The notes under the pieces: model-generated
What the model was told of the DNA's origin: nothing
What the model saw: the letters and a program-made list of their open reading frames with translations, nothing else
The model's database searches: none
Translations under genes and position numbers: made by a program
Shown here: positions 1 through 64,000 of the stretch, piece by piece
How positions within the stretch are numbered: position 1 is the first letter of the stretch
Layout: each line of letters begins with the position of its first letter
Assembly: GCA_963678315.1 (NCBI GenBank)
Contig: OY782781.1
Location: forward strand, 2,016,001-2,080,000
DNA length: 64,000 bases
Reading direction: 5' to 3'
Origin: Candidatus Cloacimonadales bacterium
Lineage (GTDB): Bacteria > Cloacimonadota > Cloacimonadia > Cloacimonadales > JAFGVF01

Positions 1-271
1 CTAATACAAGGAGACTAGGCTTATCTTTTCTTAGTATTTCAGTAATGTCTTTTTCAACTTTAGAAAAGAAATCTAAATGCTTAATAACTTCAACAAATCC
101 CATAACATTAAACTTTTCAAACTCAAAAAGAGATTGAAAACCGTGACTTGCCATTAATGGACCACCGACTCCATAATTATGAAAGTCACCTAGTTTGTTT
201 AATTCTTTTAAGGCGTATGATGCATGTAAGTCACCAGACTTTTCTCCTGCTATCCAGAAAATCTTATTCAT
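1..271 (-). CDS. lpxB: Lipid-A-disaccharide synthase, 5' part (runs off window)
   Basis: Hand translation from ATG at 271, which overlaps the ftsZ stop (TAATG): MNKIFWIAGEKSGDLHAS...GVGGPLM...VMGFVEVIKHL, the LpxB N-terminal motifs. Confidence 0.9.
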   Translation of the reverse strand, partial: MNKIFWIAGEKSGDLHASYALKELNKLGDFHNYGVGGPLMASHGFQSLFEFEKFNVMGFVEVIKHLDFFSKVEKDITEILRKDKPSLLVL

Positions 272-1467
272 TAATCTAAAGATTTAATCCATGGTGGAAT
301 ATCTGAAGGTAAAGAGGTCTTCTCTACTTTAGGTATTTCTTCAATCTCTGCTTCTGGGGTTGGTATTGATTTATATGCAACTGGAGTCTCTTCTTCAATA
401 GGCTTCTTCTTAGTCTGGATAGGTCTGCTGAAAGCGTTTATACTATCTAGTTCTATAGAAGTTTTTTGCTTTGAAGCTTTATATAAACTAGATGTTTCTT
501 TCTTATCACGTTTTTCCTCAATACCTGTAGCTAGAACTAAAACTTTAATTTTATCATCGTATAGAGGATCTAATAAAAGACCAAGATTGAATGATGCATT
601 TGGATCAGAGTGACTCTGAATAGTATTAGAAATATCTTCAATTTCTCTAGCTTTCATATCTTTACCTGAGAATATTGCAACAATTACAGATTTGCATCCT
701 TCAATTGAATAATCATCAAATAGTGGATTATTAATAGCTTGTTGAGCAGCATTAATAGCTCTATCTTCACCTTCAGATTCTCCAATGCCCATGATAGCAT
801 ATCCTTTGTTTTGAAGAATTGTATGAACATCAGAGAATTCAATATTAATCATACCAGCTTTATTGATAACTTCAATTAAACTAACAATGCCATTAAATAT
901 AATCATATTAGACTTGTTGAATGCTTCAACATAATCAAGATCATTAAAAAGTTGAGAGATTTTATTGTTAGGAACTACAATTAAAGCGTTAATTGTTTCA
1001 TACAGCTCGTCAATACCAGCTTCAGCATAATCACTTCTAACCTTACCTTCAAAGTTGAATGGCTTGGTTACAACTGCAATTGAAGCGATGTTTAACTCTT
1101 TAGCAGCAGCTGCTACTACTGGGGCTGCACCAGTTCCTGTTCCTCCACCCATTCCAGCAACAATAAACAACAAATTAGTACCTTGAATAGCTTCTTTAAT
1201 CTCTTCATAAGATTCTTCTGCTGCTTGCTTACCTATAGCTGGATTTGAACCAGCTCCTCTACCGTGGGTTGTCTTTGGACCAAGTTGAATCAAATTTAAT
1301 GCCTTAGATTTTTGAAGATCTTGCATATCTGTGTTCATAGCAATATATTCAACTTCATCATTATGATTTTCTATCATTGCGTTGATAGCGTTCCCGCCAG
1401 CACCACCAACACCAACTATCTTTATTTTAGTAGAAACAATATCAGGTGTTTCTTTTATTTCAAACAT
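271..1467 (-). CDS. ftsZ: Cell division protein FtsZ
   Basis: GVGGAGGNA, tubulin signature GMGGGTGTG, C-terminal DIPPW peptide. Confidence 0.98.
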   Translation of the reverse strand: MFEIKETPDIVSTKIKIVGVGGAGGNAINAMIENHNDEVEYIAMNTDMQDLQKSKALNLIQLGPKTTHGRGAGSNPAIGKQAAEESYEEIKEAIQGTNLLFIVAGMGGGTGTGAAPVVAAAAKELNIASIAVVTKPFNFEGKVRSDYAEAGIDELYETINALIVVPNNKISQLFNDLDYVEAFNKSNMIIFNGIVSLIEVINKAGMINIEFSDVHTILQNKGYAIMGIGESEGEDRAINAAQQAINNPLFDDYSIEGCKSVIVAIFSGKDMKAREIEDISNTIQSHSDPNASFNLGLLLDPLYDDKIKVLVLATGIEEKRDKKETSSLYKASKQKTSIELDSINAFSRPIQTKKKPIEEETPVAYKSIPTPEAEIEEIPKVEKTSLPSDIPPWIKSLD

Positions 1468-1475
1468 CTCTACTC

Positions 1476-2738
1476 CTATTCTGTAAAAAAGTTTTTAACT
1501 TTAGTAATTATATTATTAACTGTTTCTTTATTAATCTTTGGATTAATCCTATTTGTATGCTTCTCTGTTTTGTTGCTTAAAGCAAATATCAACATGCCGT
1601 AAGCAGTCGAAAACTCTAATGAATCTTCAACAATCTGTTCATTCTTGAAATACTCAGATTGTATCTGCCCTGTAATAATTGGTAAATTGAATACTTCTTT
1701 CGCAATTGCTTTGAAATAAGCAGACTGAACTGCATTACCTGTTAAGTACAAGCCAGATGATACCTCTTCAAAATCGTAGAATTTAACTAAGTTCTTGTAG
1801 TTCAATTCCAATATCTCTGTCACTCTACTGACAATAATATCTCTAATTAATTTTGATGGAACAGAATGACTTTCGCTTTGGTCATAACTAGCTAAGCTAA
1901 CAGGTTCATCCCAATTGTAATTGTCTTCAATAATGCTTCCTATCTCTTTCTTGAGTTTCTCAGCATGAGTTGGAGGGGTCTTCAAGATTGAATAAATATC
2001 ATTAGTTATCAAACTTGAACCACTCTCTATTGATGATACTAATTTAATATTGTTATTAATGAAGATCATTGAATCAGATAAAGCACTTCCAATATCTATA
2101 GTTACACAGCCAATCTCTCTATTCTCTTTGCTTGTAATTGCATAAGAAGAAGCAATTGGTGAAGCAATAAAGCCAGTTAAATTACATCCTGCTAGCTTAA
2201 ATGCTTTTCTGTAGTTCATAAGCTCTTTTTCTTTAGCAAGAATAAGAGTAATCTCACCATAGACTTTTTTTGCATTAAACATTACTGGGTGTTTATAAGT
2301 ATCTTCTGAATCATCTAATTTATAAGCCCTTGGAATTGTATGAATAATTTCATAACCTTCAAACTCTTCATTGTTAAGAACATCTTTCTTAATTTCGTCA
2401 GTAATACTGTTTAAATGAGCATCATTTATTTCGGTCATTGACCCATCTTCTGAAAGAGTATATTCCGTTGATTTATTGATGTGGATGATAGATGTCCCTG
2501 AAATATTAGTATATATTTCAGTTGAAGTAGCTTCTGATTCCTTGATTAACCTTGATGTAATTTCATTTATTTGTTTGGATAAGTCATTGATATCATTAAT
2601 TCTTCCATTCTTTACACCAATGCTTTTAGTTGTTGCAGTACTTAAAATCTCTAGTTTTCTATCATCAGTTACCGAAGCAATTGCCCCTTTAATAGTACTG
2701 TTTCCCACATCAATTACAGTTAATACTCTATCACTCAT
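1476..2738 (-). CDS. ftsA: Cell division protein FtsA
   Basis: IDVGNSTI and IDIGS actin-fold motifs; sits between ftsQ and ftsZ. Confidence 0.93.
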   Translation of the reverse strand: MSDRVLTVIDVGNSTIKGAIASVTDDRKLEILSTATTKSIGVKNGRINDINDLSKQINEITSRLIKESEATSTEIYTNISGTSIIHINKSTEYTLSEDGSMTEINDAHLNSITDEIKKDVLNNEEFEGYEIIHTIPRAYKLDDSEDTYKHPVMFNAKKVYGEITLILAKEKELMNYRKAFKLAGCNLTGFIASPIASSYAITSKENREIGCVTIDIGSALSDSMIFINNNIKLVSSIESGSSLITNDIYSILKTPPTHAEKLKKEIGSIIEDNYNWDEPVSLASYDQSESHSVPSKLIRDIIVSRVTEILELNYKNLVKFYDFEEVSSGLYLTGNAVQSAYFKAIAKEVFNLPIITGQIQSEYFKNEQIVEDSLEFSTAYGMLIFALSNKTEKHTNRINPKINKETVNNIITKVKNFFTE

Positions 2739-2750
2739 CTGTATCTCCGC

Positions 2751-3503
2751 TTAATATTTGTTTTTCCGTGTAATAATTCTGTCTTTAAATGTGAAGTCTA
2801 TATATAAATCTTCACAATAGGATGAAGAATATTTTTCATACAAATCGATTTTGTAAGCTAAATCTTCTTCTCCAAAGTTGATTACTGATGCAGTATAAAT
2901 ATCCCTGATTAAACAATAATCATCTTTAATAAACATATCTGAAATTTTATTAGCAAAACTTGGGTTTGCACTTACAAGTTTATCGTAATAATTCTTTAAT
3001 CTAACTATCTCATCATCATTAATATTCTCACCAAAAACATTGTTAGTATCTTGTGCACTAGCAATTATAATTGGTACTGAATTATCTAAATAACCTTCAT
3101 TAAGGTCTTCAAGCAAAGTTAATTCTCTGTCTATATAATAGAAGTTTCTATTATTATAATTAATTGCCAAAATAGGCTTTCTTATATCATATTTTACAAG
3201 TAATTCATTAGGAAGCTTCCTGTAGAACTTGCAATTCTGTACAACTGGGAAGTTATCTATTAAGTCACCTTCTCCGCTTTCTCTGTCAATACTAAAAAGG
3301 TTTTCGTCATTGTATTTATACAAAAACTCTTCAATATCAAAGCTTAACTCAAGATTTTGTCCTTCAACTACGACGTTATCTATTTCGAAAACATTTATAC
3401 TTTTCATGATTTCGAAAGTTATGTATCCTACTGTTAATGAACCAAAAACAATTAGGAAGAATATGAATATATATTTTGAATAACTTTTTCTAACTCTTGG
3501 CAT
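2751..3503 (-). CDS. ftsQ: FtsQ/DivIB family protein
   Basis: Single N-terminal TM, POTRA-like segment (FEIDNVVVEG...RKLPNEL), dcw position. Confidence 0.85.
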   Translation of the reverse strand: MPRVRKSYSKYIFIFFLIVFGSLTVGYITFEIMKSINVFEIDNVVVEGQNLELSFDIEEFLYKYNDENLFSIDRESGEGDLIDNFPVVQNCKFYRKLPNELLVKYDIRKPILAINYNNRNFYYIDRELTLLEDLNEGYLDNSVPIIIASAQDTNNVFGENINDDEIVRLKNYYDKLVSANPSFANKISDMFIKDDYCLIRDIYTASVINFGEEDLAYKIDLYEKYSSSYCEDLYIDFTFKDRIITRKNKY

Positions 3504-4866
3504 GTAAATCTTCTAAAATATGCGTTCCGAACTCGTAGATTCTTCCAGCTCCCATGGTAATAAAAATATCTCCATCTTGAAGCTCTTCTTTTACTGTGTT
3601 AACGATTTTATCATTTGAATCAATGAATGTCACATTACGATGGCCAGAAGCTATAGCTTCGTTAGCAATTAATTCACCAGTTACACCAGCTATTGGAGCT
3701 TCTCTTGCAGGATATATAGGTGCTATGAATAACTTATCACATGAGAAGAATGATCGGCCAAACTCTTTGGCAAAATCTCTAGTCCTTGAATATAAGTGAG
3801 GTTGGAATAAGACAACAATTCTTCTTGAAGTAGAATCTCTAAATCCGTCTAAAGTAGCACTTATCTCTGTTGGATGATGTGCGTAATCATCAAAGAAAGA
3901 TATACCTGCAACTGAACCTTTATTCTCAAATCTGCGATAGACACCTTTGAATTCAGCAAGACCTGCTTTTATATCTTCAAAAGGAACATTTAACTCCAAT
4001 CCACATGCACAAGCTAGAAGAGAATTAAGTATGTTGTGTTTTCCGGTTACTTGCATTGAAATTCTACCAAGTTTGTAGTTCTTATATATCAGATCATAAG
4101 ATGAAGTAAAATCTACCATTTGGAAGTTCTCAGCTCTTACATCAGCTTGTTTAGAAAAACCGTAAGTCATGATATTTTTGGTAATCTTAGGTAAAATTGA
4201 TTGAACACCCTTATCATCCAAACATGCTATAACAGTACCAAAGAAAGGTACTTTCTCTGCATAACTTAAAAAAGCACTTTTTATATCGTCAAGATTCTTA
4301 TAACAATCAAGATGATCGGCATCAATGTTTGTTATACCTGCAATAATAGGGGAGAGGGTTAAGAAAGAATGATCATATTCATCTGCTTCCACAACAATGT
4401 ATTTGCCCGAACCCATTAAGTTATTTGAGCCAAGGTTCTTAACTTTACCACCAACAATGATTGTTGGTTCAAGCTTGGCCTTTTCTAACATGATACCAAC
4501 CATAGAGGTAGTTGTAGTTTTGCCATGTGTACCTGCAATGCCAATACTATAACTCATTCTAGTTATCTCAGCTAGCATTTCGGCTCTTCTTATAACAGGA
4601 ATCCTTAACTTGGTTGCAGCTTGTATCTCTGGATTATCACATTTTACAGCTGATGAGCGAACTACAACATCAACGTCAGTTAGGTTCTCAGGTGAGTGAC
4701 CTTCAACAACAGAAATCCCAATATCTTCTAAGTGTTGAGTAATATCAGATTTCTTCATGTCTGAGCCTGTAATTATTAGCCCTTGGTTGAATAGTAGTTC
4801 TGCTATACTACTCATACCTATTCCACCTATCCCAACAAAATGTATTTTCTTTGTACTTCCAAGCAT
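3490..4866 (-). CDS. murC: UDP-N-acetylmuramate--L-alanine ligase
   Basis: HFVGIGGIGMS, GTHGKTTT, EADEYD, DDYAHHPTEI. Confidence 0.98.
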   Translation of the reverse strand: MLGSTKKIHFVGIGGIGMSSIAELLFNQGLIITGSDMKKSDITQHLEDIGISVVEGHSPENLTDVDVVVRSSAVKCDNPEIQAATKLRIPVIRRAEMLAEITRMSYSIGIAGTHGKTTTTSMVGIMLEKAKLEPTIIVGGKVKNLGSNNLMGSGKYIVVEADEYDHSFLTLSPIIAGITNIDADHLDCYKNLDDIKSAFLSYAEKVPFFGTVIACLDDKGVQSILPKITKNIMTYGFSKQADVRAENFQMVDFTSSYDLIYKNYKLGRISMQVTGKHNILNSLLACACGLELNVPFEDIKAGLAEFKGVYRRFENKGSVAGISFFDDYAHHPTEISATLDGFRDSTSRRIVVLFQPHLYSRTRDFAKEFGRSFFSCDKLFIAPIYPAREAPIAGVTGELIANEAIASGHRNVTFIDSNDKIVNTVKEELQDGDIFITMGAGRIYEFGTHILEDLHAKS

Positions 4867-4875
4867 ATCAACCTC

Positions 4876-5937
4876 TTAAATGTTCTCTAGTATCTTATTA
4901 ACAATAACTTTTACAGCAGTTAAATGAATACACTTAGAAAAATTATTTCTATAGCTGTTTATGTTATTTATCATGCTATCTATTTCATTAATAAAGGAAT
5001 TATCGTCAAGATTATTTTGATTTAAAGTTTTAGCTAAACCTTTATCTTCTTGCTCTATTGCATTTTTGCTTTGATGATCTTCTGCTGACGTTGGTAGAGG
5101 AATGAAAATAGCAGGTATTTTCTTTGCTTCTAATTCAGCAATTGTAAGAGCTCCAGAGCGACAAATAGCAATATCTGCTAAATTATAATACTTATCTATT
5201 TCATAAGAAAAATCAAACATAAGAAGATTAGCATAGTTTGTGTTTTTATCATTAAATCTATGGAATGTGTTCTTTCCTAATTGCCAAATCACATTGTAAT
5301 GCTTAGTAAGATAATCAAGCTTTCTATCAATTAGATTATTTAGAAAAAGAGAACCTTGGCTTCCTCCTATGATGAAGATGGTTTTCTTATTTGAAGATAA
5401 GCCTATTTCAGTTAAGTCAAACTTTCTTTCAGAACTTACAATATTCTTATTGATAGGATTGCCACTATATACTAAATTGTCTGAATGTAGGTACTTTTTT
5501 GCATTCTGCTGTCCAATAAATATAAACTTGCTCTTTCTTGCTAGTAATCTGGTAGTTAAGCCAGGATAGCTGTTTTGTTCTTGCAAGAAGATTGGAACTC
5601 CCTTTCTAAAGGCTACATATCCTCCAGGTCCACTTACAAAACCACCTGTTCCAATGTAGGCATCAGGCTTAAAACTATTGAACAGTCTTCTTACTTTTAA
5701 AACACTATTAAATAGCTTAATTGGAAATAATAAATGCTTAATAGTTATTCTTCTATATAGTTTTTGAACGTTGATAGGGAAGAAATCAAAGCCTTTTTTT
5801 TCAGCTATAGCTTGTTCCATACTATCCTTGTTGCCTAAATAAAGCACTTCATGTCCTTGCTCTTTCAGTTCTGTAGCAACATTTATGGCTGGGACTATAT
5901 GCCCGCCAGTTCCTCCTGCAGATATTATAAATCTCAT
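4876..5937 (-). CDS. murG: Lipid II GlcNAc transferase
   Basis: GGTGGH, GGFVSGP, EQN, GGSQG, RSGA. Confidence 0.97.
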   Translation of the reverse strand: MRFIISAGGTGGHIVPAINVATELKEQGHEVLYLGNKDSMEQAIAEKKGFDFFPINVQKLYRRITIKHLLFPIKLFNSVLKVRRLFNSFKPDAYIGTGGFVSGPGGYVAFRKGVPIFLQEQNSYPGLTTRLLARKSKFIFIGQQNAKKYLHSDNLVYSGNPINKNIVSSERKFDLTEIGLSSNKKTIFIIGGSQGSLFLNNLIDRKLDYLTKHYNVIWQLGKNTFHRFNDKNTNYANLLMFDFSYEIDKYYNLADIAICRSGALTIAELEAKKIPAIFIPLPTSAEDHQSKNAIEQEDKGLAKTLNQNNLDDNSFINEIDSMINNINSYRNNFSKCIHLTAVKVIVNKILENI

Positions 5938-7079
5938 TCTTGCTCCAAATCTTTAAGTTCTAAAAGCTTTAATATTAATACCAAACTTAAAGAATCAAAT
6001 AAAAAGGCTGTTCCTCCGTAGCTTATAAATGGAAGAGATACACCTGTTGACGGTAGAACTGAAATTGCAACACCAGTGTTAACAACAACAGTAATAATTA
6101 AATTAAAACAAAGACCCATTGCAAAATATCTATAAAAGACATCTTCTATTTTAAATGACCTAATCAGCAATCCAAACAATAGAAATGCATATAGAGCTAG
6201 AACTAATACTGCAACAATGAAACCTGAAACATCACATATTAGTGTGAAAATGTAGTCTGTGTTACTCTCGGAAACATACTGTTTTAATGTGTTAGTAAAC
6301 TTTTCTTCATTGCCGAATAGCTTTCCACAGGATATAGCAATTAAACTCTCTTTAACTTGTCTTTCTTCATCAGCAGTTACTTTAACTTCATCACGGTAAG
6401 GGTTTATTAGCATATACTTTTTATAAACTCTTAGTCTTTTAAATCTGTAAGACTTACCAAGCATAAAGATAGCTGAAACCCCTATTAGAACAATCAAAAG
6501 CATTATTAAGATAGTTTTTAATCGTAATCCTGCTATAACAAAGAGTAGGAATATTGAAAGAAATGTAATAATTAACACACTTAAATGAGGTTCTATGAAT
6601 ATAACGATACCAGAAGTAACGACATAGATTAAAGAAAGATAATTCTTCTTCAAAAAAAGGACTAAGTTATTTTCTCTTATAATATCCAAGTTTTTAGATA
6701 TCACATAACTTGAGATACCAATCATGACAATTCTTGAATAATAACTAGGCTGAAAAGAACCAAAACCAAATAAGTTTAAACGTCTAACAGCCCCCTTTGT
6801 TGATTCTCCAACAATAAGAACAATAACAATTAGAAAAAAGGACACTGCTATATGGAATATAGGAATCTTTAATTTAGGAAAGGGAAACTTTATGATTCGT
6901 TCTGCTGACTGAAATTTAAACAGATAGAAACTAATAAGAGCAATAACTACATTTTTGATAGTTTGATTAATAGTATAGCTGTCTCCTTTAGCTTGGTTAA
7001 GGTAATAGAGAAACACCAGTCCCATAACTGACATAAGCACGTAAATCAAAAAGTAGATGTTATTTTTATGCTTTTCCAT
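5934..7079 (-). CDS. ftsW: SEDS family peptidoglycan polymerase FtsW
   Basis: Multi-TM; GAVRRL, FQPS, TDYIF, TGVSLPFISYGG. Confidence 0.92.
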   Translation of the reverse strand: MEKHKNNIYFLIYVLMSVMGLVFLYYLNQAKGDSYTINQTIKNVVIALISFYLFKFQSAERIIKFPFPKLKIPIFHIAVSFFLIVIVLIVGESTKGAVRRLNLFGFGSFQPSYYSRIVMIGISSYVISKNLDIIRENNLVLFLKKNYLSLIYVVTSGIVIFIEPHLSVLIITFLSIFLLFVIAGLRLKTILIMLLIVLIGVSAIFMLGKSYRFKRLRVYKKYMLINPYRDEVKVTADEERQVKESLIAISCGKLFGNEEKFTNTLKQYVSESNTDYIFTLICDVSGFIVAVLVLALYAFLLFGLLIRSFKIEDVFYRYFAMGLCFNLIITVVVNTGVAISVLPSTGVSLPFISYGGTAFLFDSLSLVLILKLLELKDLEQE

Positions 7080-8397
7080 CTTTAATCCTAGCTACAATTT
7101 CTTTGAAGCAGTCTCCTCGGTGCTCGAAATTATTGAACATATCATAGCTTGCACATGCAGGTGATAAAAGCACAATGTCATCTTTTACTGCATCATTATA
7201 GGCATTCTCAACAGCATCAAAGAGAGAGCTAAAGGCTTGAACATTATCTAATGAAGCAAAAGCTAGTTGCATTTTCTCAGTGGTTGCACCGATTAAATAG
7301 ATCTTCTTTGCATAAGAAGTTAAGGAAGGAAGAAGTATGGAGAAGTCTTCGCCTTTATCAGACCCACCTAATATTATCCTAACTTTCTTGTTAAAAGCAT
7401 CTAGGGCATATTTAACAGAGTCTGTATTGGTAGCTTTAGAATCATTAATAAAAGTAATATTATTAATTGTATCAACAAGTTCTAGTCTATGGTTTAAACC
7501 TTTAAAATTAGTTAAGTAGTTCTGTATATCATAGTCACTAAAGTTTATGTTAATACTTGATATGCATAGTAGACTTGCCATAAGATTTAAGATATTGTGT
7601 TTTCCCGGGAGTTTGAATGATTGCATATCAATGTTATGTTGAGAGAAGGATATCTTATTGTCTTTTAGAGTAATATCCTTTGAGTCAAAGAGGGAGAAGT
7701 ATTTGATTGTGCCATTAATAGTAGACACAAACTTATCAATCTGTACATCATTTTGTAATATTATAGTAGTATCAGTTGAACTTTGATTTTTTGTAATATT
7801 GAATTTAGTTTGAGAGTAGTGGTCAAAAGAATCATATCTATTTAGATGGTCGGGAGTTATGTTTAAAATAACTGCAACATCTGCTTTAAAAGAATCTACT
7901 AAATCAAGTTGGAATGAACTTAATTCTAGCACAATATAATCATAATAGTCTTTTTCAATGTCAAGACTCGTAAAGGCAGTACCAATATTTCCAGCTAGGG
8001 CAGTTTTGTAGCCTAAACTTGTTAGAAGGTGGTGAATTAGTGTTACAGTAGTACTTTTGCCGTTAGAACCTGTAACAGCAATAATCTTTGCATTCTTGTT
8101 CATTATTCTGTAACCAAATTCTATTTCGCTAATGAGCTCTTTACCTCTTTTTCTTAATTCTTGGATGATGTCTGAATTGAGAGGAATTCCAGGAGATACG
8201 ATGAATGTATCATAAGCAAAAATCTTATCAGTATGACCACCAACTTCATAAGAGTAACCTTCTAAATCAGAGCTTTTAATTCCTAATTGTTCTAAGCTCT
8301 TTAGCTCTGAAGCAAATGTTTCATAACCTAATGCTGTGGCTTTTTTTAATGCTGCAATTCCACTTTTAGCAAGTCCAAGAATACATACCTTATCCAT
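7066..8397 (-). CDS. murD: UDP-MurNAc-L-Ala--D-glutamate ligase
   Basis: VTGSNGKST, ELSSFQL, NDSKATN, LSPACASYD. Confidence 0.97.
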   Translation of the reverse strand: MDKVCILGLAKSGIAALKKATALGYETFASELKSLEQLGIKSSDLEGYSYEVGGHTDKIFAYDTFIVSPGIPLNSDIIQELRKRGKELISEIEFGYRIMNKNAKIIAVTGSNGKSTTVTLIHHLLTSLGYKTALAGNIGTAFTSLDIEKDYYDYIVLELSSFQLDLVDSFKADVAVILNITPDHLNRYDSFDHYSQTKFNITKNQSSTDTTIILQNDVQIDKFVSTINGTIKYFSLFDSKDITLKDNKISFSQHNIDMQSFKLPGKHNILNLMASLLCISSININFSDYDIQNYLTNFKGLNHRLELVDTINNITFINDSKATNTDSVKYALDAFNKKVRIILGGSDKGEDFSILLPSLTSYAKKIYLIGATTEKMQLAFASLDNVQAFSSLFDAVENAYNDAVKDDIVLLSPACASYDMFNNFEHRGDCFKEIVARIKDGKA

Positions 8398-8406
8398 TAA
8401 TCTCTC

Positions 8407-9507
8407 CTATCGAAGTTTTATAGTGCTTAATCCAATTACAAGGAATAAAATTGATACGATCCAGAATCTAACAACTATTTTTGATTCAGCTATACCTTTG
8501 AGTTCATAGTGATGATGAAGAGGTGCCATTTTGAAGACTCTTCTACCAGTTCCATATTTTCTTTTTGTATATCTAAAATATCTTCTTTGTATAATAACAC
8601 TCATTGCTTCAGCGATGAAGATAACACCTACAATGGCAAAGAATATCTCTTCTTTAATTAGAATTGAAATCATGGCTAAGATACCACCAAGGGGAAGAGA
8701 TCCAGTGTCTCCCATGAATATCTCAGCAGGTCTAGTATTATACCACAGAAAACCAATCAATGTCCCAACCAAAGCTGCAATAAAAACAGTGATTTCACCT
8801 GCATTTTCTATGAATCCTAAGTTAAGGTAGCCAGCATAATTGACATTACCCTTGAGATAGGACATAATACCTAAACCTGTAGCAACAATTGCTGAAATGC
8901 CTTCAGCAAGACCGTCAAGGCCATTGGTTAAGTTAACTGCATTTGAAGATCCAACAATCATGAATAAAACTAATGGAATAAAGGTTAGACCAAGGTATAT
9001 TGAAACATGTTTGAAGAATGGTACACCAATTGATGCTAGATGATTACTGTCAGGGTTAAAATACAAATAGCTTGCAATAATTAGAGATAAAGAAACTTGT
9101 CCAATCAACTTGTAAACTGGGATTAGTCCTTTCTTTGAATTAGCAAAATTCTTAAGATAATCATCAAGGAAACCCACTCCTCCAAGCCATATAGTTGATA
9201 GATAGAGTATCCAGATATAGCTGTTATCCATTCTAGTCCATATAAAGGATGCTCCTAACAAAGCAAAAAGTATAATCAAGCCTCCCATTGTAGGAGTTCC
9301 ACTTTTAGATTGATGCCTATCAGGCATATCTTCATCAATTGTTTCAGTTGCTTTATGATTTTTAAGAGTTTTAATTAGCACTGGAGCTAAAAAGTAAGTG
9401 AAAATTAAGGCAGTGATAAAAGCTCCTGCAGATCTAAAAGTAACATAACTAAAGATTCTGAGAGGGTTATCTGAATTAAAGAAATTACTAAACAAATGAT
9501 ACAGCAT
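8407..9507 (-). CDS. mraY: Phospho-MurNAc-pentapeptide transferase
   Basis: KSGTPTMGG, GFLDDY, NAVNLTNGLDG, FMGDTGS, APLHHHYE. Confidence 0.97.
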   Translation of the reverse strand: MLYHLFSNFFNSDNPLRIFSYVTFRSAGAFITALIFTYFLAPVLIKTLKNHKATETIDEDMPDRHQSKSGTPTMGGLIILFALLGASFIWTRMDNSYIWILYLSTIWLGGVGFLDDYLKNFANSKKGLIPVYKLIGQVSLSLIIASYLYFNPDSNHLASIGVPFFKHVSIYLGLTFIPLVLFMIVGSSNAVNLTNGLDGLAEGISAIVATGLGIMSYLKGNVNYAGYLNLGFIENAGEITVFIAALVGTLIGFLWYNTRPAEIFMGDTGSLPLGGILAMISILIKEEIFFAIVGVIFIAEAMSVIIQRRYFRYTKRKYGTGRRVFKMAPLHHHYELKGIAESKIVVRFWIVSILFLVIGLSTIKLR

Positions 9508-12319
9508 CTATCTTCTCCATTATTTTTTCTAAGTGTATGCCATGTGAGCCTTTTATAAGAACTACACAATCTTTAAAATCATTAATTAAATTCTCTGATA
9601 GAAATGATTCAACATTATCGAAATGTTTATTAGCTAGGTAATTGATTGAATCTCTTCCCACAGAATAGACAACTTTATCTTTAATCAAAGTAAGTTGTTT
9701 GCCAATATTTTTATGTAATTCAAGTGATTGTGTGCCAAGTTCCAACATGTCTCCTAAAATTGCAACATGCTTTTTTTCTTTTTTATAGTTGCTCCAAAAG
9801 TCAATAGCAGCTTTAGTTGAGGCTGGATTAGCATTGTAACAGTCAACTATAAAGATATTTGTATCTTTGCTTGCAAAGCTCATTCTATTGTTAAGTTTTA
9901 ACTGATTTGAAAGTCCTCTTGTGATGGTATAGTTAGCTAATCCAAGAAGTTTAGCAAGTGTGATTGCTAGAGAATAATTATGTGCAAAATAGGGGATAGG
10001 GCAGTTTACTTCATAAGAAGAGTTGTTTATACTTAGTTCAAATGAATCATTTTTAAACTGAGTAACTTCATAAGTGAAATCATTACTTTCTTTTTGTCCA
10101 AGAGAATAGCCAAAATTCTTATAAAAGTCTTCTTTGAATTCGTCAAAGAGTATGTTATCACCAGGGAAAAGAAAAGCTTTTAATTCTCTTCTAAAAATAT
10201 CGGTTTTCTCTTGATAAACGCCTTCAAGACTGCCTAACAATTCTAGGTGAGCCTGGTCAACAGAAGTTATTATTGCATAATCAGGCTTTATGATGTTACT
10301 TAAGTAATTGATTTCTCCGGGAGCATTGGTTCCAATTTCTAAAACTGCATAAGATTGATTTGCTTTTGCTCTAAAAATAGTTCTTGGAAGCCCAATATAG
10401 TTGTTCTCATTTCCACGAGTAACTAGAACATTGCTTGATTCTCTAATAATATTAGCAATAATCTCTTTAGTTGTAGTCTTGCCAGTTGAACCAGTAATAG
10501 CAATTTTAGTTAAATCGAATATGGATAAGTATCTTTTTGCTAAAATTCCATAGAATTCCAGAGAGTCTTCTACCTTTAAATAATTAGTCTTATCTATGTC
10601 TGAAGTTCCGACAGCAAATGCCTCTTCTGTATTTTCAAGGACACTATCAATATAGTTGTTACCATCAAAGTTATCACCTTTTAATGCAATAAATAAAGAC
10701 TTTTCAGTAATCGATCTTGAGTCTGTCGATATATTTTCAATATACTGGTCTGGAATGTCTATTTTTGACCAATCAAATTCATGATTGTGTTTTTCTACTA
10801 AATCAAATAAATTTATAATGTCTAGATCAACATGAAGCCTATTTTCTGCTTTCTCTACATGTATGAAATCTTGAATTACTTTTTTATCTGAGAACGGTGT
10901 TTTTCTATCACCGATTTCTTGATAATCTTCATGACCTTTTCCAAGAATAGCTACTATAGAGTCAGATTTAGCAATATCTAATGCAGTGTTAATAGCTCTT
11001 TTTCTATCCCTAATTATGATATAGTTGTCACTTGATAGGTCTTTAACCATATCGTATATTATTGAGTAGTTTTTTTCCTTTCTTGGATTATCATCTGTAA
11101 ATATTACAAAGTCTGATAGTAGGGTAGCTCTTTTAGCCATTAATGGTCTTTTAGCTTGATCTCGATTTCCTCCACAGCCAAGTACTGTGATTAATCTTTT
11201 TGCTTTCGTTTCCTTAAGCGTAGTAATCACCTGTTGAACTGCATCTGGTGTATGTGCATAGTCTAAGAATACTTTAGCTAATGATTTAGACTCTATATAT
11301 TCTAATCTTCCAGAAGTCTTTTTAAGTGAAGAGTATATTTTTGGTGTAATAGATCCGTACAACTTATTACAAATTAGATGCGCTAAAGTTAAGTTATACG
11401 CATTGAATAGTCCGTAATAATTTGAGACTATCTGTAAATTATTGTTACTTTTCTGTTCAATCAAAGTAAAGGCGGTTCCTTTGTCATGGCTTCTTATATC
11501 ACTTATCTGATAATCACTTATTGCTTGGCTACCATAAGATATTTTATCACCGTTAAACTCACTGTAATATTTCTTGCCATACTGGTCGTCTGTATTAATA
11601 ACAGCAAAAGCTTTTTGATTAAAAGCAATATCGAAGAGCATTTTTTTAGCATTGAAATAACTTTCAAAGTCTTTATGGAAATCTAAATGGTCTTGCGTTA
11701 AATTTGTGAAACCAATTGCATCAAATTGAATAGAGTGAACTCTATTAAGTACAAGTGAATGCGAAGACACTTCCATTACTACAGCTTGACAATCTTGCTT
11801 GACCATTGATGCTAAAATTGCATTTAATTCTACGAAATCAGGAGTTGTCCTTGAGTGTGATATTGTTTCTTTATTATCAAAACTATACCCTAAAGTACCT
11901 ATAGAACCACATTTAATCCCTGATTTATTCAAGACGTCGCAAATTATAGTAGAAGTAGTAGTTTTACCATTGGTTCCAGTAATACCAATTACCTTCAACT
12001 TTGATGAAGGATTATCGTAGTATAGACATGCCAGTATTGAACCGGCTTTCCTTGAATCAGTTACTAAAATGCTATTAGTTTTCACTGATTTCTCTTTAGA
12101 AGAATAAACTACTAAAGATGAGCCTTGTTCTTCTGCTTTTTCAATAAATTTATTACCATCACTAGTTAAACCTTTAATGGCTATGAATGCCCAGTTTTGA
12201 CTAACTTGGCGTGAATCAAATGTAATACCTTCTATTTCAATCTTTTCTGTAAGTCTGTAACTTAAAAGAATATTTTCTTCTTTCAGTTTCAATATATATT
12301 TATTTAAATCTATTTTCAT
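9488..12319 (-). CDS. murE: Bifunctional MurE-MurF fusion
   Basis: Two Mur-ligase modules in one 943 aa ORF: TGTNGKTT, EVSSH, DYAHTPD, DDNPR (MurE, meso-DAP type), then TGSTGKTTTK, DCYNANP, LGDMLELG, KGSHG (MurF). Confidence 0.93.
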   Translation of the reverse strand: MKIDLNKYILKLKEENILLSYRLTEKIEIEGITFDSRQVSQNWAFIAIKGLTSDGNKFIEKAEEQGSSLVVYSSKEKSVKTNSILVTDSRKAGSILACLYYDNPSSKLKVIGITGTNGKTTTSTIICDVLNKSGIKCGSIGTLGYSFDNKETISHSRTTPDFVELNAILASMVKQDCQAVVMEVSSHSLVLNRVHSIQFDAIGFTNLTQDHLDFHKDFESYFNAKKMLFDIAFNQKAFAVINTDDQYGKKYYSEFNGDKISYGSQAISDYQISDIRSHDKGTAFTLIEQKSNNNLQIVSNYYGLFNAYNLTLAHLICNKLYGSITPKIYSSLKKTSGRLEYIESKSLAKVFLDYAHTPDAVQQVITTLKETKAKRLITVLGCGGNRDQAKRPLMAKRATLLSDFVIFTDDNPRKEKNYSIIYDMVKDLSSDNYIIIRDRKRAINTALDIAKSDSIVAILGKGHEDYQEIGDRKTPFSDKKVIQDFIHVEKAENRLHVDLDIINLFDLVEKHNHEFDWSKIDIPDQYIENISTDSRSITEKSLFIALKGDNFDGNNYIDSVLENTEEAFAVGTSDIDKTNYLKVEDSLEFYGILAKRYLSIFDLTKIAITGSTGKTTTKEIIANIIRESSNVLVTRGNENNYIGLPRTIFRAKANQSYAVLEIGTNAPGEINYLSNIIKPDYAIITSVDQAHLELLGSLEGVYQEKTDIFRRELKAFLFPGDNILFDEFKEDFYKNFGYSLGQKESNDFTYEVTQFKNDSFELSINNSSYEVNCPIPYFAHNYSLAITLAKLLGLANYTITRGLSNQLKLNNRMSFASKDTNIFIVDCYNANPASTKAAIDFWSNYKKEKKHVAILGDMLELGTQSLELHKNIGKQLTLIKDKVVYSVGRDSINYLANKHFDNVESFLSENLINDFKDCVVLIKGSHGIHLEKIMEKIDAVSFV

Positions 12320-12320
12320 T

Positions 12321-14519
12321 TTATTTACACCAAAATATTATTTCTTCAATTTCTTCTATTGATGTGTCAGGAGCTACACTTTGTTTATAAATTAAACCAC
12401 TTCCTTTAAACTGGAAACCTATACTCTTATGAGAACAATAATCTACAGCTTCTCTAATTGTTTTCCCTTTAAAGTTTGGTACATTATTGTTTGCTAAATC
12501 AATATTTTGTTTAGCCCCAATCATTACATCCCTTTGATTTTTTGGGAAAACAACACCTGCAGAAGGGAACTGTTTTTGTATAATTTGACTATCATCTATC
12601 AATTCAGTAGTATAACTTATGTCAAGATTTTTAAGTTTGATTTTAGCATCTTTAAGTGTCATTCCTATTAGAGATGGCATAGTTGTGAAATCTTTCTGTT
12701 TTGAAATAAATTCTTCTGTTGTATACGAACCTTTGGAATATAGAATTTTCTTCATTACAGAATCAAAAATTGGTAATGCAGACTGAGAACCATAACGAGA
12801 AGCAAATTTAGGCTTATCGAAGGTGACAACAATTACATATTCTGGATTATCAGCTGGGAAATAGCCTGCAAATGAGGCAGAGTAGTCCCATTTATTTGTA
12901 TGTTTAGTCTTAGAATTTTTGGATTGTGCAGTACCAGTTTTACCAGCAAGTTTAATAATATCGTTTTTGAAATATCTTGCTGTACCATATTCGAATACTT
13001 TTTCAAGATTAGATCTAACAATATTCAGAGGACCTTGTTGAGAGATCTTCCTCAAGGGTTCTCTTTTACTCTCGAATACAATATTATTGTTCTTATCAAG
13101 AATCTTCTTTACTATATGAGGTTTAAGAAGGTAGCCACCATTAGCTAGTGAGCAATAAGCATTAGCTAGTTGCAATTGTGTAACGCCTATTTCTTGACCA
13201 TAAGATATAGAGTGTAAAGAGAATTGAGTCCAATTAGGATAGGATGCAAGAATACCTCTAACTGACTGTGAAATTGGTGTTGGAACTTTTTGACCAAATC
13301 CCATAGTCCTTAACATTGTGTAAAGATTAAAAGGCCCGATTTTTTCAGCTATCTTTGCAATACCAACATTAGATGAATAGGCTATAATTTGTTCTCCATT
13401 CAAAGGGAAATCTTTGGGATGGTCATCACTAATTTCTCTATGAGCATCTCTACCTTTTCCTTCATAATCAGGAACATAAAGAGAACAATCTATTGTTGAT
13501 TCAGGGTCGTAAACATCTAGATTAAGAGCACTTAGCATTGTAAAAGGTTTGAAGGTAGAACCAGGTTCAAAAATATAATTAGCTGGAAGATTAGCATAAC
13601 CTCGGATAACATTTTCATTCTTATCTAATTCATCTCTATCAATGCCAGCCATAACTAATATCTCACCAGTATTAGGGTCCATAACAGTACACATTGCAGC
13701 TTTAGAATCATGCTCAACTATTGCTTCTCTAAGTAATTCTTCAACTTCTCTTTGTAAATTAAAGTCTATAGTAAGATAAATATCTTGTCCCTCTTTATAT
13801 GGCTTAGTTTGAAGTCCTTTCTTAGGTAAAGGCTGACCTTTTGCATCATTATAGACTTCTTTCCAACCAAACTCACCGTTCAACTCCTTATTATAAGCAT
13901 ATTCTATACCATTTAATCCTTCAAGAGTATGTTTAGAATATTTAGGCAAGGTGTTAAGAATTGTATCATTAGAGACTTTTGCCGTTCCAAGTAATCTTAA
14001 TCCCGTTTTATCGCTGGCATGATCTCTTCTATAGTCTGAAAGAGTTACAACTATATCATGTATATCGTTTTCTTCTGCCATCATAAGTAATTGGTCTTTC
14101 TTGGATTCTACAAGCTTTAAAAAGAGAATTGGATTTGTTCTTTCTAATTTTTTAAGGAAATGTTTTTTTGATTTAGATGATACCTGACTGCAAAGTTCTG
14201 CGACTTGATTGCAGTAGTCTTCCATTGCTTTGTCACTTCCAAGTCTTTTTCTAGCTGAAGGTTTGTGTAGTTCTACTTGGTAGTATTTTGTTGTTGTAAC
14301 TAAGAGCTCATCATTGCGATCTAGTATATTCCCTCTAGTGGGGATGATAAACTCTTTTTTAGGGGTTGCTCTTCGGTATCGGTCTTCTGAAAAATCGTAA
14401 ACATCAACTATCTGAATTAGATACAGTTGTGTTATCCAAATTATTCCGACAAGAATAAAAACTAATATTACAAATTTAAATCTAATAGCTTCATTGCTTT
14501 TAGTTTTACTTGAGCTCAT
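12321..14519 (-). CDS. ftsI: Class B penicillin-binding protein FtsI with C-terminal PASTA domains
   Basis: RGNILDRN, EPGSTFKP (SxxK), SSNVG (SxN), KTGTAQ; PASTA-like MPSLIGMTL and VPNFKGKTIREA. Confidence 0.93.
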   Translation of the reverse strand: MSSSKTKSNEAIRFKFVILVFILVGIIWITQLYLIQIVDVYDFSEDRYRRATPKKEFIIPTRGNILDRNDELLVTTTKYYQVELHKPSARKRLGSDKAMEDYCNQVAELCSQVSSKSKKHFLKKLERTNPILFLKLVESKKDQLLMMAEENDIHDIVVTLSDYRRDHASDKTGLRLLGTAKVSNDTILNTLPKYSKHTLEGLNGIEYAYNKELNGEFGWKEVYNDAKGQPLPKKGLQTKPYKEGQDIYLTIDFNLQREVEELLREAIVEHDSKAAMCTVMDPNTGEILVMAGIDRDELDKNENVIRGYANLPANYIFEPGSTFKPFTMLSALNLDVYDPESTIDCSLYVPDYEGKGRDAHREISDDHPKDFPLNGEQIIAYSSNVGIAKIAEKIGPFNLYTMLRTMGFGQKVPTPISQSVRGILASYPNWTQFSLHSISYGQEIGVTQLQLANAYCSLANGGYLLKPHIVKKILDKNNNIVFESKREPLRKISQQGPLNIVRSNLEKVFEYGTARYFKNDIIKLAGKTGTAQSKNSKTKHTNKWDYSASFAGYFPADNPEYVIVVTFDKPKFASRYGSQSALPIFDSVMKKILYSKGSYTTEEFISKQKDFTTMPSLIGMTLKDAKIKLKNLDISYTTELIDDSQIIQKQFPSAGVVFPKNQRDVMIGAKQNIDLANNNVPNFKGKTIREAVDYCSHKSIGFQFKGSGLIYKQSVAPDTSIEEIEEIIFWCK

Positions 14520-14865
14520 TTGCGTAAACAGTTGAGGTGAAGAAGTCTAAGAGCCTAATGTTATTGATTTTCTCAGTAGATTTATTAGTAGACAATTCAA
14601 CAAAACAAATCAGGTTTGGATCATTTTTTGGTTCAATCAAGCCAAGTTTATCCTTAGCTATCTTCACTATTCTTGTTTTGCTGTTTAATCTTGTGAATAA
14701 TTGTTCCTTTTGATTAATATCTTGATTTAGCTCTTGAATCTTGTTCTTATAGCAAGCAATTTCACGGGAAAGAGTAGTGATCTTTCCTTGAATATGCATA
14801 ACTGCCATACAACCAAGTAATATAATAATTAATGCAAAAATCAGTGTTTTTAATTCATAACTCAT
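14506..14865 (-). CDS. ftsL: FtsL-like cell division protein
   Basis: TM plus coiled coil, RIVKIAKDKLGL; between rsmH and ftsI. Start moved to ATG 14865 (MSYELK) because AGGAG lies just upstream. Confidence 0.8.
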   Translation of the reverse strand: MSYELKTLIFALIIILLGCMAVMHIQGKITTLSREIACYKNKIQELNQDINQKEQLFTRLNSKTRIVKIAKDKLGLIEPKNDPNLICFVELSTNKSTEKINNIRLLDFFTSTVYANELK

Positions 14866-14875
14866 TGTATTGCTC

Positions 14876-15805
14876 CTAGATCGCTTTTTTTTCGGCAATT
14901 CTCAATTTTGCACTTCTTGATCGAGGATTCTCAATAATTTCATCCTCGGAAGCTGTGATTGGTTTCTTGTTAATAATTTTTAATGTTGATATTTTTCCAC
15001 AATTGCATATTGGAGATGAGGGCAAACAGGTGCAATCAAGGGCTTCATATCTGAAGAAATCTTTAATAATTTTATCTTCAAGGCTATGATAAGATTCTAC
15101 TACTATTCTTCCACCTGGATTTAAAAGATAAAGAGCATCTTTTAAAACGGATTTAAGAACGTCCATTTCGCCATTTACTTCAATTCTTAATGCTTGATAA
15201 ATTCTTGATAGCATTTTTGTGAAAAACTTAGGATTCATTCTCATGTTCTTTTCTAACAGGGAATTTAAGTCGTTTGAATTTTGAAAATCTATGCTTTTTC
15301 TGTTGTTAACTACTAAATTAGCAATTTTCCGAGAAGCTTTTTCTTCTCCATATTCTCTGAAGATTCTTGTTAAGTGATTCAAATCATAATTGTTCAATAT
15401 ATATGCTGCTGTTAGATCACGTGATTGATCCATACGCATATCTAAAGGGGAAACTTGTGAAAATGAGAAGCCTCTAGCTGCATCATCAATTTGATGTGAA
15501 CTGATACCTAAGTCAAATAGAATACCATCAATCCTGTTTACTTTGTTATAGGCTAATTGGGTTCTTAATTCACTGAAATTACTTTGAATGAAAGTTACCC
15601 TGTCTGCAAACTCTTCAAGTCTCTTCTTTGCAAATGAAATAGCATCAGGATCTTGATCAAAGCAGTATAATCTGGCTGTAGGGTTCGCTTTTAATATACC
15701 TTCTGAATGCATGGCTCCACCAGTCGTAGCATCAACTATGATACCATTATCCCTGATGTTTAATCCATCTATACACTCTCTAAACATTACCGCTTTATGA
15801 TACAT
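14876..15805 (-). CDS. rsmH: 16S rRNA m4C1402 methyltransferase
   Basis: HKAV, DATTGGAMHS, DLGISSHQ, PLDMRM, NPRSRSAKLR. Confidence 0.97.
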   Translation of the reverse strand: MYHKAVMFRECIDGLNIRDNGIIVDATTGGAMHSEGILKANPTARLYCFDQDPDAISFAKKRLEEFADRVTFIQSNFSELRTQLAYNKVNRIDGILFDLGISSHQIDDAARGFSFSQVSPLDMRMDQSRDLTAAYILNNYDLNHLTRIFREYGEEKASRKIANLVVNNRKSIDFQNSNDLNSLLEKNMRMNPKFFTKMLSRIYQALRIEVNGEMDVLKSVLKDALYLLNPGGRIVVESYHSLEDKIIKDFFRYEALDCTCLPSSPICNCGKISTLKIINKKPITASEDEIIENPRSRSAKLRIAEKKAI

Positions 15806-16260
15806 TATATCCTCACTGATGATTTCATTGTGCTGTTAGCTAACGCTGCAAGAAGATCTTGCTCAATTTGATCTGATTTGTCTTTTGCCCATATTGTGAT
15901 GTGATCTTTTTGTCCGATAAATTTAATATCTTTATCCATTGATAAACTACTCAAGAGTTCTTGGGGAATTCTTACTCTACCGTTTGCTTCAAGTTTTTTT
16001 GAACCTGTTGAGAAGTGTTCCCATACTCTAAGCTTAGCTATATCTATGGAATTACCATTTTCCAAAATATCACAGTATTTGTAAAAAACACTTTCAGGAA
16101 ACAAGATTAAACACTCTTCGCCACCTCTGGTGATAATGATGTTTTTTGAGTCACCATAGAATTTCAACTCTTTAACGAATATCTTAGGTATAACAATTCT
16201 ACGGTCTGTTATTGTACCGTAAAATGTACCATAAAATCTTCCTTGGTTGTTTTGATTCAT
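15805..16260 (-). CDS. mraZ: Divergent MraZ transcriptional regulator (151 aa)
   Basis: First gene of dcw; two SpoVT/AbrB-like repeats (TDRRIVIPK, EANGRVRIP), ITIW. Start moved to ATG 16260, which has an AGGAG RBS. Confidence 0.8.
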   Translation of the reverse strand: MNQNNQGRFYGTFYGTITDRRIVIPKIFVKELKFYGDSKNIIITRGGEECLILFPESVFYKYCDILENGNSIDIAKLRVWEHFSTGSKKLEANGRVRIPQELLSSLSMDKDIKFIGQKDHITIWAKDKSDQIEQDLLAALANSTMKSSVRI

Positions 16261-16290
16261 TAGGGAACTCCTATTCATTATTATTATCTT

Positions 16291-16334
16291 GTGACTACTT
16301 GTGACAGAATATGACTTTTTACAACAAATGTCAA
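16291..16334 (-). promoter_or_regulatory. sigma70-type dcw promoter overlapped by three 10-bp-period GTCAYA repeats (candidate MraZ operator)
   Basis: Minus strand TTGACA (16329-16334), 17 nt, TATTCT (16306-16311); + strand TGAC at 16292, 16302 and 16312. Confidence 0.7.
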
Positions 16335-16585
16335 TTATTATTATATAATTTATTATTAATATAACTATATTTAACAAAGAATGCTTTTATAAAAGGCTTT
16401 TAGCAATAATCAAATATATATCATTATGATTAATTATTGCCAAATTATTGTGTAAAATTATACATATTATTAGCTTTAGGTCATCTTGAGACATATCTTA
16501 ATCTACTGAAAAACAATATAGTATGGTTGATATACATTATAAGAGGGATTAAATTGCATAAAAGTGTATAATTTTGTCATCATTT

Positions 16586-16640
16586 TGACTAAAAATGACT
16601 AGGATTTAAATGGTTTTACTAACCATGACCAATTATGACC
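16586..16640 (-). promoter_or_regulatory. Second cluster of 10-bp-phased RGTCA repeats
   Basis: + strand TGACT at 16586 and 16596, TTACT at 16616, TGACC at 16626 and 16636. Confidence 0.5.
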
Positions 16641-16648
16641 AAGTGCAC

Positions 16649-17200
16649 CCTTACTCCCCTCCTTGAAAAATCGGCTTTTTTTCAATGAGGCTAGTATGTT
16701 AGGAGTTGGGGGTGAATGTATTAGAGACTGGTAACTGGGATCGCCAGCCTCTGAGCTGGCTTCACTTAGAACGTAGTTATAAGTGAATTTGTAGATAGCT
16801 TTAGAAAGAAGTCTCAGAAAATGGAGTGTAAGCATCCACCGATAGGTTGAACACGGTTCATGCTTACGCAAATATGCTGCTTTGTCCTGAAGGGACATAT
16901 CTCTACAGAGCCCATGATTTCAATCGTGGGTGATAGAAGGATTTCAGACTTGAGAAGTAGTAAGAACCTGGCTAGGCAGATTTAAGAATGTTTAAGAGTT
17001 TAGAGGTTTAATTGTTTATTTGTTGATAGATTTATTGATTAATTGTTTAGGATTTGAATTCGTGAAGATTGGGGTTATTAGTAGCTGATTTACTAATTTG
17101 TATTTAGTCCCGAAGGGACGGTATATATTAGCATGGGGTCTTGTACCCCATGTTACATTATATAAACGAATTGAGTCCCGAAGGGACGACATAGATTTTA
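16649..17200. repeat. Mosaic palindromic intergenic element, copy A (REP/BIME-like modules)
   Basis: Hairpins at 16658-16690, 16743-16760, 16761-16787, 16823-16872, 16910-16931 and 17107-17200; modules shared, mostly inverted, with 27955-28323 and 59619-61566. Confidence 0.85.
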
Positions 17201-17273
17201 AATAGAATGTGAATAATGAAATTACACTGAATATCCAGATGAAACTTGAATTTATGATTATTGAATATTAGGA

Positions 17274-17305
17274 GAAAAAAAGAAAGCACCCTGTTAGAGT
17301 GCTTG
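17274..17305 (-). terminator. Rho-independent terminator ending the PqqD/ATP-grasp operon
   Basis: Minus strand AAGCACTCT-AAC-AGGGTGCTT followed by TCTTTTTTT. Confidence 0.75.
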
Positions 17306-17336
17306 CATCGATAGTTTATCATTAAGTTAATTTATA

Positions 17337-18521
17337 TTATTTCAAAATAACTTGTTTGCTAGTAACAAACTTAGATTTTGGTAATTCAACTCTAAGGAAA
17401 TATATACCTGAAGGCAATGACTCCTTCAGTAAACTTGATAGCTCTAAGCTAGCACTTTTAGATGGATTACTAAATTCTGAAATCTTTTGACCCTTTAAAT
17501 TATAAACTGAAACAGAAATAATACTTTCATTAGATTTCACAGTGAAAGAGTTTCTAGACGGATTAGGGTAGCTAGTAATGGAAGGAAGAGCATTCTCAAT
17601 GTTTTGCTCATGGTTGGAGACTACAGGAATATATTCATAGGAATACTTAGTAGAGTTTTCCCAATTGCTAGTATCATTTGACCATAGTTGAGTTATAAGA
17701 AGGTCAGCGTATATGTAATCAGAATACTGATAAGACGCTAGGCTGTAGTTAATCCATTCATTATTTTCTGCAGTCAGACCTGTAACATTATTTAAAATCA
17801 TTGCATCATTATAAGAGTAAACATACTTTGAATAATCTTGCCAGGACTCATTACTCCAAGTTTGCCATATTTCATTTATAAGATAACTATTAATGTCCCT
17901 CTCATAGTTACATTTTGAATAATTATCCCAATTTACACCATCGTTGGAAACTTCCCAAAGCTCATAAATCTTATATCCTAAGAGATTGTATTCATAACTG
18001 ACTCTGTACTGCTCATTATCTTTTCCAGAAGAAAAATAAACCCATTCTTCATCAACAAGAATTCCATCTTCGTAAGTATAATTAATTGTTAATGAATCTT
18101 GCCAAGCAGTATTAACCCATTTTTGTAGATTATAGCTTTCAACTAAATTATCATCATTATATGAGTAATTCTCTTGTCTATAATTATAGAGAGTAGGAAT
18201 GTAAATTTGATATAGCATATTTGTTAAATTATTATTAGTGTCGTATGTGTAAGTATAGTATTCAAAATCAGTCCATATCTCTTCAATATTCTTATCAACA
18301 TCTATTGATGTAACATTATTTACATTATATGTATAGATACTATTATAGATATCTTCCCATTGATTATCTAGGTATTCTGAATAAGTATACTCTGATATAA
18401 GTCCTTCAGTACTCCTAGTGTTGTAAATGTCATGAGTTGGCTTAAGAATCAATGTCTTATCAATTGCAGTGATTGAAAGAATACTAAGAACGATACATAA
18501 AATTAAGAATGTCTTTTTCAT
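17337..18521 (-). CDS. Secreted Tyr/Trp-rich repeat protein with Por/T9SS-type C-terminal domain
   Basis: Signal peptide; ~30-aa repeats (W-x-[DN]...YxY); CTD YPNPS...VYNLKGQKI...LPSGIYF...KQVILK. Confidence 0.8.
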   Translation of the reverse strand: MKKTFLILCIVLSILSITAIDKTLILKPTHDIYNTRSTEGLISEYTYSEYLDNQWEDIYNSIYTYNVNNVTSIDVDKNIEEIWTDFEYYTYTYDTNNNLTNMLYQIYIPTLYNYRQENYSYNDDNLVESYNLQKWVNTAWQDSLTINYTYEDGILVDEEWVYFSSGKDNEQYRVSYEYNLLGYKIYELWEVSNDGVNWDNYSKCNYERDINSYLINEIWQTWSNESWQDYSKYVYSYNDAMILNNVTGLTAENNEWINYSLASYQYSDYIYADLLITQLWSNDTSNWENSTKYSYEYIPVVSNHEQNIENALPSITSYPNPSRNSFTVKSNESIISVSVYNLKGQKISEFSNPSKSASLELSSLLKESLPSGIYFLRVELPKSKFVTSKQVILK

Positions 18522-19435
18522 TTATTATCTCCGATTATAAATTTGCCTGGATTATTTACCAAAACTAGAAAGCAATTTGCGATTATTCTAGTCTGAGTAT
18601 ATATATTAATCTCATCACTTAGTTCATATATCAACTCTGAACCATCAGAAAATATCTGTTTAAGCTGAAGTTCAGCTGGGTCAAGTTCTGGAGGGAAAGG
18701 AATGTATAGGATAGGATGAGAAGAGTTTGTAGGGTTATTAAGTATAAGATGGTGAAATTGGTCATAGGGATATGAATCAAACCATATTTCATATTCTGCA
18801 ATATATTCTGTATTATTATGCTTGATAAATGAAATGTCCTGTACGTTATAGGGTAAGATTCTATCCGGCATAATGAACTGAGCTTGATTGATAGATAGGT
18901 TTATAGATTCTGAAGTCCCCTTTCTATAGGAGATTGAATCAGAAACTGATTCACCAACTGTAGAATTATATACTCCAGATCCCCCAAAGTAGAAGTAGCA
19001 ATAACCATTATCATAATATGAATAATAGGCTTGTAGTTCATCACTGATGGGGGTATTATAAAACCTATGTATACCAGTTCCATAAAAATTAAGGTTGGTA
19101 AATGGATTTGATTTAATCGCCATAAGTGGAAATTCATCTATGAAAGGAATCCAAACACCATTGTTAGATAGGAATGATATATTGTAATATTCAGAAGCAT
19201 CAGTCAAATTATATTGTTGGTTTATATAGTCAAAACCTTCAAGGTAATCAACCTTTTCTACAAGTATCTGTAAGCTATCGTTACCAAAATCATACAAACC
19301 ATCCTGGTCAATATAAATTGCTTCATCTATGATCTTAAAAGGTGATACTGCTGATGGTAAAGACTCATCTTCTCTAATATTACAAGCAGCCAAGGTAACA
19401 AGTGATAATAATATAAATAAATATCTAGAAAGCAT
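18518..19435 (-). CDS. Hypothetical lipoprotein
   Basis: Lipobox LAAC at residue 18; overlaps both neighbours. Confidence 0.75.
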   Translation of the reverse strand: MLSRYLFILLSLVTLAACNIREDESLPSAVSPFKIIDEAIYIDQDGLYDFGNDSLQILVEKVDYLEGFDYINQQYNLTDASEYYNISFLSNNGVWIPFIDEFPLMAIKSNPFTNLNFYGTGIHRFYNTPISDELQAYYSYYDNGYCYFYFGGSGVYNSTVGESVSDSISYRKGTSESINLSINQAQFIMPDRILPYNVQDISFIKHNNTEYIAEYEIWFDSYPYDQFHHLILNNPTNSSHPILYIPFPPELDPAELQLKQIFSDGSELIYELSDEINIYTQTRIIANCFLVLVNNPGKFIIGDNK

Positions 19436-20627
19436 AACTTACCCCACTTCCATAACAAGTATCTTCTAAGTCTGTAATCTTGTATCTAAGATATATTTTG
19501 CTCTTGATATAACTGATATCTATTCCTACTGTGTGCTGATTGTTCTCAATATCAAAATCATCATAAACAAGCATATTCTCATCAACTAGGAAGTTTGATT
19601 TGCCATAAGAAAGACTATACATCAAATTTATATAATCTGTTACTTGATAGTTTACTTTAAACTTAGCTGAAAGTTCATGCTTATCAAAGTTAGGAGTAAT
19701 ATAATCAAGATACTGATAATTAATAGAAGATGAAAGTTGGAGTTTTGAGAAGACAGGAGAATATCCTAAAGTAACTTGACTAACAGATAATGATTCCCAG
19801 TAAGAATAACTAGCTAGGAGAGATAAGATTGAGGAAAATTCTCTATGCTGAAGAGTAGATGTTATCTTAGAGGATGCTAAATAACTATCGTATAGCTTAT
19901 CGTAATCACCATCTAAATAACCAATCGCTAATTCAAAGCTAGTGTCGGCTATGTAATATGCTAAATCAATATTATAATAGTCTCGACTTATCTCATCATC
20001 ATTATATCTATTATAGTTCAATGCAATGCTTGCGTTAACAAAGTCAATAAAGTAAGCTGAATTAACTGTTTGTGTCTTTGAAGAAGCTTGATAGAATAAT
20101 TCTATATAATTATAAAGATAGTTATTCTTAAAAAACAGTTCTTCATCTAAAGGAGTAGAATCAAGGTAGTCGCTACTGATTAAATCAGTGTAAAGCATAG
20201 CATTCCTAATATCTCCTTTATAGTATTTTGACCATGCAATACCTGAATACTCAATATCTTTACTATCTGAATCCTTCAAGGCTTTATGATAATAATACAA
20301 ACTTTGAGAATAGTCCTTCTGCATAAAGAGAGCATAAGCATGTATTCTATCTAAGAGATAATTATCAATAGAGCTTGGGATGCTTGAGAAATGATTAATA
20401 ATTTCACTAAACTTCTGTTGTGCAGATAAAGAACTTAATAGCCCTATCCAACAAGCTTCATTATATGAATCTTCATTTAACAATGTTTTAAACTGTGCCT
20501 GAGAAAGTTGATATAATCCCATATTATAGTTTCTTTGTGCTTCATCCAATGTTAATGAAAAGATAAGGCTATATGACAACAGAAATAGTAGTAATACAAT
20601 CCTCTGCTTACTTAAATTTACTTTCAT
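19425..20627 (-). CDS. TPR plus probable outer-membrane beta-barrel protein
   Basis: Signal peptide, N-terminal TPR-like helices, C-terminal alternating aromatic beta strands ending GVSYAF (C-terminal Phe). Confidence 0.7.
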   Translation of the reverse strand: MKVNLSKQRIVLLLFLLSYSLIFSLTLDEAQRNYNMGLYQLSQAQFKTLLNEDSYNEACWIGLLSSLSAQQKFSEIINHFSSIPSSIDNYLLDRIHAYALFMQKDYSQSLYYYHKALKDSDSKDIEYSGIAWSKYYKGDIRNAMLYTDLISSDYLDSTPLDEELFFKNNYLYNYIELFYQASSKTQTVNSAYFIDFVNASIALNYNRYNDDEISRDYYNIDLAYYIADTSFELAIGYLDGDYDKLYDSYLASSKITSTLQHREFSSILSLLASYSYWESLSVSQVTLGYSPVFSKLQLSSSINYQYLDYITPNFDKHELSAKFKVNYQVTDYINLMYSLSYGKSNFLVDENMLVYDDFDIENNQHTVGIDISYIKSKIYLRYKITDLEDTCYGSGVSYAF

Positions 20628-21213
20628 AGGTTTTTACAAATTGATTATCAGGACTTAACTTTCTTAGTTTAGTAAAAATCTTCTTAGCGTCACTTAACTG
20701 ATTAGACTCAACTAAAGCACTAAGATAATATCCCATAGCGTCTAAGTTATAAGTATAAATCTCGTAGCCAGTTCCATAGTATTTAGCAGATTCAGCATAA
20801 TTGCCTTTAGCATAGTAAGAATATGCAATCTTACTAATAGCAAGATAATCTTTAGGGATTACTAATAGAACCTTGTTAGCTGTTTTAATAGTGTTATCCC
20901 AATCACCTAGATAGTAATAACTTGTTAATAATCCTTGTAAAGCATCAAAATTACTGTCTATCTCATAGCTCTTAGCGTAATAAGTTGTTGCATCTTGATA
21001 ATTACCTAATGAAATGTATAACCAACCTATTCTAAGGTTGAAGAATGCATTGTTTGGCTCTAAATGGCTTGCTGCTAACATATTTGTAAGTGCAACTTGG
21101 TAATTACCATTATATTCGTTTGTATAAGATGACCTGACATAATCATCAGTTTTACTTGCAAATACTATTGTCGAAATCATTAGAACTATTATTAGTAAAG
21201 TAATCTTTTTCAT
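20608..21213 (-). CDS. Exported TPR protein
   Basis: Signal peptide; TPR units (NLRIGWLYISLGNYQDA, IAYSYYAKGNYAESA). Confidence 0.85.
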   Translation of the reverse strand: MKKITLLIIVLMISTIVFASKTDDYVRSSYTNEYNGNYQVALTNMLAASHLEPNNAFFNLRIGWLYISLGNYQDATTYYAKSYEIDSNFDALQGLLTSYYYLGDWDNTIKTANKVLLVIPKDYLAISKIAYSYYAKGNYAESAKYYGTGYEIYTYNLDAMGYYLSALVESNQLSDAKKIFTKLRKLSPDNQFVKTYESKFK

Positions 21214-21218
21214 ATATT

Positions 21219-23366
21219 TTAATCCATCCTTAAATTAGCTTTGATAACTGTTTTATTATCTTTGTTTAATATCTCAATATCTGTAAAACCTGTCAATTCT
21301 TTTAAAGTTATCTTGCCTGAGTAACTTGAGATTGACTTGTTTAGAACACTGAAATTATTCTTAAATGAAGTTGTTACATTGTCCTTTGTTGGGGTTGATT
21401 TAGCTTTGTATTCAAGCTTTGAAAACTTGAATATTGACTGTAGAAATAGTAGAGTGCTCTCAAGAGTCGGGTTAGCAAGAATTGAATAAGGGGGATAATC
21501 ATTCCAGTTCAACTCTTCATCCTTATATAGTGGTAATCTACAAAGAGATAAGGCTAATCCATGGAGAGCAGATTTCTTGTTACCTGTGAAGTTTAGTACA
21601 TTAAATATGCCATCATAAACAGAAAACTCTAAAGAAGCATTTCTATCAGACTTTATAAAGAATGAACCATAAAGATTAACATCAACCTTCCATTTCTCAG
21701 TAAACTTCTTTCCGTAAGCTTCTACTTCATAAACAGCTTCATCATCTACTTTAAGGTGCAGTACATCTTGTAAGTAGTTAACAGGGAAAAGGGGAGATAC
21801 TATATCATCCTTTTTAGGTATGTCATAAGCTTTAAACATATAGTCATCAGCCTTTTTCTTAAAGTTAATTAAGAAAGACTTCACGGTAACACTACCAGGC
21901 TCTGCTCCATACTGAATATTAAAATGCAAATGTGGAACTGCTGACCTACCAGAATTACCGACTACACCAAGTTTAGCACCTTTAGCAACCCATTCACCAT
22001 TCTTAAATTTAAGACTACCCTTTTTTAAGTGACAATACATTGAGTAAAGTCCATAGCCATGATTCAAGACAATGAAGTTACCCCAGCGTTCTCTTGTATT
22101 AATCTGTCCAACAGGGTTATCTGCAATCCCATCAGCAAGATTTACAACCCAACCACCAGCTGAACTGAGAACAGGTTTATTGTAGCAGAAGTAATCTGTA
22201 ACTACTTTACCATCGTTCTTAGCTTGATAGCCTTCTTTATCCTTGATCTCGAAATCCCATGCATAAGCCCATTGCTCTTTATGTGTTATTTCTCCATGGT
22301 TACCTTGAGTGATGGTCCATTCCCCAGTAAATGGTAAATAGAATTGTGGACCTCCTCCATCATAGAATCGTTTAATTCTAGAAAAATAGAATTTTAAATT
22401 CTCTTCTGGAAGCATAACACCAAAGTCAGCTATGTAAGGGTTTTTGTTTTGTAGTCTCATTCTTAATGCGATAATAATGAAGATAACTGTTAGATTCATT
22501 GGGAAAGCATAAGGTGCTACATAATAATTCTCGAACAAGAATTGCATAGCGTAAGAGGTAATAAAGCCTAAGAAACAAGCAAATATAGCTATTAAATACG
22601 ACCTCAAAGATGGGATTAAAAATACACCACCAATACTCATAGCAATAAGCATTAAGTTGAATGACGTGTATGATATTTGATATAATCCGATATCCTGAAA
22701 GTCTGTAAGGTTAAATCTATTTACAAGGAAGTAGCTCAAATAAAAGCCCATCATGGTTAGAATAAAACCTATTCTAGAGGTAAGAATAAGTGCAATAAGA
22801 ACCAGTATTCCAGCTAATATATAGGGCTGGAAGAATATACTACCTAAACTTTTCAGGTAGAAGTTTATCATATTGCTAGATGTAGGCATTATATTAATAA
22901 TCGCCTCACGTTCTTGACTAACCAAGAACTGTCCAACTCTCATCATAAAGAAGGAAAGGAGGATTGCAACAACCGAGAAGGATAAACTCATCGAGGGCAT
23001 TCTTAGATAAGTCGTTGTAAGATAGTTTAAAGCAATGAATAGTAAGAGTGCTATCAAGGAACCACTAACTAAAGCAAGCCAATATTCCAAGCTTCCTATT
23101 AGCTGATTAGGCATATAGAAACCTACCCCTAAACTTACCAGCATGCTATTAAATGCTAGTAATCCTGATTTAGAATTCCAGTCTTCAAAGTTTAACAATC
23201 TTGCAACAACTAATGCTATTATTGTTCCTAAAATACCAGTTATACCAGTTCTAGGTTCAACAAGAGTACTTAATAGAATCAATAACCCTACTATATATTT
23301 ATCGCTAAATAAAATAGTAGAGTATGTATTGATTATAGATTTACTTAGGTTAAGTATTATATTCAT
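21219..23366 (-). CDS. Urea-transporter-like membrane domain fused to an M23 metallopeptidase and a C-terminal unknown domain
   Basis: ~10 TM with UT-like pattern (STILF, GLLAFNSML, GSIFFQ, PYAFP); M23 motifs TH...AWD, GNFIVLNH, YCHL, GNSGRSAVPHLHF. Confidence 0.8.
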   Translation of the reverse strand: MNIILNLSKSIINTYSTILFSDKYIVGLLILLSTLVEPRTGITGILGTIIALVVARLLNFEDWNSKSGLLAFNSMLVSLGVGFYMPNQLIGSLEYWLALVSGSLIALLLFIALNYLTTTYLRMPSMSLSFSVVAILLSFFMMRVGQFLVSQEREAIINIMPTSSNMINFYLKSLGSIFFQPYILAGILVLIALILTSRIGFILTMMGFYLSYFLVNRFNLTDFQDIGLYQISYTSFNLMLIAMSIGGVFLIPSLRSYLIAIFACFLGFITSYAMQFLFENYYVAPYAFPMNLTVIFIIIALRMRLQNKNPYIADFGVMLPEENLKFYFSRIKRFYDGGGPQFYLPFTGEWTITQGNHGEITHKEQWAYAWDFEIKDKEGYQAKNDGKVVTDYFCYNKPVLSSAGGWVVNLADGIADNPVGQINTRERWGNFIVLNHGYGLYSMYCHLKKGSLKFKNGEWVAKGAKLGVVGNSGRSAVPHLHFNIQYGAEPGSVTVKSFLINFKKKADDYMFKAYDIPKKDDIVSPLFPVNYLQDVLHLKVDDEAVYEVEAYGKKFTEKWKVDVNLYGSFFIKSDRNASLEFSVYDGIFNVLNFTGNKKSALHGLALSLCRLPLYKDEELNWNDYPPYSILANPTLESTLLFLQSIFKFSKLEYKAKSTPTKDNVTTSFKNNFSVLNKSISSYSGKITLKELTGFTDIEILNKDNKTVIKANLRMD

Positions 23367-23375
23367 AATTATTAA

Positions 23376-24728
23376 TTATAATGATCTTAAATATTCAGGT
23401 ATTTTCTCTTGTCTGTTGATATCTTCTAAAACTTCTTTGCTTCTGATTTCATAAGTTTCACCTGTTTCTGAAACAAGAACTACAGCAGGTCTGTACTCAA
23501 TAAACTGCATCCATTGGGTCACATTGTAAGCACCTACTGGATGTACAATAAGTTTATCACCAACTTTTAAATCAGGATAAGGTGTAGCATGTTTAACTAT
23601 GTCGATATTCATACATAGAGGACCATAGAAGACAGTTGATAGAGAGGTTCCTGAAGTTGGTTGTGCAGGAAGAACTTTAAGATTATACCACCAAGTAGTA
23701 AATAAGATATTTACACCTGCGTCAATAATTACAGCTCTTTGACCAGAAGCTAAGTCTTTTTTAGCTAATACAGAGGTAATAAGAGTTCCTGATTCGTCAA
23801 CCAGTGTTCTACCTGTTTCTAGAATCAGTTTTGGTTTTTCATCGATAGCAAACTTTGATTCATTAAATGCTTTTCCTATTGCTGAAGCGTATTGGTCATA
23901 AGAAGGTGAAGCAAATTCCCCTGGTGTATACTGATTATGAAGAGTGTTCTTAGAAGCGAATCCACCACCTAAATCAATGTATTCAACTGTAATACCTAGA
24001 TTATCTTTGATATTTTGAGCTAATGTTAAGAGCTTTGAAGCTGAAATATAGTAAGGGTTTGCATCAAGCATAAATGTTCCGATATGAGCATGAAGACCTA
24101 TTAGTTCGAGTTTATCTGCAGTAATTAATCTTTGAACAGTTCTGTAAGCTTCGCCATTATCATAGTTGAATCCAAATCTTTGCCATTGAGGATATATTCC
24201 TGTGTCCATGTTGATTCTAATTGCAACTTTAGGTTTTATGCCTAGTTCTTCTGCAACTTCTTCAAGTAAAAGAAGCTCATTGAAATGGTCTATATGCACA
24301 GTTACATCATCTTCTAGAACTGTTATTAAATCTTCCTTTCTTTTTCCAGGACCATTAAATATAATATCTTTGCCTTCAACACCTAAATGTTTTGCCATAT
24401 CATATTCCATGATACTAACTATCTCTGCTTTTGCTCCCTCTTGATGGAATATTGAGCAGATTGCGCCCAAATAGTTAGTTTTGTATGACCACGATACTTC
24501 TGAATTAGGATAATATTCTCTTATAATGGACTGAAGCTCTCTGTAACTATCACGCATTTTATTCTCTGAAAAGACAAAGAGTGGAGAACCATATTTCTTA
24601 ACTAATTCAGTAACTTCTATACCGTTAACATGTGTCTGGTAGTTAATTCTATTTTTACTATATGCTATTTTATTGCTTATGCCTGCTTGATTTCTTTGTA
24701 TTCTAGGTGGATTATATTTCTTTTTCAT
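23376..24728 (-). CDS. Fold-type III PLP-dependent decarboxylase (LysA/ODC-like) with N-terminal extension
   Basis: SYKTNY (PLP Lys), FNGPGK, HAHIG, DLGGGF, LETGR, GPLCMNID, GAY. Confidence 0.88.
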   Translation of the reverse strand: MKKKYNPPRIQRNQAGISNKIAYSKNRINYQTHVNGIEVTELVKKYGSPLFVFSENKMRDSYRELQSIIREYYPNSEVSWSYKTNYLGAICSIFHQEGAKAEIVSIMEYDMAKHLGVEGKDIIFNGPGKRKEDLITVLEDDVTVHIDHFNELLLLEEVAEELGIKPKVAIRINMDTGIYPQWQRFGFNYDNGEAYRTVQRLITADKLELIGLHAHIGTFMLDANPYYISASKLLTLAQNIKDNLGITVEYIDLGGGFASKNTLHNQYTPGEFASPSYDQYASAIGKAFNESKFAIDEKPKLILETGRTLVDESGTLITSVLAKKDLASGQRAVIIDAGVNILFTTWWYNLKVLPAQPTSGTSLSTVFYGPLCMNIDIVKHATPYPDLKVGDKLIVHPVGAYNVTQWMQFIEYRPAVVLVSETGETYEIRSKEVLEDINRQEKIPEYLRSL

Positions 24729-25803
24729 TTTTTACTCCTTTAATTAATTCTCCCATTGATGATAATTGTCCCATTACATCGATGCTGGAAATAATATCTT
24801 CTGCGTGTCTAATGAATATAGTTCCTGTTTTGAACTCTTTCATTGGATCTACATGTTCATTTAAGGCTAATTTAAAGACCATGGCTGGTAGATTCTGTCC
24901 AGCACCTTCTGCTAGTTTTATCCATGCTGGGAATCTTGGATTTATCTCAATCAAATAGAAGTTATCTTGGTGGTCTTTAATTAATTCAAGTTCACATGGA
25001 CCTCTCCATGATATTGCCTTAATAACATCTTCTGCAAATTTGTTCAATAATGGATTGTTTACAACAACGCCACCAAATCCTTTACCTTTATCAGTGATGA
25101 TTAGTTTTCTTTGTGGAATCATTCCAAGAATGTTACCTTGACCATCACCAACTAATGATATATTGAATTCATCCCCAATTACAGCTTCTTGTGCTAGTAC
25201 TGGAAGCCCCCATTTGTTCTTTATAAGATTGAAGTAATATAGTACATCATTAATGTTGTTAGCCTTATAAGCTTCATAGAAGTTACCTTTTATATACATA
25301 GGAAAATTCATCTTATATTCAAGGCTGTATACTTGAGCTATATCAGTGACATATTCAGTGTGGGGAACATTAATTCCCTTGTCTGGTAGAATTCTAAATA
25401 TTTTAGACTTGTCACGCATTAAGAGTTGTTCTTCAGAAGGAAGGTAAACTTTAATTCCTCTCTTGTTCAATTCTTTCTCAAGTCTAATATAGCCAATGAT
25501 TTCAGAATCTAAAGTTGGAATAAGAACATCAATCTTAGTTTTAGTAAGTATGTAATCTAGCCTGGATAATATTGCGTCTTTACCGTCAGCTGGGTAAGGC
25601 ATCTGATAAATTTCTTGAGCTAAATCATCAACATAAACACCAGACTCAAGATTGTCATAGATTAAACCAACAATCTTCCCTTTAAAACCAGCATTTCTAA
25701 TAGATCTGATTATAGGAACACCTGGTTGAGGATTATCGCCAGTCTTAAGACCTGTCACTGCTAAAACTAAATCTTCATGAGATAATTTAATACACATTTC
25801 CAC
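24712..25803 (-). CDS. ATP-grasp ligase (start may be ATG 25797)
   Basis: LIPTLDSE, RDKSK, FPMYIKG, LAQEAVIGDEF, WRGPCELE, LIEINPRF. Confidence 0.88.
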   Translation of the reverse strand: MEMCIKLSHEDLVLAVTGLKTGDNPQPGVPIIRSIRNAGFKGKIVGLIYDNLESGVYVDDLAQEIYQMPYPADGKDAILSRLDYILTKTKIDVLIPTLDSEIIGYIRLEKELNKRGIKVYLPSEEQLLMRDKSKIFRILPDKGINVPHTEYVTDIAQVYSLEYKMNFPMYIKGNFYEAYKANNINDVLYYFNLIKNKWGLPVLAQEAVIGDEFNISLVGDGQGNILGMIPQRKLIITDKGKGFGGVVVNNPLLNKFAEDVIKAISWRGPCELELIKDHQDNFYLIEINPRFPAWIKLAEGAGQNLPAMVFKLALNEHVDPMKEFKTGTIFIRHAEDIISSIDVMGQLSSMGELIKGVKNEKEI

Positions 25804-26047
25804 TATCCACTAAATTATAGTTTTCTAATACTCTAAAAAAGTATTCAACATCACTAACCGCTTCATCGTAGTTAGTCTCATATTCTGAAACTAAATACTG
25901 AGCTATTTCTTCAATATCTTTGCCAGCAATCAAGTTTTCTAATATGCAAATTGCTGTGTCGTTAGCATTATAACTATAACCGGTAGCAGGATCAAAAATA
26001 AATCCGTTTTGGTTTATAGCCAAAGAGTCTAGTTTATTAGTTCTCAT
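25787..26047 (-). CDS. PqqD-family / RiPP recognition element-like small protein
   Basis: 86 aa; FIFDPATGYSYNANDTAICIL...EEIAQYLVSEYE...AVSDVEYFFRVLENYNLV fits the PqqD wHTH pattern; AGAGG RBS. Confidence 0.85.
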   Translation of the reverse strand: MRTNKLDSLAINQNGFIFDPATGYSYNANDTAICILENLIAGKDIEEIAQYLVSEYETNYDEAVSDVEYFFRVLENYNLVDSGNVY

Positions 26048-26083
26048 AAATACCTCTGCATTAATTTATTTGAAAATAGATAA

Positions 26084-26100
26084 TGCAGTTTGTATTCCAA
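26084..26100 (-). promoter_or_regulatory. Candidate sigma54 -24/-12 promoter
   Basis: Minus strand TTGGAATACAAACTGCA = GG-N10-GC, about 37 nt upstream of the PqqD-like start. Confidence 0.5.
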
Positions 26101-26146
26101 AGATATTGAAAATACATTTAAAGTAGAAAAATATGCTACATAAAAA

Positions 26147-27589
26147 TTACAGTTTTAATTTTTGTCCCGGATAAATGAACACTACTCCATTGGATTTCTT
26201 TTTGAGCTTGTTTACCTGAATAAGTCTAGATACCTTTATATTAAGCTTTTTTGATATAGAACTTAAGGAATCTCCTTTTTTTACTACGTATTCTTTGTTA
26301 CTGGAATAAGTAACATTACCGTATAGCTTTAGTTTTTGACCAGGTTTTATCATATTGCTCTTGAGTCCATTTAACTCCATTACTTTGTTTACTGTAGTAT
26401 GATATTTTCTTGCAATATCATAAAGGTTGTCTCCTTTTTTTACAATATGATGAGTGAAGTATCCAGCATTCTTGTTAAGAAAAGACTTTTCTATCTTCGC
26501 TACTAGTAAACTGTCTGATATAGAATTATGAGGTATAAGGATGTTGAAGTGTCCTTCTGGTAAAACCACATCGTTAACAGCAGAATATTTCTGTCGTGCT
26601 CTTCTATAAATTTTAATCCATGGGTTAAGTTCATATACTTTCCCGATGGAAGTTCCTTGAGCTTTTGCCCAAGAATCTATTTTATAGTGACCATTAAGTT
26701 GTAAATTTATTACTTTTGTAGTTGATAGGAGTGACGGATCCTTCTCGAACTGTTTAGAGAAGATCTTTTCTTCATTATCAAAGATATATTTTATAGCAAT
26801 TGCTTTCCAAACATATTCATTTGTTTCTTCTGTCTTAAATATTAGATCTTCGAATCTTGTTCCACCTTGAGCAGTGAGAACTTTGTTTACAGAACCCATA
26901 CCTGCATTATAAGCACAAAAGGATAATAACCAATCTGTTGAACCTTTTCTTTTGAAGTATCTATACATATCATTAAGGAAATCACAAGCAGCTTGTGTTG
27001 ATTTGTAAATATCTCTTCGCTCGTCAATAAAGTCATTAACCTTAAGTTTATATTCACGTGCAGTAGCAGGCATTATCTGCCAAATACCATCAGCTCCGGC
27101 ATGAGAATGAGCACTATAGGTTAACTTGCTTTCTGCAACAGCTAAATATTTAGCATCCAATGGAATATTGTTCTTAGTAAATAGTGAATCCATAATTGAA
27201 AAATATAAACCAGACTTAGGAATAAATCTCGCTGCCGATCTAAGCTCATTCTTATAAGCTTTTTTGAATCTTACTAAGTTGCGTTCATTGGTTAAATCAA
27301 TTTCTTGGTCTGCAAAATATACCTTTGTTGGGAATCCGACATCACTCACTACAATATTATCTTTCAATTTGCTGATTTCGAATGCCAGTGAATCTATTAG
27401 GTCTTCTTTAACTTCTAATTCTGTGTAAAGGGAATCAATAGTATGCTTATAGCTTAATTCAATTTGTTCTAATGATTTTTCGTCTTTCTGGATCTGGCTT
27501 TCCTCAGAATGTTTTATCTGCTTGTTGATGTTAGAACAAGCGATTACGGACATAAATAATAATATAATAAACAATTTAATGATTTTCAC
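26147..27589 (-). CDS. MltD-like lytic transglycosylase lipoprotein with two LysM domains
   Basis: Lipobox VIAC; LAVAES, AGADGIWQIM, AYNAG, ET; LysM HIVKKGDNL and YVVKKGDSL. Confidence 0.9.
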   Translation of the reverse strand: MKIIKLFIILLFMSVIACSNINKQIKHSEESQIQKDEKSLEQIELSYKHTIDSLYTELEVKEDLIDSLAFEISKLKDNIVVSDVGFPTKVYFADQEIDLTNERNLVRFKKAYKNELRSAARFIPKSGLYFSIMDSLFTKNNIPLDAKYLAVAESKLTYSAHSHAGADGIWQIMPATAREYKLKVNDFIDERRDIYKSTQAACDFLNDMYRYFKRKGSTDWLLSFCAYNAGMGSVNKVLTAQGGTRFEDLIFKTEETNEYVWKAIAIKYIFDNEEKIFSKQFEKDPSLLSTTKVINLQLNGHYKIDSWAKAQGTSIGKVYELNPWIKIYRRARQKYSAVNDVVLPEGHFNILIPHNSISDSLLVAKIEKSFLNKNAGYFTHHIVKKGDNLYDIARKYHTTVNKVMELNGLKSNMIKPGQKLKLYGNVTYSSNKEYVVKKGDSLSSISKKLNIKVSRLIQVNKLKKKSNGVVFIYPGQKLKL

Positions 27590-27771
27590 ATTTCCTCACA
27601 TTTAATAATTTAGACTAGTGTACAATGATAATTCATAAATATTTTAGTTTATAAATAAGTAAATATATTTTTTTGAAGCAGCTTGTAGGAAGGTTAATAA
27701 TTGTAATTTCATTAAATTTCTCTGAACAGGACTAATACCAAAGCTAGGTAAAACTTTACTGCTAGAAGGAA

Positions 27772-28323
27772 GGAACGCGGACACTCCGAATTTGATGAAA
27801 CTTGTTGAGTCAAATGAAGGTTGGTCCGCTTTAAAAGGTCTTTCCTCGATGGAAAGAGCTTTTAATAAATCATATACTCTTTGTTTTATTCTTACCTTTC
27901 AAACATCGAATTTGAAAGCTAAGAAGCGGATCAAGTATCCACGTTCCGTCAACTGTAGCTTTAGCTAACAGCTACCCATGATTGAAATCATGGGCTTTGG
28001 ATAATTTACCCCGTTGGGGTATTATGAACAAACTGGGACCGTGTGAAACTCAGACTTATAGCTACAATCCTAAATCCATTGATACCCTGTATGGGTTAAT
28101 CAACAAAGAGCCCTGGGTTTTAACCCTGGGTGATCATAGAAGTGTTTGAGACGTTATGCCTAACGTCTCTTCTAATTCACTTATAACGATGTTCTAAGTG
28201 AAGCCAGCACGGAGGCTGGGAATCCCATTACTAGGCCAAACTCTAACTCCTCACTCCTCACCTCTAACTCCTGTCTTACTAGCCTCATTGAAAAATCGGC
28301 TTTTTTTCAAGGAGACCAGTAAG
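27772..28323. repeat. Mosaic palindromic intergenic element, copy B
   Basis: Nested palindrome 27772-27947; hairpins CCCATGATTGAAATCATGGG, ACCCCGTTGGGGT, GAGACGTTA/TAACGTCTC; 28174-28323 is an inverted homolog of 16649-16789. Confidence 0.85.
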
Positions 28324-28358
28324 GAAGAGGTGAGGATCTATATTTTTTTACAAAAATA

Positions 28359-28387
28359 TTGACACAGTAATTACAAATAAATATTGT
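28359..28387 (+). promoter_or_regulatory. Putative sigma70 promoter of mutA
   Basis: TTGACA, 17 nt, TATTGT; GGGAG RBS before ATG 28452. Confidence 0.5.
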
Positions 28388-28451
28388 CTTATAAATCATT
28401 AATTGATGTGATTATTAATGTTAAATAACATAAAAATCAGGGAGTTAGCTT

Positions 28452-30587
28452 ATGGATAAGGCTCAAGCTAAGCCAAATGAAAAGCTTTTAACTGAATTTG
28501 ATGTTCCTAGTTATGAGGAATGGAAAGTTGTAGTTGAGAGTCTGTTAAAGGGTAAGCCGTTTGAAAAAGCGATGTTTACTAAGACATATGAAGATATAGT
28601 GTTACAACCTATCTATCGTATGGAAGATGTTGCAGAACTTGAACACATGAAGAAGCTTCCAGGGGAAGACGGTAATCCACGTTCACCAAAAACTAGTGGT
28701 TACTTAAACAACTCTTGGTCAGTTGGACAAGAACAAACAGATTATTTACCATCAGAAGTAAATAAATCTTTACTAGAAGAACTTTCTAGGGGAATTACAA
28801 AAGTTAATTTGAGAGCAGATGATGCTTCAAGAAATGGTAAAAATCCTCACAAATTAGAAGGTGTTAAGAGATATGTAGGAACTTCTATCTCTACACTTGA
28901 AGATTTAAAAACAGTTTTAAATGGTGTGTTTATCGAAAACATCGAAGTCGACATTAACGCTGGGATTATGGCACCTGCATATCTTGGAATGTTTAAAGAA
29001 ATTGCTAAAGAAAGAAATATTGATTTTAGTCAATTAACTGGTTGTATTGGATTAGATCCAATCAACTGTTTAGCAAGTGATGGGGAGCTAAAAGTTGAGT
29101 TAAAAGAAGCTCTTAATTATATGGCTTGTATGACAGATTGGGCTGTAAAAAACAATTCAGCTATCAAAACAATCTTGATTGATACTTGTGTCTATGCAGA
29201 CCGAGGAGCCAATATAAATCAGGAGTTAGCTATTGCTCTAAATACAGCAGTTTATTATATTAATGAAATGCTTGATAGAAAACTTGCTATCCAAGATATT
29301 CTCGCTCATATTCAATTTAATTTATCAATAGGACAAAAATTCTTCTTAGAAATTGCTAAATTTAGATCATTCAGATTATTGTTTGATAATTTAGTAAAAG
29401 CCTATCAAGAAGATTTAAGTTTAACAACATATATTCATGCAATTCCATCAAAATGGAACAAAACAAAATATGACCCTTATGTGAATGTTCTTAGAACTGC
29501 TACAGAATCTTTCTCTGCAGTTTTAGGTGGCATTGACTCATTAGCAGTTTCACATTTAGATGAACTTCTTGCTAGACCTACTGCTTTCACAAGAAGAATT
29601 GCTAGAAATCAACAAATCATTCTTAATGAAGAAGCGAATCTATATAAAGTAATCGACCCTGCTGGTGGATCTTGGTATATTGAAAAGATGACTGCAGAAA
29701 TTGCTGAATCAGCTTGGGAACAATTCCAAACTTATGAAGCTGAAGGTGGAATCATTGCTTCATTAACTAATGGTATCATTCAAGATGATGTTATTGGTAT
29801 TGCTAATGAGAAAATTAAGAATGTTGCAACAAGAAAAGATGTATTTATCGGTTCAAATATGTTTGCTAACTTAGAAGAAAAAGCTATTGACTTTGATGAA
29901 GCTGATTTTGACAGTAAAATTGATTCTAGAATCAAAAAAATATACGATTTAGTTAATAATAGAGAATTAAAACAGACTTGTAATTGTGCTGGTAGCTGTG
30001 GTGGTCAATGTGATTGTTCATCAGATAGTGAAAAACATATCATAGATGATTTTGCTGAATTCTTTGTGAATGGTGGAACTATTGGTGAATGTTTCGGTAG
30101 AATGTATAGTGATTCTCATGGTATCAAAGTAGATTCTATAACTAATCAAAGAGTTACTACTGCTATTGAAGAGCTTAGAAGCTCAGTTGAATCTATGACT
30201 GAAACCCCTAAAGTTTACCTAGCAAACTTCGGTTCAATTCCAACATTCAAAGCAAGAGCTGATTTTGCTAAAGGTTTCTTTGAAGTAGGAGCTTTAGATG
30301 TTGTTACTTCTAATGGATATCAAGATATTGATTCTTTAGTAGATGCTACTATTGAAGCTAATTGTCCAAGTGTTTGTATCTGTTCAACAGACGCAAATTA
30401 TGTTGAAATTATTCCTTCTTTTGTAGCTAAATTGAAAGAGAAAGCTTTCAAAGGTAAATTGATAGTTGCTGGTTATCCTAAAGAACATGTTGAATCATTC
30501 AAAGAAGCTGGTATAGATGAGTTTATCCATGTAAGAGCTAATTGCTATGGTGTGCTCAAAAATTTACTAGAGAAGGCAGGAGAATAA
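28452..30587 (+). CDS. mutA: Methylmalonyl-CoA mutase small (beta) subunit
   Basis: [35 protein letters not shown]; lacks the DxHxxG B12 motif. Confidence 0.92.
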
Positions 30588-30588
30588 G

Positions 30589-32769
30589 ATGACTAAGAAA
30601 CCTGAATTTAAAAATGTAAATTTAAATGTTTCAACAAGCAAATCTGACTTGAATAATTGGAAAGCTAGTGTTGAAAAAGAGACAAATAAAAAATGGGACC
30701 AGCTTTTCTGGGAAACCAATGAAAAAATAAATGTAAAACCATTATATACACAAGATGATCTTGTAGATATGGAACACCTTGGCTTTATGTCTGGTATTGC
30801 TCCAAATCTTAGAGGTCCTTATGGTTCAATGTATGTAACAAGACCTTGGACTATTAGACAATATGCTGGTTTCTCTACTGCAGAAGAATCTAATGCTTTC
30901 TATAGAAGAAATCTTGCTATGGGACAAAAAGGTCTTTCTATTGCCTTTGACCTTGCTACTCATAGAGGCTACGACTCTGATCATGAAAGAGTTGTCGGTG
31001 ATGTCGGTAAAGCTGGTGTTGCTGTAGATTCTATCTTAGACATGAAGATTCTTTTTGACCAAATTCCATTAGATAAGATGTCTGTTTCAATGACTATGAA
31101 TGGTGCTGTTCTTCCTGTTCTTGCTTTTTACATTGTTGCTGCTGAAGAACAAGGTGTAAAATGGGAACAATTGACTGGTACAATTCAAAATGATATCTTA
31201 AAAGAATACATGGTTAGAAATACTTATATTTATAAACCAGAAGGCTCAATGAAGATTATTGCAGATATCTTTGAGTTTACTTCAAAGCATATGCCTAAAT
31301 TCAATTCTATTTCTATTTCAGGCTATCACATGCAAGAAGCTGGAGCTACTGCAGACCTTGAAATGGCTTACACTATAGCTGATGGTCTTCAATATATCAG
31401 AACTGGTATTGATGCAGGTATTGATATAGATAAATTTGCTCCTAGATTATCATTCTTCTGGGCTGAAGGTATGAACTATTTCATGGAAGTTGCTAAGCTA
31501 AGAGCTGCTAGACTTCTTTGGGCTAAAATAGTTAAACAATTCAATCCTAAGAATCCTAAATCTCTTGCTCTAAGAACTCACTCACAAACTTCTGGTTGGT
31601 CTTTGACAGAACAAGATCCATTCAATAACATCACTAGAACATGTGTTGAAGCTATGGCTGCGACTATGGGTCACACTCAATCACTTCACACTAATGCTCT
31701 TGACGAAGCTATTGCGCTTCCAACAGACTTCTCTGCTCGTATTGCTAGAAATACTCAGTTATTCCTACAAAATGAAACAGGTATCTGTAATGTTATCGAT
31801 CCATGGGGCGGTTCTTATTACCTAGAATCACTTACTAATGCTCTTATGCACTTAGGTTGGAATCACATCCAAGAAGTTGAAGAACTTGGTGGTATGGCTA
31901 AAGCTATCGAAACTGGTTTACCTAAACTTAGAATCGAAGAAGCTGCTGCTAGAAGACAAGCTAAAATTGACTCTGGTGTTGAAACTATTGTTGGTGTTAA
32001 TAAATACAGACTTGATAAAGAAGAAGCTATTGATATTCTTGAAATTGATAACTCATCAGTTAGAGTAGCTCAAATTAAACGTTTAGAAAAATTAAAAGCT
32101 GAACGTGACAATGATAAAGTAAAAAAATGCTTAGCAGCTATAACTAAAGCAGCAGAAACAGGTCAAGGTAACTTACTTGAACTCTCAATCTACGCTGCTC
32201 GTGAAAGAGCTACACTAGGCGAAATCTCAGATGCTATGGAGGTCGTTTTCGAAAGACATCAAGCTAATAACAAATTAATCTCAAATGTTTACAGCGCAGA
32301 ATATGCTAAAAACGAAGAAGTTGATGAAGTTAGAGGAATGACAGACCAGTTCGAAGAGAATGAAGGTCGCCGTCCTAGAATTATGGTTGCGAAAATGGGA
32401 CAAGATGGTCATGACCGTGGTGCTAAAGTTGTTTCAACAGCTTACGCAGATATGGGCTTTGACGTAGATGTTGGACCATTATTCCAAACTCCAGCAGAAA
32501 CTGCAAAACAAGCGGTTGAAAATGATGTTCATGTTATTGGTATGTCTTCATTGGCTGCTGGTCACAAGACTTTACTTCCTCAACTAATTGAGGAATTAAA
32601 GAAACTTGGTAGAGAAGATATCATGGTTATTTGTGGTGGTGTAATTCCAGCTCAAGACTATGATTTCTTATATGAACATGGTGCAGCTGCAATCTTCGGA
32701 CCAGGAACAGTGCTTCCTTATGCAGCGAAAACTATTATGGAAAAATTGAATGAAAGATTAGGTTACTAA
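30589..32769 (+). CDS. mutB: Methylmalonyl-CoA mutase large (catalytic) subunit
   Basis: [42 protein letters not shown]. Confidence 0.98.
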
Positions 32770-32791
32770 TCAAAGTTATATAAATTAAGAT

Positions 32792-32823
32792 GAAGTGGTA
32801 GATTTTATATATTCTACCACTTC
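32792..32823 (+). terminator. Stem-loop between mutB and meaB
   Basis: GAAGTGGTAGA...TCTACCACTTC, 11-bp stem, weak U tract. Confidence 0.6.
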
Positions 32824-32857
32824 TTATATATGCAAATCTAATAGATGTTTATGATTT

Positions 32858-34003
32858 TTGGAGGAAGCTATTATTAAGAGCAATAGACCAGAATGGGTTC
32901 CTAAAGATGGAGGGAATGAGTTTACTACAGTAGTTAATCCTGGTAAGAGTGTTAATCACGATGGATTACCTAGTAAAGAAAATACTTCAATTAAGAAGTA
33001 TAAGTCTGTGAAAAGAAAACAGATAACAACAGAAGAATACTATAATGGCATCATGAATAGGGATAAAACAATTTTAGCTAGGGCAATAACTTTAGTAGAA
33101 AGTAATTCTTCAAAACACTTTTCAATGGCTCAAGATCTTATAAAGCAAATTCTACCAAAAACAGGAAAATCTATAAGAATAGGCATTACAGGTGTCCCAG
33201 GAGCTGGTAAAAGCACTTTTATTGAACGCTTTGGTTTGTTCTTGTTGGACCTAGGATATAAAGTCGCTGTCTTAGCAGTTGACCCTTCCAGCACTGTTAC
33301 TAAAGGTTCTATACTGGGGGATAAAACCAGAATGGAGAAACTATCTAGAGAGCAAGATTGCTTTATTAGACCTTCTCCTGCAGCAGGTACCTTAGGTGGT
33401 GTTAATAGAAAAACAAGAGAAACCATGCTCATGTGTGAAGCTTTTGGTTATGATGTTATACTTGTTGAGACTGTTGGAGTAGGGCAGAACGAAGTTACTG
33501 TTAGAGATATGGTTGACTTCTTTATGCTTATTCAAATAGCAGGCGCAGGAGATGAACTTCAAGGTATTAAAAAAGGTGTTATTGAAATTGCAGACGCTAT
33601 AGTTGTTAACAAGGCTGACGGTGATAATATTAACAGAGCAAAGTTAGCTCAAGGTGAATATATGACTGCTTTACACTATATTGCACCAGCAACACCAGGC
33701 TGGAAAACTAAAGCTTTTACTTGCTCAGCACTAAATGGAACTGGCTTGCCTGAAATATGGGATGTTATCAATAAGTTTAAAGAAGTAACAAGTAAGAGTA
33801 AAGTCTTTGATTTACGTAGAAGAGAACAAATAATGACTTGGGTTAAATCAATGATTAATAATCATCTAATCTCATCTTTCTATAATGATAAGAGAATTAA
33901 AGCAGTTATGCCTTCAATACAAAATCAAGTACTTTCAGGACAGTTAACACCTTCTAACTCAGTTGAGAAACTTCTTGAAATATATGAGGATAAAAATGAT
34001 TAA
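32858..34003 (+). CDS. meaB: Methylmalonyl-CoA mutase-associated GTPase MeaB
   Basis: GITGVPGAGKST, VDPSS, GSILGDKTRM, VETVGVGQ, NKADG; start codon uncertain. Confidence 0.95.
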   Translation: MEEAIIKSNRPEWVPKDGGNEFTTVVNPGKSVNHDGLPSKENTSIKKYKSVKRKQITTEEYYNGIMNRDKTILARAITLVESNSSKHFSMAQDLIKQILPKTGKSIRIGITGVPGAGKSTFIERFGLFLLDLGYKVAVLAVDPSSTVTKGSILGDKTRMEKLSREQDCFIRPSPAAGTLGGVNRKTRETMLMCEAFGYDVILVETVGVGQNEVTVRDMVDFFMLIQIAGAGDELQGIKKGVIEIADAIVVNKADGDNINRAKLAQGEYMTALHYIAPATPGWKTKAFTCSALNGTGLPEIWDVINKFKEVTSKSKVFDLRRREQIMTWVKSMINNHLISSFYNDKRIKAVMPSIQNQVLSGQLTPSNSVEKLLEIYEDKND

Positions 34004-35291
34004 ATACTACCATCTAATCAGTTTGGGTTGCCCTAAGAATCTAATAGATAGTGAGATATTTGCTTTTCTTACTGAAGAAGCAGGATATTTACCTACCCAA
34101 GAGAGCGATAAAGCAGAACTTATCATTATCAACACTTGTGGCTTTATTAATTCAGCAAAAGAAGAAGGTATTGATACAATCTTTGAAGCAGCTAAGCTTA
34201 AAAAGGAAGGCAACTGCAAAACTTTAATAGTTACAGGGTGCTTAGTTAAAAGATATTTTGACCAGTTGAAAGAAGATATTCCTGAGATTGATATTCTTGT
34301 TAACCTCAAAGACTTTAAATCTTTCGCCCAAATACTTGGTTTGAAAGATTATGCCTACAATCGTAAGCTTATGACCCCTAAGCATTATGCCTATCTTAGA
34401 ATTAGCGATGGTTGTAACAATAATTGTACTTATTGTGCAATTCCCTTAATCAGAGGAAAGCTCAAGTCTATTCCAATGGAAGAGGTAATAGCTGATGCAC
34501 AGAATTTAGCTTCCCAAGGAGTTAAAGAAGTTATCATAACAGCACAGGATACTACCCAATATGGCACTGACTTATATGGTGAAAAGAGACTTATTCCTTT
34601 GTTAAAGGAGATTTCTAAGATAGAGGGTATTCAATGGATTAGATTGCTTTATTTACATCCTGCCCATATTACTCATGACTTAGTAGATGAGATTGCGAAA
34701 CTTCCAAAAATACTTCATTATTTTGATATACCACTTCAACACATCTCTGATAAGATTATGCGTGCTATGAATAGACGCAAATTCAGTGACCACTGTATTG
34801 ATATTATTGAATACATAAGAAGAAAAATGCCTGATGCTATCTTGAGGACAACTTTTATAGTTGGTTTCCCTGGAGAAGAGCGTAGTGATTATGAGAAACT
34901 TAAAAAGTTTATTACACAAGAGAAGTTCGGTAGAATGGGCATATTTACATATTCAGCTGAAGAAGACACTGCAGCTTATGGTTTTGAGAATCCTGTTAAC
35001 AGGCAAACAGCCCTTAATAGGTACAACAAGTTAATGGAAATCCAACAAGATATTTCTACTGAGATTATGGCTTCTTTTATTGGTCAGGAAGTAGATTGTA
35101 TAATTGATAGCCTTTCTGAAGAAGACGCTTATGATTATGAAGGAAGATCATGGTTCGATGCTCCGGATGTAGATGGTATCGTTTATATTTCAGACCCTGA
35201 GGACAAGGCTAAGATTGGTGATATAGTAACTATCAAGGTTACTGATGCCTGGGAATATGACTTGATAGGGGAGATAGTTAAGATTAAGTAG
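33996..35291 (+). CDS. rimO: Ribosomal protein S12 methylthiotransferase
   Basis: SLGCPKNL, NTCGFI, CNNNCTYC, APDVDG, TRAM domain. Start moved to ATG 33996 (GAGGA RBS). Confidence 0.93.
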   Translation: MIKYYHLISLGCPKNLIDSEIFAFLTEEAGYLPTQESDKAELIIINTCGFINSAKEEGIDTIFEAAKLKKEGNCKTLIVTGCLVKRYFDQLKEDIPEIDILVNLKDFKSFAQILGLKDYAYNRKLMTPKHYAYLRISDGCNNNCTYCAIPLIRGKLKSIPMEEVIADAQNLASQGVKEVIITAQDTTQYGTDLYGEKRLIPLLKEISKIEGIQWIRLLYLHPAHITHDLVDEIAKLPKILHYFDIPLQHISDKIMRAMNRRKFSDHCIDIIEYIRRKMPDAILRTTFIVGFPGEERSDYEKLKKFITQEKFGRMGIFTYSAEEDTAAYGFENPVNRQTALNRYNKLMEIQQDISTEIMASFIGQEVDCIIDSLSEEDAYDYEGRSWFDAPDVDGIVYISDPEDKAKIGDIVTIKVTDAWEYDLIGEIVKIK

Positions 35292-35293
35292 TA

Positions 35294-36568
35294 CTATTTA
35301 ACACGGGGTAGTTGGTACCAGCTTGTAGTGTATTTGGGTGATAAGTAATTTCTACGCATTGCCCACTTATTGGATGTGCCTAAACTACTAGAATAAATAG
35401 TATTTGCTCCATAGTGTCTATTAATGCTATCGACCACTGTCATAACTTCTTTTTTAGGACTATCTGGATAAAGGACTTCAAAAATGTCATAGGGGAGATT
35501 ATCTTCTTGCGATATATCTGTAATCATTACACCAGCTTTCTTATAAAGGAAACCATTTCTATATATCTTTCTAAGAATTGTAAGACCTGCTGTTATGAAA
35601 TCAGCTGTATAAGCTGTAGGGCTGTTAAACTTTATTGAGGCATTATTGTTGTATTGAGGAGTGTCTTTAAATCTATTTGTTGTAATAAACACCGATATAA
35701 GCTTTGCTACAGATCCTTGATTTCTTAGTTTCTGAACAGCAATTGTAGTGTAGTTGCTTACTGCTTCTTCAAGTTCTTGTAGAGAAGAAACAGGACGTCC
35801 AAAAGACTTTGAAGAAACAATACCCTTTTTAGCAGGTGTAAGCATTTCTAAGTCTATACATGATATACCTCTTAATTCCAAAACAGTCTTATGACCAATA
35901 GATGTTAAATACTTATCTATCCATTCATCATTACAATGCATGAGGTCGTAAGCAGTCATAATTCCGTGCAAAGTTAGGAACTTTGTGTACTGTCTGCCTA
36001 TTCCCCAAATGCTCTTAACAGGAACTTTCTGCAGTACTCTTTCAGTGTTTGTTTCTGTTAAAAGATTGTATACTCCTTGATAGCGACTATTCTTTTTTGC
36101 TATATGATTAGCTATCTTTGCCAAAGTCTTGGTCTTTCCAATTCCTACTGATACCGGTATGCCTGTTCTTTGTTTTACAGCTTTTCCTATCTGTTGACAG
36201 TAGGCTGTTAAATCTCTATTCTTAAAACCACTCAATTCCAAGAATGATTCGTCAATGGAATATACTTCAACATCAGGACAAAACTCAGCTATTGTATCCA
36301 TAACTCTTGCTGACATATCGGCATAGAGAGTGTAGTTTGAAGAGAAAAGCGATACATTATGCTTTTTAAGAAGAGCTTCATGCTTGAAGGCAGGAAGCCC
36401 CATTTCTATTCCTAAATCTTTTACTTCTTGAGAGCGAGCAATTATACATCCATCATTGTTAGAAAGCACTGCAATTGGTACATTCTCCAAGTTAGGTCTA
36501 AATACCCTTTCGCATGATGCATAAAAGTTATTGCAGTCAATGAGTGCATATATTGCTTCATTTCTCAT
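35294..36568 (-). CDS. umuC: Y-family DNA polymerase V catalytic subunit
   Basis: DCNNFYASCE, LSNNDGC, YSIDE, C-terminal WAMRRNYLSPKYTT. Confidence 0.93.
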   Translation of the reverse strand: MRNEAIYALIDCNNFYASCERVFRPNLENVPIAVLSNNDGCIIARSQEVKDLGIEMGLPAFKHEALLKKHNVSLFSSNYTLYADMSARVMDTIAEFCPDVEVYSIDESFLELSGFKNRDLTAYCQQIGKAVKQRTGIPVSVGIGKTKTLAKIANHIAKKNSRYQGVYNLLTETNTERVLQKVPVKSIWGIGRQYTKFLTLHGIMTAYDLMHCNDEWIDKYLTSIGHKTVLELRGISCIDLEMLTPAKKGIVSSKSFGRPVSSLQELEEAVSNYTTIAVQKLRNQGSVAKLISVFITTNRFKDTPQYNNNASIKFNSPTAYTADFITAGLTILRKIYRNGFLYKKAGVMITDISQEDNLPYDIFEVLYPDSPKKEVMTVVDSINRHYGANTIYSSSLGTSNKWAMRRNYLSPKYTTSWYQLPRVK

Positions 36569-36578
36569 AGTTCCTCGA

Positions 36579-37031
36579 TTACACTTTATGTATTACATAG
36601 CTTACAACACCCCATATTGAAAACTGGTCATCAGACTTTATCATTATAGCTTTATATTCAGGATTCTCTGGTTTGAGGTAGTATATCCCATTTTTTATTA
36701 TAAGACGTTTTACAGTTAGCTCTCCATTAAGAACAGCAATTATAACCTTCTTATTGAAAGCCTCTAAAGACCTATCTACAATTAGTATATCATCAGGAAA
36801 TATTCCAGCATTTACCATAGAAAACCCATCAACTCTTACAAAATATGTTGCTGAAGGATGCTCAATTAAGTATTCATTAAGATCTAATCTATCTTCAATA
36901 TAATCTTGAGCTGGAGAAGGAAAACCAGCTGACACATCCGTTCCTAACAAGGGCCTAAGAACTTTAGTGCTTGTGTCTACTTTGAAGATTCCTTTAATTG
37001 AACCATCAGTCTTTATTTTCTGTTTATGCAT
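36579..37031 (-). CDS. umuD: Pol V accessory subunit (S24 autoprotease)
   Basis: VSAGFPSPA cleavage site, GFSM (Ser), TVKRL (Lys), WGVV. Confidence 0.92.
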   Translation of the reverse strand: MHKQKIKTDGSIKGIFKVDTSTKVLRPLLGTDVSAGFPSPAQDYIEDRLDLNEYLIEHPSATYFVRVDGFSMVNAGIFPDDILIVDRSLEAFNKKVIIAVLNGELTVKRLIIKNGIYYLKPENPEYKAIMIKSDDQFSIWGVVSYVIHKV

Positions 37032-37705
37032 GCAATCCTTACAGTTTTATATCTACTAGGATCAATTTCTAGTTTGGCAGTAATTGTTACTGTGCCAACT
37101 TGATTAGGAGCAAAGAAATTGTTATAAGCAATCCCATCTTCGTCAGTAGCAACACTTTCATATTGCAGGTTACCGGCGGTACTTGTGAATAATACGTTAT
37201 GACCATTCATATAATCATTATCACAACTTATATAGGCTTGAATACTTGTTGATGAATTACCATCAGCTAGAAGTGTGTCAGACGTAGCCACTAATGAGTC
37301 AATTCTTGGCATATCAAGAACTTCAATATCGAAATCCTCATGTTCAGAAGGCCAATCTTCTAGTGTGAACTTAATATTCACAACGCCTGTAGTATCGTAA
37401 GCAGCAAATCTTCCATCGGCAAAGCCATTTTCATCAGTTATCATATACTCACTGCTACCAGTCCCAATGAAATTACCGAATCGGTCATTGTAATCTACCA
37501 GTATTTTCCTTTCATAAAGCTTAGAACTAGGACCATCTAATTGAATTTCAAAGAGAACTTCATTGTATCCAGCTTCATTATATACAAAACTATCTGCAGC
37601 TGATATATCCATGGTTGGGTCATCATCACCTCTACTATCACATGCAACAAATAGAACAAATAGTGCTAAAACACAGACAAGTTTAATAAAAGTTTTCTTT
37701 TTCAT
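37013..37705 (-). CDS. Lipoprotein with invasin-type (Big-1) Ig-like domains
   Basis: Lipobox FVAC; LLADGNSSTSI...VLFTSTAG...TDEDGIA...GTVTITA. Confidence 0.75.
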   Translation of the reverse strand: MKKKTFIKLVCVLALFVLFVACDSRGDDDPTMDISAADSFVYNEAGYNEVLFEIQLDGPSSKLYERKILVDYNDRFGNFIGTGSSEYMITDENGFADGRFAAYDTTGVVNIKFTLEDWPSEHEDFDIEVLDMPRIDSLVATSDTLLADGNSSTSIQAYISCDNDYMNGHNVLFTSTAGNLQYESVATDEDGIAYNNFFAPNQVGTVTITAKLEIDPSRYKTVRIACINRK

Positions 37706-37708
37706 AGT

Positions 37709-38596
37709 TTAACCTCTCGGGTGATATAGTTTGTGTTCTTCAATTAAGTAATTAATGCTCATATTGGTATAAATCTGTGTAGTGTCCAAACTTGCGTGCC
37801 CTAGTAATGTTTGAACTATACGCAGATTTGCTCCAGCTTCAAGTAGATGAGTTGCAAAGGAATGTCTAATTGTATGTGGGGATATGTTTCTTGAAATACC
37901 GGCATTTAAAGCACATTTACGTAATATCTTCCAAAATCCCATTCTAGACATTTTGTCTCCTCTACTATTAAGAAATAGAGTATCTGTTACTTTATCCTTT
38001 TTTATTTTGAATCTCACAACTTTCATGTATTGCAATAGATATTCCATAGCAACATTTGGAATAGGTAGAATTCTTTGTTTATTTCCTTTTCCATGAATTA
38101 GAACAGTTAATTCTTTGCTATTTACATCATGAATGGAAAGATTTAGAAGTTCAGAAACACGAATACCAGTAGCATACATTAATTCTAGCATTGCTTTATT
38201 CCTATAGCCTAATTTGCTATCAGTGTTTATACTTTCTAGTAAATTGAGCATTTCTTCCACAGAAACAACATCAGGTATATTTCTATTATAAGATATTGAG
38301 GGAATATCATCTATATTAACTAAAATAGGTATATCATCCTCTAAAAAATAGAGAAACATATTCTTGATAGCAGATCGTTTTCTAGCAATTGACGAGTTTA
38401 CTAAGCCTGCTTCATTTAAAAGCATTAAGTAATTCATAATGTCATCATTAGAGACTAAGCTTAGATCTTTGTCTAAATAATCAATAAAAGCGACTAAGTC
38501 AGACTTATAGCTATCAAGAGAGTTTTTTGATAAACCCTTTTCTAGTTTTATATAATACATATATCCGTTTAATAATGATTTATTTCTATTATCCAT
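37709..38596 (-). CDS. xerD: Tyrosine recombinase, XerD-like
   Basis: EKGLSKNS, ELMYATGIRVSEL, GKGNKQR, PHTIRHSFATHLL, LGH, TTQIYT, HPRG end. Confidence 0.88.
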   Translation of the reverse strand: MDNRNKSLLNGYMYYIKLEKGLSKNSLDSYKSDLVAFIDYLDKDLSLVSNDDIMNYLMLLNEAGLVNSSIARKRSAIKNMFLYFLEDDIPILVNIDDIPSISYNRNIPDVVSVEEMLNLLESINTDSKLGYRNKAMLELMYATGIRVSELLNLSIHDVNSKELTVLIHGKGNKQRILPIPNVAMEYLLQYMKVVRFKIKKDKVTDTLFLNSRGDKMSRMGFWKILRKCALNAGISRNISPHTIRHSFATHLLEAGANLRIVQTLLGHASLDTTQIYTNMSINYLIEEHKLYHPRG

Positions 38597-38730
38597 GATT
38601 CAATTATATTATGTTGTAATTTCTTGTAAAGTAAATTTAAATATTATTGAAAATAATTAACCAACACTTATTATAATGTTACTTATTGAAGGCAGGTAAA
38701 TCTTATGCTTATCTTGTAAAATTAACTACA

Positions 38731-38781
38731 AACTTAATAGTCTCTTGCATTAAAATGCGATTTAGTGCAGGAGGTTATTAA
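38731..38781 (+). repeat. ~50 bp palindrome, copy 1 of a second repeat family
   Basis: TAATAGTCTCTTGCATTAAA-ATGCGA-TTTAGTGCAGGAGGTTATTA; homolog at 48830-48880. Confidence 0.7.
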
Positions 38782-38889
38782 TAAAACACATATCTTAAAG
38801 AAAATTCTACTTCTGCTCTGAACAAAGTATTCATAGAATTTGTAAGCATTTTTTAAAGAATATTAAACTACTAAAAGAAGTGCAAAGTC

Positions 38890-39765
38890 TTAGTTAGATT
38901 TTGCAGAAGCTTTATGAGAAGCAATGAGAATAGCACCAAGCACAGCAGGAATCATTGTGTTGATTATGAAGATAATCAAAGCCGTTGTTACAGCAGAAGT
39001 TTCAGAAACATTGTACTTACTTAAAACATTAATTGCAAAATATTCCCTTAGACCAAGACCCGAATATGTTATTGGTATTACATTAGCAGATAATATTAAG
39101 GCTGTCGAAATACATGAATGAAGAATTGAGACATCTGTAAAAGTTGATAAAATGAGCCAATACTGAATCATAGTTAGGGGAATAAAGAAAAGCTGACTAA
39201 GGATTATCTTAGGAAAAATGTTCTTTAACTGTTTTGTATGCTTTCTGTATTTAGGGATGAGATAAACCACTATAAACAAAATCAAAGGGGAAAGGGTTAC
39301 GAAAATCAATAGAGATAATCTTAAAGAAAAAGCTAGTTCAGTAAAATAAAACATGGTCGCTATTGAAGCATAAAATAGGTTACCCCAAGTTTGAAAGAAC
39401 TTTTCTATGAGTACAGAAACGAATGTTGCCTTCTTGGAATTGTCAATGAAGTACATTTTACCATAAGTAGCATGACCACCAGGGACAACAAATCTTAGGG
39501 ATAAACCAATAAAATAAGTTTTAAGTATTTCCAGTAACTTTGGTTTATAGTTTGGATTAATTGTTAAGGCATTATACCAATTACTACATTGGGTTACATG
39601 TTTTAGTAAAGAGCTTATTAGTAATATAAGAATAGTAGTAAAAGATAGATGTTTGATATTATCAACAAAAATATTAAAATCTACTTTGCTATAAATATAT
39701 GCCAATATAGCAATAGATATTATTATCTTTAGAAAAAAAATTAGTTTCTTTTTTACTTTTTCCAT
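38890..39765 (-). CDS. Lysylphosphatidylglycerol-synthase-like TM protein (flippase-like)
   Basis: Multi-TM; FVVPGGHA, VLIEK, PITYSGLGLRE. Confidence 0.8.
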   Translation of the reverse strand: MEKVKKKLIFFLKIIISIAILAYIYSKVDFNIFVDNIKHLSFTTILILLISSLLKHVTQCSNWYNALTINPNYKPKLLEILKTYFIGLSLRFVVPGGHATYGKMYFIDNSKKATFVSVLIEKFFQTWGNLFYASIATMFYFTELAFSLRLSLLIFVTLSPLILFIVVYLIPKYRKHTKQLKNIFPKIILSQLFFIPLTMIQYWLILSTFTDVSILHSCISTALILSANVIPITYSGLGLREYFAINVLSKYNVSETSAVTTALIIFIINTMIPAVLGAILIASHKASAKSN

Positions 39766-40793
39766 TTTACCTCTGAAAAGCTTCCTATCAATGAGTAGTA
39801 CAACATATAATATGGATAACTTATGCTTGCAAAGAAGTCTGTAATTGTATATCTTTCATTATGTTTTGCTACTGAACATAGATAGAACATATTTATACCT
39901 AATAAATAAGTTAGCACAGGTTTAACATCGAATATTACACTTACAGGAAGAGTGATATAAAATACTAAAACAAGAATAGAAAAGAATTTATGGAATGGGG
40001 AAGACATAGAGTATTTGCCATAGTGTCTTCTTGCTTGACTCTTTCTTTGTTCCTTATTGACTATTCTTTCTTGTTCAATAACTTTTGTGTCTGAGTTATA
40101 GACAACCTTCCACTTAGTCTTGCAGATAAGATTAAGAAGTTGTTTGTCATCTCCAGATTGATTATGTTTGATTTTGGAGTATCCTCCAACTTCATTAATT
40201 ACTTCTCTTCTAATAGCTAAATTACCACCTGAACAAGAAAAGGGTTTTCCGATTCCAACCATAGAAGCAAATAATCCAGAAGAAAATACTCTCTTGAACT
40301 TCATTAAACTGCTTAGTCTTTGGCCTCTAATGTAGCCTAGAACAAGTCCTGTATCCTTCAAGAAATACTTATCAAAACTTTGAATCCAATTAGGAGGAAC
40401 AATAGCATCAGCATCAGTAAATAGTATTATATCTTTGGAAGAGTAATCTACAGCTGTTTGCAAAGCAGCTTTTTTCCCAAGATAGTCATGGTATTTGCTT
40501 TCAGGTTTTAGTAGAATCCAATTGCTATGCTTGTTTGTATATCTACTAATTACTTGTGATGTCTGGTCGGTTGAGTTGTCATCTACTAATATAATCTCAT
40601 AAAGAGAATAATCATAAGTTAAATTCTCTAAAGAGATTAATAATCTTTCAATAATAGCTTCTTCATTATAAGCACTAATGACAATAGAAAACGAGTTATC
40701 ATTCTTTGAAGTAGGATATTTTCTTAATATGAAAAGTCCTAAGATAGCGTATGACAAGCTAAAGAGGTAAATAAATAAATAAAAAATCTGCAT
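39753..40793 (-). CDS. Membrane glycosyltransferase family 2
   Basis: AYNEE, VDDNSTD, GKKAAL, FTDAD, SGDD, QARRH. Confidence 0.88.
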   Translation of the reverse strand: MQIFYLFIYLFSLSYAILGLFILRKYPTSKNDNSFSIVISAYNEEAIIERLLISLENLTYDYSLYEIILVDDNSTDQTSQVISRYTNKHSNWILLKPESKYHDYLGKKAALQTAVDYSSKDIILFTDADAIVPPNWIQSFDKYFLKDTGLVLGYIRGQRLSSLMKFKRVFSSGLFASMVGIGKPFSCSGGNLAIRREVINEVGGYSKIKHNQSGDDKQLLNLICKTKWKVVYNSDTKVIEQERIVNKEQRKSQARRHYGKYSMSSPFHKFFSILVLVFYITLPVSVIFDVKPVLTYLLGINMFYLCSVAKHNERYTITDFFASISYPYYMLYYSLIGSFSEVKWKK

Positions 40794-42301
40794 TAGAATT
40801 TTGTATGATAACTTACTACCAATTCTTTATCAAATGATTGATCATTCTCTTTAACCAACTCTAAAGATAGCTTCAAATTATGACTATATAAGATGTTGAA
40901 ATTTACTTCATTCTTGATTGATAAGATATCATTAACATCACCTTCAAGCCATGATGCTGACGAATTATCAATATCATCAATTTCATAAGTATAATTTAAA
41001 TCATAAGAGTTTGCTTCAGAACCTTGTCTAATATAAGAAGCATTAGCACAGTAATCTATGTAATCATTGAATAATGAGAAATTAGCTTCTATAGTATATT
41101 TGATTAAATTTGTACCGTCAGGGAATCCTAATGGTGTGTTATCATTGGATACTTTTGTATATAAATATTTATGAGTGTAGAGCCATGGACGTATTGCTGT
41201 AAACTCAATTCCAATATTTTCCATCGAGAAAAGACTCGATTGAATAATGTCTTTTCTAACATAACCTAATTGAAAAGCGTACTTGTTGCCCCACCAACTG
41301 GTGAATAATTTGCTTTTGGAAAGTTCATCAAAGATAGCGTTAGAATAGATCAAGTCTTTACTTGTTGGCATATAGTTTAATCCACCAAAGATTAAGACAT
41401 TGCCTCTATCGCCTTGGTTGTGCTCAACTATGCGCCAGAAGCCTAAAGGAATCAAATAATTGATGTCTATGTTTCTGTTGCCATAAAAGATTTGTTCTCC
41501 AAAAAAGATATTGAATTTTTCGCTTGGATTCCATGAAAAGGAGTGCATTGCTAAATACTTGTCTGGAGCATCATGTTTATTAATAGACCCTAAGCCATCA
41601 GTTCTTGTGCTATCACAAACTAGACTAGCATGTACAAAATCTAAATTGAAATGACCAAATTCTAATGAGTAATTAAGGAAACCATAATCATTGGTGTTTT
41701 CATCACTAAGAATGATAGATCCTCCAATATTAGAACCAACTTCAATTTTATCTCTTCTTATTGAGGCATAACTATTTTCATTAAAGTTATAAGTAATGTC
41801 TCCTTTCATTTTATCAATGTATATGGTGTCATCTTCTTCTTGTACCCAAGAGTTAACTAGATATGAGGATTGAGAGTAATCATCGTTTGTTGATGTATGC
41901 CCTTTCCACCAATGCCCATTGATAGATAAGTTCTGATATTGGCCATTGAATTCAAAGCCCCAGTAAGTGAAGGTATAATTTTCCCTATCTGCTTTAGAGT
42001 AATCAAAACCACCTAATACGTGTCCTTCTACTTTATATGAATTATCCTGATAAAAGAGTAAACTTTGCTTTTTATATCGTGCAAACAGGTAGTTTGCTAA
42101 AGTATTTTTAAACTTTTTGCTAGATTGTAAAGGAAAAGAATAACCATTCGAAAGAATATCATCATTATCAAACTTAGTTGGCTTATAGTCTTCTTTCAAT
42201 ATACTTTTATCATAGTTTGAATCTATGTAGTTATTAATCTGTAACGCTTTCGCTAATAGGGGAGAAGTAATAAGAAGTAACAATAAAAGTTTCTTAATCA
42301 T
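40793..42301 (-). CDS. Outer-membrane beta-barrel, capsule-assembly Wzi-like
   Basis: Signal peptide, beta-strand pattern, IRPWLYTH...PLGFPDG, C-terminal Phe. Confidence 0.6.
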   Translation of the reverse strand: MIKKLLLLLLITSPLLAKALQINNYIDSNYDKSILKEDYKPTKFDNDDILSNGYSFPLQSSKKFKNTLANYLFARYKKQSLLFYQDNSYKVEGHVLGGFDYSKADRENYTFTYWGFEFNGQYQNLSINGHWWKGHTSTNDDYSQSSYLVNSWVQEEDDTIYIDKMKGDITYNFNENSYASIRRDKIEVGSNIGGSIILSDENTNDYGFLNYSLEFGHFNLDFVHASLVCDSTRTDGLGSINKHDAPDKYLAMHSFSWNPSEKFNIFFGEQIFYGNRNIDINYLIPLGFWRIVEHNQGDRGNVLIFGGLNYMPTSKDLIYSNAIFDELSKSKLFTSWWGNKYAFQLGYVRKDIIQSSLFSMENIGIEFTAIRPWLYTHKYLYTKVSNDNTPLGFPDGTNLIKYTIEANFSLFNDYIDYCANASYIRQGSEANSYDLNYTYEIDDIDNSSASWLEGDVNDILSIKNEVNFNILYSHNLKLSLELVKENDQSFDKELVVSYHTKF

Positions 42302-43392
42302 TACATACGTCCAAGCTTATCAACTATCTTATTGATATTTTCAATAGACATGTTAAGTTCTTTTGCAATAGCTTCAGGTTTCCAGCCATTTTTATAGAGT
42401 TTAACAATTATTCTATCCTTAGTTGTTTCATCATGAATTATACCTTTTTTTAACTTGTTTTCTAAAGAATATAGTTCATCCTTCAATTGTTCATTCTCTA
42501 ATAGATAATATCTTGATTTGCTTGACTTCTTGATAATGATAATTAATTGAATGACAACAATAATAATTAAGCCGATTATGTAATAAATAGAATTGGCTAA
42601 GAAGCTTGTTTGTTCTTGTTTTTTATTGCTTGTCGCTAAAGTATCTACAGCCTTTTGCTGATCTTTGTTATTAGAAGTAACCTTTTTGTCTGTGCTTGTA
42701 GAAAGAGATACTTTCGGGACAATAGTTTCTTTACTAAAATACTCGGGTTTAACTTCATAGTCTAAGAAGACATTATTTTTTACTTTATTGATATTTGCTT
42801 TTGCTATAGCGAACAAATCTGAGTTTTCAGAAACATTACTATAATACTGTAAAGATAGTTTTTTGTTTCTATTTCGTGAATATAAATGTCCTAGATATAA
42901 ATTAACAAGATTATCATTTGTATACTTGGATGTTAATTTCTTAATAGATTTATCTGCTTTCTTTAATGAAAATTTCTGTGCTAAATAAAGGACTTTAGCT
43001 AAATCATTTTCTTTATCTTCAATAGAATTATAAACATCACAGATAACCAGATATCTATTGTCTTCATTTGTATAATTGTAAGTATCTATTTTAATAGGGA
43101 AATTGAATTTAGTATTTAAAATAAGTTTGCTTTTTTTACTATATTTATTAAAATTAATAATGTTCTCTGAATCAAGTTTAAGTGGTATTGCATCTTCATA
43201 AGATTCTTTATCAAATGCAATGGATAAAGTACTATCTTTATAACTAATATTGTTATCTATTTTACTAGTAAATTCTAAGACAATTCTTGAAATATTACCA
43301 AAATCACCAACTCTTGCATCTATGTACATACCACTAGAAAACACAACAAGTGGAATAAATAATAACAAACTCATGATAAACAATTTCTTCAT
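42301..43392 (-). CDS. Hypothetical exported/membrane protein (AMIN-like N-terminus, TPR, TM, C-terminal HTH-like tail)
   Basis: SRIVLEF, RYLVICD, TPR-like LYLGHLY, TM IYYIIGLIIIVVIQLIII, GWKPEAIAKELNMS. Confidence 0.6.
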   Translation of the reverse strand: MKKLFIMSLLLFIPLVVFSSGMYIDARVGDFGNISRIVLEFTSKIDNNISYKDSTLSIAFDKESYEDAIPLKLDSENIINFNKYSKKSKLILNTKFNFPIKIDTYNYTNEDNRYLVICDVYNSIEDKENDLAKVLYLAQKFSLKKADKSIKKLTSKYTNDNLVNLYLGHLYSRNRNKKLSLQYYSNVSENSDLFAIAKANINKVKNNVFLDYEVKPEYFSKETIVPKVSLSTSTDKKVTSNNKDQQKAVDTLATSNKKQEQTSFLANSIYYIIGLIIIVVIQLIIIIKKSSKSRYYLLENEQLKDELYSLENKLKKGIIHDETTKDRIIVKLYKNGWKPEAIAKELNMSIENINKIVDKLGRM

Positions 43393-43442
43393 TGAAACTC
43401 CTTTAATCTAGAAAACAAAAATATCAATAACTAGTCAAGATT

Positions 43443-44363
43443 TTACTTCCAAATTGTTATTGGATACATATAATTGTTATTAAAGCAAAAGTCGTTCCAA
43501 GCATTAAAGCAATCTTTAGATAGCCTATCTTTAGCCTTATTAGTATGAGCTCCTACATGTGAAGATAAGATTAGGTCATCTCGTTTTTCCCAACCTTCAT
43601 ATTGCCAGGGTTCATTTTCATAAACATCTATGGCTCCAGCAAATAGCTTATCCGTTTCTAAGCCTTGTCTGACCGCGTCTATATCTACAACACCACCTCT
43701 TGCTACATTAACAATAAATATCTTATGTTCGAGCATTGATAAAGTTTCTTTTGAAAACATGTGATGCGTCTTGCTATATAAAGGACAGTGAAAAGTTACA
43801 AGGTTACACCATTTTAATCCATCAGTGTAGCTAGTCTTGAAAAAATCAGGATTGTCTACATAAGGATCGCAATATCTAATATTAGCTCCTAGATAGGATA
43901 GCATTTCTGCTACTTTGCTTCCAATTCTGCCTAGTCCAACTATCAGAACATTCAAATCTGAGATTTCTAGATTAGGTGAAAGATCTTTCTTCCATTGATT
44001 CTTTACCAACATTTCATTACCAAGTTTTAACTGCTTTGTTAGTGCAAAAATCATACTTAAGGTGTGTTCAGATGCTGATTGAACATTAGCTTCAGGTGTA
44101 TTTTGGACAACAACTTGGTATTTCTCGGTTGCCTCAACATCGATATTGTCATAACCTGAACCAGCTCGAATAATTGTTTTTACATTTGGGAATCTTTTTA
44201 AATGTGATTCAGTTATGCTGCTTTTTGTCCTTAGAATTATACATTCAATATCTTCTGAAAAGAGTAGATTATCTTGTGTAAAATATTCTTCTACTTTATT
44301 GTCAGAGACTAAGTCCCAAAATAACTTAGGCATTTCATCAAGTACCAGTGTATTTTTATGCAT
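43443..44363 (-). CDS. D-isomer 2-hydroxyacid dehydrogenase (SerA-like, no ACT domain)
   Basis: RAGSGYDNID, VGLGRIG, HCPL, NVARGG, DVYENEP, HVGA. Confidence 0.9.
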   Translation of the reverse strand: MHKNTLVLDEMPKLFWDLVSDNKVEEYFTQDNLLFSEDIECIILRTKSSITESHLKRFPNVKTIIRAGSGYDNIDVEATEKYQVVVQNTPEANVQSASEHTLSMIFALTKQLKLGNEMLVKNQWKKDLSPNLEISDLNVLIVGLGRIGSKVAEMLSYLGANIRYCDPYVDNPDFFKTSYTDGLKWCNLVTFHCPLYSKTHHMFSKETLSMLEHKIFIVNVARGGVVDIDAVRQGLETDKLFAGAIDVYENEPWQYEGWEKRDDLILSSHVGAHTNKAKDRLSKDCFNAWNDFCFNNNYMYPITIWK

Positions 44364-44382
44364 TTCTCCCTCTATAAAGAAG

Positions 44383-44412
44383 AAAATGAGGTTTATAAAA
44401 AAACCTCACTTT
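44383..44412 (-). terminator. Probable terminator after the M16 pair
   Basis: TGAGGTTT/AAACCTCA stem followed by TTTTCTTCTTT on the minus strand. Confidence 0.55.
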
Positions 44413-44434
44413 CATATATTTTTCTTATCTACTA

Positions 44435-46543
44435 TTATTTTATAGTAAAGATTGAATCATCGATTTCTGTATTAAATTTAATTGATTCATATTGAACTGT
44501 TTTAAGAACGGTACCATCATCAAGTTTTGAAGTAATCTTTGAAGGACAAAGAACATTATCAAATCTTTTAAAATCTTCGAAGTAATTTCTTACATTTACC
44601 ATTCCATTTTGAGTTGCTTGTTTAGATTCTGTAAAATAGACATTGTTACTTTCAGAATCAACATACCACTTTTCACTAGCAGAACCAAATTCAACTTTAA
44701 GAACGTGTAGCAATTTACCATCAATTTCTGTTTGTTCTACATAACCAACTTCAACGTTATCTAAATTATTCAAGATACCGAAATATGATGTTTTCATTTG
44801 TTCTAGAACAGGAGCAATCATTTCTGAAGGAATAGGACCAACTTGACCCATAAACTCTTGATATCCCTTATCTTTGTTAATAACAATAGTAATAGTACCT
44901 TGTTGTGAAGATGTCAATAAGTGTACTTTAGCAGGGAAAACAACAGAACTAGTAACTTGTGCTTGAATCTCTCCAAACATACTGTTAGCAACATCATTTT
45001 CTTTACTAACAAAGTTGCTAATTAATTTCTTACCTTTGATGTCATCCATAAGACCAAGGAAGATTTCTTTACCTTTTTTATAGTCCAGTTCTTGAGTTTC
45101 TAATGACTCTTTAATGGTGATATCAAGTTCTGTTACAGGACCATATTTATCTAATGATTCAGGTAATTCATCTTGATTACAAACAAATACATAGATTAAT
45201 TCATCAGGTTTAAGATATTTTTTAGCTACTCGATAAATATCATTAACTGTTACTTTTTCAATTTTTCTTTTTAACTCATTAGGGTAGTTATCATCGATAT
45301 TATATCTTTCATATACAAGCTTTTTAGAAAGAAAACTTCTTCTTGATGCAAATTGGAAGACCCAAGAATTTAAATACACTTCTTTAGCAAAATCTAGCTC
45401 TTCTTGTGTTACTTTTTCTTTAGAAATTTTAACAAGTTCTTCGACGAGAGCATCTGCAGCTAAAATAGTTTTTTCTGTAGCAGTTGGAGCTAAAAGATAT
45501 AATGCACCAGGTCTATCCCAACCAGTTGATAAGAAACCAGATGGAGAATAAGAAAGCCCTTTAGCAGTTCTTACAGATTGGAAGATACGACTATTAAATG
45601 AACCACCAAGGATTTCGTTCAAAAGAACAAGTGCTGGGTAGTCGTCATCATCTCTTCTAGATTCAGAGGGGTGACCGATTAATACCCATGATTGAGTAGC
45701 ATCTTTTTTATCCACAACGTAAACACCTTTCTCTTTAGCTACAGGATTGTACTCTATTTTGTTATCTTGTTTAGGTTTATCTGATACAAAAGAAGCAAAT
45801 CTATATTCTAATGATTTCATCATATCATCCATATCAAAATCACCATAGACTTCTATAGTCATATTGTTTGAATAGTAATAGTCATTGTAGAACTTTCTCA
45901 AATCATCAACAGAAATGTTGTTTATGGTAAATATTTCTTTTTGTCTAATTGGTATATAATCTTCTCCGAAAAGTGCCTTTTGGAATTCTCTGAAGGCAAT
46001 AGCAGAAGCTTCATCATTTCGTGAATAGATACTTGATATTTCTCTATTTTTTAGAATTTCAAACTCATTCTTGTCAAATGTTGGGTTTAAAAGTAAATCT
46101 GAAAAAATATCTAAAGCTAATTCCTTATCTTCTTTTAGAAATGAAATAGATTGATTGCTTTCATAGAATGAACCATATCCATAAACGCTAATAGCATTTT
46201 CTTCGCAGATAACTTTCAAATCTTCAGCAGGATATTTTTTTGAACTTACTGAAATCATATTTGAAGCTAAAGATGCAAGACCTATTTTATCTTCAGGGTC
46301 AAGTATAGAACCCGATTCTGCAGCAATAGAAATATCAACAACAGGTAATTTGTCATCCTGAAGCATATAAACTTTCATTCCATTTGAAAGGGTTCTTACT
46401 TCAACTTCTGGTATCTCAATTTTGTTTAGCTTTGGATATTTTAAATTATCGATTGCTCTTTTTGGTTTAGGACTTGTTGAGTTTGTAGCACAACCAGCTA
46501 AAAGAGTCAAGAAAACCAATAATAATAAACTTAATTTTTTCAT
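44435..46543 (-). CDS. M16B peptidase non-catalytic subunit (lipoprotein) with extra C-terminal beta-rich domain
   Basis: Lipobox LAGC; LSNGMKV; no HxxEH; R/Y pair VRTAKGLSY. Confidence 0.85.
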   Translation of the reverse strand: MKKLSLLLLVFLTLLAGCATNSTSPKPKRAIDNLKYPKLNKIEIPEVEVRTLSNGMKVYMLQDDKLPVVDISIAAESGSILDPEDKIGLASLASNMISVSSKKYPAEDLKVICEENAISVYGYGSFYESNQSISFLKEDKELALDIFSDLLLNPTFDKNEFEILKNREISSIYSRNDEASAIAFREFQKALFGEDYIPIRQKEIFTINNISVDDLRKFYNDYYYSNNMTIEVYGDFDMDDMMKSLEYRFASFVSDKPKQDNKIEYNPVAKEKGVYVVDKKDATQSWVLIGHPSESRRDDDDYPALVLLNEILGGSFNSRIFQSVRTAKGLSYSPSGFLSTGWDRPGALYLLAPTATEKTILAADALVEELVKISKEKVTQEELDFAKEVYLNSWVFQFASRRSFLSKKLVYERYNIDDNYPNELKRKIEKVTVNDIYRVAKKYLKPDELIYVFVCNQDELPESLDKYGPVTELDITIKESLETQELDYKKGKEIFLGLMDDIKGKKLISNFVSKENDVANSMFGEIQAQVTSSVVFPAKVHLLTSSQQGTITIVINKDKGYQEFMGQVGPIPSEMIAPVLEQMKTSYFGILNNLDNVEVGYVEQTEIDGKLLHVLKVEFGSASEKWYVDSESNNVYFTESKQATQNGMVNVRNYFEDFKRFDNVLCPSKITSKLDDGTVLKTVQYESIKFNTEIDDSIFTIK

Positions 46544-46547
46544 CTTC

Positions 46548-48023
46548 CTACTCCTCTGGTTTTTCTAATATTGCAACAGTTCTATTTGTTTTAACTAAGT
46601 ATTTTTTTGCAACGTCTTCAATATCTTGTGTTGTGATTTTATCTAAATCTGATAAGGTATTAAAGAAATCGTTAATGTTACCATCAATAGCATCAGACCA
46701 CACAATTTGAATTGGTAAATAGATACCAGTATCTAAACTAGAGAGCATTCTTTTCTTCATATTTTTCTTATAACTAGTCAACTTTTGTTCATCAATCTTA
46801 CTAGCTAAGAATTCTTCTAGAATTCTATCATATTCTGCAATACAATCTTCTATTGCAACACCTTGTAAAGGCATACACATAAATGAGAATAAGTTCTCAT
46901 ATTTTGTGCCAGGTAGTCCAGCATAAGTTCCTGCAAACATAGCAAGTTTCTTTTCTTCAACCATAGTTTTATATATAGGAGAAGTTTGATTTTGTCCAAG
47001 AATATTAGCTAAAGCTTCAAGATCTTTAAATTCTTCAGATCTTCCTGAAGGAATATGGTAACTAATCATTACCATAGGAGTTGCATCATGTTCAACAACA
47101 ACTCTTTTTTCTTGAGTTTGCTTTGGTTCTCTAACTGTTAAATATTCAGTTTTAGTTCTTGCAGGAATCTTACGTAAGTATTTCTCTGAAAGGTCTTGAA
47201 CTTGTTTATAAGTAACATCGCCATAAAGTACAAAAAGAAGATTTTGTGCACCATAATATTTGTTGAAGAATTCTTTAACATCTGTTCTAGTGATGTTTTC
47301 TATATCTTCTTTGTGACCAATAGTAGTAACTTTGTAAGGGTGTTTTTCGAAGGCAGTATCAACAAGCTTAGCCATTAACTTTCCTTGAGCACTATTAACT
47401 TCACGCATTAATCTTTCATCAAGAATAACTTGTCTTTCTTTATAGAATTCTCTAAAAACAGGGTTAGTAAATCTGTCTGATTCCATATTGAACCATAACT
47501 CTACTCTGTTTGATGGTAAAGAAACTTGGTAGAAGGTCATATCTTGAGCTGTTGCAGCATTAAAGTTTTCTCCACCATTTTGCTTGTAGATTTTTGAATA
47601 CTCATTTGAAATTGCATATTTAGAAGCTTCAACTTCTAGACTATCCAATGTCATTTGGTATTTTTCAACTAAAGCTTCATCTCCAGATTTCTTAGCTAAT
47701 AAAAGTTTTTCAAATACTTGGTCTTCTTTATCCAAAATAACTTTTTCAGCTTCATAATTGGATGTGCCTATAGTCTTAGTTCCTTTGAATGCTAAATGTT
47801 CCAAGAAATGAGCTATACCGGTTATACCTTCAACTTCATTAACTCCACCTACATCAGCCTTTGTTACACAATGTACAATCGGTGCAGTATGGTCTTCAAT
47901 AACCAATATTCTTGCACCATTTCTTAAATTAATCTCTTGAACCTGATCTTTCATTTCTGCAAATTCAATTGCACCTATTGAAAGAATCCCAAAAAGAAAT
48001 ACAAAGAAAATAACTCTCTTCAT
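46548..48023 (-). CDS. M16B zinc peptidase catalytic subunit, exported
   Basis: Signal peptide; GIAHFLEHLAFKGT (HxxEH), NAAT, ERQVILDER. Confidence 0.92.
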   Translation of the reverse strand: MKRVIFFVFLFGILSIGAIEFAEMKDQVQEINLRNGARILVIEDHTAPIVHCVTKADVGGVNEVEGITGIAHFLEHLAFKGTKTIGTSNYEAEKVILDKEDQVFEKLLLAKKSGDEALVEKYQMTLDSLEVEASKYAISNEYSKIYKQNGGENFNAATAQDMTFYQVSLPSNRVELWFNMESDRFTNPVFREFYKERQVILDERLMREVNSAQGKLMAKLVDTAFEKHPYKVTTIGHKEDIENITRTDVKEFFNKYYGAQNLLFVLYGDVTYKQVQDLSEKYLRKIPARTKTEYLTVREPKQTQEKRVVVEHDATPMVMISYHIPSGRSEEFKDLEALANILGQNQTSPIYKTMVEEKKLAMFAGTYAGLPGTKYENLFSFMCMPLQGVAIEDCIAEYDRILEEFLASKIDEQKLTSYKKNMKKRMLSSLDTGIYLPIQIVWSDAIDGNINDFFNTLSDLDKITTQDIEDVAKKYLVKTNRTVAILEKPEE

Positions 48024-48037
48024 TAGAATCTCCTTTT

Positions 48038-48613
48038 TTATTTTTTATTTAACTTTTCTATTAATTTAGCAGCACTTAGCAAATCTTTAACAATAAAATC
48101 TGCTTTTATATCACTGTTTAAGCTTTTTTCAAAAGTATTTTTTCCATTGCCTGTAAGAACTAAGATTGTTTTTAAATTGAAATTAAAACCAAACTCAATA
48201 TCTGATAGTTTATCTCCAATCATAAACGACTTACTTGTTGCAAAGTTACTTTTTTTATTATATGTTTTTAATAAGCCAGTGCAAGGCTTTCTATCCTCAT
48301 GTTCAATATTATATGGCTCAATTACACCATCTTTATGATAGGGAGCAATTAAGATGTCTTCAATAACCCCGCCATCAGCTTCTATTAACCTAATCATTTT
48401 TTCGTGTATCAGTTCTAATTCTTTGAAGCCGTAGTAACCTCTAGCTATGCCTGATTGATTTGTCACGACTACAATCTTATAACCTAATTTATTAAAATTA
48501 TGTATAGCTTTTCCTACATTTGGATAAAGATTAAAATCCTCAGGAGAGCTAATATAGCCAGATTCATCAGCATTTATAGTTCCATCCCTGTCTAGAAATA
48601 TTATCTTTTCCAT
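48038..48613 (-). CDS. gmhB: D,D-heptose 1,7-bisphosphate phosphatase (HAD IIIA)
   Basis: FLDRDGTIN, VTNQSGIARG, RKP, MIGDKLSD. Confidence 0.85.
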   Translation of the reverse strand: MEKIIFLDRDGTINADESGYISSPEDFNLYPNVGKAIHNFNKLGYKIVVVTNQSGIARGYYGFKELELIHEKMIRLIEADGGVIEDILIAPYHKDGVIEPYNIEHEDRKPCTGLLKTYNKKSNFATSKSFMIGDKLSDIEFGFNFNLKTILVLTGNGKNTFEKSLNSDIKADFIVKDLLSAAKLIEKLNKK

Positions 48614-48829
48614 AAATTATCATCCTTTTATAAGTTTGTCTCTAAATACTAATATTGAAATTAATAGTCAAGATTTACTTAAAAATAAAACATCCATACA
48701 TTAATATGATTCTATATGTAGAAAATCCAGTAGAGAATTTTGATAAATAAGATTCTCTTTGTTTTTGCTTGGGTTTATCCCAAAATATAGTACTTAATAT
48801 CTTTCAGAATTTAGTTAATATTGACTTCA

Positions 48830-48880
48830 AACTTAAAAGCCACCTGCATTAAATTGCACTTTTATGCAGGAGGCTACTAA
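48830..48880 (+). repeat. ~50 bp palindrome, copy 2 of the second repeat family
   Basis: AGCCACCTGCATTAAA-TTGCAC-TTTTATGCAGGAGGCT; aligns with 38731-38781. Confidence 0.7.
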
Positions 48881-48964
48881 GTGTAACCCTATATTAAAGT
48901 GTAATTCTTCTAATAATTATTAAACACTCGGCTAGTTACCATCTAATTAAAAGTAAAAAATGAA

Positions 48965-51412
48965 TTACTTTCTACCTTCTAATGGGAATTTCATAATATC
49001 TGATAATTGGTTGTTTGATAGTACTACCTTGTATTCCCAATATTCATTAGATTTGGTATAGTCAAATGTTAATGTCCAGCAGTGTAAATTTCTAACTAAA
49101 CCAAGGCTTTGAGATAAAATTTCTCCATCAAGTATATCAAGACCACTATTATAAGTAACTGACCAATTTTTAGTTAAGTTAAAATTGGCAGTAACATTAA
49201 GATTGTTTGATCGTACGTGAAAGATATCTTTCTCAAAAGATGCAGAATTACTTAATGATAATGACCAGTCTCTAACTTCTGAATTAGATTTATAATAATC
49301 ATAATCTAACTTAGCATACTTCAAGGTATCTTGGATAACTCTTTGACCTGTCTTTAATGGATTTTTAGGTCTTGGAAAGTAATCAAAGAAGCTAGCATTT
49401 CCTGATAAAGACACAGATTGTCTCATTGACCAATCTCTAAAATTTAGGTCTAACCATTCTCTATCATAAAAGTCATTGGAAAAAGAGAAGCTATTATTAT
49501 AACTGACTGATACATCTCCAATGTTAAAACCTGGCGGGTTAAAGCTTAATGTATGTTTCAACTTAGATAGCTTTTTAGTGTCCTTTTCTAAGTCATAACT
49601 AGCTGAACTATTAAAAGAAATAAGATTATTTAATTTTTTATCTTGTTTGCTAGTAGTATCGAAGTACTTAACTTGCCACTTCTGATTCAGACTAAAGTTA
49701 ATACTTCTTCTTCTTTTTGAACTTGAGACCCCAACATTAGACCATGAATAAAACTTGTCATTCGAGGTAAAGTCAGGGGCATAAGTAAAGGAAACTTTCG
49801 GTGTAAGTACGTGTCTTATAGCTTTTATATTACCTAAATTGATTTTCCTAATTCCGTTTAAATTGGTGTTTATAGAACTTGAAGAATAATATGAGAATCC
49901 TCGTGCAAATCCATTATCCTCTTTAGTTCTGTCAAACCAAGATTCTGTATAGGATAATGATTGAGAGATATTGAAGTAGTCACTTACCTTAGGACTAAGA
50001 CTTAGTGATAGACTATGTTTTGCCCCAGCATAGTGTTTGTTTATTTCAGTTACATTACCTAATGAATCGGTTTCAGAAGTGTTATCCCAGATTATATCAC
50101 TGAATTCAGAATCTTCTTCAGTTACAGAACCATAATGTGATGCAGTAAAACCATAATTTAAAGAAAGACTTTTCCACCACAAATCTTTAGATTCTTTACT
50201 CGTGTATCCTAACATCTCATAGATTGGTTTAGGTGATTGAGAATAAGAAAGTGAAGGGAGTGTAATAGTTTTAGTATCAGTTACAAAATTCTGAGAATAA
50301 ACAGACGATATGTTCAAGGAAGAATTATCAAACTGCTTAGAATAAGAAACATTAGAAGACATTCTTTCTCTTAAACGCTCATCTATATCTGTAGAACTTT
50401 CATAAAGCTTTTTACTAGTAGCATAATCTATTTTTGCTGTCAATTTGGATTGGTCCTCAAAAGTTTGACGATGGTTACCTATAATACTCCAGTCTAATTG
50501 GGAAGCTGAATTTGCATAATCTCTACGTCTTACAAGAAAATTCAAATTGCCATTAAAAAGATAACGTTGAATATAGCGGTTGTTTATTGAAAAGTTCCAA
50601 CCTTTCTTTTCATAAAAATCAAAAGCAACTTTGCTATCAAAATAATCTTTATAAGCATAGTAATAAGCAATATTTTTAATATACTTTCCATCAGAGCTGT
50701 TCCAACCTGGTTGAGGAATCAAAACACCAGAATGTCTACCTTTTTTGATAGTAAAGGTAGCAAACGGAAAAGCCATAACAGGAAAATGATTAACATAATA
50801 AACAAAAGGTTTTCCTGCTATCTTATCACCAAAATAAACTCTAAGCTTTTTACCTTTAATATAGAAATGGGGATCGACATCATCACATGTAGTAAATTTA
50901 CCATCATCTATATCATAAACTTTGTCTGCAACTTTTCTAATTTGCTTTCCATATAAAAAACCATTTTCAATAGAACCAGAGCCGTATTCCATTAGACCAT
51001 TTTCTGAATCAATATCTATCTTAACATCATTACTTAGGAAAATTTGTCCATCCTGCTTTATCATTGCATCGCCACTAGAATAAGCGATCTTTTTATCCAT
51101 ATCTAAGTAAAGTGAATCTGCATCAACGGTGATATCTTTATATGTTATATGTGCGTTTCCTGACAACCACATTGTATTGTTTTCTTTATCATAAGAGGCA
51201 TTTTTAGCTGTGTATAATAGAGAATCAGGCTCTGTATATTCGGAATATTCAGTTTCAAGAGTATCAGATTTTACTCCAAGTGAATCACTTCCTGCAGTTA
51301 TAATATCTTTGTTCTCATCTATTTCTTGAGAAGAGAGCATTGTACTATGTATAACTAAGAGTACAGAGGCTATTAATATATATTTAATCGAATTTTTCAT
51401 GTTATTTTTCAT
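48965..51412 (-). CDS. lptD: LPS assembly protein LptD-like (start at 51412 or 51400)
   Basis: OstA-like N-domain, GKFTTCD, RHSGVLIP, long beta-barrel, RNLHCW. Confidence 0.85.
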   Translation of the reverse strand: MKNNMKNSIKYILIASVLLVIHSTMLSSQEIDENKDIITAGSDSLGVKSDTLETEYSEYTEPDSLLYTAKNASYDKENNTMWLSGNAHITYKDITVDADSLYLDMDKKIAYSSGDAMIKQDGQIFLSNDVKIDIDSENGLMEYGSGSIENGFLYGKQIRKVADKVYDIDDGKFTTCDDVDPHFYIKGKKLRVYFGDKIAGKPFVYYVNHFPVMAFPFATFTIKKGRHSGVLIPQPGWNSSDGKYIKNIAYYYAYKDYFDSKVAFDFYEKKGWNFSINNRYIQRYLFNGNLNFLVRRRDYANSASQLDWSIIGNHRQTFEDQSKLTAKIDYATSKKLYESSTDIDERLRERMSSNVSYSKQFDNSSLNISSVYSQNFVTDTKTITLPSLSYSQSPKPIYEMLGYTSKESKDLWWKSLSLNYGFTASHYGSVTEEDSEFSDIIWDNTSETDSLGNVTEINKHYAGAKHSLSLSLSPKVSDYFNISQSLSYTESWFDRTKEDNGFARGFSYYSSSSINTNLNGIRKINLGNIKAIRHVLTPKVSFTYAPDFTSNDKFYSWSNVGVSSSKRRRSINFSLNQKWQVKYFDTTSKQDKKLNNLISFNSSASYDLEKDTKKLSKLKHTLSFNPPGFNIGDVSVSYNNSFSFSNDFYDREWLDLNFRDWSMRQSVSLSGNASFFDYFPRPKNPLKTGQRVIQDTLKYAKLDYDYYKSNSEVRDWSLSLSNSASFEKDIFHVRSNNLNVTANFNLTKNWSVTYNSGLDILDGEILSQSLGLVRNLHCWTLTFDYTKSNEYWEYKVVLSNNQLSDIMKFPLEGRK

Positions 51413-51602
51413 TAAATGATATATTCTTATCTCTGTAAAATTTGTCAAGTCATGATAATTTCAATTTATCAGTCAAAATAAATAGATTTATAATGGCTCA
51501 ATACTTTAGTGAATTTTATATAAGCCTTAACAATTTTATGATAATTCTATCTTGACAAAATTGCTGCATTAAAAAAAATAAAAATAAAACTACTGGAGAA
51601 AA

Positions 51603-52406
51603 ATGGAAAAGCAACCAATTGGAATTTTTGATTCTGGGGTAGGAGGCTTAACAGTCTTTAAATCAATAAGAGAAACTTTCCCTCAAGAAGATATTGTCTA
51701 TTTTGGAGATACAGCAAGAGTCCCTTATGGTCCCAAGTCTAAAAAGACAGTCATTGATTACTCTATTCAAAACACAAGATTTTTACTTCAACATAACATT
51801 AAACTTTTAGTAATAGCATGTAATACTTCATCCTCAGTAGCTATTCCTTATATCCAGAAAATTACATCTATTCCAGTTATCGGAGTGATTTTACCTGGTG
51901 CTGAAGCTGCTTATAATATATCATCAAACAAAAGAATTGGTATTATTGGAACAGAAGGAACTATTAGATCTAATGCCTATGTTGATGAAATATTGAAGTT
52001 TAATGATTCAGTAGAAACTTTCTCTAAAGCCTGTCCTCTCTTCGTTTCTTTAGTAGAGGAAGGATGGATAAAGAATCCTGCTACAGAAATAATTATTGAT
52101 AATTATCTGAGCTATTTTAAGGAAAAAGATATAGATACTCTTGTTCTTGGTTGCACACATTATCCAGTATTATCCCCAGTTCTAAACAAGTACTTTGAGG
52201 GTAAAGTTAACCTTGTTGATTCATCACATGCTATATTAAGTAAAATACAGCAATACGTTGATGAAGATAAAACATGCATTGGAACTTCACAATTTTTTGT
52301 AAGTGATAATGAAGAAAAGTTTATGAAGATTGCTAATATGATTTTAGGCTATCCAATTCATGATTTAAAACGTGTCGCCTTAGGCGAGAGTTGGTTTGTA
52401 GACTAA
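51603..52406 (+). CDS. murI: Glutamate racemase
   Basis: FDSGVGGLTV, PYGPK, ACNTSS, LGCTHYP. Confidence 0.97.
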   Translation: MEKQPIGIFDSGVGGLTVFKSIRETFPQEDIVYFGDTARVPYGPKSKKTVIDYSIQNTRFLLQHNIKLLVIACNTSSSVAIPYIQKITSIPVIGVILPGAEAAYNISSNKRIGIIGTEGTIRSNAYVDEILKFNDSVETFSKACPLFVSLVEEGWIKNPATEIIIDNYLSYFKEKDIDTLVLGCTHYPVLSPVLNKYFEGKVNLVDSSHAILSKIQQYVDEDKTCIGTSQFFVSDNEEKFMKIANMILGYPIHDLKRVALGESWFVD

Positions 52407-53437
52407 TGAGACTTTCAGATCTCTATAAATACCTGATAGAAAACTATATAAACTTACCAGAGAAAAGTGTAGTTGTTCTTGCAGGACTAATCAAGGCACA
52501 ATCTGCAAATAAGTTTGAAGATTACGAACATATTGAAGAGTTATCTCTTGAGGTAAGGAAACATGGATCTTACCCAATGTTAGATATTTCTTCAGAATCA
52601 TTAAAAATAAGAACCCTTAAAGAGGTTCCAGAAGAAAAATATTATGTGCCAAGTGACTATTACTCCAATTGGGTATCTTTGTTTGATTTGATTATTGATG
52701 TTGGTTTTCCTAAATTCAATAATTTGAAAGCTGAGATGGTATATGGAGAAACAAAGAAACAAGATATAGATGATTCTATTCAACAAATTTTTAGACATTT
52801 ACTCATTTCTGGAAAGAAAATGTTAATTCCTAATTTTCCAAAAGACTCACTTGCAGATTATTATAACCTTGATTTAATTAGCTTAACAAACTTTTATCTG
52901 AACACATTCCAGATGATAAGTCAGAAGATGGTAACTTTTTCAATGAGAGTTGTTGGCTTATTAGAAAATACAATTACTACAAAGTTCTCTATCCAAGATA
53001 ATGAAGATATGTTTATTCATTTTGAAGCAAATAATGAAGAAATAGTAAATGAAACTGATACGTTCTCCAATACTATAACTTACTTACCATTTGGATATGT
53101 CAAGTGTACGTCAAAATCTTCATCTTTAAATTGTCACTTCGTAGCTGAAAGATTTTATTATAAAAACAGAATATGGACTAATGTGGAAGTTAAGTTTTCT
53201 GATGGTAATTTAACTTATTTAAAATTTGAGAACCCAGAGATCGAACAGGAATTTGTTAAAACAAGTTTAATTAATCGTAGGGATCTTATAGAAGTTTATA
53301 TTGGCACTAATAATGGGGTGGAAGACTTTTCAAACTATAATTATTATGATAGATGTATTCAAAACAATTTAAGTATTGTTTTCTATGACGAAGAATATAA
53401 TTTAATACAAATTTCTACAAACAAGATTAAAATTTAA
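52406..53437 (+). CDS. Degenerate M29 aminopeptidase-like protein
   Basis: ATG 52406 overlaps the murI stop; LPFGYV, KFSDGN, EVYIGTN resemble the M29 fold but lack the usual metal ligands. Confidence 0.5.
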   Translation: MRLSDLYKYLIENYINLPEKSVVVLAGLIKAQSANKFEDYEHIEELSLEVRKHGSYPMLDISSESLKIRTLKEVPEEKYYVPSDYYSNWVSLFDLIIDVGFPKFNNLKAEMVYGETKKQDIDDSIQQIFRHLLISGKKMLIPNFPKDSLADYYNLDLISLTNFYLNTFQMISQKMVTFSMRVVGLLENTITTKFSIQDNEDMFIHFEANNEEIVNETDTFSNTITYLPFGYVKCTSKSSSLNCHFVAERFYYKNRIWTNVEVKFSDGNLTYLKFENPEIEQEFVKTSLINRRDLIEVYIGTNNGVEDFSNYNYYDRCIQNNLSIVFYDEEYNLIQISTNKIKI

Positions 53438-53463
53438 AATATTATATAAAATGAGAGGAATCA

Positions 53464-55065
53464 ATGGCAAAGTATATTTTTGTTATGGGTGGAGTTTTAT
53501 CATCATTAGGTAAAGGTATTGCTTCCGCTTCAATCGGTTATTTATTGAAAAATATGGGCTATAACGTTGGATTACAGAAAATGGATCCATATTTAAATGT
53601 TGATCCAGGAACAATGTCTCCTTATCAACATGGTGAAGTTTTTGTTACAGATGATGGGGCAGAGACAGATCTTGATTTAGGTCATTATGAAAGATTTATT
53701 GATATTTCACTTACTAAACTATCAAGTACTTCTGCAGGTCAAATTTATGAATCTGTGTTAGAAAAAGAAAGACGTGGTGACTATTTAGGCAAAACAGTTC
53801 AGGTTATTCCTCATGTTACAGATGAGATTATATCTAGAATTAAGAGAATGGGTGAGAGATATGATATTGTAATAACAGAAATCGGTGGAACTGTAGGTGA
53901 TATTGAGTCCTTACCTTTCCTGGAAGCAGTTAGACAATTCAGAATGGAAGTAGGACGCGAAAATTCATTATTCCTACTTTTAACCTATGTCCCATTCTTA
54001 AAAGCTGCTGGTGAATTAAAGACTAAACCAACTCAACACTGTGTTATAAAACTCAGAGAAATTGGTATTCAAGCAGATATTCTTTTATGTCGTTCAGAAA
54101 AACCTTTCTCTCAAGATGTAATCAAGAAGATATCTTTATTCACTAATGTACAACAAAAATCTGTTATAAATGCTATTGATGTTGCATCAGTTTTTTCTGT
54201 TCCTCATAACTATTATGTAGAAGGACTTCACAAAACAATTTGTAAGCAACTTGAACTAAGTTGTAAAGAAATCGACTTTAGTCAAGTTGATGATTATGTA
54301 AAAAGAATTGCTTCTCCATCTGATACAGTGAAAATAGCTATTTGTGGTAAATATGTAAAACATCAAGATGCTTATAAGAGTATTGAGCAAGCATTGATTC
54401 ATTCAGGAACTCATCATGGTATTAAGGTTGATATCAAGTGGGTGGATTCTGAAAAAACTAATGATTATGAATCTATAAAAAGCAATTTAAAAGATGTTCA
54501 TGGCATTCTAATTCCAGGTGGATTTGGAGTTAGAGGTATTGAAGGTAAAATAGAAATTGTTAACTTTGCTAGAGAAAAGAATATTCCTTTCTTTGGTATC
54601 TGCCTTGGAATGCAAGTTGCAGTTATTGAGTTTGCAAGAAATGTTTGTAATATAGAAGATGCCTTTTCTTCAGAGTTTGACGACTATTGTGATAATCCTG
54701 TAATCCATCTTATGGAAGATCAACAATATATTGATAAGATGGGTGGTACAATGAGATTAGGTTCTTTCCCATGTAAAATCAAGAAAGATACTCTTGCTTT
54801 TGATATCTATCAAAAAGAGAACATTGATGAAAGACATCGACATAGATTCGAGTTCAATAACAAATACCGTGAAATAATGCAGGAACATGGATTAGTTATC
54901 TCTGGTACTTCACCTGATGACTTGCTTGTTGAAATTGTAGAATACCCTAAGAATGATTTCTTTGTTGCAGCCCAATTCCATCCAGAGTTTAAGTCAAGAC
55001 CTCTAAATCCTCAACCGATTTTTAGAGAGTTCGTGAAAGCAGCATTAAACCATAAAAATAAATAA
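53464..55065 (+). CDS. pyrG: CTP synthase
   Basis: GGVLSSLGKG, DPYLNVDPGTMSP, KTKPTQH, GICLGMQ, QFHPEF. Confidence 0.98.
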   Translation: MAKYIFVMGGVLSSLGKGIASASIGYLLKNMGYNVGLQKMDPYLNVDPGTMSPYQHGEVFVTDDGAETDLDLGHYERFIDISLTKLSSTSAGQIYESVLEKERRGDYLGKTVQVIPHVTDEIISRIKRMGERYDIVITEIGGTVGDIESLPFLEAVRQFRMEVGRENSLFLLLTYVPFLKAAGELKTKPTQHCVIKLREIGIQADILLCRSEKPFSQDVIKKISLFTNVQQKSVINAIDVASVFSVPHNYYVEGLHKTICKQLELSCKEIDFSQVDDYVKRIASPSDTVKIAICGKYVKHQDAYKSIEQALIHSGTHHGIKVDIKWVDSEKTNDYESIKSNLKDVHGILIPGGFGVRGIEGKIEIVNFAREKNIPFFGICLGMQVAVIEFARNVCNIEDAFSSEFDDYCDNPVIHLMEDQQYIDKMGGTMRLGSFPCKIKKDTLAFDIYQKENIDERHRHRFEFNNKYREIMQEHGLVISGTSPDDLLVEIVEYPKNDFFVAAQFHPEFKSRPLNPQPIFREFVKAALNHKNK

Positions 55066-55097
55066 GATATAATTATTATAATATAGTTTAGATTTAA

Positions 55098-55130
55098 TAA
55101 AGGCACGATTTAAAACCGTGCCTTTAATTA
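55098..55130 (+). terminator. Terminator between convergent pyrG and adhesin gene
   Basis: TAAAGGCACG...CGTGCCTTTA stem; second hairpin AGCC...GGCT at ~55144-55166. Confidence 0.7.
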
Positions 55131-55188
55131 TATTTTCTACTTCAGCCTTTATTATAATATAGGGCTAAAGACATGTGATCATATGATA

Positions 55189-58100
55189 CTATTTCATAAG
55201 AATCATCTTGTTTGTTTTTGATGTATTTCCACTTTTAAGTCGATAGAAATAAACACCTGAAGCTACATTACGACCTGCATCATCTTTACCATTCCAAGTT
55301 ACTGAATGATTCCCTGCATCATTTATCTCATTAACTAAAGTTTTTACCTTTTGTCCTAGAAGATTATATACTTGTAGTTTTACAGGACCTTTTTTGCTTA
55401 GAGAGTAATCTATCCTAGTTCCATTGCTGCGACCACCTTCTGCAGGTTTGAATGGGTTTGGATAGTTTGATTTCAAGTCAGTTACAAGCACTTGTTCGCT
55501 ATTATCATTAGCCACTCCCATGTCCGATTCTATAATAATATCATCTACCATAAAAGCTATTGTATCGTCAGATACACAATGTATAGCTAATCTGATAGTC
55601 TGACCTGTAAAATCATTTAAATTATATAGATAATGTTCCCATTCATTAGGCACCTCGATATATGAATCTCCAGAGATAAGTATAAAATCATTTGGATCGG
55701 TTGAACCAGAAGAAACTAACACCTCAAATCTTTCATTACCGTATCCATAAGTAAATGATTTTGCAAAAAAGTTAAAATAACCATCAACTCCAATTTCTAT
55801 AGCATCAGAAATAAGCCAATCATCATTTTGATTGCCAATTGCGGCAAAACTAGCAAGGTACTTGTCACCAGTATGAGCAAGAGCTTCTTCATTAGTACAA
55901 GGGGGAGTGGTTGCAGATGGATTAAATACCATGTATGCCATTGGATATTCTTCATTAGTGTAAGTATAAGAATATAAGCCGTATGTGTCACTTAAATCTC
56001 CGTCAACAAGTAACCAATTGTCTAATTCTAAAGCAAAATCATCATATTCTTCAAAGCTATCGTTGATTAAAATATGTTCTGGATTAGGTAAATATACAGT
56101 AGCTACTACAGGAGCAGAATAAGCTAATTCACCACTACTAAATAATGCTCCTACACGATACTCGTATTGATTATTAGCCAAAGCCAAGTCATCGTAGGCA
56201 AGGATGTTAGGCCCAAGCTCTGCAATTTCAAAACCATTACGATATATTTTGTAAGATATCAACTCTATATCTATAGTAATAATTGTAGGTAACCAGTTAA
56301 GAGTAACATCATTTTCATTTACTGTAGCAGTTAGGTTATATGGAGGATATATATGATTAGTATCAAACATAAAAGCAGAAACAACGTTTGAAGCATCAGA
56401 TTCTCCTTCAGTATAAGAAGCAGTTACATAATAGTTGTATGTTCCATTAGCTAATCCATTCTCCACATAAGTATATGTGTATTGATTTACTGTTGCTATC
56501 AATTGGTCATCACGATAGATATTAAATCCCTCTAAAAATCTACTATCATTCTTCCTACAAGATAGTTGTGATGTTTTATGCTTACTGGACCTTAATAATG
56601 TGTCTCTGGTTGGGGCTTGCCAATTTAGGACAACATTAGGTAATGTTACAGTTACAGTTAGATTTATAGGTGGAACTATCACATCGTTGAGTATCCATAC
56701 TATTTCAGAAATCTCAGGTTCTGACATTCTATCTCCATCATATACTGCTTTTACTGCGTATTTATAATAGTCATTAAGTTGGTTTATATCACTATCATTA
56801 TAAGTCAAATCAGTTAATGGCTCTGGATTAAGCAGAGTCCACACATCTTCATTATTAAAGTCAGAAGCTAAAAATCTATAGACATTATAACCTTGCATTG
56901 GTCTGTCTTTAGCTGCCTTTACTTTAACTGATGTTTTAGTCTTGCTCTTAGACAAAGTTGTTTCTGGAGCTGACCATGTAATATGGACTACATCTTCTTC
57001 TAGTACTGCACTAACATCTCTTGGAGGTGCAGGAGTATCAAAAAGCTCTATAGTACCTAAATCTATATCTGTGTTGTTTGGGCTAAATTGAGTAGTGTAA
57101 GTATCATATCCTTCAGCAGAAGCAGTTAATGTATAAGTATGATAAGCAGGAACACCTTCTATAGTGAAGTAACCTAATGAATCTGATGTTGCTTGGAATT
57201 CATTTGAGCTTGTGAGTACAATCTGGCCTTCGAGACCAAGATCAGTGTATTGATCTACTAATTGACCACTTACAGTTACATAATTGCTAACATAGCCAGA
57301 AGTGTTAGGAACAGGGAATGTTATATCAATAGCAGTATACTCCATACTTCCCCCAGTTTGTTGACCTATACTTTGAATTGAAGATCCATAAGTTTCGTCA
57401 TCTAGATAGGATAGGTAGAGACGTCCTACTTTAGTACTGTCAGCATTTTCAATAATATAATCTATTTTAGTAGAAGGATAAGGGAACTCAGGTATTTGAC
57501 CTAACATCTCAGCTGTATCAACTCCATTAAGAGTGATTGGGTCAGACCAAGAAAGTCCATTATCTTGTGAAACAGCAATGACTAAATCACACATTTGAGC
57601 ATAATCAGCTAATTCTGGATTTGTAGAAGGATCGCTATTATATCTTCTAGCCTTATCAGAATCTTGCCAGATTATAGCCATCATGCCTTCTTCATTCGCT
57701 TCTGTTATTCTCGCTGTTTGTAGATGGAATTGCATTGCAAAGTCGGCAGCGTTTTCATCCCAGTACATAAAAGGCCAAATATTGTATAATACAGGTTGTC
57801 CCCAATAATCAGTATCATTCTCAGTTATACCATCATCTATTCCATCATAGCTTCCATCATCAAGAACTTCATCAATGATTCCATTTCCATCTTTATCCCA
57901 CCATAACCAGGGAGAATAATCATCATGAGGATTACTTGTATTACCCGTAAAGTTAAACGGAGTATCCGCTTTTCTCGGGTAGACATCATTTACAAACCAT
58001 TCAAGTGTGTTAGTATCAAAAATGATATCTTTTATCACATGCAAATCAGGGTAATAAGAACCATCATCTTTACATACAGTATAGAAGGTAGGCATGTGAA

Positions 58101-59259
58101 TTTTACCTGTATTATCTAAAGAAACATTAAAATGGTTTGATTGACCAATCCCCACAGAAAGTTGATTGTCACTATATGGATTACCATTATCATTGAAGTA
58201 AAATCTTGCTGGTTCTTGAGGAAGTCCAGTATATGGATCTAAGTACTGTGGGTTTTCCATTGCAAAAGAGCTGTTAATAGCATAGTGTTCCCAAGTACCT
58301 TCCCCATAATTATCACAAATAAACACTTCTGTTTTAGCTTCTTCGATAGCATCATCGGCCTGAGTATCAGTAAAAGCAGTATGATGACCTATATAATAAA
58401 CTTTATCTTCATATACTTTTAAAGCCATGAAGGGTCTTCGCCACTCAGAAGAACTTACATTCCATTCATCCAATAATGGGATACTTGTTGATTCCCATCC
58501 ACTATTATCCAAGGATAAGAATTCCAGCACATTTTCTGTAAAGTCCTTATAAACAAGATAAATATTTTCTGATGAGCCACTTGTTCCACCATTGAAATCA
58601 GCATTTTTTCCCAAAATATAGAGTCGTTGACTGCCAGCAATTGGAGAAGGACCAATCTGAACTGAAGGCCAAATAAATTCATTAGTTGATACTGAAGTAC
58701 CATTGACATTGATAGTTATCGGATTATCAATAACAGTTAGAAGATCTGAATGAATTCCTATACAGCTGTTACCTATTAGGGCATCATACCCAGCAACAAT
58801 TTCTAAAGGGTAATCATCATCTTCATTTCTATGATAGGCTAAAATAGGCCTACCCTCGTTTGTAATGGCAAGGTCTGGATATCCTTCCCATACATCAGAT
58901 ACACCAAATGCAAAGTTTGAAATAACATTTCCATTTACATCAATAAATGCTTGATAAACCCGTCGATTCGTTGGGAAAGCAGGTTTTGTATGATAAACTA
59001 ACCAGTTGCCGTTAATGTTCCCTTCAACTCTTTGCATAGGAGAGCCATTATACGAACCAGGGAAATAGTCATAGTAATTGTCTATTAAAGATATTGGTTG
59101 AGTGAAAAACTCATATTCAGGTACATTTCTAGAATTTTGAACATTAGATTTAAGCTTTTTGCTATCAAGTTTTAAAGCTTTTCTAGGATCGTCAACACTT
59201 GCGTATACTATCCCTATTACAAAAAGAATAGTAATTGTTAAAAACAGTTTCTTAATCAT
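55189..59259 (-). CDS. Large secreted modular protein: unknown N-domain, carboxypeptidase-regulatory-like domain, 3 FN3-like domains, cleaved-adhesin domain, FlgD/Por-type CTD
   Basis: Start moved to ATG 59259 (GGAGG RBS, signal peptide MIKKLFL...); GYNVYR, GFNIYR and SYKIYR FN3 units; DSFEEY...NDDWLIS adhesin; NYPNPF...WNGKDDAG...ASGVYFY...KMILMK. Confidence 0.85.
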   Translation of the reverse strand: MIKKLFLTITILFVIGIVYASVDDPRKALKLDSKKLKSNVQNSRNVPEYEFFTQPISLIDNYYDYFPGSYNGSPMQRVEGNINGNWLVYHTKPAFPTNRRVYQAFIDVNGNVISNFAFGVSDVWEGYPDLAITNEGRPILAYHRNEDDDYPLEIVAGYDALIGNSCIGIHSDLLTVIDNPITINVNGTSVSTNEFIWPSVQIGPSPIAGSQRLYILGKNADFNGGTSGSSENIYLVYKDFTENVLEFLSLDNSGWESTSIPLLDEWNVSSSEWRRPFMALKVYEDKVYYIGHHTAFTDTQADDAIEEAKTEVFICDNYGEGTWEHYAINSSFAMENPQYLDPYTGLPQEPARFYFNDNGNPYSDNQLSVGIGQSNHFNVSLDNTGKIHMPTFYTVCKDDGSYYPDLHVIKDIIFDTNTLEWFVNDVYPRKADTPFNFTGNTSNPHDDYSPWLWWDKDGNGIIDEVLDDGSYDGIDDGITENDTDYWGQPVLYNIWPFMYWDENAADFAMQFHLQTARITEANEEGMMAIIWQDSDKARRYNSDPSTNPELADYAQMCDLVIAVSQDNGLSWSDPITLNGVDTAEMLGQIPEFPYPSTKIDYIIENADSTKVGRLYLSYLDDETYGSSIQSIGQQTGGSMEYTAIDITFPVPNTSGYVSNYVTVSGQLVDQYTDLGLEGQIVLTSSNEFQATSDSLGYFTIEGVPAYHTYTLTASAEGYDTYTTQFSPNNTDIDLGTIELFDTPAPPRDVSAVLEEDVVHITWSAPETTLSKSKTKTSVKVKAAKDRPMQGYNVYRFLASDFNNEDVWTLLNPEPLTDLTYNDSDINQLNDYYKYAVKAVYDGDRMSEPEISEIVWILNDVIVPPINLTVTVTLPNVVLNWQAPTRDTLLRSSKHKTSQLSCRKNDSRFLEGFNIYRDDQLIATVNQYTYTYVENGLANGTYNYYVTASYTEGESDASNVVSAFMFDTNHIYPPYNLTATVNENDVTLNWLPTIITIDIELISYKIYRNGFEIAELGPNILAYDDLALANNQYEYRVGALFSSGELAYSAPVVATVYLPNPEHILINDSFEEYDDFALELDNWLLVDGDLSDTYGLYSYTYTNEEYPMAYMVFNPSATTPPCTNEEALAHTGDKYLASFAAIGNQNDDWLISDAIEIGVDGYFNFFAKSFTYGYGNERFEVLVSSGSTDPNDFILISGDSYIEVPNEWEHYLYNLNDFTGQTIRLAIHCVSDDTIAFMVDDIIIESDMGVANDNSEQVLVTDLKSNYPNPFKPAEGGRSNGTRIDYSLSKKGPVKLQVYNLLGQKVKTLVNEINDAGNHSVTWNGKDDAGRNVASGVYFYRLKSGNTSKTNKMILMK

Positions 59260-59498
59260 GATGCCTCCACAGTCAATAGAATTAGCGACTAAGTCTAGAA
59301 TTAACCCCGAATGTATTATTTGGGATAAAGTCATAACTCTAGCATACTTACGACTAGTCTTAATCATGTAAGGATGATACAATTGTTAAAATAATTTATA
59401 AATATACCCTGTCTTAACTATTTAACAAAGATAACCATCTTGACTCTTATAACCAATATACTGAATTAGACTTCTCCTAGCTCTTTTAGCCTTTTTCA

Positions 59499-59527
59499 AA
59501 ATTAATCCAGCTTTTTAAATATGTCAA
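59499..59527 (-). promoter_or_regulatory. Possible sigma70 promoter of the adhesin gene, implying a ~230 nt leader
   Basis: Minus strand TTGACA (59522-59527), 17 nt, TAATTT. Confidence 0.35.
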
Positions 59528-60009
59528 AGTATTTAATATAAAAATCTAATATATCTTTTTAAAGAGGTTGACTGAAAGATTTATGTAGGATGTTGTTTTT
59601 TGTAAGAGTGTGATTTACTTTGCGTAAGCATGAACCTAGTTCAACCTATCGGTGGATGCTTACACTCCTTCATCATCAATGCAGAATCTATCTGCACCGG
59701 ACTAAAATCTATGTCGTCCCTTTGGGACTCAATTCATTTATATCATTGTACATGGGGTACAAGACTCAGTCAAAGCCTGACACGGCCCTGGCTTAATACA
59801 TGATGACCTTTCAGGACTAATACATAACATCCGTTTGGGATTAATACATTATGACGTCCATTAGGAACTAAATACCAAATAAGAGAACTATCCACGAATG
59901 GCACAAATTACCCTAATTAAAACATTATAATCACAAAGCATTTAGATAGTAGGCAAGTTTTGTCACTAACTCCTCATCTCTGTCCAGTCCTAAATAATTT
60001 GACTATTTT

Positions 60010-61477
60010 TTCGTGTTATTCGTGCTTTTCGTGGTAAACTTCTCTGTTTGCAGATAAAGCTTAGCCTTTATGTCGCCCTTTCAGGGCTTTTTTTATTTTT
60101 TAACTATTACATGGAGGGTAAGCCTCCATGCTTAGTATATGCCACCCCTTCGGGGTTTTTATGGATAGCATCTCCTCAATTCTTCATTCATCATTCTTCA
60201 TTTTTAATTTCTTCCCTTTATCCGTGCTTATCTGTGTAATCCGTGGCTAAAAACAATTAAGACTTTCTTCCCTTTATTCTTGCTTTTCGTAGTAAACTTC
60301 TCTGTTTGCAGATAAAGCTTAGCCTTTATGTCGCCCTTTCAGGGCTTTTTTTATTTTTTTAACTATTACATGGAGGGCAAGCCTCCATGCTTAGTATATG
60401 CCACTCCTTCGGGGTTTTTATGGATAGCAACTCCTCAATTCTTCATTCATCATTCTTCATTTTTAATTTCTTCCCTTTATCCGTGCTTATCTGTGTAATC
60501 CGTGGCTAAAAACAATTAAGACTTTCTTTCGTGTCTTTTTGTGTATTTCGTGGTAAACTTTCCTGTTTGCAGATAAAGCCTAGCCTTTATGTCGCCCTTT
60601 CAGGGCTTTTTTTATTTTTTAACTATTACATGGAGGGCAAGCCTCCATGCTTAGTATATGCCACCCCTTCGGGGTTTTTATGGATAGCATCTCCTCAATT
60701 CTTCATTCATCATTCTTCATTTTTAATTTCTTCCCTTTATCCGTGCTTATCTGTGTAATCCGTGGCTAAAAACAATTAAGACTTTCTTTCGTGTCTTTTT
60801 GTGTATTTCGTGGTAAACTTTCCTGTTTGCAGATAAAGCCTAGCCTTTATGTCGCCCTTTCAGGGCTTTTTTTATTTTTTAACTATTACATGGAGGGCAA
60901 GCCTCCATGCTTAGTATATGCCACCCCTTCGGGGTTTTTATGGATAGCATCTCCTCAATTCTTCATTCATCATTCTTCATTTTTAATTTCTTCCCTTTAT
61001 CCGTGCTTATCTGTGTAATCCGTGGCTAAAAACAATTAAGACTTTCTTTCGTGTCTTTTTGTGTATTTCGTGGTAAACTTTCCTGTTTGCAGATAAAGCC
61101 TAGCCTTTATGTCGCCCTTTCAGGGCTTTTTTTATTTTTTAACTATTACATGGAGGGCAAGCCTCCATGCTTAGTATATGCCACCCCTTCGGGGTTTTTA
61201 TGGATAGCATCTCCTCAATTCTTCATTCATCATTCTTCATTTTTAATTTCTTCCCTTTATCCGTGCTTATCTGTGTAATCCGTGGCTAAAAACAATTAAG
61301 ACTTTCTTTCGTGTCTTTTTGTGTATTTCGTGGTAAACTTTCCTGTTTGCAGATAAAGCCTAGCCTTTATGTCGCTCTTTCAGGGCTTTTTTTATTTTTT
61401 AACTATTACATGGAGGGCAAGCCTCCATGCTTAGTATATGCCACCCCTTCGGGGTTTTTATGGATAGCATCTCCTCA
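60010..61477. repeat. Tandem array of a ~260 bp multi-hairpin unit, ~5.6 copies
   Basis: Anchor CAGATAAAGC at 60051, 60309, 60570, 60830, 61090 and 61350 (periods 258, 261, 260, 260, 260). Confidence 0.97.
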
Positions 61478-61514
61478 CTAACTTCTAACTCCTAACTCCT
61501 AACTTCTAACTCCT
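61478..61514 (+). repeat. 7-bp microsatellite (CTAACTY)n
   Basis: CTAACTT CTAACTC CTAACTC CTAACTT CTAACTC; degenerate version at 28243-28272. Confidence 0.85.
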
Positions 61515-61599
61515 GCCTTAAGGGTCACCTTGAAAAATCGGCTTTTTTTCAAGGAGGCAAGTAAGGGACAAGTGTCTGCTATGTGTTATATGAAACTGA

Positions 61600-62817
61600 T
61601 TAATGTGAGAATCTATTCAAGAATGCAGTTATTTTATCTTTATGCAAACCCTTCAAGACAATTTGATGATTGCCTATTAGATTATCAACCCAAGAATCAT
61701 CTTCATTAATTCTCATAATAGCTTGAGTTCTACAAATATCTTTATTTCCCATACTAGAATCGATGACAGAAGCTTCCATTATTGAATAAGTTTGGTGGTT
61801 TTCTCCGATTCTTAGGATAGTAACATTTTCATTATTTAGATGACCATTGATTGCTAGATTAAGATTTGATTCCATGTGAGTATCTAAGGAAATCCTCTTT
61901 TGAAAAGCTAAGAAGTCAATTGGAACAGTACAATGGGCTAAAGTAAGAAGATTTTCTTCTGCGTCTATATCTGATACATTAGCCATCCAGCCAATTTGAT
62001 TAGTGATAGCCTTTGCTAAGACAAGAGTGTACAATGCTTGAGTATCTCCTTCACAACCGGCAATAAGACCATTTCTATTCAATTCTGCTAAGGCAAGACA
62101 TGCTGTAACCTTATGTTTTAGCAAATCGAAACATTTGATTGTTAATGCAGACAGTTTATATTTTTTTGTAATTATATAAAGGGCATAGTATAATTTAGCT
62201 GACTTTTCAAGTTCAAGCTTGTCTATATTACTTGTATTAAATGTATTAGACCATTTATCTAAAGTAGAATTGATATCATCAATTGAAGATTGATGATAAA
62301 TATCTAAGACTTCTTTTAATTCTATATTGATTAAATTTATATTGAAAGTAGGGGGGAAGTTACATCTTTTAGGTCCAATCAACCAATCAGAAATCCCACC
62401 AATTAGACCAAAGTTCATTTTAGTAATTTGTTGTGCTTTCTTATAAACCTCAATAATAGAATTGTAGTTTTCTCTGCATTGGTCAAGATTATCATATCTA
62501 AAATGAAACATTTCTACTTTAGGATTATCTTTATAATAAGTTCTTAACTCAATACTTGCAGGTAAAGAATTTTCATTATCAAATGCTACAATCAGGGATT
62601 TCATAGAAGAATTATCAATGATACTTTGTGCTAAAGACTCTGTTCCACCAGTTAAGATAAAGACAACAGAATAGATTATGTTTTCGTTAGCAAAATCTAT
62701 TCGCTGATTGTCATTAATAATGTTAATCTCTTCTGAGTAAAGATTATACTTTTTTAGTTTATTAAGAGCAAAATCATTACTTGATAAGCTAGAATGTAGA
62801 GCGAAATATTTTATCAA
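61600..62817 (-). CDS. L-fucose/L-arabinose isomerase-related protein
   Basis: LTGGTE, NSLPASIE, IKCF, AGCEGD, LAHCTVP, CRTQ, GNH; TTG start with GGAGG. Confidence 0.75.
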   Translation of the reverse strand: MIKYFALHSSLSSNDFALNKLKKYNLYSEEINIINDNQRIDFANENIIYSVVFILTGGTESLAQSIIDNSSMKSLIVAFDNENSLPASIELRTYYKDNPKVEMFHFRYDNLDQCRENYNSIIEVYKKAQQITKMNFGLIGGISDWLIGPKRCNFPPTFNINLINIELKEVLDIYHQSSIDDINSTLDKWSNTFNTSNIDKLELEKSAKLYYALYIITKKYKLSALTIKCFDLLKHKVTACLALAELNRNGLIAGCEGDTQALYTLVLAKAITNQIGWMANVSDIDAEENLLTLAHCTVPIDFLAFQKRISLDTHMESNLNLAINGHLNNENVTILRIGENHQTYSIMEASVIDSSMGNKDICRTQAIMRINEDDSWVDNLIGNHQIVLKGLHKDKITAFLNRFSH

Positions 62818-64000
62818 TCTTCCTCCACAATATCTAAATAAATATCGTCAGTAACAGCACTAACTTGCACATTTATCACTTGAGCTAATTTAAAAGATTT
62901 CTTAGATTTACGTCCTCTAATAATCATTCTTTCTTCATCCAAGATATAGTAATCACCAACAATATTGCTCATTCTTATTACTCCTGTAACAGGGAAATCG
63001 TTAATTGTAGCAAATATATTAGATTTGTTCATACCAGTAATTACAGCTTGATATTCATTTCCTACACGGTCGTGCATAAAATACATTATCATCTTTTTCA
63101 TAATATCTCGGTAAGCTGAATCACTTAATATCTCTCTTTCCGTAGCTATCTGGGCAAATTCTTTCAATTTTACATTTTTGAAATTATAGCCTGATTTAGC
63201 TATAACATCCTTTAACTGATGGTGAATAATCAAGTCAGATAAACGTCTGATTGGAGAAGTAAAATGAGTGTAGTTTTGGATTGAGAGTCCAAAGTGTGCT
63301 TGGTTTTTAGTAGAATACTGAGCTTTTTTCATTGCTCTTAAAATCATTTTATTAAAGACTTTTTCTTCTGGCTTACCTTCAAACGATTTAAGCACTTTCT
63401 GTAAAACATGATTTAAAGTACCATCAAAAGTAATTTTATAACCATAAGCTCTTAGTAGTTTAGCTACTTTCTCAATCCTATCTTTATCTGGGAATTCATG
63501 AATTCTATAAATTGTTGTTGGACATTGTTCCTTTAGATAGCTAGCAACATATTCATTAGCAAGAAGCATGAAGTTCTCAATCAACTTGTGTGACTCAGTT
63601 TCTTCGCTTTCTGTAATATTAGCTAAATTACCTTCATCATCATAAATATATTCAATATCTGGAAGCTTAAAATTAATATAACCGCTTTCTTTTAGCTTAG
63701 CTGACAGCTTTCTAGAAAGTTCTCTAGCTTTAAAAAGCATGTCTTTTACTTCATCAGAATATTCAAAAACATCTTTATCAAACAAGGCATCAACTTCTTC
63801 ATAGTTTAAACGTGCATCAGAGAGAATAATAGATTCTGTAGCAGACTGTTCAATGATATTAAGATTTGTATCAAATCTTGTTACTACTGTAAGAGTCAGC
63901 TTCTCTTCATCAGGTCTGAGTGAACATAAACCATTAGAAATTTGTTCAGGTAACATAGGAATAACTCTCTTAGGAAAGTAAAAACTATTACCTCTTTGAC
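62814..64000 (-). CDS. rnr: Ribonuclease R (RNB plus S1), 3' part; 5' end outside the window
   Basis: QRGNSFYFPKRVIPMLP, LIENFMLLANE, HFGL...YTHFTSPIRR, S1 domain. Confidence 0.9.
   Translation of the reverse strand, partial: QRGNSFYFPKRVIPMLPEQISNGLCSLRPDEEKLTLTVVTRFDTNLNIIEQSATESIILSDARLNYEEVDALFDKDVFEYSDEVKDMLFKARELSRKLSAKLKESGYINFKLPDIEYIYDDEGNLANITESEETESHKLIENFMLLANEYVASYLKEQCPTTIYRIHEFPDKDRIEKVAKLLRAYGYKITFDGTLNHVLQKVLKSFEGKPEEKVFNKMILRAMKKAQYSTKNQAHFGLSIQNYTHFTSPIRRLSDLIIHHQLKDVIAKSGYNFKNVKLKEFAQIATEREILSDSAYRDIMKKMIMYFMHDRVGNEYQAVITGMNKSNIFATINDFPVTGVIRMSNIVGDYYILDEERMIIRGRKSKKSFKLAQVINVQVSAVTDDIYLDIVEED

Follow-up and report, generated by a model that had tools for sequence, protein, structure and literature searches.

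A six-gene cassette that matches no described pathway, built around a urea-transporter-fold/M23 peptidase fusion, is kept together across many bacterial phyla

Six genes, encoding a PqqD-like protein, an ATP-grasp ligase, a decarboxylase, a fusion of a urea-transporter-fold domain with an M23 peptidase domain (UT-M23), a TPR protein, and a TPR/beta-barrel protein, are kept together across many bacterial phyla, and no described pathway matched them. The copy studied here lies in a 64,000-nucleotide stretch of contig OY782781.1 from a Candidatus Cloacimonadales bacterium, hereafter the window. A first-pass annotation of this DNA knew of no characterised pathway with this gene set, which agrees with our literature searches, in which no paper on the cassette was found. 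Tentatively, and jointly with the mechanism proposed below, we read the locus as the version, in Cloacimonadota, of a six-gene cassette that is widespread and undescribed; here a lipoprotein and a T9SS cargo protein, both lineage specific, have been added to it.

In the window, the cassette is part of an eight-gene operon on the minus strand (17337–26047; genes g1 to g8 in order of transcription, all features below being on this strand). The operon is confirmed by ORF coordinates, which bear out the earlier description of eight co-oriented genes that overlap or are separated by no more than 9 nt: junction overlaps are 17, 17, 20, 11, and 4 nt, and the gaps are 9 and 5 nt. The gene g2 overlaps g1 by 17 nt and starts with GTG. 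The annotation had also proposed one candidate promoter and one terminator. A terminator-like hairpin with a T run is present at 17284–17304 (read from 17304 to 17284), 33 nt past the g8 stop, with a 9-pair stem containing 4 GC pairs, as a consensus match only; the promoter was not confirmed, as a sigma-70 scan gave 68 sites versus 68.5 expected from shuffles. In the window, an MltD-like gene flanks the operon on one side and the mraZ-rsmH-ftsL-ftsI cluster on the other.

Gene order is conserved across distant loci, which shows that the arrangement is more than chance. The PqqD, ATP-grasp, decarboxylase, and UT-M23 genes were contiguous and in constant order in all related genome loci (12/12). 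In the metagenomes, where loci needed 3.2 kb or more of upstream sequence to be counted, the first three genes lay directly upstream of UT-M23 in 47/51 loci (46/51 by script, 47/51 after reading L065). Upstream genes were missing at the other four, L067, L074, L102, and L094 (decarboxylase only), and the genes upstream of UT-M23 in L094 and L067 were unrelated. A TPR family occurred within 3 kb downstream of UT-M23 at 41/44 metagenome and 10/11 genome loci, and the barrel family (g6, c8, and c12, with homology shown) was found in 34/39 and 10/11 loci. UT-M23 identity to the window's copy was just 28%–35% in many cassette loci. The source names of the loci spanned Cloacimonetes, Latescibacteria, WOR-3, Aquificae, Bacteroidetes, and Desulfobacteraceae MAGs. 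Co-occurrence around UT-M23 homologues, the check that the first-pass annotation had called for, was thus found for six genes.

The annotation had likened the whole eight-gene operon to a biosynthesis-and-export machine, but the last two genes are lineage-specific accessories outside the conserved part. The product of g7 (18518–19435, 305 aa) is a putative lipoprotein with a lipobox-like LAAC at residues 15–18, read from the sequence; its homologues occurred in just 5/92 loci, all Cloacimonadota. Neither g6 nor g7 had a Pfam or NCBIfam match, with g7 reaching only E 0.027 against Pfam LPAM_1. The product of g8 (17337–18521, 394 aa) is a T9SS-sorted repeat protein (Por_Secre_tail, 42.1 bits) whose family lies beside the cassette at varying positions, downstream in L023 and L032–L034 and upstream in L027 and L030.

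Our overall reading, which we hold with reserve, is that a cytoplasmic ligase/decarboxylase complex makes a product that is released at a urea-transporter-like channel and then crosses the envelope. In a first step, the ATP-grasp enzyme would form an amide joining an amino acid via its side chain to a partner, as suggested by ATP-grasp family chemistry and by the second step, in which the decarboxylase would strip the alpha-carboxyl of the conjugated amino acid to give a terminal amine. The ligase g2 (24712–25803, 363 aa) matched PF15632 (40.5 bits) and PF02655 (27.6 bits), and its family has 39 invariant columns among 53 sequences. No close characterised relative of g2 was found in a single-sequence PDB search, where the sole match was 2pn1 (E 2e-4), or in a profile search, where the best match was the carbamoyl-phosphate synthetase large chain (62.8 bits). 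Scores against NCBIfam PRK12767-type models (80 bits) were far under the cut-offs.

The decarboxylase g3 (23376–24728, 450 aa) is an alanine-racemase-fold PLP enzyme (Orn_Arg_deC_N, 118.9 bits; Orn_DAP_Arg_deC, 47.1 bits). Its closest solved relative is FigC (7kh2, 211.4 bits), followed by the best DAPDC (2p3e, 150.5 bits) and BtrK (7ru7, 111.5 bits). FigC is described as acting on a side-chain-conjugated amino acid, N-citrylornithine, and the same source describes a DAPDC Arg that binds the DAP carboxylate (PMC7857480). In alignment, g3 has T344 at the position of this Arg and C372-M373 at that of the DAPDC Cys and acidic residue. We infer the second step from the substrate of FigC and from the loss of these two residues that hold free DAP. 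The pocket residues T344, W347, C372, M373, Q405, and Q408 were invariant in 59/59 cassette sequences, and I375 (57/59), W406 (57/59), and M407 (56/59) were nearly so.

The pairing of an ATP-grasp enzyme with a fold-III decarboxylase, pointed out in the first-pass annotation, holds. In the butirosin pathway (BtrI/BtrJ/BtrK), an ATP-grasp ligase and a fold-III decarboxylase likewise act on a tethered amino acid, and BtrK is a relative of g3 at 110–111.5 bits. However, the operon had no acyl carrier protein match; a PqqD-fold protein fills the small-protein position, and its C-terminus is not conserved.

This protein, g1 (25787–26047, 86 aa), is a stand-alone PqqD/RRE-fold protein (PF05402, 37.5 bits; cut-off, 23.4), and in its family the N-terminal beta region is conserved and the C-terminus variable. 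It resembles lasso B1 RRE proteins in its fold, in having lasso_PqqD as its best NCBIfam match, and in the conserved [YF]xxPx[ILVM] motif of its partner, which recalls the YxxPxL motif described in lasso leader peptides (PMC10368454). The motif occurred within the first 30 residues in 59/59 cassette decarboxylases; in g3 it is Y-N-P-P-R-I, residues 5–10 (codons at 24699–24716). The decarboxylase N-terminal tail is likely the docking site for the PqqD protein. In our third step, as motif conservation suggests, the PqqD-fold protein would present no separate precursor and would instead dock on this tail, assembling the enzymes. The annotation had pointed to the delivery of peptide substrates by PqqD/RRE domains in RiPP pathways, which fits less well here, as no gene for a precursor peptide turned up in the cassette.

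Such delivery would be expected in a RiPP-type pathway with its precursor encoded elsewhere, in which the ATP-grasp enzyme receives the peptide from the PqqD protein and the leader is cut off by the M23 domain during export. This pathway is suggested by the PqqD/RRE fold of g1, and the fusion of a peptidase to a membrane exporter is reminiscent of the peptidase-containing ABC exporters. We nevertheless consider it unlikely. Cassette gaps held no conserved small ORF, with just 99 nt upstream of g1 in the window, and the leader-like motif is on the decarboxylase itself, in the N-terminal tail of a 450-aa enzyme rather than on a short precursor. Lasso B1 models were also below cut-off (36.7 against 70), and neither a B2 protease nor a C cyclase partner was found.

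The UT-M23 fusion g4 (21219–23366, 715 aa; UT PF03253, 153.7 bits; Peptidase_M23 PF01551, 60.3 bits) combines three domains in an AF2 model (pLDDT 92.5, pTM 0.88). Residues 1–302 (22461–23366) form a membrane domain that matches the urea transporters dvUT, UT-A, and UT-B over the full-length fold (VIA Z 35–36; human UT-A3, Z 36.4, rmsd 2.3, 308 aligned; dvUT 3k3f, Z 35.4), with a profile score of 177 bits to dvUT. Unlike these transporters, g4 did not reach the urea_trans_yut cut-off of 274.6 (score, 81.2), its four urea-recognition positions are changed (T17, S127, S176, and A287 in the window), and it carries 415 residues of predicted cytoplasmic M23 and beta domain. The M23 domain (residues ~350–500, 21867–22319) has catalytic H362, D371, H446, H479, and H481 invariant in 75/75 sequences, and its VIA matches include the DipM LytM domain (Z 14.1, rmsd 5.3, 138 aligned) and EnpA (Z 13.9, rmsd 2.7, 123 aligned). 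The C-terminal domain (residues ~501–715, 21222–21866) is family specific and beta rich, with strands and few helices in the AF2 model; its best structural match was 4fvs_A (VIA Z 9.9, rmsd 4.3, 163 aligned). A phmmer search of 1.84 billion representatives gave 70 matches at E ≤ 1e-3, and matches ~700 aa long aligned at the same C-terminal position.

Both UT termini are described as lying on the cytoplasmic side (PMC11589576), and the linker past the last helix has a mean of 7.4 K+R versus 3.9 D+E. From this homology and charge bias, we predict that the M23 domain faces the cytoplasm, and it is therefore unlikely to be a cell-wall hydrolase. In our fourth step, the M23 domain, with its catalytic residues intact, would sit on the cytoplasmic face of a trimeric UT-like channel, as UT topology suggests, and may trim or release the product.

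If the cassette instead remodelled peptidoglycan or the envelope, the substrates of the M23 domain would be cell-wall peptides or precursors, and that of the decarboxylase would be peptide-bound DAP. The best NCBIfam matches of the M23 domain are indeed peptidoglycan peptidases, the window's operon adjoins MltD-like and mraZ-cluster genes, and the lost residues, which hold the L-centre, would suit DAP with its L-centre in peptide bonds. However, the predicted cytoplasmic location of the M23 domain counts against this role, the MltD neighbour is confined to the closest family (L023, L032–L034; absent in L024–L031), and the cassette contains no conserved Mur or Fem type genes. We regard envelope remodelling as rather improbable.

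The remaining core proteins support the TPR and beta-barrel architecture noted earlier. The secreted TPR protein g5 (20608–21213, 201 aa; TPR_2, 51.5 bits; TPR_19, 40.4 bits) has an N-terminal hydrophobic signal-like segment, read from the sequence. In the AF2 model of g6 (19425–20627, 400 aa; pLDDT 88.4), TPR-like helices (27–169) precede a 14-strand outer-membrane beta-barrel (173–399), and the protein ends in YAF. In an hhalign comparison, it proved homologous to the c8 family found at distant loci (98.1%, E 6.8e-14). As in BcsC, PelB/PelC, and PgaA, a periplasmic TPR region precedes a barrel in g6, a separate TPR protein accompanies it, and such exporters were its top Foldseek matches (BcsC 9b8a, E 2.9e-11; PelBC 9h80, E 1.9e-9). 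Unlike in these exporters, the barrel is closest to Omp33 (VIA Z 20.5, rmsd 2.0, 188 aligned), a FadL homologue (19.8), and OmpG (19.0), the TPR domain is much shorter (Z about 17 to TPR repeats), and the operon has no glycosyltransferase synthase. In our fifth step, the product would pass the inner membrane by way of the altered UT pore or alongside it, and the TPR protein and TPR/14-strand barrel would carry it over the periplasm and outer membrane, as the architecture suggests. Because the pores of solved urea channels are narrow, it is uncertain whether anything larger than a small planar amide could pass. We note that the polymer-export repute of TPR-plus-barrel proteins (PDB entry titles) fits a small-molecule product poorly and counts against our overall reading.

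A polymer is what iterative polyamide synthesis would yield: a Glu or Asp side-chain carboxyl is ligated to a terminal amine, decarboxylation exposes a new amine, and the cycle repeats. The side-chain-free polymer would then thread the UT-like pore and leave through the TPR/barrel proteins like an exopolysaccharide. BtrJ and BtrK are a precedent, as they ligate, decarboxylate, and ligate again. The Foldseek matches of g6 to polymer exporters, a neutral, amide-friendly, and invariant decarboxylase pocket, and UT pore positions changed to smaller residues are all consistent with this scheme, and some M23 enzymes are glycyl-glycine endopeptidases, which cleave peptide that lacks side chains (PDB molecule names). 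However, we know of no such natural polyamide polymer, no primer or carrier was identified, the data show no sign of iteration, and the barrel resembles Omp33, OmpG, and FadL, not the larger exopolysaccharide porins. Both the iterative synthesis and the threading of its polymer seem doubtful to us, with a low probability.

Production of a siderophore-like small chelator, as in rhizoferrin or staphyloferrin B, is less probable still. FigA/FigC (FslA/FslC, Francisella rhizoferrin) and SbnH (staphyloferrin B) likewise use an amide ligase and then an alanine-racemase-fold decarboxylase, whose substrate is an amino acid with its side chain already conjugated, and g3 shares equivalents of FigC T327, Y331, and M355 in alignment. 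In g3, however, the citrate-binding H357, R387, and N389 of FigC are replaced by the neutral I375, Q405, and M407, and the FslC model score is under cut-off (243.8 bits; cut-off, 500). The ligase is an ATP-grasp enzyme rather than an NIS synthetase, neither an NIS synthetase nor a TonB-dependent receptor was matched among the operon proteins, and the cassette lacks an MFS exporter and contains PqqD, UT-M23, and TPR/barrel proteins.

The annotation had allowed that the decarboxylase might be the genome's only LysA and simply make lysine. The first part stands, as g3 is the genome's single match to the lysA model, and dapA and dapF are also present. The second does not, since g3 scores below the lysA cut-off (230.6 bits; cut-off, 297.9) lacks both DAP-binding residues, and belongs to a distinct non-LysA subfamily, with FigC as its closest solved relative. 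Across the order's 41 genomes, LysA over cut-off occurred in 1/41 and DapF in 38/41, so DAP synthesis without LysA is generally the norm there. All genomes with full-length UT-M23 (18/18) also had a lysA-model match, which adjoined UT-M23 in 16 (204.8–230.5 bits) and lay cut short on another contig in the fragmented G006 and G011 (195.1 and 190.4 bits). In the 23 genomes without UT-M23, the maximum was 189.2 bits, except for the true LysA of G019. The gene thus tracks the cassette, not lysine synthesis, and its strict linkage to the cassette in distant phyla leaves very little room for a LysA in an incidental gene order.

Overall, because the conserved core matches no described pathway, we conclude that the cassette probably makes and exports an amine-bearing compound.

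Comparison of the loci surrounding relatives of the urea-transporter/M23 peptidase fusion (UT-M23) indicated which part of the operon at 17337–26047 (minus strand) is conserved. All eight minus-strand open reading frames (ORFs) of the first-pass annotation were found where it had placed them, joined by five overlaps (17, 17, 20, 11, and 4 nt) and two gaps (9 and 5 nt), as calculated from their coordinates. By Pfam, these genes encode a PqqD-like protein (g1; PF05402, 37.5 bits versus a cut-off of 23.4), an ATP-grasp protein (g2; 40.5 and 27.6 bits), a two-domain PLP decarboxylase of the ornithine/diaminopimelate/arginine type (g3; 118.9 and 47.1 bits), the UT-M23 fusion (g4; urea transporter PF03253, 153.7 bits, and peptidase M23, 60.3 bits), and a TPR protein (g5). 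The products of g6 and g7 were without any Pfam or NCBIfam match, and g8 carries a T9SS sorting domain (PF18962, 42.1 bits; TIGR04183, 42.8 bits).

The co-occurrence of the first six genes, which the first-pass annotation had singled out, held around UT-M23 homologs. ORFs were called and clustered in all 92 loci (12 from genomes, 80 from metagenomes). The PqqD, ATP-grasp, decarboxylase, and UT-M23 genes adjoined one another in unchanged order in 12/12 genome loci, and all three upstream genes were present in 47 of the 51 metagenome loci that extend 3.2 kb or more in that direction. Our script alone counted 46/51, because its distance rule missed L065, a locus where the three genes are visible. 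The exceptions were three loci with none of the upstream genes (L067, L074, and L102) and one with the decarboxylase only (L094); in L094 and L067 the genes found upstream are unrelated ones. Downstream, a TPR gene lay within 3 kb in 41/44 metagenome and 10/11 genome loci. A word-based search for g6 homologs gave only two matches, so the family was gathered from the loci instead. Distant loci carry a g6-related family (c8) placed between UT-M23 and TPR genes (hhalign probability of g6 family versus c8, 98.1%; E 6.8e-14; 308 columns), and c12, a family of 271 aa, aligns with the barrel half of the g6 family (93.6%). Counting g6, c8, and c12 together, a barrel protein was found in 34/39 metagenome and 10/11 genome loci that reach 3.5 kb or farther downstream. 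Homologs of g7 occurred in just 5 of the 92 loci, and the g8 family comprised seven ORFs in six loci, downstream of the cassette in the closest family and upstream of PqqD in L027 and L030. Since the upstream trio, the TPR gene, and the barrel gene are kept and the g7 and g8 families occur in few loci, the conserved unit is six genes (g1–g6).

This cassette is spread widely across lineages. Not counting the window's own genome, 17 of the 40 nearest ones encode a full-length UT-M23 protein. Across the phylum, 87/232 genomes do so at E ≤ 1e-30 (66/151 high-quality genomes), with a patchy distribution by family. Of 8000 candidates scored in a word-based search, 466 were UT-M23 homologs at E ≤ 1e-10. 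Among the matches listed, 118/120 contained both Pfam domains, and source names included Cloacimonetes, Latescibacteria, WOR-3, Aquificae, Bacteroidetes, and Desulfobacteraceae MAGs. Many of the 80 metagenome loci, found by scanning with the family alignment, were at ~30% identity.

Some features around the cassette vary by lineage. A gene for an AraC-type regulator lies ahead of PqqD in 13 loci. Five loci of one lineage (L084, L099, L100, L108, and L110) share a conserved opposite-strand block upstream, encoding an SLBB-domain protein, an NAD-dependent sugar epimerase/dehydratase, a 255-aa protein without assignment, and a transglutaminase-like protein. One genome locus (L025, genome G013; L025:5108-8071) has its ATP-grasp gene interrupted by a ~1.8 kb insertion that encodes a 480-aa Mutator/MULE-family transposase ORF (L025:5670-7112); ATP-grasp residues 52–58 match on either side of the insertion, and the cassette is therefore probably inactivated at this locus. 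Different small T9SS-sorted proteins (c19 and c27) adjoin the cassette in other lineages. We dropped the idea of a conserved T9SS cargo because, with the sorting domain trimmed, c19, c27, and the cluster containing g8 (c24) had no detectable homology to one another (hhalign probability at most 31.5%).

Features of the PqqD-like protein and the decarboxylase suggest that the two are partners. The g1 family has conserved N-terminal strands of the PqqD-type fold (RRE) and a variable C-terminus, which speaks against a LysW-like carrier tail. RRE proteins of the B1 type bind a YxxPxL leader motif. A leader-like motif, [YF]xxPx[ILVM], occurs within the first 30 residues of 59/59 cassette decarboxylases (Y5-N-P-P8-R-I10 in the window), and a second motif, GxxxK[FYIH][GA], lies within the first 40 residues in 51/59. 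Given this motif and the conservation of YxxPxL in lasso leader peptides (PMC10368454), we infer on good grounds that g1 docks on the decarboxylase's own N-terminal tail. The RRE fold would also be compatible with a RiPP whose precursor is unlinked to the cassette, a reading that we consider unlikely. No conserved small ORF was present in intra-cassette gaps of at least 110 nt across the 92 loci, and the gap upstream of g1 is 99 nt. Both lasso B1 models scored g1 below cut-off (NF033530, 36.7 versus 70 bits; NF033536, 18.4 versus 80 bits), and the operon contains no transglutaminase-like or Asn-synthetase-like protein that would correspond to the lasso B2 and C partners. Prediction of a PqqD–ATP-grasp complex from alignments gave a best score of 0.05, against a mark of 0.32, and speaks neither for nor against this pairing. 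The ATP-grasp protein had no close characterized relative in PDB, and Pfam found no acyl carrier protein family among the operon proteins, unlike the carrier-tethered pathway of the BtrI/BtrJ/BtrK type.

The sequence around the operon was compared with the first-pass description of its boundaries. A terminator-like hairpin does lie 3' of g8 (17304–17284, minus strand). A sigma-70 promoter scan returned 68 sites versus 68.5 in shuffled sequence, with no excess. Three RNA raw-read runs yielded 0 matching reads, a result with no bearing on expression. Five short contigs from one run, whose status as RNA is a guess, were 95%–99% like g8/g7, g4, g2, and g2/g1, with none matching the flanks, and are too thin a sample to speak for transcription. 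Just 3' of the terminator is a match to the Rfam Acido-Lenti-1 RNA motif (17106–17152, minus strand; 44.7 bits, gathering score 37, E 1.4e-7). A short GC hairpin within this match has further copies at ~17175–17187 and 16884–16896, the third copy being imperfect. The 960-nt gap between g8 and mraZ also contains a 99-aa ORF (16599–16898, minus strand) without Pfam or NCBIfam match; it is perhaps no gene, and the gap may hold small RNAs.

The operon is flanked by an MltD-like lytic transglycosylase gene with two LysM domains (26147–27589, minus strand) and by mraZ-rsmH-ftsL-ftsI (12321–16377, minus strand), neighbors that could suggest a role for the cassette in cell-wall remodeling. Among the genome loci compared, the MltD neighbor is common to the closest family only, and we therefore rejected the link to MltD and the dcw genes as a conserved trait. 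Cell-wall remodeling by the cassette is, in our judgment, improbable.

The UT-M23 fusion combines an altered urea-transporter fold with an apparently intact peptidase. An AlphaFold2 (AF2) model of g4, based on a 75-sequence alignment, was of high quality (pLDDT 92.5, pTM 0.88). Residues 1–330 matched urea transporters (Z 35.4–36.4, rmsd 2.3–2.5) and residues ~340–500 matched LytM/M23 domains (Z 13–14); residues 530–715 gave weak structural matches, the best being 4fvs_A (Z 9.9). This C-terminal domain had 70 sequence matches at E ≤ 1e-3 in 1.84 billion representatives. Matches of ~700 aa place the domain where g4 has it, the shorter matches resemble fragments, and the domain is specific to the UT-M23 family. 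Histidines and aspartate of the M23 site (H362, D371, H446, H479, and H481) are invariant in 75/75 sequences. The first His and the Asp are 8 residues apart, versus the usual M23 spacing of HxxxD. Urea transporter subunits have both termini in the cytoplasm (PMC11589576). Because, in addition, g4 has no hydrophobic segment beyond residue 302 and its linker (300–345) averages 7.4 K+R versus 3.9 D+E, a cytoplasmic location is predicted for the M23 domain and the C-terminal domain. The transporter fold did not reach the urea-transporter equivalog TIGR03441 (81.2 versus 274.6 bits). We mapped the urea recognition positions onto g4 from the HMM alignment; the Q-T-T-Q motif (PMC11589576) is absent from the window protein, which has T17, S127, S176, and A287. 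Across the family, 43/75 sequences have Q at the first position (where the window has T) and 71/75 have S at the second; A, S, or L, but no Q/E, stands at the third, and only 6/75 have T at the fourth. The alignment indicates that the urea recognition motif is changed, partly or wholly, in the UT-M23 family.

The two remaining core proteins resemble known export components. The short TPR protein g5 begins, as read from its sequence, with a segment resembling a signal. The AF2 model of g6 (pLDDT 88.4) contains TPR-like helices (27–169), a 14-strand barrel (173–399), and an aromatic C-terminal residue. The best Foldseek matches were BcsC (E 2.9e-11) and PelBC (E 1.9e-9), with low TM-scores of 0.35–0.36. 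By VIA, the barrel matched Omp33 (Z 20.5, rmsd 2.0, 188 aligned), a FadL homolog (19.8), OmpG (19.0), and PorV (18.5), and the helical part matched TPR repeats (Z ~17). The model and both comparisons thus bear out the TPR plus beta-barrel architecture proposed at first pass. Fusion of a TPR domain to an outer-membrane barrel is shared with synthase-dependent polymer export of the BcsC/PelB/PgaA type, but the inner-membrane glycosyltransferase synthase of those systems was not found in the operon by Pfam or NCBIfam.

This likeness to polymer export could fit an iterative polyamide polymer as the product of the cassette, a reading to which we give little weight. More doubtful still is a template-free version, where a cycle of ligase and decarboxylase would yield a nylon-like chain free of side chains, for example poly-4-aminobutyrate or poly-beta-alanine. 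The grip of the PqqD protein on the decarboxylase tail would keep the cycling enzymes together, and the M23 domain in the cytoplasm, whose fold is shared by enzymes that cut glycyl-glycine, would size or free the chain. The altered urea-channel pore, suited to planar amides, would thread the chain through the inner membrane, and the TPR and TPR/barrel proteins would export it as in exopolysaccharide systems. If true, this would add a new class to the extracellular polymers of bacteria and give the urea-transporter fold a role not described before.

The best family and structure match of the decarboxylase is N-citrylornithine decarboxylase (FslC/FigC): PDB 7kh2 scored 211.4 bits, versus 150.5 for the best diaminopimelate (DAP) decarboxylase and 111.5 for BtrK. 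A siderophore-like product, toward which this match might point, is highly improbable. The FslC/FigC model NF041039 was not reached (243.8 bits, cut-off 500), and Pfam and NCBIfam found no NIS synthetase among the eight operon proteins. The FigC citrate contacts H357, R387, and N389 (PMC7857480) correspond to I375, Q405, and M407 in g3.

The first-pass annotation had also raised the case that g3 is the genome's only LysA, simply making lysine. It is indeed the sole lysA-model match in the 2.99-Mb genome, where dapA (340.1 bits) and dapF (219.9 bits) were found as well, but score, pocket, and distribution do not support LysA. Scores against TIGR01048 were 230.6 bits for the protein and 230.2 bits in the genome search, short of the curated cut-off of 297.9. 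In DAP decarboxylases, a specificity-helix Arg (R343 in M. jannaschii) binds the distal carboxylate of DAP, and an acidic residue after the catalytic Cys holds its side-chain amino group (PMC7857480). With reference to those contacts, T344 of g3 aligns with the distal-carboxylate Arg of 2p3e and equals FigC T327, and C372-M373 replaces the Cys-Glu of 2p3e and equals FigC C354-M355; Thr and Met occupy these positions in 59/59 cassette enzymes. Also conserved throughout (59/59) are K83, W347, C372, Q405, and Q408, with Y348, I375, and W406 in 57/59 and M407 in 56/59. We note that the PLP-binding K83 and the Gly loop G254–G256 (59/59) mark the fold, not LysA.

Across the 41 genomes of the order, LysA exceeded its cut-off in one and DapF in 38, so DAP synthesis without LysA is normal in this group; 10 genomes had no lysA-model match whatsoever. 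In general, the order seems to lack the means of converting DAP to lysine. No DapF was seen in the sole LysA-bearing genome (G019, 91% complete). The lysA-model match adjoins UT-M23 in 16/18 UT-M23 genomes (204.8–230.5 bits), and in the other two, both fragmented (G006 and G011), it lies, cut short, on another contig (195.1 and 190.4 bits). Where UT-M23 is lacking (23 genomes), scores did not exceed 189.2 bits, the true LysA of G019 excepted. A second, shorter fold-III decarboxylase paralog (~390–430 aa, 142–190 bits to the lysA model) is encoded away from the cassette in G001–G005, G007, G009–G011, G013–G015, G025–G027, G032, and G037, and is missing from the window's genome. Because of the FigC-like matches, the altered DAP contacts, the invariant pocket, and LysA-less DAP synthesis in the order, we discount a plain LysA almost entirely and assign g3 as a predicted non-LysA decarboxylase of the conjugate-acting type. 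Its substrate is most likely an amino acid with its side chain already in an amide and a neutral distal group.

These observations are consistent with an outline that we favor tentatively, running from a ligase/decarboxylase complex through M23 processing and a UT-like pore to TPR/barrel exit. The ATP-grasp ligase would make a side-chain amide and the decarboxylase would expose a terminal amine, held by its N-terminal tail to the PqqD protein. The M23 domain may process or free the product at the channel's inner mouth, and the product would leave via the UT-like pore and then the TPR/barrel proteins. The elements backed by the analysis are the operon anatomy, the six-gene core, the non-LysA decarboxylase, the leader-like tail, the intact M23 on a UT fold, and the TPR/barrel proteins. 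The nearest known logic is that of FigA/FigC and SbnH, ligation followed by decarboxylation; BtrJ/BtrK likewise ligate, then decarboxylate. For exit, the nearest systems are TPR-barrels of the BcsC/PelB type, and for docking the nearest precedent is the lasso B1/leader pair.

The cassette lacks at least one defining feature of every known system compared. Literature searches, covering full text outside subscription-only papers, agreed with the first-pass statement that no characterized pathway has this gene set; they found nothing on PqqD with ATP-grasp, decarboxylase, and M23, on UT with M23 and ATP-grasp, or on PqqD with UT. Nor did we find a precedent for an RRE protein seemingly using an enzyme's own tail as a "leader," for a UT fold fused to a catalytically intact M23 that is predicted to lie at the inner face of the membrane, or for a ligase/decarboxylase pair linked to a TPR/barrel route through the outer membrane.

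Intact across several phyla, the six-gene module is almost certainly important for envelope or extracellular chemistry. Knowing its product would give a function to a decarboxylase subfamily that annotation pipelines label LysA or as neighbors of a "urea transporter," and would correct lysine-prototrophy predictions for these genomes. Such knowledge could also bring to light a new amine, amide, or polymer that is secreted in anaerobic digesters, in sediments, and by gut Bacteroidota.

Follow-up and report, generated by a model that had tools for sequence, protein, structure and literature searches.

A stand-alone PqqD-type RRE that most likely grips a decarboxylase by its N-terminal tail instead of a precursor peptide

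RREs are regarded as a hallmark of RiPP biosynthesis, and genome-mining tools use them to find precursor peptides. Discrete RREs normally hand their ligand to a partner enzyme. The window analysed here, a stretch of 64,000 nucleotides from a Candidatus Cloacimonadales bacterium (contig OY782781.1), holds a stand-alone RRE in an operon with an ATP-grasp ligase and a decarboxylase, which raises the question what this RRE binds. An earlier note on the same DNA had pointed to a leader-like motif in the decarboxylase itself. According to our analysis, the PqqD-type RRE most likely grips a whole enzyme via its tail instead of a precursor peptide. The genes concerned all lie on the minus strand:

25787..26047, minus strand: stand-alone PqqD-family RRE of lasso-B1 type, 86 aa (PF05402, 37.5 bits against a cut-off of 23.4)
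24712..25803, minus strand: ATP-grasp ligase (PF15632, PF02655, PRK12767-like)
24735..24739, minus strand: Shine-Dalgarno sequence AGGAG of the decarboxylase gene, with a 6-nt spacer to the ATG at 24726-24728 (read from the sequence)
23376..24728, minus strand: PLP-dependent decarboxylase of fold-type III, 450 aa (Pfam PF02784 and PF00278)
21219..23366, minus strand: urea-transporter-like membrane domain (PF03253, residues 10-300), M23 peptidase (PF01551, residues 396-488) and a C-terminal domain, below called UT-M23
20608..21213, minus strand: TPR protein, recurring after UT-M23 in most related loci
19425..20627, minus strand: 400-aa protein, recurring mainly in Cloacimonadota
18518..19435, minus strand: 305-aa protein, recurring mainly in Cloacimonadota
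17337..18521, minus strand: T9SS-sorted protein, recurring mainly in Cloacimonadota

The PqqD gene, present as a single copy in the genome, overlaps the ATP-grasp gene by 17 nt, as does the ATP-grasp gene the decarboxylase gene. Only 9 nt separate decarboxylase and UT-M23, another 5 nt UT-M23 and the TPR gene, and the four downstream genes (17337..21213, minus strand) are packed against the operon core. The order RRE, ATP-grasp ligase, decarboxylase and UT-M23 was found in Cloacimonadota, Bacteroidota, Ignavibacteria-type lineages, Myxococcota, Planctomycetota, Aquificota, Zetaproteobacteria and many more, the UT-M23 gene following the decarboxylase in most related loci; full-text literature searching returned no description of this operon. 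The ATP-grasp gene adjoins the decarboxylase gene in 194 of the 195 cases for which 1500 bp or more upstream are available, and one natural fusion of the two was found (P0132), which argues that ligase and decarboxylase work together.

By its profile scores the decarboxylase is a member of the Orn/DAP/Arg decarboxylase superfamily and not a LysA equivalog: TIGR01048 (LysA) gives 230.6 bits, below its cut-off of 297.9, and the best NCBIfam match, NF041039 (FslC), gives 243.8 bits, below a cut-off of 500. The nearest solved relative is FslC, an N-citrylornithine decarboxylase (7kh2, E 1.7e-61); BtrK (7ru7) also matches, with E 3.5e-31. A first protein search scored 7978 relatives of the enzyme, ordinary LysA-like ones among them. 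The N-terminus of the 450-aa ORF reads MKKKYNPPRIQRNQAGISNK / MKKKYNPPRIQRNQAGISNKIAYSKNRINY, and the ATG at 24726-24728 is the sole ATG, GTG or TTG start upstream of the core. The TIGR01048 match begins at residue 30, and in the AlphaFold2 model pLDDT values are below 50 at residues 1-4, 6-8 and 10-26 and reach 94-97 in the following blocks. The extension of about 30 aa ahead of a LysA-like core, as described in the earlier note, is thus real, with its length corrected to about 26 extra residues because disorder ends at residue 26 and ordered blocks follow. The remaining core of 424 aa has both Pfam decarboxylase domains. Since it is predicted to be disordered, the tail looks like a docking motif, and it can be divided as follows:

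24651..24728, minus strand: tail, residues 1-26, predicted disordered (AlphaFold2 pLDDT and start of the LysA profile)
24699..24716, minus strand: YNPPRI, residues 5-10, putative RRE-docking motif [YFW]xxPx[ILVM], its three fixed positions kept in 191 of 191 distinct tails
24666..24683, minus strand: second tail block, G16-x-x-N19-K20-[FY/I]21, defined by column counts in 191 distinct tails

The YNPPRI motif, placed correctly in the earlier note, says little in one protein, because 10 of 1634 ORFs of at least 200 aa in the same genome also carry [YFW]xxPx[ILVM] within their first 15 residues. What lifts it beyond chance is its conservation: all 221 distinct decarboxylase genes of the operon family with a visible N-terminus, from more than 15 phyla, encode it. 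This set was drawn from 226 decarboxylase genes in 238 loci, of which four were cut by contig ends and one is tail-less (L161); the decarboxylase of L201 fell off the profile alignment, and its YERPLI was read by eye and scored as motif-positive. In the 191 distinct tails the first position is always aromatic (Y 173, F 9, W 9), the fourth always Pro and the sixth always I, L, V or M, and the positions neighbouring these three vary freely. The second block, GxxNK[FY], is less strict, with Gly in 173, Asn in 150, Lys in 178 and Phe or Tyr in 160 of the 191 tails; to judge from lasso leaders, this block may touch the partner enzyme. The tail motif is that of the ligands of discrete lasso-type RREs, for which PMC13381572 gives the consensus [Y/W]xxPx[L/V/I/F/A]. 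Judged from the aligned tails, the docking motif generalises from YxxPx(L/I) to [YFW]xxPx[ILVM].

In the comparison that the earlier note had proposed, the motif sets the operon family apart from an ordinary relative, here the single decarboxylase of L161: it lacks the motif, lies in an NRPS-type cluster without an ATP-grasp gene and belongs to a genome without an RRE of this subfamily, and it is the one case outside the family since the locus scans returned mostly the same operon family. Among 150 cluster representatives found in a search without the tail, all five scoring at least 400 bits have the motif, and the median length ahead of the core is 26-29 residues, falling to 5-7 below 250 bits. 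Binning these representatives by bit score to see the tail disappear turned out to be confounded, as the motif at low scores comes from family members present only as fragments. That the conservation stems from the overlap with the ligase gene was also considered and dismissed, since only 17 nt are shared here and in some loci (L035, L040) a gap of roughly 180 nt separates the genes.

The RRE is of a kind expected to read such a motif. Its AlphaFold2 model (pLDDT 83.8; strands 16-19 and 24-27, helices 30-40, 45-56 and 60-76) shows the winged-helix fold of a three-stranded sheet and three helices. In the PDB fold search the first six places go to chains of TfuB1 and TbiB1 (6jx3, 5v1u, 5v1v; TM 0.72-0.78, rmsd 1.7-2.3 Å), which were solved with leader peptides of the YxxPxL type. 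A profile of 33 operon RREs matches TbiB1 with E 7.7e-10, TfuB1 with 1.9e-9, PbaB1 with 5.9e-5 and LppB with 0.011. The NCBIfam lasso_PqqD models score the RRE below cut-off (36.7 versus 70), so that by these profiles it falls outside the curated lasso B1 equivalogs. Its alignment to LppB is gap-free and reproduces 12 residue identities named in PMC13381572. The 12 leader-contact columns have a mean entropy of 1.33 bits, compared to 2.36 elsewhere (Mann-Whitney p 0.0014). Y56 corresponds to LppB Y60, and N29, D66, F70, L74 and L79 (N33, D70, F74, M78 and L83 in LppB) fall within the ten least variable columns. Among 187 distinct RREs we counted N29 in 182, D66 in 172, F or Y70 in 183, L74 in 178 and L79 in 150, where rows with a gap were left out and per-column totals are slightly lower. 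The predicted groove thus offers an Asn at the Pro kink, an Asp for the bond to Tyr, a Phe between two pockets and a Leu in the second.

Tail and RRE also occur together. An RRE gene lies next door in 190 of the 195 tailed decarboxylase genes with at least 1500 bp upstream. The five others comprise a locus with a masked run of N (L158), one cut short (L225) and three with an unlinked RRE of the same subfamily elsewhere in the genome (L212, identical to L092, E 1e-22; L122, E 4e-16; L099, E 1e-32). No tailed decarboxylase came from a genome in which absence of the RRE could be shown, and the genome of the tail-less L161 gave only a 20-bit RRE match, beside a radical-SAM gene. Co-inheritance of the whole operon alone would give most of this co-occurrence; specific to the tail-RRE pair are only the three unlinked cases and the tail-less one.

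Tail and RRE also co-vary. Of the 82 columns in the RRE alignment, column 66 is the most informative about which aromatic residue the tail carries; in LppB and the actinobacterial B1 complexes the Asp at this position forms a hydrogen bond with the leader Tyr. With Y tails (171) column 66 is D in 165, N in 3 and H in 3; with F tails (8) it is Y in 6, S in 2 and never D; and with W tails (8) it is D in 7 and E in 1. For L162 the row was corrected by hand to the tail VYESPSI, FRRPLV belonging to an over-extended ORF. In the ATP-grasp tree all 8 F-tail operons belong to one clade of 13 operons, where the Tyr-to-Phe and the column-66 traits each change four times, always coinciding; independent pairs number four on all branches and one on well-supported branches, and with this one supported pair a phylogenetic sign test cannot reach significance. 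Co-folding of the RRE with tail residues 1-45, a structure check of the kind suggested in the earlier note, gave weak support: the score was 0.46 (runs 0.48, 0.46 and 0.46), the best of three controls 0.01, the runs shared at least 67% of contacts and the partner pLDDT was at least 49. Among 157 solved complexes 116 attain the mark applied, as do 2 among 215 mismatched pairs, though passes at or below 0.60 include only 18 of the 157 solved complexes and both passing mismatches. Since similar RRE-leader complexes have been solved, the pass may reflect likeness rather than binding by this particular pair. Taken together, conservation, RRE type, co-variation and the weak co-fold favour the idea that the RRE binds a leader built into the decarboxylase, and the proposed RRE-tail binding is well supported in silico.

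Could the true ligand nevertheless be a separate peptide that escaped us, the tail serving as an active-site lid, a dimer contact or a contact to the ligase or the M23 domain? Short precursor genes are easily missed, the bare YxxPxL pattern is too degenerate for searching (see the 10 of 1634 above), and the second tail block might serve the decarboxylase itself. On the other hand, the operon has no room for a precursor ORF, its genes overlapping or lying 5-9 nt apart, and the 99 nt upstream of PqqD contain no ORF of at least 20 aa on the operon strand. In the 238 loci no conserved small ORF with the motif was found outside the decarboxylase, only chance matches and a recurring M23 stretch described below. 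A search among short proteins with the consensus-like tail of L080 gave two matches, both decarboxylase fragments, and in the 2.99-Mb genome the decarboxylase alone carries the extended tail motif at its N-terminus. The absence of a small precursor ORF stated in the earlier note therefore extends from this operon to the 238 loci and the short-protein search, and neither of that note's two computable refuting conditions, loss of the motif in operon homologs or a real precursor gene elsewhere, came true in these comparisons. In addition, the tail is predicted to be disordered and not packed on the enzyme, and a separate ligand would leave both the RRE consensus in 221 of 221 tails and the co-variation of column 66 unexplained. 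We regard this reading as improbable.

We thus favour the following picture, centred on the tail as ligand. The stand-alone RRE would hold the disordered decarboxylase tail non-covalently, in the manner of lasso B1 leaders, with Y5, P8 and I10 filling its two hydrophobic pockets, the Tyr hydroxyl bonding Asp66 and the next residues adding a strand to the RRE sheet. Because the RRE gene is translationally coupled to that of the ligase and RREs usually deliver their ligand, the RRE probably ties the ligase to the decarboxylase in one complex; its contact with the ATP-grasp ligase is suggested by gene overlap and analogy, and the GxxNK[FY] block probably touches the ligase. The amide made by the ligase could then pass straight to the decarboxylase, ligation preceding decarboxylation as with FslA and FslC, and the UT-channel/M23 protein might handle the product. 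Taken as a whole, this explanation appears reasonably probable to us, with room for doubt. The P0132 fusion adds a complication: it keeps the YxxPxI motif in its linker, while the second block has decayed (NLGSRL), which in this one case argues that tethering of the enzymes is not the whole purpose.

The same fusion, retaining the motif where tethering is no longer needed, may be read in favour of a tail that is itself the substrate or a covalent carrier. The RRE would present the tail, the ligase would build an amide on it, with Lys20 as the obvious acceptor, the decarboxylase would act in cis and the M23 domain would release the product. ATP-grasp ligases that load carriers or protein termini exist, namely BtrJ on BtrI, LysX on LysW and RimK on S6, and the solved relative BtrK (7ru7, see above) acts on carrier-bound glutamate. 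The Lys of the second block is present in 178 of 191 distinct tails. As no further membrane helix follows the 10-helix channel domain that precedes the M23 domain, the latter may face the cytoplasm. If true, this would amount to RiPP-like or LysW-like biosynthesis with the scaffold being part of one enzyme, in more than 15 bacterial phyla. However, 13 of the 191 tails replace the Lys (A 3, E 3, Q 3, R 2, D 1, T 1), so that Lys20 is no universal nucleophile, and we rejected it as an obligatory acceptor across the family. In the P0132 fusion it is the second block that decayed and the docking motif that stayed, and it would be wasteful to use up or cleave a catalyst for every product molecule made. 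We therefore consider a substrate or carrier role of the tail unlikely, and likewise doubt a built-in leader-plus-carrier from which an M23 domain on the cytoplasmic side would cut the product loose and into the urea-transporter-like channel.

Binding might also be real and yet regulatory, the RRE sensing or sequestering the tail and thereby controlling the activity of the enzyme or the expression of the operon. Four loci from Zetaproteobacteria (L072, L074, L075 and L078) encode the RRE as the C-terminal domain of a larger protein of 272-276 aa, and L072, the one scanned, has a TetR-type DNA-binding domain at its N-terminus (PF00440, E 7.3e-6; PF05402, E 2.1e-9). The winged-helix fold is common to RREs and DNA-binding regulators, as stated in PMC7470986, and three genomes carry the RRE gene at a distance from those of the enzymes. 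Against this, 190 of 195 RREs are bare domains of about 80 aa encoded directly before, and usually overlapping, the ligase gene, a layout that speaks for an enzyme subunit, and the TetR fusion is limited to one class. A regulatory role strikes us as less probable still than a missed peptide.

Compared with lasso B1 RREs (TbiB1-TbiA, 5V1U/5V1V; TfuB1, 6JX3; PbaB1, 9X90) and LppB-LppA (9X8Z), the docking proposed above would use the same fold (TM 0.72-0.78), the same family (profile E 7.7e-10 to 0.011), equivalent groove residues and the same ligand motif near the N-terminus, [Y/W]xxPx[L/V/I] for these systems in PMC13381572. Those systems read a precursor of 30-50 aa, whereas the putative ligand here belongs to an enzyme of 450 aa with full catalytic equipment, and the first motif position tolerates Phe as well, in which case the RRE is altered to match. 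A lasso pathway is not indicated: PF13471, the B2 protease, has no match in the genome (97.9% complete), a cyclase context is missing, no precursor ORF was found, and the neighbours are an ATP-grasp ligase, the decarboxylase and UT-M23. Nor does the locus encode a RiPP precursor in the general sense, as its only leader-like sequence is fused to the 424-aa enzyme core.

PqqD binds a peptide and passes it to a neighbouring enzyme, and the operon RRE is likewise a small PqqD-family protein (PF05402). Unlike in the PQQ system, however, both a radical-SAM partner and PqqA are missing here, TIGR03859 scores the RRE at 19.7 against a cut-off of 46, and the fold search places every lasso B1 chain ahead of the PqqD structures 3G2B and 5SXY. 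The FslA/FslC (FigA/FigC) pathway to rhizoferrin, home of the nearest solved decarboxylase relative, ligates first and then decarboxylates the conjugate, a logic that our proposal would share, although the ligase here is an ATP-grasp enzyme and not an NIS synthetase. The FslC match begins at query residue 35 (chain residue 34), so that nothing in FslC matches the tail, and FslC is not known to have an RRE partner. Butirosin biosynthesis (BtrI/BtrJ/BtrK) again pairs an ATP-grasp ligase with a LysA-like decarboxylase (BtrK, 7ru7/2j66, E about 1e-31), which works on a tethered substrate. In the present operon no PP-binding or acyl-carrier domain was found in the nine proteins scanned, and an RRE and an enzyme tail stand where the carrier would be expected.

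Here, then, an RRE of the best-understood kind seems to recognise its customary motif on an enzyme of full size, and our literature search found nothing in print on this. Some orphan RREs without a precursor gene may accordingly be protein-protein adaptors and not mis-annotated clusters, and leader and RRE together may form a transferable docking unit, which evolution puts to new use outside peptide maturation. The tail-RRE reading would also provide a first mechanistic clue to the operon of RRE, ATP-grasp ligase, decarboxylase and UT-M23. As to the downstream genes, the TPR proteins were considered as receptors of the tail and set aside, since the TPR protein of the window appears to start with a signal peptide and the decarboxylase has none. 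The motif scan of the 238 loci further brought up a recurring stretch inside the M23 domain, [FY]GKPVLAxAxGxVxK, which we take to be an ordinary M23 strand motif and no ligand of the RRE.

In the window, the operon lies on the minus strand and is tightly packed, with neighbouring genes that either overlap by 4-20 nt or stand 5-9 nt apart. Besides a TPR protein, two proteins without a family and a T9SS-sorted protein, all on the minus strand, it encodes:

25787-26047, minus strand: PqqD-family protein, 86 aa (the stand-alone RiPP recognition element, RRE)
24712-25803, minus strand: ATP-grasp ligase
23376-24728, minus strand: fold-type III PLP decarboxylase, 450 aa
21219-23366, minus strand: urea-transporter-like membrane domain fused to an M23 peptidase (UT-M23)

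The earlier note had seen a RiPP-leader-like motif, YNPPRI, at the start of the decarboxylase and proposed that the RRE docks this enzyme rather than a precursor peptide. The motif is indeed located at 24699-24716, and the N-terminus reads MKKKYNPPRIQRNQAGISNK, with an AGGAG at Shine-Dalgarno position 6 nt ahead of the ATG. The match to the LysA profile begins only at residue 30. In the AlphaFold2 model (34-sequence alignment; mean pLDDT 86.9), pLDDT is below 50 at residues 1-26 and 94-97 in the blocks that follow, which together with the late start of the LysA match argues for some 26 disordered N-terminal residues preceding a normal core. The note had found no small precursor ORF in or beside the operon; in the 99 nt upstream of the PqqD gene, there is no ORF of at least 20 aa on the operon strand.

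Of the 120 nearest homologs of the window decarboxylase, every one that is full-length carries the tail, with the consensus KKxYxxPxIxxxxxGxxNK. Three locus scans yielded 238 loci with 226 distinct decarboxylase genes, which according to record titles come from Cloacimonadota, Bacteroidota, Ignavibacteria-type lineages, Myxococcota, Planctomycetota, Omnitrophota, Aquificota, Zetaproteobacteria, Campylobacterales, Gemmatimonadota, Calditrichota, Fibrobacterota, Deferribacteres, Thermotogota, Actinomycetota, Chloroflexota and others. Leaving out four genes cut by contig ends and one tail-less gene (locus L161), the motif [YFW]xxPx[ILVM] is kept in 221/221 genes, including L201, where it was read by eye. 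Among 191 distinct tails, the first motif position is always aromatic (Y 173, F 9, W 9), the proline is invariant and the last position is always aliphatic (I 147, L 37, V 6, M 1), with freely varying positions in between. A second block is also conserved (Gly 173, Asn 150, Lys 178, Phe/Tyr 160). In the window's genome, 10 of 1634 long ORFs have the short motif by chance within their first 15 residues, and the extended motif is found at the N-terminus of the decarboxylase alone. The sole tail-less close relative seen, L161:5-8258, belongs to an NRPS-type cluster with a condensation domain, an adenylation-thiolation protein, DHQS-II, a DeoC-type aldolase and a methyltransferase as neighbours.

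A profile of 33 operon RREs matches the lasso-type proteins TbiB1 (E 7.7e-10), TfuB1 (1.9e-9), PbaB1 (5.9e-5) and LppB (0.011), whereas PqqD of PQQ synthesis is matched more weakly (0.084). For the AF2 model of the window RRE (pLDDT 83.8), the six best PDB fold matches are TfuB1 and TbiB1 chains (TM 0.72-0.78) from crystal structures that include the leader peptides. YxxPxL is the conserved leader motif of actinobacterial lasso peptides (PMC6784204). According to PMC13381572, lasso-type RREs bind [Y/W]xxPx[L/V/I/F/A]: the aromatic residue fills a first pocket, the proline is sandwiched by F74, its kink is held by N33, and the aliphatic residue enters a second pocket with M78 and L83. Against the LppB chain, the HMM alignment runs without gaps and, after removal of an 18-residue tag offset, reproduces twelve residue identities named in that paper, so we trust the residue mapping. 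N29, Y56, D66, F70, L74 and L79 of the window RRE thereby correspond to LppB N33, Y60, D70, F74, M78 and L83. In a set of 187 distinct operon RREs, variability is markedly lower at the twelve contact columns than at the others (1.33 vs 2.36 bits, p 0.0014).

For the 195 tailed decarboxylase genes whose upstream DNA is available over at least 1500 bp, an ATP-grasp gene is present in 194 cases and an RRE gene in 190. A neighbouring RRE is lacking in L158, where a masked run of N covers that spot, and in L225, a two-ligase variant ended by the contig end. The other three loci without a neighbouring RRE are L212 (identical to L092), L122 and L099; in their genomes, an isolated gene at another site encodes an RRE of the operon subfamily (E 1e-22, 4e-16 and 1e-32, respectively). 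The operon is dispersed in the Aquificota genome with L099 and L239, and likewise for L092/L240 and L122/L241: the tailed decarboxylase stands alone amid housekeeping genes and the RRE gene is found elsewhere. In the genome of tail-less L161, the best RRE match reaches only 20 bits and adjoins a radical-SAM gene. In the window's genome (97.9% complete, one contig), PqqD is encoded only once, and the lasso B2 protease family was not found.

Among 82 RRE columns, column 66, the Asp that bonds the leader Tyr hydroxyl, has the most information in common with the identity of the tail aromatic.

Residues at RRE column 66, by tail aromatic
Tyr tails, 171 operons: D 165, N 3, H 3
Phe tails, 8 operons: Y 6, S 2, D 0
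Trp tails, 8 operons: D 7, E 1

This pattern fits what loss of the Tyr-OH...Asp bond would predict, with phylogeny as a caveat: a single clade of 13 operons in the ATP-grasp tree holds all Phe tails and all N, Y and S variants of column 66. Tail aromatic and column 66 require four changes each, always coinciding; only one independent pair falls on well-supported branches, and therefore no significance can be claimed. When the RRE alignment was co-folded with residues 1-45 of the tail, the outcome was 'weak support' (score 0.46; runs 0.48, 0.46, 0.46), the best of three controls scoring 0.01; the runs have at least 67% of contacts in common, with a partner pLDDT of at least 49. The mark was reached by 116/157 solved complexes and 2/215 mismatched pairs, but at scores of 0.60 or less by only 18/157 solved complexes and by both passing mismatches. 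As similar complexes are already solved, the co-fold shows likeness more than binding.

We consider it quite probable, on in silico grounds, that the operon RRE binds the decarboxylase tail, since this disordered tail carries an exact copy of the ligand consensus, the RRE belongs to the matching type and its groove is intact, co-occurrence outlasts gene unlinking, change occurs at a known contact pair, the co-fold passed weakly and no other ligand was found. The motif seen in the earlier note is confirmed, and its docking interpretation has in silico support. This would be a known recognition module put to new use, within an undescribed and very widespread operon. A full-text literature search (subscription journals outside) found no paper on the operon or on an RRE reading an enzyme tail. 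'Decarboxylase' is absent from the main texts of the RRE-Finder paper and the 2025 structure-based RRE paper; 'ATP-grasp' is absent from the former's main text and occurs once in the latter's, within a list of RiPP enzyme identifiers.

As to what the binding may be for, we prefer a role of the RRE as scaffold between ligase and decarboxylase, because RRE and ligase genes overlap, the ligase neighbours the decarboxylase for 194/195 genes and is fused to it in a natural protein (P0132, an 871-aa cluster representative), and the closest decarboxylases of established function, FslC and BtrK, use ligase products as substrates (a citryl-ornithine conjugate and carrier-bound glutamate, respectively). 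The P0132 linker keeps AYVRPSI, which disfavours pure tethering (n=1); its second tail block has decayed, with NLGSRL in place of MNKFG. That the tail lysine serves as a universal covalent acceptor is counted against by its replacement in 13/191 distinct tails. A hint of a regulatory role comes from four Zetaproteobacteria loci with a TetR-RRE fusion (L072:4096-4914, L074:4096-4914, L075:3531-4349, L078:3219-4049). In these (Ghiorsea, Mariprofundaceae), a protein of 272-276 aa ends in the RRE and has an N-terminal TetR-type regulator (PF00440 + PF05402, scanned in L072), and the decarboxylase tails use WxxPxL.

A variant operon comprises a large TPR protein, RRE, two ATP-grasp genes and decarboxylase, with UT-M23 mostly absent (L081, L083, L084, L086, L184, L199, L201, L207, L216, L220, L221, L225, L227, L233, L238). 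It occurs in Scalindua/Planctomycetota, Omnitrophota, Actinomycetota, Syntrophaceae/Smithella and Methylomirabilota; its tails keep YxxPx[IV] with a changed second block, and several of its RREs bear a Cys-rich N-terminal extension (C...C...CxxH). In Bacteroidales/Rikenellaceae (L069:4060-4923, L070:4064-4924), a DUF4405 membrane protein of 286-287 aa lies between RRE and ligase genes. In L015:2712-5744 (Cloacimonadales), a 480-aa ORF (3292-4734) resembling an inserted mobile-element gene interrupts the ATP-grasp gene; RRE and tailed decarboxylase are intact.

In the window, the UT-M23 product has a urea-transporter domain (residues 10-300), an M23 domain (396-488) with a PHLHF motif and then a domain of about 225 aa without family. 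No hydrophobic helix was seen between the first two, and the M23 domain may lie on the cytoplasmic side, unusual for such peptidases. The product of the last operon-packed gene (17337-18521) carries a T9SS C-terminal sorting domain (PF18962, TIGR04183), and a 711-aa ORF with a short Cys-rich insert is located on the plus strand at 28452-30587.
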